Assembly (NCBI GenBank): GCA_964187785.1
Contig: OZ076420.1
Location: 15,934,001 to 15,998,000 of the forward strand
Direction of reading: 5' to 3'
DNA length: 64,000 nucleotides
Origin: Amphiscolops sp. MND2022
Taxonomy: Eukaryota
Below, in pieces: positions 1 to 64,000 of the stretch. Made by a program: the position numbers and the translations under genes. Below the pieces are notes generated by a model, which saw nothing but the letters and a program-made list of their open reading frames with translations, had not been told where the DNA came from and did not search any database. Every line of letters begins with the position of its first letter. Position 1 is the stretch's first letter.

Positions 1-30
1 CACCATAGAAAGTTTGACTCCCGTTTCCCG

Positions 31-439
31 TTTTTAGGAGTCGGAAAAAAATTCGACTATTTATGTAATCGGGACGTTTTTTTTCTCCCGACCTTTCAAG
101 GAAAATTTCAAATTTCTCAAGAACTCTCCATACGATTCGAGAGAAATTTTCTACAATCATTCTACACCATATTAAAGTCCTATATGCGTAATGGGTTCAA
201 AATCGTATGACTGTGATCTGAGAAACAGCCAAAATTAGCCCAGGAATGACCAAAAAACAGCCATTTTTGGTCTTTATTCGAATTTCTCAAACACTTTACG
301 ATTTGAAAGAACTTTTATGGAGTCTTTCTACACCATATAAGGGCTTACTATGTGCAAATTCACCAAAATCGTATGGCTGGGATTCGAGCGAATCAGAAGG
401 AAAAAGACCGACTCCTTTACCGAACATGCAGCTCTGGTT
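31..439. mobile_element. Interspersed non-autonomous repeat with internal ~135-bp modules (Helentron/HINE-like architecture), copy 1
   Basis: Closely matches 7818-8353; short subterminal inverted repeat GGAGTCGG (37-44) / CCGACTCC (408-415); both copies end CCGACTCCTTTACCG-ACATGC--CTCTGGTT. Confidence 0.5.
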
Positions 440-524
440 TATGTTCCTTTTCCCGTTTTTCCTAAATTATTTTCAAGTGGTTGATTAGCCATGATTCTAG
501 ATGAGTTGTTAATTTTTGTGACAG

Positions 525-3500
525 GTGCCATCGCAACTTTTGTACGTTGAGGGTGGATCTCAAATGGTCTCCGTTGCTTCCTCCAATCACAACCCGGGTT
601 GATAAATAATTGCGACAATTATATTCTTCTAACTTACATGGAATGTCACTTCTTAGGCTTTGAACGTTTCTATGCAACCTGAGAATGAAATCCGACTCAA
701 TAAAAGCATTGACGAAATCACCAGAATGTTGTTAGAACTAGTGGAGACCCAATTTGATTGTCATTTATGACCAAAAAACCGAATCAAATATCCAAATGCG
801 AGCACTAAATTAGATCTGGATAGCGAAAGGTCCTGTTTTCAAAATGAACATGAAAAAAGCTCGCCAGTAGTTGGTAAAAAAGCTCGCCGAATATTTATCG
901 GTTCATCTGACGTCATCGAAGAAGTATTTATTTCATGATCAGAAAAACTTATTAATTTCGCTTGAAACTCAACAAAACTTAAGTTTGTATCTTTGAACTA
1001 TAAGTTATAAATAACTGTTTCATTGTTTAAAAATGTAAATAAAAGTGTAAATTTTAAAAAAGTGTAAACAAAGTAGTTTTCAATTTCAAACATCCAACAG
1101 AGAATGAGCCCAATCAGCTCCTAAGGTCTCTGCTCTGCTAAAGAGAACCAATTCCTAATCAAAACAGTGACGCCCTGACAATTTTTCATCTGTACGTTCA
1201 TATTCTGACCAGGAGGAGCTGACCAGGAGTACGTTCATCTTAGGAGCTGATTGGGCTCATTCTCTGTTGGATGTTTGAAATTGAAAACTATTTTGTTTAC
1301 ACTTTTTTAAAATTTACACTTTTATTTCATTGACCTAATTTCATTCAACCCGGGTCATGCAAAAGACGAGGTGCTGGTCGAACACTACCACCAAGCGCCC
1401 CCGTCAGGTCACATGTACCAGATGAACCCGGCTGACATCAACTCGACAGGTCATCCAGGGGTCAACATGGAAGGTCAACACGAAGCACCCATATACACTC
1501 CCTCCAGGTGACAATCGCCTCGTTTTCTCCATTATTCTTCCCAAAATTTAATCATCCCGGTTTGCACATTGTCGAAAAACCCGAATTTTTAAAGGCTGTA
1601 AATTGTTCTGATAGATATGTAGATATCTGATAGATAAATTGTTATGATAGATAAATTGTTCTGGGCAATCAATTGGAATTATGCCTATTTCAATGATTTT
1701 TCCATTAATGAATATTTGATAGGACAATACTTTCTTTTTCAAAATTGTTTTTTGGATAAATAGATGCAAATTACGTTTAGAAATAACTGTTTATTATGGA
1801 GGTCACGTGATATCGATGCAATTATCTAACTTGTTCTATTCAAAGAAAGGGTTCATTTCGTTTGTGAATAACCAAATTCCAAAAAATGGAACTTTTCGCT
1901 CGAGCACCAATTTTTTTTCTGTAGGTACATGCAGCAGTTTCACCCAATCAACATCCAGACAGCGGGGCCCCCGTTCCATCGTAACCCCAGTCCCTCCTTC
2001 ATGTACCAGCAGAACAGACAGCAGACACTGCCTAAGATAGAAGAACTCATGGCTCCCCCTAGCGCCAACAGGCAGCATCATCGCACACTTCTATTCGAAA
2101 TTTTGAATAAATCCTTGAGTGAAATTCAATTTCATCGCAGTCACTTTTATCAATTAATGTTGTTGTCAAACAGGCCCCAAGCGGTTGTATCGGTAGAAAT
2201 TGTAATAACTCGTTTATTAACCAACTTCTAATCAGGCTAACAACTTCGATAGTTTTTTCATAAAGCATTTCAGTCAATCTGTATCTTTACGTAAATCAAA
2301 CTTTCTTCGCGAAATCTGTCAGTTGAAAAAATATTCCCACACCCTCAAAAAGTTACAGTAGAGGTTGAAAACAAAGCAAAAGTGTTCAAACCTTTTCCTA
2401 AACACAACAGAATAATTCACCAACTTTGTCTTTCGCAAGCCATGTTTCACAAAGTAATTAAAAGATATCTTAAATGATAAGTTGAAAGTCTACCAGTAAA
2501 TTAGTATAATACAGTCCGATGATCCCAGTCGTCCTAGGAGTTCGCAACCCCCCAGACAGGAATATGCTCCGGCTAATTCCGGCAATATCATTCACCATGG
2601 AAACGCTCCCCCGGCCACGACCAGTTACTACCCGGTGCCCCATCCAGCGGTTGTGAGCCAGCATCATGGACCAGTGTCTGGACCACATTATGAACCAATC
2701 AGTAAGTGCCATTAGTCTCAAAAATGAACATCTCGCAAAAATACTTTGGGAGTTTGCTGCAGGAAAACATAATTGAATTCTTTTGAACCATTCATGGTAC
2801 TCTGCAAACAATAAATAGGAGTTTATTGGATTAAATTGATGTTTTGTTCCATTACTGGATTTCAGAAACTGGTAAAAGTTTTGGGTCTAAATCTATTCAT
2901 CAAATTTGAAGTGTCCGTTTTTGGTTTTCCAGCACTGTGAGTTTCATTTAAAATCCAAGTCATTTTGGTAATATATTTTTTGAGTTGGGAAAAGTGAAGT
3001 TTTTGAGTTAGTCTGAGTCCGTGCAGTGGCGCCAAACTGTCCCATTGATTCTGTTTTTTTTTTAAATTTTAATGCGATGAAAATGTCCCCCTTTGATCTT
3101 TGGGTACTGTTTGACTTATTTAGCATCTGTTTTATCACTGGGAGTTTCCAAGCTAGCTGTTTTAACAAGTTCATTGCGCTGAAGTGTTTAACTTCATTTT
3201 TGTTAAGTTTTGTAAGACGTTAGTGTCCAACCTGGAAGGTTCTCCTTTGGGATTGTTTCTGCCTAATTCACTCCTCATCCACCCTCCTTTGTATTCAAAA
3301 ATTACTAAGTGAAAACACAGATTGTTATTTTTACTTATTGAAATCATCTTCTTCGTGTATGACGCTTTCGATCTAGTTTTTTCTAGCTCCTCACAGCAGG
3401 AGTACATGGTTGCTTGCTTTCACGGTTTGCCGGAATGCGTTTGGAGTTGGACTGCAAGCGGGGGTGGGACGTTTGTACTTTATCAACTTGAACAAACTTG

Positions 3501-6500
3501 AAAAACTGTTTTCTGTTTGTCAGAAAAAGGTTGCTGTCTCGGAAGGTACAGCGTTGATTCCGTTTTCCTCCCTTAGATTGGGAGTAGACCTCTCACTGGC
3601 TTGATAATCAAACGTAATACGTCGGTAAGAACTCTAACTAATGTAGAACGTTCATCTGTTTTACGGTTCATTCCCGAGAAAAGGCGATTATTACGATATT
3701 GCTCATGTGCGGGCTCCTGATGTTGGAGCGCCTTATAACCAATGTCGTTACTCAGACGGTTAAGAAACATCGTGAAGACGTGAGCTCTAGATCATCATCA
3801 TCATCATACTCATTGGTTCGAAAACCTATCTTTATTCTGTGATCTATGAGAAGAAAGCGATTGAAAGTTTGAATTGAAAAATTGTTTTCAATGAGAAATC
3901 GAAGGTCATTTACAAATTTATAAAGGTGTTAAAGTAAAAGTCGTCAGAAGCATTGAAGTGAAGTGATCAGCCGGTCTGTACGAGCGTATTTCGACACAAT
4001 TTGGCCACTTGATTAAGTCGCGTGACTGTTTTAACCCGCACCCTACTATTCAAAAGATGTGAACGCGGGCAAAGATGGTGCGATTGTGCAATTTCACCAA
4101 CAGGTGGCGTTATGCTACATGAATCACGACTATATAGTTTTGTGGTTAGAATGGTTAAACACATTGCATGTGAAAAAATAATTGAACTGCAGTGAACGAC
4201 TGTTTTCCAGTCGTTGTTATTGGTATCAGATAATAATAAAAGCAACGCTCATTGTACTAAAGGTTATGGATCGTTTAGCGATGACTGATATTGTCAGTCG
4301 TGACAGAGTGTTTACTGTTGCATGTACTTGAGTAAATGAATTTTTACAAACGCATCATTTGACGACTGACTGTTCCAGTCGTCCAGGTATTTCTGCAGCA
4401 CTAATAGTACTAAATGCTGAAGTTGATTGATGTATTTTCAACGACTGAGGTTATCAGTCGTTGTTTAGAGCGTACTTTATAATATCCAGTAAAACAAAAT
4501 TTAAATGCACCATTGTGAAGACTGATTCGTTCAGTAGTTCGCTAATTTGTAATTACATGTCTTCTAATATTCGGTATAAAAATCAAATGTTTATCCGCGC
4601 TGGGCACCCAGTTCGTTACTGCGTTGTCAATGACACTGTTATAGTATAAAAACCCTTATTTTTGCATATTTTTGAAATTAACAACTCCGTTAGATGATGT
4701 CCCTTTTTCAAATGAGCTTCCCAAAAAGCTGGAAAGTTCATTGATAATTTTTTTCAGGCAGTTTCAGTGATGTTTTCGACTTTTCCGAAAGTATTAAGCT
4801 TCCACAGATTTCGAATTAGTTGGAAGAATAATCTTTTACGCTTTTAGGAAGAGCAGTTTGGAGGTTATACATATGAAGTGACATTTAAAAAGACAAACTC
4901 AACAAAATTTTTGACCACTCACTCGCATTTTTTCCTGTTTTTCATCGGTTTCAAGATAAAGAGTATAAAGAGATCTCGAGATCGACACAAAAGGCTATCC
5001 AACAAGCTTTTAGGAGAGAAATTCTATACTGTTTGTTCAAAAACTGAAATATCTCTGAAAACACTTTTTCCTATAATGATTTTTCCATTATCGCTCTCGT
5101 ATTAGGTTTTGCTCTATCAGGAACCTGCTCTGACCAGAACTTTAATTTTAGTCGATTATTTCGAGCGGTCTGTAAAAGTTCTACGATGTTTTAATTTATT
5201 TTTGTTTTTTTTTAATGCAAGTTCTTGTGGCCTATGTGACTTGATAGCCGTTTTTTTTTCAGCTCCACTAACTGACGGATCCTTGCATTNNNNNNNNNNN
5301 NNNNNNNNNNNNNNNNNNNNNNNNNNNNNNNNNNNNNNNNNNNNNNNNNNNNNNNNNNNNNNNNNNNNNNNNNNNNNNNNNNNNNNNNNNNNNNNNNNNN
5401 NNNNNNNNNNNNNNNNNNNNNNNNNNNNNNNNNNNNNNNNNNNNNNNNNNNNNNNNNNNNNNNNNNNNNNNNNNNNNNNNNNNNNNNNNAATCGTCGTAA
5501 GGGGTTCTAGGACATTACGCCCAAAGACATTACGCTCAAGGACATTACGCCCAAGGAAATTACGCCCAAACGGAAATTACGCCCAAGGAAATTAGGCTAT
5601 TCAAAGAGAATAGCAGCGATTTTTTTCAGGTTATTATTTGAAGAGGTTAGCATGTTTGTTGTATGGCTCGGTCGCTTCGCTCCCTTCGCCAAGTATCAAC
5701 ATTGAGGCATGGCCATATTGGCACGTCGCTCCGCTTCGCTTCGCTCCTGCTTTTGGGGCACTAGGGGTATGTGAGCATAGCTGATTACATTATCGTAATT
5801 TCCTTGTGCGTAATTTACATTTGGGCGTAATGTCCGCTTTGGGCGTAATGTCCTTGGGCGTAATGTCCTTGGGCGTAATGTCCTTGGGCGTAATGTCCTT
5901 GGGCTAATGTCTTTGGGCGTAATATCCGGACACCGTCGTAAGGATCTTTCATGTTAGAAAATTTTTAAACTACTGTGGCGTCGCACTATATTAAATGTAT
6001 GATCACTTTGGTCGTGAGGGAGCGAAAATTCGGTCGGGTTGATAAAGACTTTTTCCTGTAGTATACTGTTCTACAGGAAAACTCGTCGAAAACAACTCGC
6101 CGAATGCAATTCGTCGAAAACAACTCGTCGAAATTGGAGGGCCGAAAACTGGTCGGAAAATAACCCGTCGAATATTAATTAAGTGCTAATTATTAATTAT
6201 TTTTCTTTAATTGATGCGTGAAGTTTCTTTTTTACGCATAATATAGCTTTTTTAGTTGTATAAACGCTTGAAATATTGTACAATTGTTTACTTTTATAGT
6301 TTATAGTGTAAAGATTTTGATGATAATACAATTTGACCACAAAATTAGCACTGTATTTGGCTGAATTGATTTTCCGTGCCAGAATTTTTGGCGAGTTGCT
6401 TTTCGATGAGTTTTCCTAGATTCGTTCTACAGAATTTCTATTTCCAATCCTCTTTTTCCGGCGTAGGTCCAGTGATAGTGGAGACTCCACAGATGCAGAT

Positions 6501-9500
6501 GTACCACAGCCAGCACTCCCAAGACGGGACAGCCCCCACTGGTACCCCCAACCCGCCGAATCCCCCCAACCCGGGTTCCAGTGCTCTGGATAACACCCTG
6601 CAACCCACAGACCAGCTGTTGGAAGCAGCTCCACCCGGGGAGCCCCCTGTCAAGAAAAAACGAGTCAAGAAAGTTAGCATCTGGAAATTAAATCAAAAAA
6701 GTTTCTGAAAGAATAAAAATCTCCGAAGATACATTTGCTCAAATTGTAAAAATTTTGAAGACCAAAAATGGAATTTAATGTTGCTTAGAACCTGAATAAC
6801 GTGGTTCAAAGACAAATTGATGAAAGTAAGATTCGAAAAAGTCCACTTTTTGCGTGTGAAACATTGCTTCAACTCGGGAGCGTTTTTCATACTGCGTGTA
6901 ACTTGACATAATTTTCACAAGTCTTGTATTTTTTGGAGTATTGTGGTGAATCTGGTGAAAAAAACACTAATTAAAAACTAAACAAACAGTCAAAATGTCT
7001 AGAAATCTATTTTTCTGAGAAAACCTTAAATGGCATTTCAGTTCGCCTTGACCCTCAAATCAAACAAGCAGGTATCCTTCGGAATACGAACTTTAGTAAA
7101 CATTGTGAGGTACTCTGCAATGTTTTTAGGCTGAGCGATTCTATGGTCCTTCTCAGCCGGGGTTGTTTTTAGTCGGCACTTTTTTCTTATTTTTTCTCCA
7201 GACCGCATACATCACATTGTAAGGTCCACTTTTTACAGAATTTCTATAGGCCTTCCTACCTTACTAGCAAGCAATCTCGGGTGCTTCCAAAGGGTATCAC
7301 CTTTGGGTACCATGTTGTAAAATTTTGTTGCAATAGCAGAGTCGGTTTGTTTATGCGTTCCTAATTTTAAACTTTGAATCTGCTGGGCAGCTTTAGAGGA
7401 AATGAGATTTAGCCTGGCGCTTTAATAGATATATTTTTGATGCTCCACTTTTTAAAAGAGTACTTTAGTTTTCAACTAATGCAGTTGAGTTGTTTTTCTA
7501 TTTTCATTAGTTTTGATTCTCTGCTTTTAGTGCTAGCAATAAAAGTAGTATTCACTGAGATGAGCAGAGATTTTTTTGAACCTTGGGCTTTTGATTTTCC
7601 CTGAAGACTACTCGAAGGATTTTCAAAAATTTCATTGGTTGCAGGGGCTTTTTTCAAACCGCAGTGACATGCTGACAGGATTTTCTAAGATGCAGGGAAA
7701 TTTTCAAAGATTTTTCTCTGCGCGCAGTCGGAATTTTGTAGGTTTTTCAAGAAATTACCGTATATGCAGGTCTGCAACATGCAAAAAGTTTCAGCAGCGT
7801 CGACTAGGGTTGGTATGTTTTTAGCAGTCGGAAAAAATTTCGACTACTTATGCAATCGTGACGTTTTTTTTCTCCCGACCTTTCAAGGAAAATTTCAAAT
7901 TTCTCAAGAACTCTCCATACGATTCGAGAGAAATGTTCTACAATCATTCTACACCATATTAGAGTCCTATATGCGTAATGGCATCAAAATCGTATAACTG
8001 TGATCTGAGAAACATGGCCTAAAGTAGCCAGAAATTGGCCAAAAAACAGCCATTTTTCGACTTTTTTCGATTTTCTCAAAACTTCTCCATACGATTCGAA
8101 CGAAATTTTCTGCAGTCATTCTACACCAAATTAAAGTACTATTTGTGCAATAACATCAAAATCGTATGACTGGGATGTGAGAAATATAGCCAAAATTAGC
8201 TCAAAAATGGCCAAAAACAGCCATTTTCCGACTTTTGTAAATTTTCTCAAAAACTCTATACGATTGAACTAAATTTTCTACAGGTATTCTACACCATATT
8301 AAGATAGGAAAGAGACCTCAGCCGACTCCTTTACCGCACATGCGACTCTGGTTAATTGTCTCTCTTTTTTTTCCAGGAAAAGCCGGAGTGTGACGACACC
8401 CAAGTGAGTCTGGTCCCTATTCCCAAAGAAGACGGGGCAGTCAGTGATTGCAGTGCTACTGAGGGCGGCATAGGAGTCGTGACTGCGGGGGGTGGAAAAC
8501 GAATGAGTACAGGTATGCTCCCATCGACCAAATTAAGATAATAATCCAATCCAGTTTTGATATAAATTGTGGCGGGAAAATGTGCAAAAAAAGTGATTCA
8601 GGACAATGTATTTTTGTTGAAAAAACTTCTGATGCAGTTATAACTGCTGGCATGCTATCAAAACTCTGAATCTTCCAAAAGTATAATTTATCTGGCATTT
8701 TTCACCGTGTGACACTTCTTGAAAGAACCAGGATTCAGCACATGATGAAAGTCCATGCAACTCCATTCATGGAACCAGGGATGTAAAATATTGTATTAAA
8801 AAATGATATCAAGGAAATCAATATTATTATTTATTGCTGGCTAACAATAAATATATTAAATATATCGACCAATATTGTGATGTGAGATTAAAATATATTG
8901 TTCGAACAAAGGTTTTGTTTATGAACATCTTGGACTGTATTTGTAACCATCATTAATTTTACCAACTTTCCTGAATCGACTTTTCAGTTGGTCGAGAATT
9001 TGAACTGAGTTTCGTGTATTTCGCGTATACGATCATAATAGCACATTTGTGTTCATACTTGTCAACATTAAAGTGAATATCAAAATATACTGGCCCAGAA
9101 CGCAAATACATTGCAACAAAAATTAAATGGATTGTATTGTACATATTATTTATTTATTGTCAAAATATTTAAATACAATACTTTTCCCATCCCTGCATGG
9201 AACCACGTGGTTTCATGCGATAGCTTCATGCTGTTTCCATACATGGAAGTGGATGCAATTGGAAGTGCAATTGGAAGTGGTTCTATGTATGAAACTGCAT
9301 GGAAGTCTCGTAAGTCCACATTCACTGGTAACTCCCCATCTTTTTCCAGGTAGGGGGAGAGGTCGGCCGAGACAGAGACCCAAAATCCAGGGACTGCCTC
9401 CCCCACAGGACAAGGAAGAGGCCAAGGAGCAGACGGCCACCTTCCACAGGGTGTACGAGCGAGTGCGCAGAACCGAGATCAAGAAGGGATACGACACTCT

Positions 9501-12500
9501 CGAGAACCTCATTCCTTTCCACCTCAGAAGTGACGTAAGCACCGTGCTTCCTATACTGTGGTAGCGATGAATGAATGAATGAATGAATTTTTATATTCGT
9601 ATTTGTTGCAATATAATATTGCGCTTAAAAATTACAGAGTTTGCATTTTACAGCGAACGTAGTTGATCATTTGTTATGAAACGCACGTACCCGAAAACGC
9701 ACGCTAACCACTCTGCCAAGTGGCACCCAAATAAGCAACGGAAACAAAGTCTTTTTAAATAGTGGACCTGGTAGTAGTGGACCCATAGTAGTTTAAATTC
9801 TGTCATCTGTCGGAAAAGAAAAGAAAAAACTGGTCACTTTGATAGTTGTCCATATTTCCTACAAATTGATCCGCGTAAAAAGGTGTTATTCGATTTTGAT
9901 TGTTAACTGAACGCGTTCTCAATCAACGATCGTACATTGGAGCATGACGTATATTAGGAGAATCACGGTAAATACATGTAAGCATATTCTGTATTATTCC
10001 ACAATTTCTGTTTCGTTTTCCAAAGTAATACAATTCTCTCCCAAGTTTTTGAGTTGAGTTGCCTACTGAATAAATGAATATTCTACAAAAATTAGGGTTC
10101 CGCGCTCGATCAAGTTTGGTGAAAAATACTGAATATAGGAACATTTACGCAATCGGTTTACTGCGCAATGTTTAACATTTACACGGACTGAAAGTGATCC
10201 ATCAACACAATTTGTATTGAAAAATGAAAATACAAAAAATTTCATGAGAATTCTCAAGTTTTCAAGATCCAAGATTCTGAAATGACAAGCTCCACATTCT
10301 TTTTCAACAGTTTACATGAGAATTATTGAACAATCCCGGATCCAAATTCATAAGTCTTCCATGCGATTCCATGCATGGAACCATATGGTTCCATACAATA
10401 ATTTCATGCCGTTTCCATGCATGGAATCGCATGGAATAATATGGTTCCATGCATGGAATCGTATGTAATCATATGGTTCCATGCATGGAATCGTATGGAA
10501 TTATATAATTGTAGGCATGAAGTCGGATTGAATCATATGGAAAACGAAGGAAACCACAGTAATGACATCTGAAAAATCGAAAACATTAAAATAAGATCTA
10601 AAACAACAGGAAGAACCTCTAGAATAAGATCTAAAATTACTGAAAGAACCACTGGAACAAGGTCTAAGAAAAAACGGAAATCACATCCGAAAATGTCGGA
10701 CTCGGTTCCAAACTGCAAACATAGTTTGCAGAAGCTGAAAACCCAAGTCCTTATACCTAACAGTTTGGAAGCACTCCGATTTTCCGGTTTTATTGTATCG
10801 TTTTCCGTTTTCCAGTTCAATTCAAATCAAATCCAGTTGTTTTCCAGTTGTTTCCGGAAAATGACACGCAAGTAGAACGAAAATTTGAAATTTTGAGAAT
10901 TTCGAATTTTTGCTTTTCGTTCCATACTTTCCATGCATGGAATCATATGGAATCATACGGATCATATGCTTCCATGCATGGAATTGCATGGATGCCTTAT
11001 GAATTTGGAACCGGGATTTCATCTCCAAGGAAAAGTATTTTGAGCAATTACTAGTTTTGATATTTTGATGAATTTCAGATTTTGGGCAAGAAGAAAAACT
11101 TTTCGACAACTGATGTGCTGAACTGTGCCCGGGACTACATTGAAGAACTCAAATCAGATGAAGTACAGCATCAAATCATCATCACTCAGGGATTATCAAC
11201 CTCTTTTTTATTTACCCATTTCATTTTACCCAATTGCTATAACAGCATTAATTAGCTAGTGTTCCAACTTCAGTAAAAGCGTAAGACAGAAAGAAGAAAG
11301 AAAATTTATTTCCCAATTTCGCGGAGTGGACGTCGAAAACGCAGTTCTGTTTTTCTAAGTCGGCGCCATTTTGGATACTATTCAATAAAAACGTAAGAGC
11401 ATTTGAAACAATATGTAAAGAAAAGTTTGATTAATTGGAATCATAACATGAATACCGAAATACATATAAACTAAAAAAAACGTATTCAAGCTGGACATGA
11501 AAAGAGCCTATTGGCTCATTAACGATCCTGCCCTAAAGAACAAAATTTAGATAAATTTTTAGAATGATGTTTTGAAACTATTTCAGCCCTCAAGGACTTT
11601 CCTTAAGTTAAGCACAACTACCGAAAAAACTTCAAAATCAGCACAATTCCTTATCACAGTAATATGCAAAAGAAGCTCTAATCTGTCAAACGTAAATTCA
11701 ACAACTACACCAAAAAGCTGAAGACACTCGATTTCACAAACAAAAAAATACAAATCGCGATTAATTTTAGCATATATAGGCATTTGACACAAAACTCTTA
11801 GGAGTAAAAACTTCTCCAATTTCGATCAGGTTTGCAGGGGTATTTTTTGTTTCGAAATCAAACAAAAATTCGAAAGTTACCATGTGAGATAACTTTTAAA
11901 ATTTCAGTTTGACTTCAAAACTAAAACTACCGTTGTAAATCTGATCGGAAATTGATGAACTTTTGCTTCTGAGATTTTTTTGAGAGTCTAGGTTTTTGGT
12001 TGCGTAGGGTAAATTCTGAGAGAAACGTCATGCTACTTTAGCTGTTTTGAAGTTGGTTGGTACACAACTTTTTATCTGTCTGTACTTCTAATTCAGTGAG
12101 ATTCACTGCTAATAGGTTTTTGGATAGGATTTTTGGACGCAAATCCGAGTATTTATCGGAAAAAAACGAGGATCTCTTTCACTATGAATATAAATGAGCC
12201 ACAAACATTTTCCCCTAGGGGAAAATAGAGTAAGAGTGGGATGTTTTCTGGTTTTCTGTTAAGAAATTGATTAGAATGACATTGAGTTCTAATTGGCAGC
12301 ATCAGGAATTACATTTGAAAAAATACTTTTAAAATTTATAAACATTCGATAATCCCTTGATGACGTCATTCAGATGGAGAACGAGCGGCAAATGTGGAAG
12401 AATAAGTTGCGCAAGTTAACTGTGGAGGCTATAAATAGAAACAGGATTCTCCTATCCAATGAGAGTCTTCCTGAGTTTGACACCATGGAGTACAAAACTT

Positions 12501-15500
12501 CACTTTCAAGGTCAGATTTTACTTCTTGAAAACTTACATGGCACGCATGAGATGGCATGCATGAGATGTCTGTCATGCATGGGTTAACATGCATGAGGCC
12601 ACAGCTATCTCTACCCTAATGAGTATGGCCCAATGAAATTAGACTGCGGACCTGATTGGCTAAGTTTTCACCACTTGTATTGATCCTGTGTATCAGATTC
12701 TTGCAAGAAATCTGCCTGTAAGAAAGTTAATGCATTCACTAGCAAGATCTTACAAGAATGTCTGCCAGAATCTTGCAAGATTTGTGTTTTTCCCAACCAG
12801 AAAGGTCAATATATTTTAACATCCGAATAACGTTGGCAGCTTCTAACACAAAAGTATGATTGTAGTTACTAGAAGAGTAGAAAAAGTACAAATAGTGTAC
12901 AAATCAACGTATTGTTCAAACAAAATATTTGTTTCCTCACACAATACAGGACAATATATTCATTACATTCATTGCTAGCCAGGAACAAAGTAAAAAATAT
13001 ATATTTTAAAATATATCTATATTATTTAAATGTATTTCTATACATATTTGCGAGTACTTTATATAATATTTTGCATATACATTAAACAAAGTTTTATAAC
13101 ACGCGGAGTGGTGTTTTTGTCTCAATGAAAAACAACTTGGCCTCAGACCCGATTTTGTTCATTTTTAGGTTCATCCCTCACGTCTGTCTCCCAAACATAG
13201 GCATCCAAACAGACGTCTTCCAGCAACCCCTGCCCCCTAAAAAGACACCCCAACACCACGTGACACCCTCGGGGCACCTCATTGCTCACCCCACACCTGT
13301 TACTGTCACCCACCAGGGGGCGACTATCAATGCTGTTGTTAGCACCCCGATGACCGAGGCGGCTCACAACCCCCCTCACGAACACAACGAGCACACACGC
13401 GTGATGGAATCGAACGATGCAAGAGCTGAACAAGTTAGTTGTTGGTTTGTTTCTAACACCAAAGGTGTGATCACTAACTTAGGGGGAGCATGGTGTAGTG
13501 TTTAGGGGATTGCTGCGCAGAATCGAATTATGTAGGATAGAAAAATTTACAAAATTATCTAGGATCGAATTGTGACCTGATTTCATCTAGGATCGAAAGA
13601 GGTGAAAATTTCATTTATGATTATACCATTGCTATATTGCCAGGTAAAGTTCGATCCTAAATAATTCGACAAGAAAATTTCACGTGCAACTTTTGATTCT
13701 AAATAATTCGACTCTGGAGAGGCAACTCGTGGTTAGAGCATTCGGCTTGTGCTGGGGCGGTATCGGGTTCGAATCCCTCTCAACTCACGATTGTTGGGCG
13801 GTCCTTAAGCAGGTCCCTCATCCCTAGCCTAGTGCGATGGTCAGTGACAAAACATAACCCATTTGGCGAAAAAAGCAAAATAAAAAGAGCAAAGCAACGG
13901 TGAGCAGTCAGACATTTGTGATCTTTAGCAAGTCACTTTGAAACCACAGCTTCAAGCCGACTATTGCTTGACCATTTGACTGCAAATATGGTACCATAGC
14001 TTGCTATGGAGAGAGAGTATCCGATTTAGAGCGACGAAAAGGAGAACAACTTATTTGCTGTCCACCTCGCGGAATTGGGGAAATAAGTTTATTGGTTTGT
14101 ATCTATCAGAGGTGCGATCGCTATTTATTTTATCACTAACATCGCTAATGGGTCGATTTCAAAGCTATCGGTACATCAAAATTGGTTCGGTATTCGCTGA
14201 CGCTAATCGCTAAAAACATACTTATTTACCTTTCAGAAGATTATTTTACAGTGGTGAAATAAAGATCGAATCAAGCTAAAAAGTTTGTCAGCCTAAATGT
14301 TTTGTTGTTGTGTGGGTTTAAAACATGTACAAAACGTAATTACATTACTTCTAACATGGTTTTGCTCGCTCTTGTCCTTAGGACACAAAATAAACCACGC
14401 CGAAAAACACGCCATGCGTGAAAAGCAGTGATTCGAAAACCAGTGATTTGTTTATTCCTTCAAAGATGCAGGCATTTACAGATATCCCAAACTACGGATG
14501 TCCACAAAAGTTTAGTAGGCCGAATTGTTCGACATTTTAAGTCAACAGGCACGAGTGTTAGAAACATGATTCCCGGGCCACCTCCCAAAAATAGTCATCG
14601 AGGGTGGTCTAGTTTATCCCACCTGGCCCGGGATTTATACTCGAATGAGCAGCAGAAAAATCGAATTGGACTTATGGTCATCTGTATACTGCATCTCGGA
14701 TGCGTTGGGGGCCAGCATCTACTCCCAATGAGGGGGGGGGGGCTTTTTCTGCAACAAGACAACGCGCCTACTCATCTATCGCTCACAGAAAAGTCTTGTC
14801 TTACTCGAAGAAGAGGGAATTTTGACCATACCCTGTTAGGCAGCGATGTTTCGTGATATACGTGATATCAATATTATAGAGAACATTTGGAAGGTGGTCA
14901 AACACTGTTCACAAAAGGCTTCTATCGACACTTTGGGTGAGTTTTGGACATCCATCGAAAAAAGGTTTTATGGGCTATCTGATGACTACTGGAACTTTTC
15001 CAGTCTGTACCCCGACACCTGAAAGCTGTTTTGAAGAGTCGTGGATATCCGACAAAATAATAGCCAAACTGAGAATAACGCCTTTGAGTTTTAGCTAAAA
15101 GTTGTTTTATAATTGAGAATTGTTTTAAGAACACTGAATTTTCTTTCGGTTCGATCTTTCTTTTCAGTACTGTAAAAGTTACATCTTTTGAATTGTTTGG
15201 GCGAAGTCTAGTTTGCCTTGGGTTCTGCTCATTGCCGGCCGCAATGAATAACCGAATAACCGTTCGACCGAAGCTGTACTGGCTAAGGCAGTCAAAACTT
15301 TCTGAATCAAATTGTCAATAAAAATAAAAGCCAAGCCATAGCCAATATGATGTGTCAATTTATTCGCATTAAACATTTGCATTCGCTAATTTTTCATTCT
15401 TATTAGTGGATAAAAAATTTGTCGTTAACTAAACGCCTTAATTTGTCCGTAACTATCGCCATCGCTAATTCATGCTGTATTGTCGTTAACGCTACAGCTG

Positions 15501-15956
15501 TCGCTACCGCTATCGTTACCGCTATCGCTACCGCTATTGCTGTCAGAACTCTGGTTTCTGCAGCTGAAGCGGTGTTTCTAAAACAGAGAAAAATGGAAAA
15601 ACTCGAATGAGGAATTTCAGTTTAGTTCTAAGTGTGATTTGTGTTTGCTATCCATATTAGTTTTAAAATCTTTGAATAGCAGTCACTGCAAGCCATCGAA
15701 AACTTTTTTTCTTTGTTCTATGAAATTGTGTTTTCCGGTTCCTTAGTAGTTTCTATTAAACAGAGTCAAAGTCCTTAAGAGAATGAAAGATTTTTGTAAA
15801 AACCAGTTTTCAACACTCAATGAAGCATATACAATTTTTCAGGTTGTGGAAAACAGCACTCTAGAACCCACGAAAAATCCTTACGGAACACCGAGTCTTA
15901 CTCCGACCAATCACATGCCACAAGAACAACCGGCACTCTACGTTGAAACTCAATGA
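525..15956 (+). CDS. Multi-exon gene for a group B bHLH-leucine-zipper transcription factor of the Myc/Max/Mlx network; 5' end may lie upstream of the window
   Basis: Hand-built exons: 525-599, 1356-1507, 1925-2075, 2515-2701, 6467-6672, 8377-8512, 9350-9534, 11079-11168, 12374-12510, 13169-13433, 15843-15956 (TGA 15954-15956); 1698 nt in one frame. Seven introns are GT-AG with matching phases; three junctions (599/1356, 2075/2515, 11168/12374) are ambiguous. Domain reads HRVYERVRRTEIKKGYDTLENLIPFHLRSD|ILGKKKNFSTTDVLNCARDYIEELKSDEVQ|MENERQMWKNKLRKL, with the HxxxExxRR basic motif and an IKKGYDxL helix 1 like Mlx. The N-terminus is P/Q/H-rich and includes an NLS-like PPVKKKRVKK. Confidence 0.85.
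1037..1327. repeat. 89-bp inverted repeat (1037-1125 / 1239-1327) around a 113-bp spacer; MITE-like foldback
   Basis: Arms are reverse complements with one mismatch (AAACAAAGTAG vs AAACAAAATAG). Confidence 0.9.
4196..4540. repeat. Degenerate ~80-bp periodic repeat with a conserved palindrome ACGACTG-N5-7-CAGTCGT
   Basis: Palindromes start at 4196, 4281, 4362 and 4441, with a degenerate one near 4519; spacers are divergent but each contains GTACT. Confidence 0.75.
5290..5489. other. Assembly gap (200 N)
   Basis: Run of N; round length suggests a scaffolding placeholder. Confidence 0.99.
5502..5933. mobile_element. Foldback/Mutator-type MITE with arms built of 15-bp tandem repeats
   Basis: Left arm (GGACATTACGCCCAA)n, right arm (TTGGGCGTAATGTCC)n; flanked by 9-bp direct repeat CGTCGTAAG (5493-5501, 5934-5942). 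Confidence 0.8.
6075..6417. mobile_element. MITE-like element with ~30-bp imperfect terminal inverted repeats
   Basis: AGGAAAACTCGTCGAAAACAACTCGCC at left vs GGCGAGTTGCTTTTCGATGAGTTTTCCT at right; GTTCTACAG repeated near both ends. Confidence 0.6.
7818..8353. mobile_element. Interspersed non-autonomous repeat with internal ~135-bp modules, copy 2
   Basis: Homologous to 31-439 with extra internal modules (repeats of CTCCATACGATTCGA...CATTCTACACC...AAAATCGTATGACTG). Confidence 0.55.
8776..9195. mobile_element. hAT-superfamily MITE
   Basis: Termini CAGGGATGTAAAATATTGTATT / AATACAATACTTTTCCCATCCCTG (Ac-like CAGGGATG); perfect 8-bp target-site duplication CATGGAAC at 8768-8775 and 9196-9203. Confidence 0.85.
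9567..9728 (-). mobile_element. Truncated tRNA-derived SINE-like element with (CATT)n tail
   Basis: Minus strand starts GGGTGCCACTTGGCAGAGTGGTTAGCG (Pol III A-box) and ends in (TTCA)5; no clear B-box. Confidence 0.5.
10357..11010. repeat. Clusters of palindromic TTCCATGCATGGAA repeats (10357-10505, 10920-11010; related sequence at 8740-8775 and 9196-9310)
   Basis: 14-bp palindrome repeated with ~33-bp period. Confidence 0.8.
13520..13714. mobile_element. Small foldback MITE-like element
   Basis: AGAATCGAATTATGTAGGAT at left vs rc AGAGTCGAATTATTTAGAAT at right; internal AGGATCGAA / TTCGATCCT repeats. Confidence 0.5.
13717..13890 (+). mobile_element. tRNA-derived SINE-like element
   Basis: A-box-like TGGTTAGAGC and B-box GGTTCGAATCC (13766-13776) without a complete cloverleaf; A-rich tail. 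Confidence 0.45.
14249..15172 (+). mobile_element. Internally deleted, degenerate Tc1/mariner transposon
   Basis: TA target duplication on both sides; TIRs CAGTGGTGAAATAAAGATCGAA / TTCGATCTTTCTTTTCAGTACTG; transposase fragments ISQTTDVHKSLVGRIVRHFKSTG (HTH), LQQDNAPTH, DINIIENIWK, SVPRHLKAVLKSRGYPTK. Confidence 0.9.
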
Positions 15957-17169
15957 CGTCATATGACGTCAACTACTGCGAAATGACGCCGATCTCAGCC
16001 CGAACGACCAAGAAAACGACACAAGTGACGTTCATGGGTGAATGTTTTATGTACCTCCGGTTGGAATACACTTCATATCAATATGCCGTATTTCGGAAGA
16101 ACGGACAAACAATTTCAATGTGCAATTAGTTAGAGCCAACTAGCATGACCTCTTAGATTTCTTCCTCCAGTTTTTTCAAACATCGAAGTGCTTCTGTTTT
16201 TCCATCAAACGTGCGAGTAGTCGCTTAAACAAAAGACTGAGCAGTGAAGCCGAGAGGCCACATTTGAAGGTAGTCATGGCGAAACTTTGGAACAGATCAG
16301 TCAGAAAGAAACCAATAGTTAATTCCTTATCCAGAGAGCATGAACTTTGTACATGCTGCAGAAATGTTTGCAGGACAATTTTTCATAAAGGGTAGAAACA
16401 TTAGTGATATTCAAGTGGTTATTTTGTAAGATTGGGCAACATTTTCCACTCAGGAATTCATCGAATTTTTCACCGTTTCGCGTTGTTTACACACATAATT
16501 ATTTCAACTTCCCGTCTGATGTAATTACCGCCTTCCCAATAGCACCGAAGATGTCGCTAGTTTGCAGTCGACGCTTTTTGCAAGTTTAAATGACGCAAGT
16601 TATTGTGCTCTAAAATGGCGGTAAAATTGTTCGTCTCAGCTGCATTTGAAAATGAACTGATGCATAATGAAACCTGCATACTGTCGTGTGCGACTCCATA
16701 GAACTAACCAAAGCAATCCGGAAAGATTTATTACTTAATTTTGTTTTAAATTTCATTTAGTGAATTTTGTAACATGCGCAGTTTTATTTTATACTTTTTT
16801 ATTCTCCCCTCAGCTCTGAATTCTTAAGACGTTCGAGCCAGTTCACTCCTTTCCGTTGCGACACTATAGATATTCCGTATTTGGTGATACCTCATGACGT
16901 CAAATGACGTTATTTTCTCGTGGACGCAACGTCTACAAAATGCACAACCGAATACTTTCGTTTGTATGACCGACCTGACGTGATGCTCCGTAACCCGTTT
17001 CTCAGATGAAAGAGACAAATACAAACATAGAACAGCAGCTGAAGCCTGTGTTGGAGTGAGAGAAGAGCTAGTTAAAAATTTATATCATCAAGTCATTTTG
17101 GAGGCTATTCATTCTCCTTGAAAAAGTGACTCAATAGGTCCTAGACTTTGCTAAAATTTGTACACAATC

Positions 17170-18100
17170 CGAACAATATCTACAATCTCTAATGGGGAAC
17201 AACAAACATCCTCAAATAACTCTTGACAAAAGCACTCTGGGATACTCAGCGCTAGACATAATAGATTATGAACGACCAAAATACCGAATAAAAGTTTGTA
17301 TTAAATGGTTCGACTCGGTACTACCTGACCATTAGAACAAGTGATTCTTACAACGCTCGACATCACCCCACGGAGCAGACTTCAAAGATGAAATACGCAT
17401 CAATATCGGAACGAAGACACACTTTTCGAAAATCAAACTGCCAATGCCAATTGCATATCAGGATATACAAAATTAAGTGAAGGATTCGCCGAAACCATCA
17501 CAAACCACATCAATGGACTACTAGAATATTGTCAGAAAACAAACGACTTCATTGGATCAGTCATTCCTTTTGGACAATGATTCTAAACAATTCAAATACA
17601 ACTTTGTCACAAGAAACACTTTTTTGAGAGCCTTACTATGGCACTATGGGAAGCAGGCGCTTCTAAACAATTTTGACATACTAAAAATGCCTAAGATTTG
17701 GGTTGAGTGTTGAGCTAATCAAAAGTTTCTATCATCGAATCATTTTGGCATTCAAAATGAAAGAGACTCTCCGCTAAAACTTGGAGTATCCACATAGTCA
17801 ATGAAGACAATTTATTCAGTAAGTTCAAAAATTGTACCAACTACTTTAGCCACGTGAGATTGGCAAGTAATTCAAGTCAAGTAGTCTAGAATTTGATCTT
17901 GGGACCAGTTGAGTCAAGCTGACGCAAGACATTATAGGTCCCGATTTGCCGAAAGAATCAGGAACAGCCAAGAACAACCAATGAAGATGCATCACAATGG
18001 AAGACTGCCCACAATCAGCGGACCAACAATTGCAACTGAATGAACAGAACATACAAACCGAGAGAAAGCTGAAAGTGCATGTGAGAAAGGAGGTACAGAA
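17170..18100 (+). pseudogene. Degenerate retroelement-like coding relic including an OARD1/Poa1p-like macrodomain fragment
   Basis: 17413-17580 reads EDTLFENQTANANCISGYTKLSEGFAETITNHINGLLEYCQKTNDFIGSVIPF, then after a frameshift WxNDSKQFKYNFVT; resembles macrodomain motifs HCISxDxxMxxGxA and YNLVT. Multiple stops and frameshifts. Confidence 0.45.
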
Positions 18101-18107
18101 ACGTTAA

Positions 18108-19771
18108 ACATTTCGACGATGAGAAGACGATCTAAACTGAAAATTGACTAAAAAAACTGTTTTTTTAAAACCATTCCTTTACAACTAAAATCATCGGACC
18201 GAAAGTACTTATATGCTTGAAAAGGGTACATATGGCACATCACGAGACTTGTGTGGCCCAGTGAGACTAAATGCACAACATTTCGACGACGAGAAAACGA
18301 TCAAAACTGAAATATACCTACAAAACCTGTTTTTTGGGTACCATTTCTGAAATACTGAGATCAACGGACCGAAAGTCTTTATATGGTTGAAAACGGTACA
18401 TATGGCACATCTGTGTACTAAAAGTGCAAATTTGGTAATCCGTCAAACACGAAAATACGTACACATCATCTTAAAAACGTATAGGGCTCAAATTTTTGGC
18501 TAAAACGGAGTATGACTAGACCCAACAGTAACGTTGTAGGCATTTTCAAGCTTTCCGAGTGAAAAACTAACTCAAACATAGCGAGTTTAGGTACTAAAAG
18601 TAGTTTTTTTTGGTAATCTGTCAAACTCGACACAGAGGCGAAGCCGTGCTTCGCAAACACTTGCAAAAAAGTTGGGAACTTTTGAAGAAAACCAAATAAG
18701 CAATATCATACGGAGAACCAAGGGTAAAAGGACATTGTTACAATTTTACAGCGCCAAAAAAAACCACGGGGATACGCATAAATCTCGAAAACCATTCCTC
18801 CCCAACTGGAAACAGCAAAAAACCCATCATTTTCAACCGAATACCTTTCAAAAATTAGAAAATTGAGGAAATTTTTTTTCGAAATTTTTCGAAAAAAATT
18901 TTTGGTCTCCGGTAAGTCGCATAGTGCCGAAAACCTTGAGCAGTCGTTTATGCTCGCAAAACGTTTCGTTTCTAGTAAAAATTGAGGGGGGCTTTGATGG
19001 AAACAAATTAGACAAAAAGAAAAAACACCGGTCTTTACAAAAAACAAAAATCGGATATAGAGTGTTGGGCCTGAGAAAACCTACATTTAAGACAAAAGTT
19101 ATTCATTTTCAAAAATCTCACAATGCCGAAAACTGTAAAAGGGGGCTCTTTGAGATTTTTAAACATCCATTCTTTTGCGAAATTTGAAAAAAAAATTGAA
19201 GGGGGACCCTTTGGAGACTTTGAAAAATTTTCAAAAAAACAAAAAAATGAAAATTTTTAACATCATCGTTCTGTTGCACATAAACAAAAAAATTGAAGGG
19301 AGGAACCTCTGGGGACATTTAAAAATTTTCGAAAATAAGTCTCAAAAAGCCGAAAAGGGGGGGGAGACTCCCCAGTCTTATTGTCAAAAAAAGTGAGAAT
19401 CTTCTGCTTGAAAAAATGTTAAAAAATTAGCGCATAGGCACGGGTTCGAACCCGGACCCTCTGGGTTGAAAAGCAAGCATCTTACCGCTAGACCAAAAAA
19501 GTCTGAATTATGCGACTTGCGGTCTGAAATGAGAGAGTTGTCGCGCGGAAAAAAACTTGCACTTTCCCATAACACTTGCTTATCGCAAGTGTAAAAAGAC
19601 GTACACATCACATTTAAAACGTATAGGGATCAAATTTTTGGCTATAGCCGAGTATAAATAGGCCCAACAGTAGTGTTTTAGGCAATTTCAAGCTTCCCGA
19701 GTGAAAAACTTACTCAAACATAGCGAATTTTGGTACTAAAAGTGTAGTTTTTTTGGTGACCTGTCAAACTC
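18108..19771. repeat. Satellite-like composite repeat with ~170-bp modules (present in all four units)
   Basis: 170-bp module ACATTTCGACGATGAGAAGACG...ACTAAATGCACA (extra copy in units 2 and 4); related ~170-bp direct repeats at ~18458-18628 and ~19600-19771. Confidence 0.75.
19430..19500 (-). pseudogene. tRNA-Glu(TTC)-like segment (SINE head or tRNA pseudogene); copies at 30219-30289, 40839-40909, 51661-51731
   Basis: Minus strand TGGTCTAGCGGTAAGATGCTTGCTTTTCAACCCAGAGGGTCCGGGTTCGAACCC resembles eukaryotic tRNA-Glu(TTC); A and B boxes present; acceptor stem does not pair. Confidence 0.6.
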
Positions 19772-19975
19772 TAAAAGACATACACATCAACTGAAAGTCT
19801 GGCTGATGCACTCACAACAGCCGTCAACGTTTTTACTTTCAAAGAAAAAATAAAACTTACAAAATCAAATAAACCTTGGTTTGACAAAGATCTAAAGAAA
19901 AGCATAATCCGACGAAATTTCGCGTTTAACAGATACAAGCGATATCGCACTCCGTCTAACAAAACTAAATACACA
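19772..19975 (+). mobile_element. LINE ORF2 fragment (endonuclease-RT linker, CR1/L2/Jockey-like); repeated in each unit
   Basis: Reads TESLADALTTAVNVFTFKEKIKLTKSNKPWFDKDLKKSIIRRNFAFNRYKR, matching the typical KPWxxxxLKxxIxxKN linker. Confidence 0.6.
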
Positions 19976-20555
19976 ACATCGATTCAAACCACACATACAC
20001 CTTACGCACACAACTTCACAACTGAGTTGAATCAGTGTTAGTTGGTTCGAACTAGGGCAATGGGGTGGTGATCTGATGTTCACATACATATCACAACACA
20101 ACACGCCACAACACAGTTCTGATCATCAACTCAAGAGATAGAGTTAATAGAGTAGTAGCAGTATGAGTTAGGTTAGTCACTACCACATTTCAGCTCAGCT
20201 GAGCGTTCTCGTTCGTTTTTCATTTGTCGACACTTTTCGCGGAATATGCATGTGCAAAATTAAACTCGGATGGATTTTCAGTAGTTTATTTTGAAATAGA
20301 TATCTAAACTCTTGCTAAAGTGGGAATATCTTTTAGATAACTTGATGTTCCTCAATCTTGTGAAGCCACAAGGAAGTTTAGTGACTGTTAACTGGGATGG
20401 CCAATTTGTTTCCGAAGACAATTATATTACTAACTATTGCTTTTCTGCAATTTTTAAAAAGGTTTGAATCTAAGCAGTTCTTCTACAGCGGTCAATACCT
20501 CACCGTTTGACAACTAAGCTTTCAAACTAAGCAGTTCTTCTACAGCGGTCAATAC

Positions 20556-20667
20556 TTCTTCTTCTTCTTATGGTAGTCAACCCGACGGGGTTCCCATCTG
20601 TTGTCCACAGCTCCTGAGATGTCTTCGGAGGTTTGTTGCAGCCTGCGGTACTTTACAAGAAGGGCAT
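20556..20667 (-). mobile_element. 112-bp 5'-truncated retroposon insertion with (GAA)n tail; repeated in each unit
   Basis: Flanked by 10-bp direct repeat CGGTCAATAC (20546-20555, 20668-20677); (TTC)n at the left end. Confidence 0.75.
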
Positions 20668-20853
20668 CGGTCAATACCTCACAGGAAAACAAACCTTCGT
20701 CATGTGCAATACTTTTATTACACGTATTACACTACGACTGTCATACTACGACAAAATACTATATACAATAGTACCAAAATATTCATAATTGATTCATGAA
20801 AAAAATATTCATAATATTCATAAAATGAAAAACAGGGAATACAATCAATGTTT

Positions 20854-20894
20854 ATTCTGAGCGCTTTCGCACAATATGTGCATCATCAGAGAAT
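20854..20894 (-). ncRNA. Minimal type I hammerhead ribozyme motif (unit 1, minus)
   Basis: AUUCU-CUGAUGA-U-GCACA-UAU-UGUGC-GAAA-GCGC-UC-AGAAU: 5-bp stem I, 5-bp stem II, palindromic stem III AGCGCU, CUC cleavage triplet. Confidence 0.75.
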
Positions 20895-21415
20895 CATATA
20901 ACCTGAAATGGTCGTCATCATTGCAAACCAGTTAAAACATAAATAAACAAACAACATAAAAAAGCAACAGAAATAGAACATGGCTATGTACTAATCTCGC
21001 CGATTTAAACCGGAACAGAGAAAAGTGTCGATCACAACTTCAGGGTGAGCTGCCGCTGCCTGTATTCTTCGCGTTGGTTCAACTTCGGTTGTCTTCTTGC
21101 GATATACAGGGTGTTGCGTAACAAATAAAATCTGAATGAAAAGCATGAGTCAGTTTTTTGATGTAGTAAAACAAACAAAGGTTGCTTTTTAAAATTGTTC
21201 CCGCAAACTGAGAATTGGTGAATGGATTTTTCGGCCAAACAATACAAAAAAGGGTTTGCTATCTTGAAACCTGATATATACATTGTTGATTGTATTATTG
21301 ACTACTCCCTTTCTTCTTGTTACGAACTGTATTAACCAATTGAATTTACAGTTTCTTTACAGGGCCTCAAGTGTTAGTAATCATTTCAATGATGACGACC
21401 ATTTCAGGTTATATG

Positions 21416-21456
21416 ATTCTCTGATGATGCACATATTGTGCGAAAGCGCTCAGAAT
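21416..21456 (+). ncRNA. Minimal type I hammerhead ribozyme motif (unit 1, plus)
   Basis: Same 41-nt motif in inverted orientation. Confidence 0.75.
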
Positions 21457-21568
21457 AAACATTGATTGTATTCCCTGTTTTTCATTCTGCGGGTATCAAT
21501 GTTACTACCAACATCACTTTGGAGGAAGATATTACTGCAAAGAGACATTTGGAATATTCATAAAAGAT

Positions 21569-23869
21569 TCATAAATGAGGAAGCGATGGAAGCGAGTCCA
21601 TTATTGAGGCTCGTTTGGCGGCATCCAGTGGTCGGTAGACATGAATGATCCTAAACATAAAATTGACGTTTTGTTAATATCCGATCGCTATATGCCACTT
21701 AAAATACATTTTTGAAACATTTTGATGCATTTCTGAAAAACTTCAGATTAAATATATACGGGAGCAAAATATTGTTTTTGAAATAAAAAGCGCATTTCGT
21801 TGTAATTTTCGACAGAAAGTTAGACGCGAACGTTACTTACACGCTCCGGACCATGAACCATGCAATGACCATTGCATCCACTGAAAACTTTCGCTCGTTT
21901 TCGATCGCGAAAGCTTGCAAGAATAAGCCTTTCAAAGTGGCTTTTTCAGCATCATCGTTCAAAGTTTGAAGACTGCTGTGACTCTCGCGAAGTTGTTGCA
22001 GCCGCGAAAATCTGGCGAACTGAATTTGGTACACAGGTTTCTTCTTCAGTTGCCGCGATTGTGAACTAAATAGAAAACAGCAAATGATGACCCATAAACT
22101 GCGCTTCATTAATAAAAACACTTTGGAACTGTCAGAATCGGGTAAATTATGTGATTTGTCACTTACATATTGGATCCTTCGATGTGGTCTCCCTCCCCGA
22201 CCAGCTGTAAGAGCTCTGCCAACAAATCCCGTGCAAGGGGTAGTTTGCAAGTCCTCTTGTCCGGACTTTTCTGAAGGATTAGTGCCTTCCACAGATTCAC
22301 CCCCCAAGCAAATTCCTCGTCAGCAACTGATTGCATGGGTGGAAGAACGGGTGCACAGCTGGAAGAACTGGTAGCAGAGGTACTGGTGGCAACCTAAACA
22401 TAAAATATCTATATCAACAAAATTGAAAACACGCAGATTTTCTGTATTCGGTGCAATATATATTCTGTATTCAGATATTCAGATATTCTGCAATATCTGT
22501 ATTCGGTGCAGAGTGGCGGCAGAAATCGGATATCAACAAATTGACAGTTGACCCCATGGATGGCTGGGCAGTGGGCACTTTTACTTACATTTGTGTTGAT
22601 CTCGATACTGCACTGGACTTGTGGACTGGTACTAGTATTAGCAAATTCCTCGTCAGCAACTGATTGCAGAGGTGGAAGAACGGGTTCACATGTCGAAGAA
22701 CTGGTAGAGGTACTGATGTCAACCTAAACATAAAATATCTATAACAAAATTGAAACCACGCAGATTTCCATTTTCTGTATTCGCTGTATTCGGCGAAGAA
22801 GGCTGTTTTTTTAATTTTCAGAAAATGACGGCCAGCTTCTTGTTTTTTGAACGCAGAGTGGCGGTGTAAATCGGATATCAACAAATTATTTTATTGAAAT
22901 TTTACTTCGCTGGCTCTGAAGGCAAGGTGTTTTTCCAAGTCCCTCTGATAATCGTCCGGGGTCAACAATCGGGCCTTGTAGACAATCGTAACACCAGCTT
23001 CTGTCCAAGGTATTAGAACATGGTCGTTTCCACACACGTTGTTAATTTCGCTGAGCCGCCGCATTCCAGTGGTATCGACCATCTCGTGAAGGGCAAACAT
23101 CCCCGGATCGCCCGCACACGTCTCTGACAAATCCTCAGTGTATCTGATGATCAAATTCACAGTCTTTTTCTTGGGGCTCTAAACATATATCATTGATAGT
23201 ATGATATCCAACAAAATTGAACATTAATCACTCAGATTTCCCTTTTCTGTATTCGGCGAAGAAGGCTGTTTTTTAATTTTCAGATGCTGACGCCCAGCTT
23301 CTTGTTTTCGAAAGAAGAGTTGCGGTAGAAATCAACATCAACATTACTTTATTGAAATTTTCGGATACGACAGAGTACCGACAAAAACATACGTGACTTG
23401 GAAAAGGAATGTCAAAGAAAACGTACCTCAAGAAAGAGCACAACGTTCGTGAAAGATGGCATTCCATCAGTCACACTCGTTTCCCTGACGTACAGGGGTC
23501 GTTTTGCTGGATAAGCCGACAACGAGAAAGCACCAGCTGGGACGTCCATTGGAACTGCGACCATTTTGACAAGATGATTCTGAAAAGACGGTGAATATGA
23601 AAATAGGCGAATATGAAAATCGGTGAATATGAATCAGGGACTGGAAATTATTAATTGCACTTATAATTTTCTAAAAAACGAAAAAAAATAATTAATTTTA
23701 ATTGTAAATTCCTTCCAATTAATTGCAACAATTGTAAATTCAGAACAAATCACTCATCATCAATTATGGCATTTGCAGTATCAACTGACCACAATTCAGA
23801 ATTAGCATACAAAAACAATTGCTCTTCAAAATGCAAAGGTGACAAGTTCTCCCGATATTCTGGATCCAT
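21569..23869 (-). CDS. Spliced orphan protein-coding gene, copy 1 (about 360-400 aa, no recognisable family)
   Basis: Exons 23579-23427, 23178-22906, 22723-22589, 22393-22167, 22065-21841, 21650-21569 (TGA); all five introns GT-AG with matching phases (0,0,0,2,2); 1095 nt open. Upstream ATG exon 23869-~23753 (MDPEYRENLS...IIDDE) follows an AAG acceptor, but its donor is unresolved. Confidence 0.8.
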
Positions 23870-24187
23870 CTTTGGAAATTGTAGGATAATTGAGAACGTA
23901 GTCGCATGAAATGTTAAATTATCCAATAAATTGATTTCGAATTTTTCACAATTGAATAATTTATATTGCAAATCGAAAAACATCACAACCTTGCCTTTGT
24001 CGGTCTGCCTTTGTCGGTCTGCCCTAATCGGCCTTTGCGTGGCTGCTCTCAAAGCTTGTTCTTCTGTGATGTCTTGTGATGTCTTGTGATGAGGTCTTGA
24101 TGACAGCGTACACAAAGAACGATCAATTACTTGAACCAGCCATGAAAACTGTCAACCTCCCGTCAGTCACGTCAGATCTCGGAAAAA

Positions 24188-27100
24188 TTGCTCAATGACA
24201 TCCCAGTCTCTAAACACAAGCGCGAAGAGATAGCAAGGCAGAACGATGTAGCAATGCGACTCGCTAGGCAGAAGCAAGAGTTGGAATTTGAATTGCTTCA
24301 CGAAGAAAATCGTAAACAACTAGCAGAAGCACATCTTGTGGAATTGGAACTTACAGAAGATCTCTCAGAAACAAACGCAGACTTTCAGGAATTCTTGTCA
24401 CGCCTAAGCGGAGCGGGTGTAGCTGACGGGACGCGAAGGATTAAGGACTGGGTTGACAGTTCACCAACTGCAATTGATGTTGTCAATCTAACCGATGTAG
24501 TGAACTCTGTCGCCTCCACAACCCCAATAACGACAACTTCGACTGCGGAAGCACTTGTGCCAGAACCAATGCTAAAGCCGGCGCCAGCAATTTCAATTGA
24601 GCCAACAAGTGTACACTCCTTTCCCAACGTCCTTCAGCGAAAAAGTGCAAATGGTGCAACACCAACCCCACCGATGATTGTCGTGCAACAACCACAACCG
24701 ACCATGAAGGTAACACAAGCAAGTACCGTCAACGCACCAGTCATAACACAATCTTTGCCAAAATTTACACGTACGTACGCGATGCCGACTAACCATCCCC
24801 TGCCAAATACGACATCCTGGACCTTTCCCATTGGACCAGTTCAGCCGTTGACCTAAGTACCAACAGTTGTTTTACCCTACCAACGAATTAACTGACACTG
24901 GCAACGAGCAAACCAATTGCTCAGTCCCCGGATTGTACTGTTCCGACCATACCCGTAACGAAGGGAGGCACCGTCTACTGTGTACAACCAACTACTACAT
25001 GTACCTCTGCTATACCGTTTGCAACCACGCCACCTGCAGCATCCCTCCGTCCAACGACAGCTACATTTATACCAACTGCAATGTCCACTTTGCCGCAACC
25101 AAGTACAAACGGCTTCTCCGTACAAGACTTAGCGTCAACCAGGAAGGACCACCTACCCGAATGCCAGTTGCACAGTACAGTGGCTACCCAAAGCAGTGGC
25201 ATGAGTGGTTCGGTTGACCGACGATGTGAAATTGACGTACTTAAAGACTCTTGTGACAGGCAAAACCGAAACCGCTATCGCGGAATTCTCCTACTGCGGT
25301 GCGATGTACAAAGATGCTCTCAAGACCTTGGAACGAAAGTGCGGGCAATCACAGGCTGTTGTATCCGATAAGTGTTCCGGTAACTCAATTACCTTCAAGA
25401 CCTCTGCAGCGCTTCATTGCTTGGCCAGGCACTGCAGACAATTCCACCCAATATGAAAGAGGCATGGTCACTACACACTATGGAGCCAGCATTGGATAGA
25501 CCAACATTGATCGATTTCAACGAATGGCCCTTGGACAAGGCGGAAGCCCACGAGCGTATGAAATCAACGTCTTCTAATGTGAATCCTTAAACTCTAGGCA
25601 ATGTGAACGTTGTCAAAACCAAGACAGCATCAAAACCATTCGCTGTCACAACTTCGTCACATCGACAAACCAGCTTTTCGATAGCAAAACCTAAAATCTA
25701 CTCTCAAAGTGTGCCGCGTGCGCAGAAGATCACCCACTTTGGAAACGCCTGACTTTCGGAAAAAAAGACACCGACAGAGAGAGCAAAACTGGTAACTCAA
25801 ACTAAATTGTACTTTTCAGTTATTAGGCCAGTTCACTCGCTCAGACAGTACCCGCAACCCCGCAAGTGTACTAAAGAAGGATGTGGAAGTACACACAACA
25901 CATTCTTACACGATCGGAAAAAGTCTTCAAGAAGCAATCACAGTCCGGGAACCAAGCAGACACTAAAACATCTGACTGCATTGGGATCACTACTACCTGT
26001 GGACAATCAGTTGAAAGCTCAATTCTACCTTCCGTGACTGACGTCAAAGGCTTGATAGCGGTGACTGAAATTGAACTGCCTTCATCAGATAAGTCTGAGA
26101 AAACGTTTGCACTCTGTGATTCGGCTTCGTAGCCACTCCGGGGTCTCTTTTAAACTAGCAAAAAGATTGAATGTTCACGGCCGACCAACCAAGCTAACGG
26201 TCCACGGTATCACCTCGAACCAACTCATAGAAATGCACATGGTGGAGCTCAAGTTGACACCTGTTCTTTCGGGTGACTCGTGATCGCCGTTCACTGACGA
26301 CTTAATGTCAGGAAAAATCTTAACGAGGGAACCGACGTTATTGATGTCGATTCTTTGAAAACAAAGTACCCTAACCTCGAACCGATCTCTTTGACACAAT
26401 ACAGTCACGCTGACGTGGAAATGATCCTCGGTCAGGATGTGTTCAGCTTAATACGCCCACTGGAGAATCTTGATGCCAACCGTGAGAACACCCCAGTTGC
26501 CGTCGTTTTACCGTTGGGCTGGGTATTGAGTGATCCACGTCCATCGTCCTCAGGTTTCGTTTCTACCTGTCTTAAAACCGTTGCCTGTAACCAAAGTCTC
26601 GACACCGAACTAGTCGACCAAACCTGCAGCTGGTACGATATGGTGTCGTACGGAGGGTATAAACAAAAAGACTCCCTTTCCGCATCCGATGTGAGAGCGA
26701 CCAGGTTACTTGAAGAAACAACCCACCACGATGGTTACCGATACCAAGTGGGAAAACCGATGAAGTAGAGTTGAAATCATTAGAACGGCGTCTCAGTAAA
26801 GAACCCGGACTGAAACAACATTACTACAAAACTATCCAAGACGACTTGGCAAAGGGTTATATTGTTCCAATCGACAAATTTGAATGTTTCAAAGTGGACA
26901 ACAACCACGAGTGGTACTTGCCGCACCACCCTGTAGTTCACCTGCATCAAGCCGCCAAAGTTCGAAGAGTGCTCATTGGAGCTTCAAAGTTCCAAGGTCA
27001 TTCTCTGAATAATGGATTTCTAACCGGTCCCGACTTGTTACAGAGTCTGATCCACATACTTCTTCGGTTTCGCCAGCACAAGTATGCTGTGTCTGCCGAC

Positions 27101-28412
27101 ATCGAAGGACTGTTCCGCCAAATTTGGGTCATTCAAAAAGACCAACTATCACCTCGTTTTCTTTGGCGCGAAGATCCTGCCTCCCAAATTGCTGTGTACC
27201 AGTTTTTTTCGGCATAAAATTGGATCAAAAGACTCTCCCACCTGTGCGAACTATGCACTAAAACGCACTGCGGCAGACAACCAGACCGACTACCCCGGAG
27301 CAGCCGAGAGTGTCCATCGTAACTTCTAAATGGACGACTACCTAGAATCGAGCTCCACGATTGGAGAAGCAGCCAAGAAAGCGAAAGCTTTGGTTAAACT
27401 ACTCGAAAGAGGCAGATCCAGGTTAACAAAGTTCGTATCCAATGTTCCTGAATTCCCTAATGATCTCGAACCTACTTGTAAACCATCGTCGACCGCGGTA
27501 AAGATCATACCGAAGACCGGGGATTCTTCCCATGTTTTGGGAATGAAATGGAACCACTTGTCAGACAGTCTCGTAGTTAGTCGCGGGACAAGTACGGATA
27601 TCAATCGAACTTTAGCACAAAAGATCATCCTAAGCCTTGTGCCCGCTGTGTATGACCCGATAGGCCTCGTCGCACCCTACACAGTGTCGGCACGGATATT
27701 GCTGAAAGATATCCGGCGACTACATGGTCAACAGTGGGGCGACAACCTGCCCGGGGAAACAGTAACCAAGTTTAACGAATGGAGCAAAGATCTAGCGAAA
27801 CTGAGTCAAATCGAAATCCCGCGCAGCTACTTCGAGGGACCATTCACAGCGTTGGAACTGCACATGTTTGGCGACAGTTTGCAAGACATCTTCACCCCAG
27901 TTGCCTTTCTTCAAGCAAAAGTGACAACCCAACATACATGGAACCGAATTAGCCTTCGTCTTCGGAAAAGCCAGAGTGGCTCCAATGAAAGCTGTTACCA
28001 TTCCAAAACTCGAGTTGCAAGCTTCATTACTTGCCTCGCGCCTCCGGAAAGATATCCAAAGCGCACTTACTCTCCGAATCTAAAAAACTTTTATGTAGAC
28101 GGACAGCACAACCGTCCTTCAATGGCTTCATTCAGTCGAAAAACAACCTGTTTTCATTGCCAACAGTGTGGCCGAGATTTTAGATCAGACAACAGTCGAC
28201 GAATGGAATTATGTCCAAACGTGCGACAACCCCGCGGATGCCGGTACAAGTGGACTACCAGCCAGCGCCCTCTGCGACAGCCCCTGAACACCGACTTTCC
28301 ATTCCAGACGTCAAACGAGATCCAGTTAAGACTAAAAGGCAACAAAGCAGATGCTAAAACATCGGATCAAGTAGACATTGAGACAACCGCAATGGCAGCT
28401 GTGACCACGACA
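24188..28412 (+). mobile_element. Degenerate BEL/Pao LTR retrotransposon internal region (gag-PR-RT-RNase H), truncated at the array junction; unit 1
   Basis: Gag KLTYLKTLVTGK; Cys/His knuckle KCTKEGCGSTHNTFLH; protease ALCDSA; RT WYLPHH, TGPDLL, SADIE, GSKDSPTCA, with YMDD mutated to stop-MDD; Pao RNase H YDPIG, ELHMFGDS. Many frameshifts and stops; no LTR recognised. Confidence 0.93.
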
Positions 28413-31400
28413 ATAGTCAATGAAGACAATTTATTCAGTAAGTTCAAAAATTGTACCAACTACTTTAGCCACGTGAGATTGGCAAGTAATTCAAGTCAAG
28501 TAGTCTAGAATTTGATCTTGGGACCAGTTGAGTCAAGCTGACGCAAGACATTATAGGTCCCGATTTGCAGAAAGAATCAGGAACAGCCAAGAACAACCAA
28601 TGAAGATGCATCACAATGGAAGACTGCCCACAATCAGCGGACCAACAATTGCAACTGAATGAACAGAACATACAAACCGAGAGAAAGCTGAAAGTGCATG
28701 TGAGAAAGGAGGTACAGAAACGTTAAACATTTCGACAATGAGAAGACGATCTAAACTGGAAATTGACTAAAAAAACTGTTTTTTTTAGAACCATTCCTTT
28801 ACAACTAAAATCATCGGACCGAAAGTACTTATATGCTTGAAAAGGGTACATATGGCACATCACGAGACTTGTGTGGCCCAGTGAGACTAAATGCACAACA
28901 TTTCGACGATGAGAAGACGATCTAAACTGAAAATTGACTAAAAAAACTGTTTTTTTAGAACCATTCCTTTACAACTAAAATCATCGGACCGAAAGTACTT
29001 ATATGCTTGAAAAGGGTACATATGGCACATCACGAGACTTGTGTGGCCCAGTGAGACTAAATGCACAACATTTCGACGACGAGGAAACGATCAAAACTGA
29101 AATATACCTACAAAACCTGTTTTTTGGGTACCATTTCTGAAATACTGAGATCAACGGACCGAAAGTCTTTATATGGTTGAAAACGGTACATATGGCACAT
29201 CTGTGTACTAAAAGTGCAAATTTGGTAATCCGTCAAACACGAAAATACGTACACATTATCTTAAAAACGTATAGGGCTCAAATTTTTGGCTAAAACGGAG
29301 TATGACTAGACCCAACAGTAACGTTGTAGGCATTTTCAAGCTTTCCGAGTGAAAAACTAACTCAAACATAGCGAGTTTAGGTACTAAAAGTAGTTTTTTT
29401 GGTAATCTGTCAAACTCGACACAGAGGCGAAGCCGTGCTTCGCAAACACTTGCAAAAAAGTTGGGAACGTTTGAAGAAAACCAAATAAGCAATATCATAC
29501 GGAGAACCAAGGGTAAAAGGACATTGTTACAATTTTACAGCGCCAAAAAAAACCACGGGGATACGCATAAATCTCGAAAACCATTCCTCCCCAACTGGAA
29601 ACAGCAAAAAACCCATCACTTTCAACCGAATACCTTTCAAAAATTAGAAAATTGAGGAATTTTTTTTCGAAATTTTTCGAAAAAAATTTTTGGTCTCCGG
29701 TAAGTCGCATAGTGCCGAAAACCTTGAGCAGTCGTTTATGCTCGCAAAACGTTTCGTTTCTAGTAAAAATTGAGGGGGGCTTTGATGGAAACAAATTAGA
29801 CAAAAAGAAAAAACACCGGTCTTTACAAAAAACAAAAATCGGATATAGAGTGTTGGGCCTGAGAAAACCTACATTTAAGACAAAAGTTATTCATTTTCAA
29901 AAATCTCACAATGCCGAAAACTGTAAAAGGGGGCTCTTTGAGATTTTTAAACATCCATTCTTTTGCGAAATTTGAAAAAAAAATTGAAGAGGGACCCTTT
30001 GGAGACTTTGAAAAATTTTCAAAAAAAAACAAAAAAATGAAAATTTTTAACATCATCGTTCTGTTGCACATAAACAAAAAAATTGAAGGGAGGAACCTCT
30101 GGGGACATTTAAAAATTTTCGAAAATAAGTCTCAAAAAGCCGAAAAGGGGGGGAGACTCCCCAGTCTTATTGTCGAAAAAAGTGAGAATCTTCTGCTTAA
30201 AAAAATGTTAAAAAATTAGCGCATAGGCACGGGTTCGAACCCGGACCCTCTGGGTTGAAAAGCAAGCATCTTACCGCTAGACCAAAAAAGTCTGAATTAT
30301 GCGACTTGCGGTCTGAAATGAGAGAGTTGTCGCGCGGAAAAAAACTTGCACTTTCCCATAACACTTGCTTATCGCAAGTGTAAAAAGACGTACACATCAC
30401 ATTTAAAACGTATAGGGATCAAATTTTTGGCTATAGCCGTGTATAAATAGGCCCAACAGTAGGAAGGCAATTTCAAGCTTCCCGAGTGAAAAACTTACTC
30501 AAACATAGCGAATTTTGGTACTAAAAGTGTAGTTTTTTTTGGTGACCTGTCAAACTCTAAAAGACATACACATCAACTGAAAGTCTGGCTGATGCACTCA
30601 CAACAGCCGTCAACGTTTTTACTTTCAAAGAAAAAATAAAACTTACAAAATCAAATAAACCTTGGTTTGACAAAGATCTAAAGAAAAGCATAATCCGACG
30701 AAATTTCGCGTTTAACAGATACAAGCGATATCGCACTCCGTCTAACAAAACTAAATACACAACATCGATTCAAACCACACATACACCTTACGCACACAAC
30801 TTCACAACTGAGTTGAATCAGTGTTAGTTGGTTCGAACTAGGGCAATGGGGTGGTGAGCTGATGTTCACATACATATCACAACACAACACGCCACAACAC
30901 AGTTCTGATCATCAACTCAAGAGATAGAGTTAATAGAGTAGTAGCAGTATGAGTTAGGTTAGTCACTACCACATTTCAGCTCAGCTGAGCATTCTCGTTC
31001 GTTTTTCATTTGTCGACACTTTTCGCGGAATATGCATGTGCAAAATTAAACTCGGATGGATTTTCAGTAGTTTATTTTGAAATAGATATCTAAACTCTTG
31101 CTAAAGTGGGAATATCTTTTAGATAACTTGATGTTCCTCAATCTTGTGAAGCCACAAGGAAGTTTAGTGACTGTTAACTGGGATGGCCAATTTGTTTCCG
31201 AAGACAATTATATTACTAACTATTGCTTTTCTGCAATTTTTAAAAAGGTTTGAATCTAAGCAGTTCTTCTACAGCGGTCAATACCTCACCGTTTGACAAC
31301 TAAGCTTTCAAACTAAGCAGTTCTTCTACAGCGGTCAATACTTCTTCTTCTTCTTATGGTAGTCAACCCGACGGGGTTCCCATCTGTTGTCCACAGCTCC

Positions 31401-31639
31401 TGAGATGTCTTCGGAGGTTTGTTGCAGCCTGCGGTACTTTACAAGAAGGGCATCGGTCAATACCTCACAGGAAAACAAAACTTCGTCATGTGCAATACTA
31501 TTATTACACGTATTACACTACGACTGTCATACTACGACAAAATACTATATACAATAGTACCAAAATATTCATAATTGATTCATGAAAAAAATATTCATAA
31601 TATTCATAAAATGAAAAACAGGGAATACAATCAATGTTT

Positions 31640-31680
31640 ATTCTGAGCGCTTTCGCACAATATGTGCATCATCAGAGAAT
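31640..31680 (-). ncRNA. Minimal hammerhead motif (unit 2, minus)
   Basis: Identical to unit 1. Confidence 0.75.
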
Positions 31681-32202
31681 CATATAACCTGAAATGGTCG
31701 TCATCATTGCAAACCAGTTAAAAACATAAATAAACAAACAACATAAAAAAGCAACAGAAATAGAACAAGGCTATGTACTAATCTCGCCGATTTAAACCGG
31801 AACAGAGAAAAGTGTCGATCACAACTTCAGGGTGAGCTGCCGCTGCCTGTATTCTTCGCGTTGGTTCAACTTCGGTTGTCTTCTTGCGATATACAGGGTG
31901 TTGCGTAACAAATAAAATCTGAATGAAAAGCATGAGTCAGTTTTTTGATGTAGTAAAACAAACAAAGGTTGCTTTTTAAAATTGTTCCCGCAAACTGAGA
32001 ATTGGTGAATGTATTTTTCGGCCAAACAATACAAAAAAGGGTTTGCTATCTTGAAACCTGATATATACATTGTTGATTGTATTATTGACTACTCCCTTTC
32101 TTCTTGTTACGAACTGTATTAACCAATCGAATTTACAGTTTCTTTACAGGGCCTCAAGGGTTAGTAATCATTTCAATGATGACGACCATTTCAGGTTATA
32201 TG

Positions 32203-32243
32203 ATTCTCTGATGATGCACACATTGTGCGAAAGCGCTCAGAAT
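32203..32243 (+). ncRNA. Minimal hammerhead motif (unit 2, plus)
   Basis: Core intact; stem II loop UAU changed to CAU. Confidence 0.75.
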
Positions 32244-32355
32244 AAACATTGATTGTATTCCCTGTTTTTCATTCTGCGGGTATCAATGTTACTACCAACA
32301 TCACTTTGGAGGAAGATATTACTGCAAAGAGACATTTGGAATATTCATAAAAGAT

Positions 32356-34656
32356 TCATAAATGAGGAAGCGATGGAAGCGAGTCCATTATTGAGGCTCG
32401 TTTGGCGGCATCCAGTGGTCGGTAGACATGAATGATCCTAAACATAAAATTGACGTTTTGTTAATATCCGATCGCTATATGCCACTTGAAATACATTTTT
32501 GAAACATTTTGATGCATTTCTGAAAAACTTCAGATTAAATATATACGGGAGCAAAATATTGTTTTTGAAATAAAAAGCGCATTTCGTTGTAATTTTCGAC
32601 AGAAAGTTAGACGCGAACGTTACTTACACGCTCCGGACCATGAACCATGCAATGACCATTGCATCCACTGAAAACTTTCGTTCGTTTTCGATCGCGAAAG
32701 CTTGCAAGAATAAGCCTTTCAAATTGGCTTTTTCAGCATCATCGTTCAAAGTTTGAAGACTGCTGTGACTCTCGCGAAGTTGTTGCAGCCGCGAAAATCT
32801 GGCGAACTGAATTTGGTACACAGGTTTCTTCTTCAGTTGCCGCGATTGTGAACTAAATAGAAAACAGCAAATGATGACCCATAAACTGCGCTTCATTAAT
32901 AAAAACACTTTGGAACTGTCAGAATCGGGTAAATTATGTGATTTGTCACTTACATATTGAATCCTTCGATGTGGTCTCCCTCCCCGACCAGCTGTAAGAG
33001 CTCTGCCAACAAATCCCGTGCAAGGGGTAGTTTGCAAGTCCTCTTGTCCGGACTTTTCTGAAGGATTAGTGCCTTCCACAGATTCACCCCCCAAGCAAAT
33101 TCCTCGTCAGCAACTGATTGCATGGGTGGAAGAACGGGTGCACAGCTGGAAGAACTGGTAGCAGAGGTACTGGTGGCAACCTAAACATAAAATATCTATA
33201 TCAACAAAATTGAAAACATGCAGATTTTCTGTATTCGGTGCAATATATATTCTATATTCAGATATTCAGATATTCTGCAATATCTGTATTCGGTGCAGAG
33301 TGGCGGCAGAAATCGGATATCAACAAATTGACAGTTGACCCCATGGATGGCTGGGCAGTGGGCACTTTTACTTACATTTGTGTTGATCTCGATACTGCAC
33401 TGGACTTGTGGACTGGTACTAGTATTAGCAAATTCCTCGTCAGCAACTGATTGCAGGGGTGGAAGAACGGGTTCACATGTCGAAGAACTGGTAGAGGTAC
33501 TGATGTCAACCTAAACATAAAATATCTATAACAAAATTGAAACCACGCAGATTTCCATTTTCTGTATTCGCTGTATTCGGCGAAGAAGGCTGTTTTTTTA
33601 ATTTTCAGAAAATGACGGCCAGCTTCTTGTTTTTTGAACGCAGAGTGGCGGTGTAAATCGGATATCAACAAATTATTTTATTGAAATTTTACTTCGCTGG
33701 CTCTGAAGGCAAGGTGTTTTTCCAAGTCCCTCTGATAATCGTCCGGGGTCAACAATCGGGCCTTGTAGACAATCGTAACACCAGCTTCTGTCCAAGGTAT
33801 TAGAACATGGTCGTTTCCACACACGTTGTTAATTTCGCTGAGCCGCCGCATTCCAGTGGTATCGACCATCTCGTGAAGGGCAAACATCCCCGGATCGCCC
33901 GCACACAACTCTGACAAATCCTCAGTGTATCTGATGATCAAATTCACAGTCTTTTTCTTGGGGCTCTAAACATATATCATTGATAGTATGATATCCAACA
34001 AAATTGAACATTAATCACTCAGATTTCCCTTTTCTGTATTCGGCGAAGAAGGCTGTTTTTTAATTTTCAGATGCTGACGCCCAGCTTCTTGTTTTCGAAA
34101 GAAGAGTTGCGGTAGAAATCAACATCAACATTACTTTATTGAAATTTTCGGATACGACAGAGTACCGACAAAAACATACGTGACTTGGAAAAGGAATGTC
34201 AAAGAAAACGTACCTCAAGAAAGAGCACAACGTTCGTGAAAGATGGCATTCCATCAGTCACACTCGTTTCCCTGACGTACAGGGGTCGTTTTGCTGGATA
34301 AGCCGACAACGAGAAAGCACCAGCTGGGACGTCCATTGGAACTGCGACCATTTTGACAAAATGATTCTGAAAAGACGGTGAATATGAAAATAGGCGAATA
34401 TGAAAATCGGTGAATATGAATCAGGGACTGGAAATTATTAATTGCACTTATAATTTTCTAAAAAACGAAAAAAAATAATTAATTTTAATTGTAAATTCCT
34501 TCCAATTAATTGCAACAATTGTAAATTCAGAACAAATCACTCATCATCAATTATGGCATTTGCAGTATCAACTGACCACAATTCAGAATTAGCATACAAA
34601 AACAATTGCTCTTCAAAATGCAAAGGTGACAAGTTCTCCCGATATTCTGGATCCAT
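32356..34656 (-). CDS. Orphan gene, copy 2
   Basis: Same exon structure at +10787; only missense or silent changes seen in the six downstream exons. Confidence 0.78.
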
Positions 34657-34974
34657 CTTTGGAAATTGTAGGATAATTGAGAACGTAGTCGCATGAAATG
34701 TTAAATTATCCAATAAATTGATTTCGAATTTTTCACAATTGAATAATTTATATTGCAAATCGAAAAACATCACAACCTTGCCTTTGTCGGTCTGCCTTTG
34801 TCGGTCTGCCCTAATCGGCCTTTGCGTGGCTGCTCTCAAAGCTTGTTCTTCTGTGATGTCTTGTGATGTCTTGTGATGAGGCCTTGATGACAGCGTACAC
34901 AAAGAACGATCAATTACTTGAACCAGCCATGAAAACTGTCAACCTCCCGTCAGTCACGTCAGATCTCGGAAAAA

Positions 34975-37900
34975 TTGCTCAATGACATCCCAGTCTCTAA
35001 ACACAAGCGCGAAGAGATAGCAAGGCAGAACGATGTAGCAATGCGACTCGCTAGGCAGAAGCAAGAGTTGGAATTTGAATTGCTTCACGAAGAAAATCGT
35101 AAACAACTAGCAGAAGCACATCTTGTGGAATTGGAACTTACAGAAGATCTCTCAGAAACAAACGCAGACTTTCAGGAATTCTTGTCACGCCTAAGCGGAG
35201 CGGGTGTAGCTGACGGGACGCGAAGGATTAAGGACTGGGTTGACAGTTCACCAACTGCAATTGATGTTGTCAATCTAACCGATGTAGTGAACTCTGTCGC
35301 CTCCACAACCCCAATAACGACAACTTCGACTGCGGAAGCACTTGTGCCAGAACCAATGCGAAAGCCGGCGCCAGCAATTTCAATTGAGCCAACAAGTGTA
35401 CACTCCTTTCCCAACGTCCTTCAGCGAAAAAGTGCAAATGGTGCAACACCAACCCCACCGATGATTGTCGTGCAACAACCACAACCGACCATGAAGGTAA
35501 CACAAGCAAGTACCGTCAACGCACCAGTCATAACACAATCTTTGCCAAAATTTACACGTACGTACGCGATGCCGACTAACCATCCCCTGCCAAATACGAC
35601 ATCCTGGACCTTTACCATCCGACCAGTTCAGCCGTTGACCTAAGTACCAACATTTGTTTTACCGTACCACCGAATTAACTGACACTGGCAACGAGCAAAC
35701 CAATTGCTCAGTCCCCGGATTGTACTGTTCCGACCATACCCGTAACGGAGGGAGGCACCGTCTACTGTGTACAACCAACTACTACATGTACCTCTGCTAT
35801 ACCGTTTGGAACCACGCCACCTGCAGCATCCCTCCGTCCAACGACAGCTACATTTATACCAACTGCAATGTCCACTTTGCCGCAACCAAGTACAAACGGC
35901 TTCTCCGTACAAGACTTAGCGTCAACCAGGAAGGACCACCTACCCGAATGCCAGTTGCACAGTACAGTGGCTACCCAAAGCAGTGGCATGAGTGGTTCGG
36001 TTGACCGACGATGTGAAATTGACGTACTTAAAGACTCTTGTGACAGGCAAAACCGAAACCGCTATCGCGGAATTCTCCTACTGCGGTGCGATGTACAAAG
36101 ATGCTCTCAAGACCTTGGAACGAAAGTGCGGGCAATCACAGGCTGTTGTATCCGATAAGTAATCCGGTAACTCAATTACCTTCAAGAACTCTGCAGCGCT
36201 TCATTGCTTGGCCAGGCACTGCAGACAATTCCACCCAATATGAAAGAGGCATGGTCACTACACACTATGGAGCCAGCATTGGATAGACCAACATTGATCG
36301 ATTTCAACGAATGGCCCTTGGACAAGGCGGAAGCCCACGAGCGTATGAAATCAACGTCTTCTAATGTGAATCCTTAAACTCTAGGCAATGTGAACGTTGT
36401 CAAAACCAAGACAGCATCAAAACCATTCGCTGTCACAACTTCGTCACATCGACAAACCAGCTTTTCGATAGCAAAACCTAAAATCTACTCTCAAAGTGTG
36501 CCGCGTGCGCAGAAGATCACCCACTTTGGAAACGCCTGACTTTCGGAAAAAAAGACACCGACAGAGAGAGCAAAACTGGTAACTCAAACTAAATTGTACT
36601 TTTCAGTTATTAGGCCAGTTCACTCGCTCAGACAGTACCCGCAACCCCGCAAGTGTACTAAAGAAGGATGTGGAAGTACACACAACACATTCTTACACGA
36701 TCGGAAAAAGTCTTCAAGAAGCAATCACAGTCCGGGAACCAAGCAGACACTAAAACATCTGACTGCATTGGGATCACTACTACCTGTGGACAATCAGTTG
36801 AAAGCTCAATTCTACCTTCCGTGGCTGACGTCAAAGGCTTGATAGCGGTGACTGAAATTGAACTGCCATCATCAGATAAGTCTGAGAAAACGTTTGCACT
36901 CTGTGATTCGGCTTCGGAGCCACTCCGGGGTCTCTTTTAAACTAGCAAAAAGATTGAATGTTCACGGCCGACCAACCAAGCTAACGGTCCACGGTATCAA
37001 CTCGAACCAACTCATAGAAATGCACATGGTGGAGCTCAAGTTGACACCTGTTCTTTCGGGTGACTCGTGATCGCCGTTCACTGACGACTTAATGTCAGGA
37101 AAAATCTTAACGAGGGAACCGACGTTATTGATGTCGATTCTTTGAAAACAAAGTACCCTAACCTCGAACCGATCTCTTTGACACAATACAGTCACGCTGA
37201 CGTGGAAATGATCCTCGGTCAGGATGTGTTCAGCTTAATACGCCCACTGGAGAATCTTGATGCCAACCGTGAGAACACCCCAGTTGCCGTCGTCTTACCG
37301 TTGGGCTGGGTATTGAGTGATCCACGTCCATCGTCCTCAGGTTTCGTTTCTACCTGTCTCAAAACCGTTGCCTGTAACCAAAGTCTCGACACCGAACTAG
37401 TCGACCAAACCTGCAGCTGGTACGATATGGTGTCGTACGGAGGGTATAAACAAAAAGACTCCCTTTCCGCATCCGATGTGAGAGCGACCAGGTTACTTGA
37501 AGAAACAACCCACCACGATGGTTACCGATACCAAGTGGGAAAACCGATGAAGTAGAGTTGAAATCATTAGAACGGCGTCTCAGTAAAGAACCCGGACTGA
37601 AACAACATTACTACAAAACTATCCAAGACGACTTGGCAAAGGGTTATATTGTTCCAATCGACAAATTTGAATGTTTCAAAGTGGACAACAACCACGAGTG
37701 GTACTTGCCGCACCACCCTGTAGTTCACATGCATCAAGCCGCCAAAGTTCGAAGAGTGCTCATTGGAGCTTCAAAGTTCCAAGGTCATTCTCTGAATAAT
37801 GGATTTCTAACCGGTCCCGACTTGTTACAGAGTCTGATCCACATACTTCTTCGGTTTCGCCAGCACAAGTATGCTGTGTCTGCCGACATCGAAGGACTGT

Positions 37901-39205
37901 TCCGCCAAATTTGGGTCATTCAAAAAGACCAACTATCACCTCGTTTTCTTTGGCGCGAAGATCCTGCCTCCCAAATTGCTGTGTACCAGTTTTTTTCGGC
38001 ATAAAATTGGATCAAAAGACTCTCCCACCTGTGCGAACTATGCACTAAAACGCACTGCGACAGACAACCAGACCGACTACCCCGGAGCAGCCGAGAGTGT
38101 CCATCGTAACTTCTAAATGGACGACTACCTAGAATCGAGCTCCACGATTGGAGAAGCAGCCAAGAAAGCGAAAGCTTTGGTTAAACTACTCGAAAGAGGC
38201 AGATCCAGGTTAACAAAGTTCGTATCCAATGTTCCTGAAATCCCTAATGATCTCGAACCTACTTGTAAACCATCGTCGACCGCGGTAAAGATCATACCGA
38301 AGACCGGGGATTCTTCCCATGTTTTGGGAATGAAATGGAACCACTTGTCAGACAGTCTCGTAGTTAGTCGCGGGACAAGTACGGATATCAATCGAACTTT
38401 AGCACAAAAGATCATCCTAAGCCTTGTGCCCGCTGTGTATGACCCGATAGGCCTCGTCGCACCCTACACAGTGTCGGCACGGATATTGCTGAAAGATATC
38501 CGGCGACTACATGGTCAACAGTGGGGCGACAACCTGCCCGGGGAAACAGTAACCAAGTTTAACGAATGGAGCAAAGATCTAGCGAAACTGAGTCAAATCG
38601 AAATCCCGCGCAGCTACTTCGAGGGACCATTCACAGCGTTGGAACTGCACATGTTTGGCGACAGTTTGCAAGACATCTTCACCCCAGTTGCCTTTCTTCA
38701 AGCAAAAGTGACAACCCAACATACATGGAAGCCGTACCGAATTAGCCTTCGTCTTCGGAAAAGCCAGAGTGGCTCCAATGAAAGCTGTTACCATTCCAAA
38801 ACTCGAGTTGCAAGCTTCATTACTTGCCTCGCGCCTCCGGAAAGATATCCAAAGCGCACTTACTCTCCGAATCTAAAAAACTTTTATGTAGACGGACAGC
38901 ACAACCGTCCTTCAATGGCTTCATTCAGTCGAAAAACAACCTGTTTTCATTGCCAACAGTGTGGCCGAGATTTTAGATCAGACAACAGTCGACGAATGGA
39001 ATTATGTCCAAACGTGCGACAACCCCGCGGATGCCGGTACAAGTGGACTACCAGCCAGCGCCCTCTGCGACAGCCCCTGAACACCGACTTTCCATTCCAG
39101 ACGTCAAACGAGATCCAGCTAAGACTAAAAGGCAACAAAGCAGATGCTAAAACATCGGATCAAGTAGACATTGAGACAACCGCAATGGCAGCTGTGACCA
39201 CGACA
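34975..39205 (+). mobile_element. Degenerate BEL/Pao internal region, unit 2
   Basis: Same motifs and same disabling lesions as unit 1. Confidence 0.93.
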
Positions 39206-42200
39206 ATAGTCAATGAAGACAATTTATTCAGTAAGTTCAAAAATTGTACCAACTACTTTAGCCACGTGAGATTGGCAAGTAATTCAAGTCAAGTAGTCTA
39301 GAATTTGATCTTGGGACCAGTTGAGTCAAGCTGACGCAAGACATTATAGGTCCCGATTTGCCGAAAGAATCAGGAACAGCCAAGAACAACCAATGAAGAT
39401 GCATCACAATGGAAGACTGCCCACAATCAGCGGACCAACAATTGCAACTGAATGAACAGAACATACAAACCGAGAGAAAGCTGAAAGTGCATGTGAGAAA
39501 GGAGGTACAGAAACGTTAAACATTTCGACGATGAGAAGACGATCTAAACTGAAAATTGACTAAAAAAACTGTTTTTTTAGAACCATTCCTTTACAACTAA
39601 AATCATCGGACCGAAAGTACTTATATGCTTGAAAAGGGTACATATGGCACATCACGAGACTTGTGTGGCCCAGTGAGACTAAATGCACAACATTTCGACG
39701 ACGAGAAAACGATCAAAACTGAAATATACCTACAAAACCTGTTTTTTGGGTACCATTTCTGAAATACTGAGATCAACGGACCGAAAGTCTTTATATGGTT
39801 GAAAACGGTACATATGGCACATCTGTGTACTAAAAGTGCAAATTTGGTAATCCGTCAAACACGAAAATACGTACACATTATCTTAAAAACGTATAGGGCT
39901 CAAATTTTTGGCTAAAACGGAGTATGACTAGACCCAACAGTAACGTTGTAGGCATTTTCAAGCTTTCCGAGTGAAAAACTAACTCAAACATAGCGAGTTC
40001 AGGTACTAAAAGTAGTTTTTTTGGTAATCTGTCAAACTCGACACAGAGGCGAAGCCGTGCTTCGCAAACACTTGCAAAAAAGTTGGGAACGTTTGAAGAA
40101 AACCAAATAAGCAATATCATACGGAGAACCAAGGGTAAAAGGACATTGTTACAATTTTACAGCGCCAAAAAAAACCACGGGGATACGCATAAATCTCGAA
40201 AACCATTCCTCCCCAACTGGAAACAGCAAAAAACCCATCACTTTCAACCGAATACCTTTCAAAAATTAGAAAATTGAGGAATTTTTTTTCGAAATTTTTC
40301 GAAAAAAATTTTTGGTCTCCGGTAAGTCGCATAGTGCCGAAAACCTTGAGCAGTCGTTTATGCTCGCAAAACGTTTCGTTTCTAGTAAAAATTGAGGGGG
40401 GCTTTGATGGAAACAAATTAGACAAAAAGAAAAAACACCGGTCTTTACAAAAAACAAAAATCGGATATAGAGTGTTGGGCCTGAGAAAACCTACATTTAA
40501 GACAAAAGTTATTCATTTTCAAAAATCTCACAATGCCGAAAACTGTAAAAGGGGGCTCTTTGAGATTTTTAAACATCCATTCTTTTGCGAAATTTGAAAA
40601 AAAAATTGAAGGGGGACCCTTTGGAGACTTTGAAAAATTTTCAAAAAAACAAAAAAATGAAAATTTTTAACATCATCGTTCTGTTGCACATAAACAAAAA
40701 AATTGAAGGGAGGAACCTCTGGGGACATTTAAAAATTTTCGAAAATAAGTCTCAAAAAGCCGAAAAGGGGGGGAGACTCCCCAGTCTTATTGTCGAAAAA
40801 AGTGAGAATCTTCTGCTTAAAAAAATGTTAAAAAATTAGCGCAAAGGCACGGGTTCGAACCCGGACCCTCTGGGTTGAAAAGCAAGCATCTTACCGCTAG
40901 ACCAAAAAAGTCTGAATTATGCGACTTGCGGTCTGAAATGAGAGCGTTGTCGCGCGGAAAAAAACTTGCACTTTCCCATAACACTTGCTTATCGCAAGTG
41001 TAAAAAGACGTACACATCACATTTAAAACGTATAGGGATCAAATTTTTGGCTATAGCCGAGTATAAATAGGCCCAACAGTAGGAAGGCAATTTCAAGCTT
41101 CCCGAGTGAAAAACTTACTCAAACATAGCGAATTTTGGTACTAAAAGTGTAGTTTTTTTTGGTGACCTGTCAAACTCTAAAAGACATACACATCAACTGA
41201 AAGTCTGGCTGATGCACTCACAACAGCCGTCAACGTTTTTACTTTCAAAGAAAAAATAAAACTTACAAAATCAAATAAACCTTGGTTTGACAAAGATCTA
41301 AAAAAAGCATAATCCGACGAAATTTCGCGTTTAACAGATACAAGCGATATCGCACTCCGTCTAACAAAACTAAATACACAACATCGATTCAAACCACACA
41401 TACACCTTACGCACACAACTTCACAACTGAGTTGAATCAGTGTTAGTTGGTTCGAACTAGGGCAACGGGGTGGTGATCTGATGTTCACATACATATCACA
41501 ACACAACACGCCACAACACAGTTCTGATCATCAACTCAAGAGATAGAGTTAATAGAGTAGTAGCAGTATGAGTTAGGTTAGTCACTACCACATTTCAGCT
41601 CAGCTGAGCATTCTCGTTCGTTTTTCATTTGTCGACACTTTTCGCGGAATATGCATGTGCAAAATTAAACTCGGATGGATTTTCAGTAGTTTATTTTGAA
41701 ATAGATATCTAAACTCTTGCTAAAGTGGGAATATCTTTTAGATAACTTGATGTTCCTCAATCTTGTGAAGCCACAAGGAAGTTTAGTGACTGTTAACTGG
41801 GATGGCCAATTTGTTTCCGAAGACAATTATATTACTAACTATTGCTTTTCTGCAATTTATAAAAAAGTTTGAATCTAAGCAGTTCTTCTACAGCGGTCAA
41901 TACCTCACCGTTTGACAACTAAGCTTTCAAACTAAGCAGTTCTTCTACAGCGGTCAATACTTCTTCTTCTTCTTATGGTAGTCAACCCGACGGGGTTCCC
42001 ATCTGTTGTCCACAGCTCCTGAGATGTCTTCGGAGGTTTGTTGCAGCCTGCGGTACTTTACAAGAAGGGCATCGGTCAATACCTCACAGGAAAACAAAAC
42101 TTCGTCATGTGCAATACTTTTATTACACGTATTACACTACGACTGTCATACTACGACAAAATTCTATATACAATAGTACCAAAATATTCATAATTGATTC

Positions 42201-42258
42201 ATGAAAAAAATATTCATAATATTCATAAAATGAAAAACAGGGAATACAATCAATGTTT

Positions 42259-42299
42259 ATTCTGAGCGCTTTCGCACAATATGTGCATCATCAGAGAAT
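42259..42299 (-). ncRNA. Minimal hammerhead motif (unit 3, minus)
   Basis: Identical to unit 1. Confidence 0.75.
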
Positions 42300-42820
42300 C
42301 ATATAACCTGAAATGGTCGTCATCATTGCAAACCAGTTAAAACATAAATAAACAAACAACATAAAAAAGCAACAGAAATAGAACATGGCTATGTACTAAT
42401 CTCGCCGATTTAAACCGGAACAGAGAAAAGTGTCGATCACAACTTCAGGGTGAGCTGCCGCTGCCTGTATTCTTCGCGTTGGTTCAATTTCAGTTGTCTT
42501 CTTGCGATATACAGGGTGTTGCGTAACAAATAAAATCTGAATGAAAAGCATGAGTCAGTTTTTTGATGTAGTAAAACAAACAAAGGTTGCTTTTTAAAAT
42601 TGTTCCCGCAAACTGAGAATTGGTGAATGGATTTTTCGGCCAAACAATACAAAAAAGGGTTTGCTATCTTGAAACCTGATATATACATTGTTGATTGTAT
42701 TATTGACTACTCCCTTTCTTCTTGTTACGAACTGTATTAACCAATCGAATTTACAGTTTCTTTACAGGGCCTCAAGTGTTAGTAATCATTTCAATGATGA
42801 CGACCATCTCAGGTTATATG

Positions 42821-42861
42821 ATTCTCTGATGATGCACACATTGTGCGAAAGCGCTCAGAAT
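42821..42861 (+). ncRNA. Minimal hammerhead motif (unit 3, plus)
   Basis: Core intact; loop variant CAU shared with unit 2. Confidence 0.75.
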
Positions 42862-42973
42862 AAACATTGATTGTATTCCCTGTTTTTCATTCTGCGGGTA
42901 TCAATGTTACTACCAACATCACTTTGGAGGAAGATATTACTGCAAAGAGACATTTGGAATATTCATAAAAGAT

Positions 42974-45276
42974 TCATAAATGAGGAAGCGATGGAAGCGA
43001 GTCCATTATTGAGGCTCGTTTGGCGGCATCCAGTGGTCGGTAGACATGAATGATCCTAAACATAAAATTGACGTTTTGTTAATATCCGATCGCTATATGC
43101 CACTTAAAATACATTTTTGAAACATTTTGATGCATTTCTGAAAAACTTCAGATTAAATATATACGGGAGCAAAATATTGTTTTTGAAATAAAAAGCGCAT
43201 TTCGTTGTAATTTTCGACAGAAAGTTAGACGCGAACGTTACTTACACGCTCCGGACCATGAACCATGCAATGACCATTGCATCCACTGAAAACTTTCGCT
43301 CGTTTTCGATCGCGAAAGCTTGCAAGAATAAGCCTTTCAAATTGGCTTTTTCAGCATCATCGTTCAAAGTTTGAAGACTGCTGTGACTCTCGCGAAGTTG
43401 TTGCAGCCGCGAAAATCTGGCGAACTGAATTTGGTACACAGGTTTCTTCTTCAGTTGCCGCGATTGTGAACTAAGTAGAAAACAGCAAATGATGACCCAT
43501 AAACTGCGCTTCATTAATAAAAACACTTTGGAACTGTCAGAATCGGGTAAATTATGTGATTTGTCACTTACATATTGAATCCTTCGATGTGGTCTCCCTC
43601 CCCGACCAGCTGTAAGAGCTCTGCCAACAAATACCGTGCAAGGGGTAGTTTGCAAGTCCTCTTGTCCGGACTTTTCTGAAGGATTAGTGCCTTCCACAGA
43701 TTCACCCCCCAAGCAAATTCCTCGTCAGCAACTGATTGCATGGGTGGAAGAACGGGTGCACAGCTGGAAGAACTGGTAGCAGAGGTACTGGTGGCAACCT
43801 AAACATAAAATATCTATATCAACAAAATTGAAAACACGCAGATTTTCTGTATTCGGTGCAATATATATTCTGTATTCAGATATTCAGATATTCTGCAATA
43901 TCTGTATTCGGTGCAGAGTGGCGGCAGAAATCGGATATCAACAAATTGACAGTTGACCCCATGGATGGCTGGGCAGTGGGCACTTTTACTTACATTTGTG
44001 TTGATCTCGATACTGCACTGGACTTGTGGACTGGTACTAGTATTAGCAAATTCCTCGTCAGCAACTGATTGCAGGGGTGGAAGAACGGGTTCACATGTCG
44101 AAGAACTGGTAGAGGTACTGATGTCAACCTAAACATAAAATATCTATAACAAAATTGAAACCACGCAGATTTCCATTTTCTGTATTCGCTGTATTCGGCG
44201 AAGAAGGCTGTTTTTTTAATTTTCAGAAAATGACGGCCAGCTTCTTGTTTTTTGAACGCAGAGTGGCGGTGTAAATCGGATATCAACAAATTATTTTATT
44301 GAAATTTTACTTCGCTGGCTCTGAAGGCAAGGTGTTTTTCCAAGTCCCTCTGATAATCGTCCGGGGTCAACAATCGGGCCTTGTAGACAATCGTAACACC
44401 AGCTTCTGTCCAAGGTATTAGAACATGGTCGTTTCCACACACGTTGTTAATTTCGCTGAGCCGCCGCATTCCAGTGGTATCGACCATCTCGTGAAGGGCA
44501 AACATCCCCGGATCGCCCGCACACGTCTCTGACAAATCCTCAGTGTATCTGATGATCAAATTCACAGTCTTTTTCTTGGGGCTCTAAACATATATCATTG
44601 ATAGTATGATATCCAACAAAATTGAACATTAATCACTCAGATTTCCCTTTTTTGTATTCGGCGAAGAAGGCTGTTTTTTAATTTTCAGATGCTGACGCCC
44701 AGCTTCTTGTTTTTCGAAAGAAGAGTTGCGGTAGAAATCATCATCAACATTACTTTATTGAAATTTTCGGATACGACAGAGTACCGACAAAAACATACGT
44801 GACTTGGAAAAGGAATGTCAAAGAAAACGTACCTCAAGAAAGAGCACAACGTTCGTGAAAGATGGCATTCCATCAGTCACACTCGTTTCCCTGACGTACA
44901 GGGGTCGTTTTGCTGGATAAGCCGACAACGAGAAAGCACCAGCTGGGACGTCCATTGGAACTGCGACCATTTTGACAAGATGATTCTGAAAAGACGGTGA
45001 ATATGAAAATAGGCGAATATGAAAATCGGTGAATATGAATCAGGGACTGGAAATTATTAATTGCACTTATAATTTTCTAAAAAACGAAAAAAAAATAATT
45101 AATTTTAATTGTAAATTCCTTCCAATTAATTGCAACAATTGTAAATTCAGAACAAATCACTCATCATCAATTATGGCATTTGCAGTATCAACTGACCACA
45201 ATTCAGAATTAGCATACAAAAACAATTGCTCTTCAAAATGCAAAGGTGACAAGTTCTCCCGATATTCTGGATCCAT
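42974..45276 (-). CDS. Orphan gene, copy 3
   Basis: Same exon structure at about +21405; splice dinucleotides retained. Confidence 0.78.
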
Positions 45277-45622
45277 CTTTGGAAATTGTAGGATAATTGA
45301 GAACGTAGTCGCATGAAATGTTAAATTATCCAATAAATTGATTTCGAATTTTTCACAATTGAATAATTTATACTGCAAATCGAAAAACATCACAACCTTG
45401 CCTTTGTCGGTCTGCCTTTGTCGGTCTGCCTTTGTCGGTCTGCCTTTGTCGGTCTGCCCTAATCGGCCTTTGCGTGGCTGCTCTCAAAGCTTGTTCTTCT
45501 GTGATGTCTTGTGATGTCTTGTGATGAGGCCTTGATGACAGCGTACACAAAGAACGATCAATTACTTGAACCAGCCATGAAAACTGTCAACCTCCCGTCA
45601 GTCACGTCAGATCTCGGAAAAA

Positions 45623-48600
45623 TTGCTCAATGACATCCTAGTCTCTAAACACAAGCGCGAAGAGATAGCAAGGCAGAACGATGTAGCAATGCGACTCGCT
45701 AGGCAGAAGCAAGAGTTGGAATTTGAATTGCTTCACGAAGAAAATCGTAAACAACTAGCAGAAGCACATCTTGTGGAATTGGAACTTACAGAAGAGCTCT
45801 CAGAAACAAACGCAGACTTTCAGGAATTCTTGTCACGCCTAAGCGGAGCGGGTGTAGCTGACGGGACGCGAAGGATTAAGGACTGGGTTGACAGTTCACC
45901 AACTGCAATTGATGTTGTCAATCTAACCGATGTAGTGAACTCTGTCGCCTCCACAACCCCAATAACGACAACTTCGACTGCGGAAGCACTTGTGCCAGAA
46001 CCAATGCGAAAGCCGGCGCCAGCAATTTCAATTGAGCCAACAAGTGTACACTCCTTTCCCAACGTCCTTCAGCGAAAAAGTGCAAATGGTGCAACACCAA
46101 CCCCACCGATGATTGTCGTGCAACAACCACAACCGACCATGAAGGTAACACAAGCAAGTACCGTCAACGCACCAGTCATAACACAATCTTTGCCAAAATT
46201 TACACGTACGTACGCGATGCCGACTAACCATCCCCTGCCAAATACGACATCCTGGACCTTTACCATCCGACCAGTTCAGCCGTTGACCTAAGTACCAACA
46301 TTTGTTTTACCGTACCACCGAATTAACTGACACTGGCAACGAGCAAACCAATTGCTCAGTCCCCGGATTGTACTGTTCCGACCATACCCGTAACGGAGGG
46401 AGGCACCGTCTACTGTGTACAACCAACTACTACATGTACCTCTGCTATACCGTTTGGAACCACGCCACCTGCAGCATCCCTCCGTCCAACGACAGCTACA
46501 TTTATACCAACTGCAATGTCCACTTTGCCGCAACCAAGTACAAACGGCTTCTCCGTACAAGACTTAGCGTCAACCAGGAAGGACCACCTACCCGAATGCC
46601 AGTTGCACAGTACAGTGGCTACCCAAAGCAGTGGCATGAGTGGTTCGGTTGACCGACGATGTGAAATTGACGTACTTAAAGACTCTTGTGACAGGCAAAA
46701 CCGAAACCGCTATAGCGGAATTCTCCTACTGCGGAGCGATGTACAAAGATGCTCTCAAGACCTTGGAACGAAAGTGCGGGCAATCACAGCCTGTTGTATC
46801 CGATAAGTGTTCCGGTAACTCAATTACCTTCAAGACCTCTGCAGCGCTTCATTGCTTGGCCAGGCACTGCAGACAATTCCACCCAATATGAAAGAGGCAT
46901 GGTCACTACACACTATGGAGCCAGCATTGGATAGACCAACATTGATCGATTTCAACGAATGGCCCTTGGACAAGGCGGAAGCCCACGAGCGTATGAAATC
47001 AACGTCTTCTAATGTGAATCCTTAAACTCTAGGCAATGTGAACGTTGTCAAAACCAAGACAGCATCAAAACCATTCGCTGTCACAACTTCGTCACATCGA
47101 CAAACCAGCTTTTCGATAGCAAAACCTAAAATCTACTCTCAAAGTGTGCCGCGTGCGCAGAAGATCACCCACTTTGAAAACGCCTGACTTTCGGAAAAAA
47201 AGACACCGACAGAGAGAGCAAAACTGGTAACTCAAACTAAATTGTACTTTTCAGTTATTAGGCCAGTTCACTCGCTCAGACAGTACCCGCAACCCCGCAA
47301 GTGTACTAAAGAAGGATGTGGAAGTACACACAACACATTCTTACACGATCGGAAAAAGTCTTCAAGAAGCAATCACAGTCCGGGAACCAAGCAGACACTA
47401 AAACATCTGACTGCATTGGGATCACTACTACCTGTGGACAATCAGTTGAAAGCTCAATTCTACCTTCCGTGGCTGACGTCAAAGGCTTGATAGCGGTGAC
47501 TGAAATTGAACTGCCATCATCAGATAAGTCTGAGAAAACGTTTGCACTCTGTGATTCGGCTTCGGAGCCACTCCGGGGTCTCTTTTAAACTAGCAAAAAG
47601 ATTGAATGTTCACGGCCGACCAACCAAGCTAACGGTCCACGGTATCAACTCGAACCAACTCATAGAAATGCACATGGTGGAGCTCAAGTTGACACCTGTT
47701 CTTTCGGGTGACTCGTGATCGCCGTTCACTGACGACTTAATGTCAGGAAAAATCTTAACGAGGGAACCGACGTTATTGATGTCGATTCTTTGAAAACAAA
47801 GTACCCTAACCTCGAACCGATCTCTTTGACACAATACAGTCACGCTGACGTGGAAATGATCCTCGGTCAGGATGTGTTCAGCTTAATACGCCCACTGGAG
47901 AATCTTGATGCCAACCGTGAGAACACCCCAGTTGCCGTCGTCTTACCGTTGGGCTGGGTATTGAGTGATCCACGTCCATCGTCCTCAGGTTTCGTTTCTA
48001 CCTGTCTTAAAATCGTTGCCTGTAACCAAAGTCTCGACACCGAACTAGTCGACCAAAGCTGCAGCTGGTACGATATGGTGTCGTACGGAGGGTATAAACA
48101 AAAAGACTCCCTTTCCGCATCCGATGCGAGAGCGACCAGGTTACTTGAAGAAACAACCCACCACGATGGTTACCGATACCAAGTGGGAAAACCGATGAAG
48201 TAGAGTTGAAATCATTAGAACGGCGTCTCAGTAAAGAACCTGGACTGAAACAACATTACTACAAAACTATCCAAGACGACTTGGCAAAGGGTTATATTGT
48301 TCCAATCGACAAATTTGAATGTTTCAAAGTGGACAACAACCACGAGTGGTACTTGCCGCACCACCCCGTAGTTCACCTGCATCAAGCCGCCAAAGTTCGA
48401 AGAGTGCTCATTGGAGCTTCAAAGTTCCAAGGTCATTCTCTGAATAATGGATTTCTAACCGGTCCCGACATGTTACAGAGTCTGATCCACATACTTCTTC
48501 GGTTTCGCCAGCACAAGTATGCTGTGTCTGCCGACATCGAAGGACTGTTCCGCCAAATTTGGGTCATTCAAAAAGACCAACTATCACCTCGTTTTCTTTG

Positions 48601-49853
48601 GCGCGAAGATCCTGCCTCCCAAATTGCTGTGTACCAGTTTTTTTCGGCATAAAATTGGATCAAAAGACTCTCCCACCTGTGCGAACTATGCACTAAAACG
48701 CACTGCGACAGACAACCAGACCGACTACCCCGGAGCAGCCGAGAGTGTCCATCGTAACTTCTAAATGGACGACTACCTAGAATCGAGCTCCACGATTGGA
48801 GAAGCAGCCAAGAAAGCGAAAGCTTTGGTTAAACTACTCGAAAGAGGCAGATCCAGGTTAACAAAGTTCGTATCCAATGTTCCTGAAATCCCTAATGACC
48901 TCGAACCTACTTGTAAACCATCGTCGACCGCGGTAAAGATCATACCGAAGACCGGAGATTCTTCCCATGTTTTGGGAATGAAATGGAACCACTTGTCAGA
49001 CAGTCTCGTAGTTAGTCGCGGGACAAGTACGGACATCAATCGAACTTTAGCACAAAAGATCATCCTAAGCCTTGTGCCCGCTGTGTATGACCCGATAGGC
49101 CTCGTCGCACCCTACACAGTGTCGGCACGGATATTGCTGAAAGATATCCGGCGACTACATGGTCAACAGTGGGACGACAACCTGCCCGGGGAAACAGTAA
49201 CCAAGTTTAACGAATGGAGCAAAGATCTAGCGAAACTGAGTCAAATCGAAATCCCGCGCAGCTACTTCGAGGGACCATTCACAGCGTTGGAACTGCACAT
49301 GTTTGGCGACAGTTTGCAAGACATCTTCACCCCAGTTGCCTTTCTTCAAGCAAAAGTGACAACCCAACATACATGGAAGCCGTACCGAATTAGCCTTCGT
49401 CTTCGGAAAAGCCAGAGTGGCTCCAATGAAAGCTGTTACCATTCCAAAACTCGAGTTGCAAGCTTCATTACTTGCCTCGCGCCTCCGGAAAGATATCCAA
49501 AGCGCACTTACTCTCCGAATCTAAAAAACTTTTATGTAGACGGACAGCACAACCGTCCTTCAATGGCTTCATTCAGTCGAAAAACAACCTGTTTTCATAG
49601 CCAACAGTGTGGCCGAGATTTTAGATCAGACAACAGTCGACGAATGGAATTATGTCCAAACGTGCGACAACCCCGCGGATGCCGGTACAAGTGGACTACC
49701 AGCCAGCGCCCTCTGCGACAGCCCCTGAACACCGACTTTCCATTCCAGACGTCAAACGAGATCCAGCTAAGACTAAAAGGCAACAAAGCAGATGCTAAAA
49801 CATCGGATCAAGTAGACATTGAGACAACCGCAATGGCAGCTGTGACCACGACA
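45623..49853 (+). mobile_element. Degenerate BEL/Pao internal region, unit 3
   Basis: Same motifs and lesions as unit 1. Confidence 0.93.
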
Positions 49854-52800
49854 ATAGTCAATGAAGACAATTTATTCAGTAAGTTCAAAAATTGTACCAA
49901 CTACTTTAGCCACGTGAGATTGGCAAGTAATTCAAGTCAAGTAGTCTAGAATTTGATCTTGGGACCAGTTGAGTCAAGCTGACGCAAGACATTATAGGTC
50001 CCGATTTGCCGAAAGAATCAGGAACAGCCAAGAACAACCAATGAAGATGCATCACAATGGAAGACTGCCCACAATCAGCGGACCAACAATTGCAACTGAA
50101 TGAACAGAACATACAAACCGAGAGAAAGCTGAAAGTGCATGTGAGAAAGGAGGTACAGAAACGTTAAACATTTCGACGATGAGAAGACGATCTAAACTGA
50201 AAATTGACTAAAAAAACTGTTTTTTTAGAACCATTCCTTTACAACTAAAATCATCGGACCGAAAGTACTTATATGCTTGAAAAGGGTACATATGGCACAT
50301 CACGAGACTTGTGTGGCCCAGTGAGACTAAATGCACAACATTTCGACAATGAGAAGACGATCTAAACTGAAAATTGACTAAAAAAACTGTTTTTTTTAGA
50401 ACCATTCCTTTACAACTAAAATCATCGGACCGAAAGTACTTATATGCTTGAAAAGGGTACATATGGCACATCACGAGACTTGTGTGGCCCAGTGAGACTA
50501 AATGCACAACATTTCGACGACGAGAAAACGATCAAAACTGAAATATACCTACAAAACCTGTTTTTTGGGTACCATTTCTGAAATACTGAGATCAACGGAC
50601 CGAAAGTCTTTATATGGTTGAAAACGGTACATATGGCACATCTGTGTACTAAAAGTGCAAATTTGGTAATCCGTCAAACACGAAAATACGTACACATCAT
50701 CTTAAAAACGTATAGGGCTCAAATTTTTGGCTAAAACGGAGTATGACTAGACCCAACAGTAACGTTGTAGGCATTTTCAAGCTTTCCGAGTGAAAAACTA
50801 ACTCAAACATAGCGAGTTTAGGTACTAAAAGTAGTTTTTTTTGGTAATCTGTCAAACTCGACACAGAGGCGAAGCCGTGCTTCGCAAACACTTGCAAAAA
50901 AGTTGGGAACTTTTGAAGAAAACCAAATAAGCAATATCATACGGAGAACCAAGGGTAAAAGGACATTGTTACAATTTTACAGCGCCAAAAAAAACCACGG
51001 GGATACGCATAAATCTCGAAAACCATTCCTCCCCAACTGGAAACAGCAAAAAACCCATCATTTTCAACCGAATACCTTTCAAAAATTAGAAAATTGAGGA
51101 AATTTTTTTCGACATTTTTCGGAAAAAATTTTTGGTCTCCGGTAAGTCGCATAGTGCCGAAAACCTTGAGCAGTCGTTTATGCTCGCAAAACGTTTCGTT
51201 TCTAGTAAAAATTGAGGGGGGCTTTGATGGAAACAAATTAGACAAAAAGAAAAAACACCGGTCTTTACAAAAAAACAAAAATTGGATATAGAGTGTTGGG
51301 CCTGAGAAAACCTACATTTAAGACAAAAGTTATTCATTTTCAAAAATCTCACAATGCCGAAAACTGTAAAAGGGGGCTCTTTGAGATTTTTAAACATCCA
51401 TTCTTTTGCGAAATTTGAAAAAAAATTGAAGGGGGACCCTTTGGAGACTTTGAAAAATTTTCAAAAAAACAAAAAAATGAAAATTTTTAACATCATCGTT
51501 CTGTTGCACATAAACAAAAAAATTGAAGGGAGGAACCTCTGGGGACATTTAAAAATTTTCGAAAATAAGTCTCAAAAAGCCGAAAAGGGGGGGGGAGACT
51601 CCCCAGTCTTATTGTCGAAAAAAGTGAGAATCTTCTGCTTAAAAAAATGTTAAAAAATTAGCGCATAGGCACGGGTTCGAACCCGGACCCTCTGGGTTGA
51701 AAAGCAAGCATCTTACCGCTAGACCAAAAAAGTCTGAATTATGCGACTTGCGGTCTGAAATGAGAGAGTTGTCGCGCGGAAAAAAACTTGCACTTTCCCA
51801 TAACACTTGCTTATCGCAAGTGTAAAAAGACGTACACATCACATTTAAAACGTATAGGGATCAAAGTTTTGGCTATAGCCGAGTATAAATAGGCCCAACA
51901 GTAGTGTTTTAGGCAATTTCAAGCTTCCCGAGTGAAAAACTTACTCAAACATAGCGAATTTTGGTAATAAAAGTGTAGTTTTTTTTGGTGACCTGTCAAA
52001 CTCTAAAAGACATACACATCAACTGAAAGTCTGGCTGATGCACTCACAACAGCCGTCAACGTTTTTACTTTCAAAGAAAAAATAAAACTTACAAAATCAA
52101 ATAAACCTTGGTTTGACAAAGATCTAAAGAAAAGCATAATCCGACGAAATTTCGCGTTTAACAGATACAAGCGATATCGCACTCCGTCTAACAAAACTAA
52201 ATACACAACATCGATTCAAACCACACATACACCTTACGCACACAACTTCACAACTGAGTTGAATCAGTGTTAGTTGGTTCGAACTAGGGCAATGGGGTGG
52301 TGATCTGATGTTCACATACATATCACAACACAACACGCCACAACACAGTTCTGATCATCAACTCAAGAGATAGAGTTAATAGAGTAGTAGCAGTATGAGT
52401 TAGGTTAGTCACTACCACATTTCAGCTCAGCTGAGCATTCTCGTTCGTTTTTCATTTGTCGACACTTTTCGCGGAATATGCATGTGCAAAATTAAACTCG
52501 GATGGATTTTCAGTAGTTTATTTTGAAATAGATATCTAAACTCTTGCTAAAGTGGGAATATCTTTTAGATAACTTGATGTTCCTCAATCTTGTGAAGCCA
52601 CAAGGAAGTTTAGTGACTGTTAACTGGGATGGCCAATTTGTTTCCGAAGACAATTATATTACTAACTATTGCTTTTCTGCAATTTTTAAAAAAGTTTGAA
52701 TCTAAGCAGTTCTTCTACAGCGGTCAATACCTCACCGTTTGACAACTAAGCTTTCAAACTAAGCAGTTCTTCTACAGCGGTCAAAACTTCTTCTTCTTCT

Positions 52801-53085
52801 TATGGTAGTCAACCCGACGGGGTTCCCATCTGTTGTCCACAGCTCCTGAGATGTCTTCGGAGGTTTGTTGCAGCCTGCGGTACTTTACAAGAAGGGCATC
52901 GGTCAATACCTCACAGGAAAACAAAACTTCGTCATGTGCAATACTTTTATTACACGTATTACACTACGACTGTCATACTACGACAAAATACTATATACAA
53001 TAGTACCAAAATATTCATAATTGATTCATGAAAAAAATATTCATAATATTCATAAAATGAAAAACAGGGAATACAATCAATGTTT

Positions 53086-53126
53086 ATTCTGAGCGCTTTC
53101 GCACAATATGTGCATCATTAGAGAAT
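53086..53126 (-). ncRNA. Hammerhead motif with mutated core (unit 4, minus; CUAAUGA)
   Basis: Plus strand CATCATTAG instead of CATCATCAG, i.e. G5 to A in the CUGAUGA box. Confidence 0.6.
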
Positions 53127-53646
53127 CATATAACCTGAAATGGTCGTCATCATTGCAAACCAGTTAAAACATAAATAAACAAACAACATAAAAAAGCAAC
53201 AGAAATAGAACATTACTATGTACTAATCTCGCCGATTTAAACCGGAACAGAGAAAAGTGTCGATCACAACTTCAGGGTGAGCTGCTGCTGCCTGTATTCT
53301 TCGCGTTGGTTCAACTTCGGTTGTCTTCTTGCGATATACAGGGTGTTGCGTAACAAATAAAATCTGAATGAAAAGCATGAGTCAGTTTTTGATGTAGTAA
53401 AACAAACAAAGGTTGCTTTTTAAAATTGTTCCCGCAAACTGAGAATTGGTGAATGGATTTTTCGGCCAAACAATACAAAAAAGGGTTTGCTATCTTGAAA
53501 CCTGATATATACATTGTTGATTGTATTATTGACTACTCCCTTTCTTCTTGTTACGAACTGTATTAACCAATCGAATTTACAGTTTCTTTACAGGGCCTCA
53601 AGTGTTAGTAATCATTTCAATGATGACGACCATTTCAGGTTATATG

Positions 53647-53687
53647 ATTCTCTGATGATGCACATATTGTGCGAAAGCGCTCAGAAT
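53647..53687 (+). ncRNA. Minimal hammerhead motif (unit 4, plus)
   Basis: Identical to unit 1. Confidence 0.75.
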
Positions 53688-53799
53688 AAACATTGATTGT
53701 ATTCCCTGTTTTTCATTCTGCGGGTATCAATGTTACTACCAACATCACTTTGGAGGAAGATATTACTGCAAAGAGACATTTGGAATATTCATAAAAGAT

Positions 53800-56113
53800 T
53801 CATAAATGAGGAAGCGATGGAAGCGAGTCCATTATTGAGGCTCGTTTGGCGGCATCCAGTGGTCGGTAGACATGAATGATCCTAAACATAAAATTGACGT
53901 TTTGTTAATATCCGATCGCTCTATGCCACTTAAAATACATTTTTGAAACATTTTGATGCATTTCTGAAAAACTTCAGATTAAATATATACGGGAGCAAAA
54001 TATTGTTTTTGAAATAAAAAGCGCATTTCGTTGTAATTTTCGACAGAAAGTTAGACGCGAACGTTACTTACACGCTCCGGACCATGAACCATGCAATGAC
54101 CATTGCATCCACTGAAAACTTTCGCTCGTTTTCGATCGCGAAAGCTTGCAAGAATAAGCCTTTCAAAGTGGCTTTTTCAGCATCATCGTTCAAAGTTTGA
54201 AGACTGCTGTGACTCTCGCGAAGTTGTTGCAGCCGCGAAAATCTGGCGAACTGAATTTGGTACACAGGTTTCTTCTTCAGTTGCCGCGATTGTGAACTAA
54301 ATAGAAAACAGCAAATGATGACCCATAAACTGCGCTTCATTAATAAAAACACTTTGGAACTGTCAGAATCGGGTAAATTATGTGATTTGTCACTTACATA
54401 TTGAATCCTTCGATGTGGTCTCCCTCCCCGACCAGCTGTAAGAGCTCTGCCAACAAATCCCGTGCAAGGGGTAGTTTGCAAGTCCTCTTGTCCGGACTTT
54501 TCTGAAGGATTAGTGCCTTCCACAGATTCACCCCCCAAGCAAATTCCTCGTCAGCAACTGATTGCATGGGTGGAAGAACGGGTGCACAGCTGGAAGAACT
54601 GGTAGCAGAGGTACTGGTGGCAACCTAAACATAAAATATCTATATCAACAAAATTGAAAACACGCAGATTTTCTGTATTCGGTGCAATATATATTCTGTA
54701 TTCAGATATTCAGATATTCTGCAATATCTGTATTCGGTGCAGAGTGGCGGCAGAAATCGGATATCAACAAATTGACAGTTGACCCCATGGATGGCTGGGC
54801 AGTGGGCACTTTTACTTACATTTGTGTTGATCTCGATACTGTACTGGACTTGTGGACTGGTACTAGTATTAGCAAATTCCTCGTCAGCAACTGATTGCAG
54901 GGGTGGAAGAACGGGTTCACATGTCGAAGAACTGGTAGAGGTACAGATGTCAACCTAAACATAAAATATCTATAACAAAATTGAAACCACGCAGATTTCC
55001 ATTTTCTGTATTCGCTGTATTCGGCGAAGAAGGCTGTTTTTTAATTTTCAGAAAATGACGGCCAGCTTCTTGTTTTTTGAACGCAGAGTGGCGGTCTAAA
55101 TCGGATATCAACAAATTATTTTATTGAAATTTTACTTCGCTGGCTCTGAAGGCAAGGTGTTTTTCCAAGTCCCTCTGATAATCGTCCGGGGTCAACAATC
55201 GGGCCTTGTAGACAATCGTAACACCAGCTTCTGTCCAAGGTATTAGAACATGGTCGTTTCCACACACGTTGTTAATTTCGCTGAGCCGCCGCATTCCAGT
55301 GGTATCGACCATCTCGTGAAGGGCAAACATCCCCGGATCGCCCGCACACGTCTCTGACAAATCCTCAGTGTATCTGATGATCAAATTCACAGTCTTTTTC
55401 TTGGGGCTCTAAACATATATCATTGATAGTATGATATCCAACAAAATCGAACATTAATCACTCAGATTTCCCTTTTCTGTATTCGGCGAAGAAGGCTGTT
55501 TTTTAATTTTCAGATGCTGACGCCCAGCTTCTTGTTTTTCGAAAGAAGAGTTGCGGTAGAAATCAACATCAACATTATTTTATTGAAATTTTCGGATACG
55601 ACAGAGTACCGACAAAAACATACGTGACTTGGAAAAGGAATGTCAAAGAAAACGTACCTCAAGAAAGAGCACAACGTTCGTGAAAGATGGCATTCCATCA
55701 GTCACACTCGTTTCCCTGACGTACAGGGGTCGTTTTGCTGGATAAGCCGACAACGAGAAAGCACCAGCTGGGACGTCCATTGGAACTGCGACCATTTTGA
55801 CAAGATGATTCTGAAAAGACGGTGAATTATGAAAGAACGATGAAAATAGGCGAATATGAAAATCGGTGAATATGAATCAGGGACTGGAAATTATTAATTG
55901 CACTTATAATTTTCTAAAAAACGAAAAAAAAATAATTAATTTTAATTGTAAATTCCTTCCAATTAATTGCAACAATTGTAAATTCAGAACAAATCACTCA
56001 TCATCAATTATGGCTTTTGCAGTATCAACTGACCACAATTCAGAATTAGCATACAAAAACAATTGCTCTTCAAAATGCAAAGGTGACAAGTTCTCCCGAT
56101 ATTCTGGATCCAT
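53800..56113 (-). CDS. Orphan gene, copy 4
   Basis: Same exon structure at about +32231; small intronic insertion near 55826. Confidence 0.78.
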
Positions 56114-56459
56114 CTTTGGAAATTGTAGGATAATTGAGAACGTAGTCGCATGAAATGTTGAATTATCCAATAAATTGATTTCGAATTTTTCACAATTGAA
56201 TAATTTATATTGCAAATCGAAAAACATCACAACCTTGCCTTTGTCGGTCTGCCTTTGTCGGTCTGCCTTTGTCGGTCTGCCTTTGTCGGTCTGCCCTAAT
56301 CGGCCTTTGCGTGGCTGCTCTCAAAGCTTGTTCTTCTGTGATGTCTTGTGATGTCTTGTGATGAGGCCTTGATGACAGCGTACACAAAGAACGATCAATT
56401 ACTTGAACCAGCCATGAAAACTGTCATCCTCCCGTCAGTCACGTCAGATCTCGGAAAAA

Positions 56460-59400
56460 TTGCTCAATGACATCCCAGTCTCTAAACACAAGCGCGAAGA
56501 GATAGCAAGGCAGAACGATGTAGCAATGCGACTCGCTAGGCAGAAGCAAGAGTTGGAATTTGAATTGCTTCACGAAGAAAATCGTAAACAACTAGCAGAA
56601 GCACATCTTGTGGAATTGGAACTTACAGAAGATCTCTCAGAAACAAACGCAGACTTTCAGGAATTCTTGTCACGCCTAAGCGGAGCGGGTGTAGCTGACG
56701 GGACGCGAAGGATTAAGGACTGGGTTGACAGTTCACCAACTGCAATTGATGTTGTCAATCTAACCGATGTAGTGAACTCTGTCGCCTCCACAACCCCAAT
56801 AACGACAACTTCGACTGCGGAAGCACTTGTGCCAGAACCAATGCGAAAGCCGGCGCCAGCAATTTCAATTGAGCCAACAAGTGTACACTCCTTTCCCAAC
56901 GTCCTTCAGCGAAAAAGTGCAAATGGTGCAACACCAACCCCACCGATGATTGTCGTGCAACAACCACAACCGACCATGAAGGTAACACAAGCAAGTACCG
57001 TCAACGCACCAGTCATAACACAATCTTTGCCAAAATTTACACGTACGTACGCGATGCCGACTAACCATCCCCTGCCAAATACGACATCCTGGACCTTTCC
57101 CATCCGACCAGTTCAGCTGTTGACCTAAGTACCAACAGTTGTTTTACCCTACCACCGAATTAACTGACACTGGCAACGAGCAAACCAATTGCTCAGTCCC
57201 CGGATTGTACTGTTCCGACCATACCCGTAACGAAGGGAGGCACCGTCTACTGTGTACAACCAACTACTACATGTACCTCTGCTATACCGTTTGCAACCAC
57301 GCCACCTGCAGCATCCCTCCGTCCAACGACAGCTACATTTATACCAACTGCAATGTCCACTTTGCCGCAACCAAGTACAAACGGCTTCTCCGTACAAGAC
57401 TTAGCGTCAACCAGGAAGGACCACCTACCCGAATGCCAGTTGCACAGTACAGTGGCTACCCAAAGCAGTGGCATGAGTGGTTCGGTTGACCGACGATGTG
57501 AAATTGACGTACTTAAAAACTCTTGTGACAGGCAAAACCGAAACCGCTATCGCGGAATTCTCCTACTGCGGTGCGATGTACAAAGATGCTCTCAAGACCT
57601 TGGAACGAAAGTGCGGGCAATCACAGGCTGTTGTATCCGATAAGTGTTCCGGTAACTCAATTACCTTCAAGACCTCTGCAGCGCTTCATTGCTTGGCCAG
57701 GCACTGCAGACAATTCCACCCAATATGAAAGAGGCATGGTCACTACACACTATGGAGCCAGCATTGGATAGACCAACATTGATCGATTTCAACGAATGGC
57801 CCTTGGACAAGGCGGAAGCCCACGAGCGTATGAAATCAACGTCTTCTAATGTGAATCCTTAAACTCTAGGCAATGTGAACGTTGTCAAAACCAAGACAGC
57901 ATCAAAACCATTCGCTGTCACAACTTCGTCACATCGACAAACCAGCTTTTCGATAGCAAAACCTAAAATCTACTCTCAAAGTGTGCCGCGTGCGCAGAAG
58001 ATCACCCACTTTGGAAACGCCTGACTTTCGGAAAAAAAGACACCGACAGAGAGAGCAAAACTGGTAACTCAAACTAAATTGTACTTTTCAGTTATTAGGC
58101 CAGTTCACTCGCTCAGACAGTACCCGCAACCCCGCAAGTGTACTAAAGAAGGATGTGGAAGTACACACAACACATTCTTACACGATCGGAAAAAGTCTTC
58201 AAGAAGCAATCACAGTCCGGGAACCAAGCAGACACTAAAACATCTGACTGCATTGGGATCACTATTACCTGTGGACAATCAGTTGAAAGCTCAATTCTAC
58301 CTTCCGTGACTGACGTCAAAGGCTTGATAGCGGTGACTGAAATTGAATTGCCATCATCAGATAAGTCTGAGAAAACGTTTGCACTCTGTGATTCGGCTTC
58401 GTAGCCACTCCGGGGTCTCTTTTAAACTAGCAAAAAGATTGAATGTTCACGGCCGACCAACCAAGCTAACGGTCCACGGTATCAACTCGAACCAACTCAT
58501 AGAAATGCACATGGTGGAGCTCAAGTTGACACCTGTTCTTTCGGGTGACTCGTGATTGCCGTTCACTGACGACTTAATGTCAGGAAAAATCTTAACGAGG
58601 GAACCGACGTTATTGATGTCGATTCTTTGAAAACAAAGTACCCTGACCTCGAACCGATCTCTTTGACACAATACAGTCACGCTGACGTGGAAATGATCCT
58701 CGGTCAGGATGTGTTCAGCTTAATACGCCCACTGGAGAATCTTGATGCCAACCGTGAGAACACCCCAGTTGCCGTCGTCTTACCGTTGGGCTGGGTATTG
58801 AGTGATCCACGTCCATCGTCCTCAAGTTTCGTTTCTACCTGTCTTCAAACTGTTGCCTGTAACCAAAGTCTCGACACCGAACTAGTCGACCAAACCTGCA
58901 GCTGGTACGATATGGTGTCGTACGGAGGGTATAAACAAAAAGACTCCCTTTCCGCATCCGATGCGAGAGCGACCAGGTTACTTGAAGAAACAACCCACCA
59001 CGATGGTTACCGATACCAAGTGGGAAAACCGATGAAGTAGAGTTGAAATCATTAGAACGGCGTCTCAGTAAAGAACCCGGACTAAAACAACATTACTACA
59101 AAACTATCCAAGACGACTTGGCAAAGGGTTATATTGTTCCAATCGACAAATTTGAATGTTTCAAAGTGGACAACAACGACGAGTGGTACTTGCCGCACCA
59201 CCCCGTAGTTCACCTGCATCGAGCCGCCAAAGTTCGAAGAGTGCTCATTGGAGCTTCAAAGTTCCAAGGTCATTCTCTGAATAATGGATTTCTAACCGGT
59301 CCCGACTTGTTACAGAGTCTGATCCACATACTTCTTCGGTTTCGCCAGCACAAGTATGTTGTGTCTGCCGACATCGAAGGACTGTTCCGCCAAATTTGGG

Positions 59401-61885
59401 TCATTCAAAAAGACCAACTATCACCTCGTTTTCTTTGGCGCGAAGATCCTGCCTCCCAAATTGCTGTGTACCAGTTTTTTTCGGCATAAAATTGGATCAA
59501 AAGACTCTCCCACCTGTGCGAACTATGCACTAAAACGCACTGCGACAGACAACCAGACCGACTACCCCGGAGCAGCCGAGAGTGTCCATCGTAACTTCTA
59601 AATGGACGACTACCTAGAATCGAGCTCCACGATTGGAGAAGCAGCCAAGAAAGCGAAAGCTTTGGTTAAACTACTCGAAAGAGGCAGATCCAGGTTAACA
59701 AAGTTCGTATCCAATGTTCCTGAAATCCCTAATGACCTCGAACCTACTTGTAAACCATCGTCGACCGCGGTAAAGATCATACCGAAGACCGGAGATTCTT
59801 CCCATGTTTTGGGAATGAAATGGAACCACTTGTCAGACAGTCTCGTAGTTAGTCGCGGGACAAGTACGGACATCAATCGAACTTTAGCACAAAAGATCAT
59901 CCTAAGCCTTGTGCCCGCTGTGTATGACCCGATAGGCCTCGTCGCACCCTACACAGTGTCGGCACGGATATTGCTGAAAGATATCCGGCGACTACATGGT
60001 CAACAGTGGGACGACAACCTGCCCGGGGAAACAGTAACCAAGTTTAACGAATGGAGCAAAGATCTAGCGAAACTGAGTCAAATCGAAATCCCGCGCAGCT
60101 ACTTCGAGGGACCATTCACAGCGTTGGAACTGCACATGTTCGGCGACAGTTTGCAAGACATCTTCACCCCAGTTGCCTTTCTTCAAGCAAAAGTGACAAC
60201 CCAACATACATGGAAGCCGTACCGAATTAGCCTTCGTCTTCGGAAAAGCCAGAGTGGCTCCAATGAGAGCTGTTACCATTCCAAAACTCGAGTTGCAAGC
60301 TTCATTACTTGCCTCGCGCCTCCGGAAAGATATCCAAAGCGCACTTACTCTCCGAATCTAAAAAACTTTTATGTAGACGGACAGCACAACTGTCCTTCAA
60401 TGGCTTCATTCAGTCGAAAAACAACCTGTTTTCATTGCCAACAGTGTGGCCGAGATTTTAGATCAGACAACAGTCGACGAATGGAATTATGTCCAAACAT
60501 GCGACAACCCCGCGGATGCCGGTACAAGTGGACTACCAGCCAGCGCCCTCTGCGACAGCCCCTGAACACCGACTTTCCATTCCAGACGTCAAACGAGATC
60601 CAGCTAAGACTAAAAGGCAACAAAGCAGATGCTAAAACATCGGATCAAGTAGACATTGAGACAACCGCAATGGCAGCTGTGACCACGACAATTTCAATTT
60701 TCGAGTGGCCAAAGTACATCTCGTTCGAGAAATTTAATTTTTGCGCATAGTGGCTTACTTGTTGCGCCTCGTCCTTCAAAACGAAACGTTCCGCTCCACG
60801 ACAGGAACAATTACCGACCCTATAGAACTCACTAACGCGCAACAGAAACTCTTATTTGGCCCAAGAAGAGTTTTTTCCCAATGGAGAAGAAGAGTTTGCT
60901 CGATCAAGCACCAATTAGCATCTCATTCAAACTACGTCAATTTACCCCTTTCGTCGGACCAAAAGGCTTGCTGCGAGCTACACGTAGAACTAAACAACTC
61001 GCTGCCTCCAACTTCGATGCAAAACAACCTGTTCTACTAGAGAGCCGACATCCCGTCGTCAGACTTTATAAAAAACACCTCCACGAGATAAAATGTCATC
61101 TGGGCGTGGACTAAACGAAGGCGTTGGTGCCGCAACAGCTAATCATTGTCAAGCTCAGGAGAGCCCTCAGATCAATTGATTTGAAAAGCGTGATATGCCG
61201 TAAACGCGGAGCAAAAACACTCAACCCGACAATGTCTGATCATCCACGGGAACGATTAGCATTCAAAGAACGCCCATTCACTAACACCGGCATCGACTAC
61301 TTTGGAACGTTCCACGTTGTTGTCAAAAGATCGACTGAAAAACGCTGGGGATTCCTTTCTACCTGTTTAACTACGAGGGCGGTTCATTTTTAAGTGTTTT
61401 ATTCTGTGGCACGAGTTGTTGCGTATTGGGAATCGACAGATTCGCAATGCGCCGTGGCATACCGTCTGTCTTGTGGTCGGATAACGGAACAAACTTCGTT
61501 GCCAGTGAAAAAGAACTTTTACTGAATATAACCAACTGGAATCAGGAAGCTCTGTCCGAAGAACTTGCCAAAGGGCGCATTCACTGGAAATTTAACACAC
61601 CCAGTGCCCCGCATCATTGAGAGGTCTGGGAAAGTGTTGTCAGAAGTTTCAAGCACGTCTTCTACGAAATACTGGGTAACCGCTGCCTCACTGATGAGAT
61701 TTTCTCACCTACATTTTGTTCAGTAGAGCAGAGCCTTAATTACCGACCATTTGTACCTCTCAGTTCCGACGCTACCGGATTGGACGCGCTCACCCCAATC
61801 ACTTCCTGATGGGCACGGCGGCTTCCACGTTACCATCACATCAGCAAGCCGAGGTTGACCGCCGAACGCGCTATGTCCCTGCAAG
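56460..61885 (+). mobile_element. Degenerate BEL/Pao retrotransposon, longest copy, continuing through the integrase
   Basis: Past the array end at 60692 it continues with integrase motifs PFTNTGIDYFG, TCLTTRAVH, SDNGTNFV, WKFNTPSAPHH and WESVVRSFK (D-D-E), broken by stops. Confidence 0.93.
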
Positions 61886-62088
61886 TAGTATTGAGGATTG
61901 CGGATATGAGACCAATCTAAAAATTTTTTCAGAAGAATAAAAAAAATAATACTTGACTAAAACTTTTTCATTCATAAAACTTGTTCGCTTCGCTCATTCG
62001 TTTTTTTTTCATTCAAGTTTTGGTTATAATAATTTTTTTTATTTTCATTTTTTTTAGACTGATCTCATATCCGCAATACCCCAATTAT
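61886..62088. mobile_element. MITE-like element with ~35-bp imperfect TIRs truncating the BEL 3' end
   Basis: ATTGAGGATTGCGGATATGAGACCAATCTAAAAA vs TTTTTAGACTGATCTCATATCCGCAATACCCCAAT. Confidence 0.7.
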
Positions 62089-62197
62089 TATTTTTTCGCT
62101 TGATATTGTCAGTGTAATTGTTTTTCGCTCTATTATATTTTTTTCTTTCGAGTAAGTTTCTGTTAATGTATTTTAGCGCTGTAGACTTGAAACTAGA

Positions 62198-63180
62198 ATG
62201 AACTCTCGAACAAAAACTCGAACAACATTCAGACTATCATTCTTTTAATGTATTTTAATTCGCGCGTTTTATTGCTTTCAGCGATGATATTCTTTACATT
62301 CCTCTGTATCCGCACCTAGGCAGGCTCATACTTTTTTTACGCTAAACTGAATAGTCTCTTGAGAAGAAGTTGAACACTTGAATGAGTTTAATTACACCAC
62401 TTAACATGAAACTTTATACAAACTTTTGTTCAGGGAAAACTATGAGGATTTGAATATTCTAGTTTTTGTGGATAGGTTTGTCTTGATGAGAAGATTAAAA
62501 CGAAATGTCGTTGGTTGAATTCGTTTCCATAGAAAATCAGATGTACAATATCATACATAGTTCACTGTAGGTCCAGTAGGATTGTTTATTGCTGCATGTG
62601 TTGTCGCCCCAACAGCATCCACATAAGCAGGTGGGGCTGTTATGCTTCTGCTTCTCAACAATCTTGGAACATTATTGGAATAAGGGTTGGCTCTCTGCCG
62701 TCGCCTTTCAATTCGTATCACACCAATTCCTCTAATTCTTGTCACCTCATTTGACCAATGTTCGTAGTTTCGTTTGTGTTTGTTGAATTCAATCATCTCT
62801 TTAGCACTATCAATTTTGCGGTTCCATTTTAGAATTTCTTGTTCCAACGTTTCAGAATTCCAACTCCCATCCAACATTTGATTAACATCGGGTCAAATAT
62901 AGTTGAGCAACCCAATGTCATGACAAACTTGCCTCTGTAAATCTTGTAATTTGGTGGCAGATTCTTGTTCTCTTCTTTGTGCGGTTGATAAGCTTGTCAT
63001 TTTGTAACGCGCACTTTAATTCAAAAGAATATGTACTCGAACAAAAACACGAACAATAGTTTGATTTTTATTCTACCACGAACATTATTCTTGATTATGT
63101 TCTTCAATTTTTTGACCTTGAGACACTTGAAGAAAAAGTTGAACACTTGATATATTTTGATTACACCACTTATCAAAAAA
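62198..63180. repeat. Diverged direct repeats (~62198-62410 and ~63030-63180) flanking a small ORF
   Basis: Shared blocks CTCGAACAAAAAC-CGAACAA and AAGTTGAACACTTGA...TTACACCACTTA. Confidence 0.65.
62551..63000 (-). pseudogene. Intronless 149-codon ORF interrupted by one in-frame TGA; unknown product
   Basis: ATG at 63000: MTSLSTAQRREQESATKLQDLQRQVCHDIGLLNYI*PDVNQMLDGSWNSETLEQEILKWNRKIDS...; TGA at 62895-62893; coding-like composition in AT-rich surroundings. Confidence 0.45.
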
Positions 63181-64000
63181 ACACACACACTCCTCATCCT
63201 CTGAGTATTTTAACACCGGGTTTTCACCATTGTAATTCTCTCCTCAATACGAGTAAAAAGAAATGTCGATGAGCAAAATCTATCCACTAGTTCAAATGTC
63301 ATGGATTTCTATTACTTACATGTTTTATTATCAGCATCGAGACTAAAATTTATTCTTAATAAAACTTGGCACAACGCCCTCGCTACGTGAAAATTTATCA
63401 AGTTGCGCTCAGTTTTTCCACAACATCTCCATGAATATTTATCCGTTTGAGTTAAAAAAAACTAAAGTAATGTGGATAGAATTGGGGATATATACATAGA
63501 AACTTATGGAAAAGTTATTTTGGAACAACTTTGAGAAGAAGGAAGGAAAAACATAGAAAATTTTTTGAAATTGTTAAAATTTCTAGGGTGTTGTATGTTG
63601 TTGGAAATGTGTTATTGTGTAGAGTATGAATATGTAATTTGATTCGGGATTCAAGAAATATATGTCGAAAATTTAACGAATAATGATTAATTCATTTATT
63701 AGGAAACATTTATTTGAAATGATTTTCACTTTTTGCAAAATACAGATTTACCGAACAATCAATAATGCATTTTTTATTTCATTATAATTAGCTTTACTAG
63801 AGTTAAAACAAATACTATTTTTAACTTCCAAGAAAACCACACCTTTTTTCAATTCACAAAAAAGATTTGAACACTTTTCAACTAAAAATTTCGCACAAAT
63901 ATTATCAATAATAATCAAAATTTTATCAACATCAATTATCAATTCCATTTGATCATATATCACTTCAATATTGATTTTAAGTAAATAACCTCCTTTAATT

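What the first reader, a model, noticed from the sequence alone, without database searches (positions are those of the whole stretch)
20824..21486. Eight minimal hammerhead ribozyme motifs, one on each strand per unit
Each arm of the 100-bp inverted repeat holds CUGAUGA...GAAA with 5-bp stems I and II and a 1-bp stem III closing a GCGC loop; AGCGCU is self-complementary. Penelope-associated minimal hammerheads with palindromic stem III are established to cleave as dimers. Tandem amplification puts same-sense copies 10.7 kb apart, so read-through transcripts could supply partners in cis and be cut to unit length (inference). There is one extra U between A9 and stem II.
Basis: partly seen in the sequence, partly recalled or inferred. 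Interest (0 to 1): 0.75.

Follow-up and report, generated by a model that had tools for sequence, protein, structure and literature searches.

The report
Penelope-type minimal hammerheads, amplified relic
A short, truncated insertion of a Penelope-like jumping gene carries that family's usual tiny hammerhead ribozyme motif on each of its inverted arms; a later four-fold tandem duplication of the host DNA made two motifs into eight, so it is real but ordinary.

Summary
The 35-nt motif occurs eight times, once per strand in each of four 10.6-10.8 kb tandem units, inside 103-nt inverted-repeat arms. One copy (53087-53121, minus strand) has a core G5-to-A change, so seven are intact.

The motif has every published hallmark of Penelope-like-element (PLE) minimal hammerheads:
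- the CUGAUGA/GAAA core;
- one unpaired base between A9 and G10.1;
- a G10.1-C11.1 pair;
- a short helix I;
- a palindromic AGCGCU in place of helix III.

A descriptor search found none in 40 Mb of null sequence. A metagenome scan found the same architecture, with different stem sequences, upstream of a PLE-type reverse transcriptase. No Rfam hammerhead model matches.

The element is best read as a 5'-truncated head-to-head PLE insertion, about 729 bp with a one-sided 66-nt tail and an 11-13-nt target duplication. It entered before the segmental amplification, so the eight motifs are two motifs copied four times.

Nothing indicates selection or activity. The motifs vary as much as the rest of the unit. 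Any transcript spanning both arms would fold into a 103-bp hairpin. No RNA data exist.

Other notes of this scan report PLE hammerheads elsewhere in this genome.

The parts
17794..60698 (.). Tandem array of exactly four units (17794-28412, 28413-39205, 39206-49853, 49854-60698), 98.9-99.5% identical. Each unit carries one copy of the element.
20824..21552 (.). Unit-1 copy of the insertion: inverted-repeat-bounded core 20824-21486 (663 bp) plus a 66-nt one-sided extension ('tail') 21487-21552. No recognisable coding remnant inside.
20824..20926 (-). Left arm (103 nt), read outward on the minus strand. Differs from the right arm at one site that is fixed in all four units.
21384..21486 (+). Right arm (103 nt), read outward on the plus strand.
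21416..21456 (+). Minimal type-I hammerhead motif, unit 1 plus strand. Helix I 5' strand 21416-20, core CUGAUGA 21421-27, bulged U 21428, helix II 21429-41, GAA 21442-44, palindrome AGCGCU 21445-50, C17 21451, helix I 3' strand 21452-56. Predicted cut 21451/21452. AAUAAA at 21454-59.
20854..20894 (-). Same motif, unit 1 minus strand. Predicted cut 20859/20858.
31640..31680 (-). Motif, unit 2 minus strand, intact.
32203..32243 (+). Motif, unit 2 plus strand. Loop 2 U-to-C, fold unaffected.
42259..42299 (-). Motif, unit 3 minus strand, intact.
42821..42861 (+). Motif, unit 3 plus strand. Loop 2 U-to-C.
53086..53126 (-). Motif, unit 4 minus strand, with core G5-to-A (CUAAUGA). Fails the descriptor and is expected to be catalytically dead.
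53647..53687 (+). Motif, unit 4 plus strand, intact.
20813..20825 (.). Candidate target-site duplication, left copy (AATATTCATAAAA; its last 2 nt overlap the arm), in an AT-rich ATTCATAA-like micro-repeat.
21553..21565 (.). Candidate target-site duplication, right copy, 66 nt beyond the right arm.
31610..32273 (.). Unit-2 copy of the inverted-repeat-bounded element.
42229..42891 (.). Unit-3 copy of the inverted-repeat-bounded element.
53056..53717 (.). Unit-4 copy of the inverted-repeat-bounded element.

Best explanation
The 663-bp inverted-repeat element is a dead, heavily 5'-truncated insertion of a Penelope-like retroelement (PLE). With a 66-nt one-sided tail it spans about 729 bp. Two 3'-terminal (pseudo-LTR) fragments lie head to head with their 3' ends outward, the arrangement PLEs typically produce. 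Each fragment brings the family's minimal type-I hammerhead, which in the parent element lies in the pLTR and can only form an active site by pairing its palindromic AGCGCU with a second copy (a double hammerhead). The insertion landed in an AT-rich micro-repeat just downstream of a candidate minus-strand gene. The surrounding ~10.7 kb segment was later duplicated in tandem to four copies, turning two motifs into eight. At this locus the motifs are most likely passengers. They have drifted neutrally since amplification. If a transcript crosses both arms, they are locked in a 103-bp hairpin. Shown here: motif anatomy, non-random occurrence, inverted-repeat structure, amplification history, the same motif architecture next to PLE reverse transcriptase elsewhere, and the dimer and hairpin thermodynamics. 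Inferred: PLE origin of this particular copy, the tail and target-duplication boundaries, and lack of function.
For: [quoted passage not shown] The same paper reports dual min-HHRs on opposite strands 100-700 bp apart. Descriptor search: 7 hits in the window, 0 in 80 million null positions. The dimer minimum-free-energy fold reproduces the double hammerhead with a 6-bp helix III (-24.5 kcal/mol against 2 x -9.3). Independent relatives came from a pattern that left helix II free. Two of three distinct metagenome hits (L004, L005) have a bulged base, a perfect 5- or 4-bp helix II of different sequence, and a helix I of at least 4 bp. In L005 the motif lies upstream of two ORFs, the second an RT (RVT_1) with the PLE-diagnostic DKG motif (motif named). 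Many of its homologues carry GIY-YIG PF01541, and RT plus GIY-YIG is the PLE signature. PLE structure from the literature: frequent 5' truncation, an inverted 5'-truncated copy forming inverted repeats, an optional one-sided tail arising from two RT start sites, extension of both target strands, and AT-rich (ATT) or microsatellite targets. Here both arms end at the same nucleotide. There is a 66-nt extension on one side only, and a 13-nt direct repeat sits exactly at the left arm boundary (empirical background about 5e-4). No target duplication directly abuts the inverted repeat, which argues against a cut-and-paste TIR element. Relic status: the arm difference is fixed in all units, so the insertion predates the amplification. 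Variable columns are 1.28% over the unit, 1.8% in the element and 2 of 70 in the motifs, one of them G5-to-A. Scan notes report PLEs with hammerheads elsewhere in this genome (unchecked).
Against: No PLE coding remnant lies in or next to the element, and no second, diverged copy is in the window. PLE parentage of this copy therefore rests on the ribozyme type and the insertion architecture alone. No Rfam hammerhead model scores it, even at E<=10 on 61 nt. The tail is 66 nt, longer than the 30-40 nt reported. The target duplication lies in a locally repetitive ATTCATAA context. No RNA data could be obtained, so inactivity is inferred, not shown. The four units are too alike to give covariation within the locus.
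Confidence: 0.75

Rival explanations
1. The array is transcribed through, same-sense hammerheads 10.7 kb apart (or on separate transcripts) dimerise through AGCGCU, and the transcript is cut to unit length, as a giant retrozyme-like or satellite-like processing system.
For: Seven motifs are intact, same-sense copies are regularly spaced, and the dimer fold is thermodynamically possible. Short-helix-III hammerheads in tandem repeats are known to work as dimers.
Against: Each unit-length transcript carries the perfect antisense of its own ribozyme 460 nt upstream. The arm duplex of -178 kcal/mol out-competes the -24.5 kcal/mol dimer fold. PLE min-HHRs have very low activity even as adjacent dimers. 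There is no excess conservation, and one copy has lost G5. The array is a recent segmental duplication full of dead transposons. No RNA holder is on record.
Confidence: 0.04
2. A co-opted RNA module. A minus-strand transcript from the neighbouring candidate gene runs into the element. The two arms would form a long hairpin that either feeds small-RNA production against the PLE family or gates the minus-strand hammerhead and AAUAAA in the left arm for 3'-end formation.
For: Gene-like spliced ORF segments on the minus strand end near 21600, just upstream of the element. The whole element folds as a 103-bp perfect hairpin. An AAUAAA directly follows the motif on the ribozyme-sense strand. Another first-stage note proposes the same reading.
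Against: The gene is unverified, with no Pfam match and no RNA data. Inverted transposon copies form such hairpins by accident everywhere. There is no conservation signal.
Confidence: 0.1
3. A non-autonomous DNA transposon (MITE-like) or a simple DNA-level palindromic duplication that happens to contain a hammerhead-bearing fragment, not a direct product of PLE retrotransposition.
For: 103-nt terminal inverted repeats on a 663-bp non-coding body look like a MITE. The summed contig depth in the centre of the element is 2-3 times that of the flanks, hinting at further copies (noisy).
Against: No target duplication directly flanks the inverted repeat. The only significant direct repeat includes a one-sided 66-nt extension, which fits the PLE tail and not a TIR element. 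The arm ends point outward as 3' ends with a poly(A) signal about 27 nt inside, as expected for retro-copies.
Confidence: 0.08
4. A chance resemblance: the sequence is not hammerhead-derived at all.
For: No Rfam hammerhead family matches. The monomer's minimum-free-energy fold is not the hammerhead fold. There is no covariation within the locus.
Against: There were 0 descriptor hits in 80 million null positions. Four class-specific features that are not needed for a generic match are all present. The same architecture with compensating stems lies next to PLE RT genes.
Confidence: 0.03

Closest known systems
Minimal hammerheads (min-HHR) in the pseudo-LTRs of Penelope-like elements (Cervera and de la Pena 2014, PMC4209133; Lunse et al. 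2017, as cited in PMC6765202)
   Same: Type-I topology. Full CUGAUGA/GAAA/UH core. One unpaired nucleotide between A9 and G10.1. A G10.1-C11.1 pair. A 5-bp helix I. A palindromic helix III/loop 3 that can only form a real helix in a dimer. Occurrence as a pair on opposite strands a few hundred bp apart.
   Different: No PLE ORF accompanies this copy. Helix II is 5 bp, against 7-8 bp in the Schistosoma families. The copy has been multiplied by a host segmental duplication, not by transposition. Activity is untested.
PLE insertion architecture: inverted 5'-truncated copy plus a one-sided tail (Craig et al. 2021, PMC8557442; Frangieh et al. 2024, PMC11167929)
   Same: Inverted repeats with 3' ends outward. 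Both arms end at the same template position. An extension on one side only. An AT-rich, micro-repeat target containing ATT. A variable-length target duplication.
   Different: The tail is 66 nt, not 30-40 nt. Truncation is so deep that only about 560 nt of non-coding 3' region remains.
Newt, salamander and Schistosoma satellite hammerheads and metazoan non-LTR retrozymes (PMC7229834)
   Same: Type-I hammerheads with very short palindromic helix III that need a partner copy (double hammerhead).
   Different: Those sit in 150-450-bp head-to-tail repeats, have loop 1-loop 2 tertiary contacts and give abundant linear and circular RNAs. Here there is no short tandem repeat, the same-sense spacing is 10.7 kb, and no such loops exist.
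Rfam hammerhead families (Hammerhead_1, _3, _II, HH9, HH10)
   Same: The same catalytic core consensus.
   Different: No covariance model scores the sequence, even at E<=10. Helix III is missing and there is an inserted base.

Membership tests
PLE-type minimal hammerhead (min-HHR) | Conserved core C3-A9 (CUGAUGA), G12-A14 (GAA), A15.1-U16.1, H17 | tested here: met
   Present in 7 of 8 copies. The minus-strand copy of unit 4 has G5-to-A.
PLE-type minimal hammerhead (min-HHR) | Type-I topology with a short (4-5 bp) open helix I | tested here: met
   AUUCU/AGAAU, 5 bp. Feature named.
PLE-type minimal hammerhead (min-HHR) | [quoted passage not shown] | tested here: met
   Bulged U 21428 and pair G21429-C21441. 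Feature named.
PLE-type minimal hammerhead (min-HHR) | Palindromic 15.2-16.2/loop 3, so that helix III forms only between two copies | tested here: met
   AGCGCU. The dimer minimum-free-energy fold has a 6-bp intermolecular helix III at -24.5 kcal/mol. The hammerhead-competent monomer is -5.6, against a misfolded minimum of -9.3.
PLE-type minimal hammerhead (min-HHR) | Lies in the pLTR of a Penelope-like element (RT plus GIY-YIG ORF nearby) | tested here: inconclusive
   No ORF remnant at this locus. The architecture fits a truncated inverted PLE insertion. The same motif type lies upstream of a PLE-type RT in metagenome locus L005.
PLE-type minimal hammerhead (min-HHR) | Stems supported by compensatory variation across family members | tested here: inconclusive
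   The window copies are near-identical. L004 and L005 keep perfect helix II with different sequences (GCUAC/GUAGC, GGCC/GGCC) and a helix I of at least 4 bp. That is only three independent sequences, and the automatic alignment misplaces one gap.
PLE-type minimal hammerhead (min-HHR) | Self-cleavage (weak) as a dimer in vitro | not testable with these tools
   Needs transcription assays. No RNA runs hold the locus.
Rfam hammerhead families | Covariance-model score at or above the gathering threshold | tested here: not met
   No hit at gathering, none at E<=10 on 1.1 kb, and none at E<=10 on 61 nt.
Metazoan non-LTR retrozyme | Head-to-tail repeats of 150-450 bp, each with a canonical type-I hammerhead with loop-loop contacts, expressed as small linear and circular RNAs | tested here: not met
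   Only an inverted pair per unit. Same-sense spacing is 10.6-10.8 kb. There is no loop 1. Definition taken.
TIR DNA transposon / MITE | Terminal inverted repeats immediately flanked by a target-site duplication | tested here: not met
   Inverted repeats are present, but the flanks read ...CATAA and CTGCG... with no duplication. The only direct repeat lies 66 nt beyond one arm.

The most novel reading that the evidence does not exclude
The insertion has been co-opted by the amplified neighbouring gene. Its minus-strand transcript would end in the left arm, where the hammerhead and the adjacent AAUAAA lie. The antisense right arm would act as a lock that decides between ribozyme cleavage, polyadenylation and dicing of the hairpin. 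That would be a transposon-derived ribozyme switch in a 3' UTR, multiplied with the gene.
Probability: 0.05. Interest if true: 0.55.

Novelty: new member of a known kind. Interest (0 to 1): 0.2.

Why it matters
Very little beyond annotation. It adds one more instance of the PLE minimal hammerhead and of the inverted, tailed PLE insertion structure. It shows that the 'extra U' is a class hallmark and not a defect. It also shows that Rfam models miss this class, so descriptor searches are needed to annotate it. The natural G5-to-A copy is a ready-made negative control, and the built-in antisense arm makes the locus a convenient test case should anyone assay PLE hammerheads from this organism. 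If the 3'-UTR co-option reading were true, it would be a rare case of a retrotransposon ribozyme recruited for mRNA 3'-end control.

Tried and rejected
- Rfam at gathering and at E<=10 on 1.1 kb and on 61 nt gave only sub-threshold C/D-snoRNA noise, caused by the UGAUGA/CUGA words. I rejected these as chance.
- Sequencing-run search: four runs from one sample, all contigs with even depth and no splice joints, so DNA-like. They cannot show RNA ends. The contig breaks 30 nt inside each arm are only what a k=31 graph gives at a repeat boundary.
- Scan-notes look-up by sequence was blank.
- The first metagenome pattern, with helix II fixed, found nothing.
- A second pattern hit, L002/L003 (one sequence filed twice), has no helix II and was rejected as chance.
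- Small ORFs inside the element gave only sub-threshold Pfam noise.
- BLAST of the element against the window found no diverged copies.
- The Lunse et al. 2017 paper is not held.
- An exact-protein look-up, aimed at naming the organism, only placed the window's Pao-like ORF on a 169-kb contig of an ENA assembly.
- The structure-pair counting tool was not used, because the automatic alignment misplaced the gap in L005's helix II. Pairs were checked by script instead.

Full report
**What is there**

The stretch 20824-21486 is bounded by two 103-nt arms, 20824-20926 and 21384-21486. They are 99% complementary and 457 nt apart.

Each arm, read outward, contains this series:
- helix I 5' strand AUUCU;
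- core CUGAUGA;
- one extra U;
- a 5-bp helix II, GCACA/UGUGC, with loop UAU;
- GAA;
- the self-complementary hexamer AGCGCU;
- C;
- helix I 3' strand AGAAU.

The 35-nt core of this occurs eight times in the window and never in shuffles. There are four copies on each strand.

The predicted scissile bonds, 21451/21452 (+) and 20859/20858 (-), are in the right register.

One copy (53087-53121, minus strand) reads CUAAUGA. This is G5-to-A, a change at an invariant core position. The plus-strand copies of units 2 and 3 have a loop-2 U-to-C.

**Why there are eight**

Positions 17794-60698 are exactly four tandem units of 10.6-10.8 kb, 98.9-99.5% identical. The array ends 9 nt into what would be a fifth unit.

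The unit also holds:
- a decayed BEL/Pao retrotransposon (Peptidase_A17 3e-17, DUF1759);
- a very high-copy tRNA-derived SINE-like segment;
- gene-like spliced ORF pieces on the minus strand that end near 21600.

The single difference between left and right arms is the same in all four units. The inverted element therefore existed before the amplification. The finding is two motifs copied four times.

**Is the motif more than chance?**

I wrote a descriptor modelled on the published one. It requires CUGAUGA, zero or one bulged base, G10.1-C11.1, a helix II of at least 4 bp, GAAA, a palindromic loop of 0, 2 or 4 nt, U, H, and a helix I of at least 4 bp.

It finds the seven intact copies and nothing else in the window. 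It finds nothing in 40 Mb (both strands) of first-order Markov sequence with the window's composition. My hand estimate for a motif as good as this one is about 2e-12 per position, which is negligible even genome-wide.

**Which kind of hammerhead?**

No Rfam hammerhead model scores it, at gathering or at E<=10, even when only 61 nt are given.

Cervera and de la Pena (PMC4209133) defined a minimal hammerhead of Penelope-like elements (PLEs) that escaped canonical searches. The emergent features they list are exactly those seen here:
- a conserved G10.1-C11.1 pair;
- a helix I of 4-5 bp;
- palindromic 15.2-16.2 plus loop 3.

They also report pairs of such motifs 100-700 bp apart on opposite strands, attributed to truncated PLEs.

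Folding agrees with the dimer idea:
- The monomer's minimum-free-energy fold (-9.3 kcal/mol) is a misfold.
- The hammerhead-competent monomer without helix III is -5.6.
- Two copies give a minimum-energy structure of -24.5 that is the classic double hammerhead, with a 6-bp intermolecular helix III and helix I formed in trans.

**Independent relatives**

A metagenome scan used a pattern that fixed only the core, the AGCGCU and two helix-I pairs, and left helix II free. It returned three distinct sequences.

One (L002 = L003) has no helix II and is a chance hit.

The other two (L004, L005) have a bulged A, a perfect helix II of different sequence (GCUAC/GUAGC and GGCC/GGCC) and a helix I of at least 4 bp.

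In L005 the motif lies about 250 nt upstream of a 1016-aa ORF followed by a 692-aa ORF. The 692-aa ORF is a reverse transcriptase:
- RVT_1 at E 2e-4;
- weak matches to solved RTs;
- an ADKGG (DKG) motif, which the PLE literature uses as diagnostic;
- 1133 homologues, many of which carry the GIY-YIG endonuclease domain PF01541.

RT plus GIY-YIG is the PLE signature.

L004's ORF resembles L005's first ORF weakly (E 4e-6).

So this precise hammerhead variant is PLE-borne elsewhere. Its stems co-vary across the three sequences, although three sequences are few.

**What the 663-bp element is**

It has no coding remnant and no second copy in the window, so its parentage is inferred.

The inference rests on how PLEs insert:
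- Copies are usually 5'-truncated.
- The purified PLE protein cuts and extends both target strands.
- Reverse transcription starts at either of two internal sites, so a fraction of copies carry a one-sided tail.
- Targets are AT-rich (ATT) or microsatellite-like.

Features here that fit:
- Both arms end at the same nucleotide, pointing outward.
- An AAUAAA sits directly after helix I, 27 nt from the arm end.
- No target duplication abuts the arms.
- A 13-nt direct repeat, AATATTCATAAAA, lies at 20813-20825 (touching the left arm) and at 21553-21565 (66 nt beyond the right arm), within an ATTCATAA-like micro-repeat.

An 11-mer anchored in this way recurs at the required distance at about 5e-4 of positions in the non-redundant part of the window.

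The simplest reading is an insertion of about 729 bp. It consists of an inverted copy without tail and a direct copy with a 66-nt tail, flanked by an 11-13-nt target duplication. A cut-and-paste TIR element is not supported.

**Does it work here?**

Nothing says so.
- Since amplification, 1.28% of unit columns have varied, 1.8% of element columns, and 2 of 70 motif columns, one of which destroys G5.
- The plus-strand transcript of a whole element contains the exact antisense of its own ribozyme. The arms pair at -178 kcal/mol, and the element folds as a 103-bp hairpin at -265.8 kcal/mol. The same holds on the minus strand.
- Only a transcript that starts between the arms would leave a motif free.
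- Published PLE min-HHRs cleave weakly even as engineered dimers.
- For an active PLE, no RNA ends were seen at the ribozyme site, and cleavage was dispensable for insertion in vitro.

I could not test RNA ends. The only runs holding the locus are four contig sets from one sample, with even depth and no splice joints, so they are DNA-like.

**Verdict**

The classification as a Penelope-type minimal hammerhead is supported. The functional inference is not.

The locus is a new member of a known kind and a relic multiplied by a host duplication. Other first-stage notes of this scan report PLEs with hammerheads, and another paired-core case, on other pieces of the same genome. I could not check them.

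Noticed in passing
window 21454-21459 (+); L004 about 13 nt and L005 about 12 nt 3' of their motifs: In all three independent sequences a poly(A) signal (AAUAAA in the window and L004, AUUAAA in L005) lies 3-13 nt after the hammerhead cleavage site. By my own rough estimate this is unlikely by chance (about 0.035 each). It suggests that in this PLE group the ribozyme sits just before the transcript's polyadenylation site.
   Followed up: partly
window 19417-19597: A tRNA-derived SINE-like segment with a B-box-like GGTTCGAACCC on the minus strand. ARAGORN calls no tRNA. The summed contig depth is about 700 times that of the surrounding unit, and many contigs diverge at its edges, so it is a very high-copy repeat of this genome.
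   Followed up: partly
window 24188-28508 (+), and the same place in each unit: A decayed BEL/Pao LTR-retrotransposon gag-pol, broken into several frames (DUF1759 weak, Peptidase_A17 3e-17). It accounts for the GC-rich part of each unit.
   Followed up: partly
window 21600-23600 (-): Gene-like ORF segments on the minus strand with GTAAGT/GTACGT-type donors and TTTAG acceptors. They end about 40-50 nt before the candidate target duplication of the PLE insertion. There is no Pfam match. This is the subject of another first-stage note.
   Followed up: no
window 17794-17802 and 60690-60698; 18107-18449, 28727-29239, 50167-50680: The array ends 9 nt into a would-be fifth unit. A 170-nt segment near the unit start is present once in units 1 and 3 and twice in units 2 and 4, so units alternate in length. 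This hints at a two-step (2 x 2) duplication history.
   Followed up: partly
window 1037-1327 and 5509-5899; N run 5290-5489: Two further inverted repeats outside the array: 89-nt arms 113 nt apart, and 62-nt arms 267 nt apart. The second lies just after the 200-N gap. Neither contains a hammerhead-descriptor match.
   Followed up: no
L005 147-5272 (-): A metagenomic PLE with an unusually large upstream ORF (1016 aa, no Pfam match) ahead of a 692-aa RT ORF. That RT ORF itself shows no GIY-YIG hit, although many homologues have one.
   Followed up: partly
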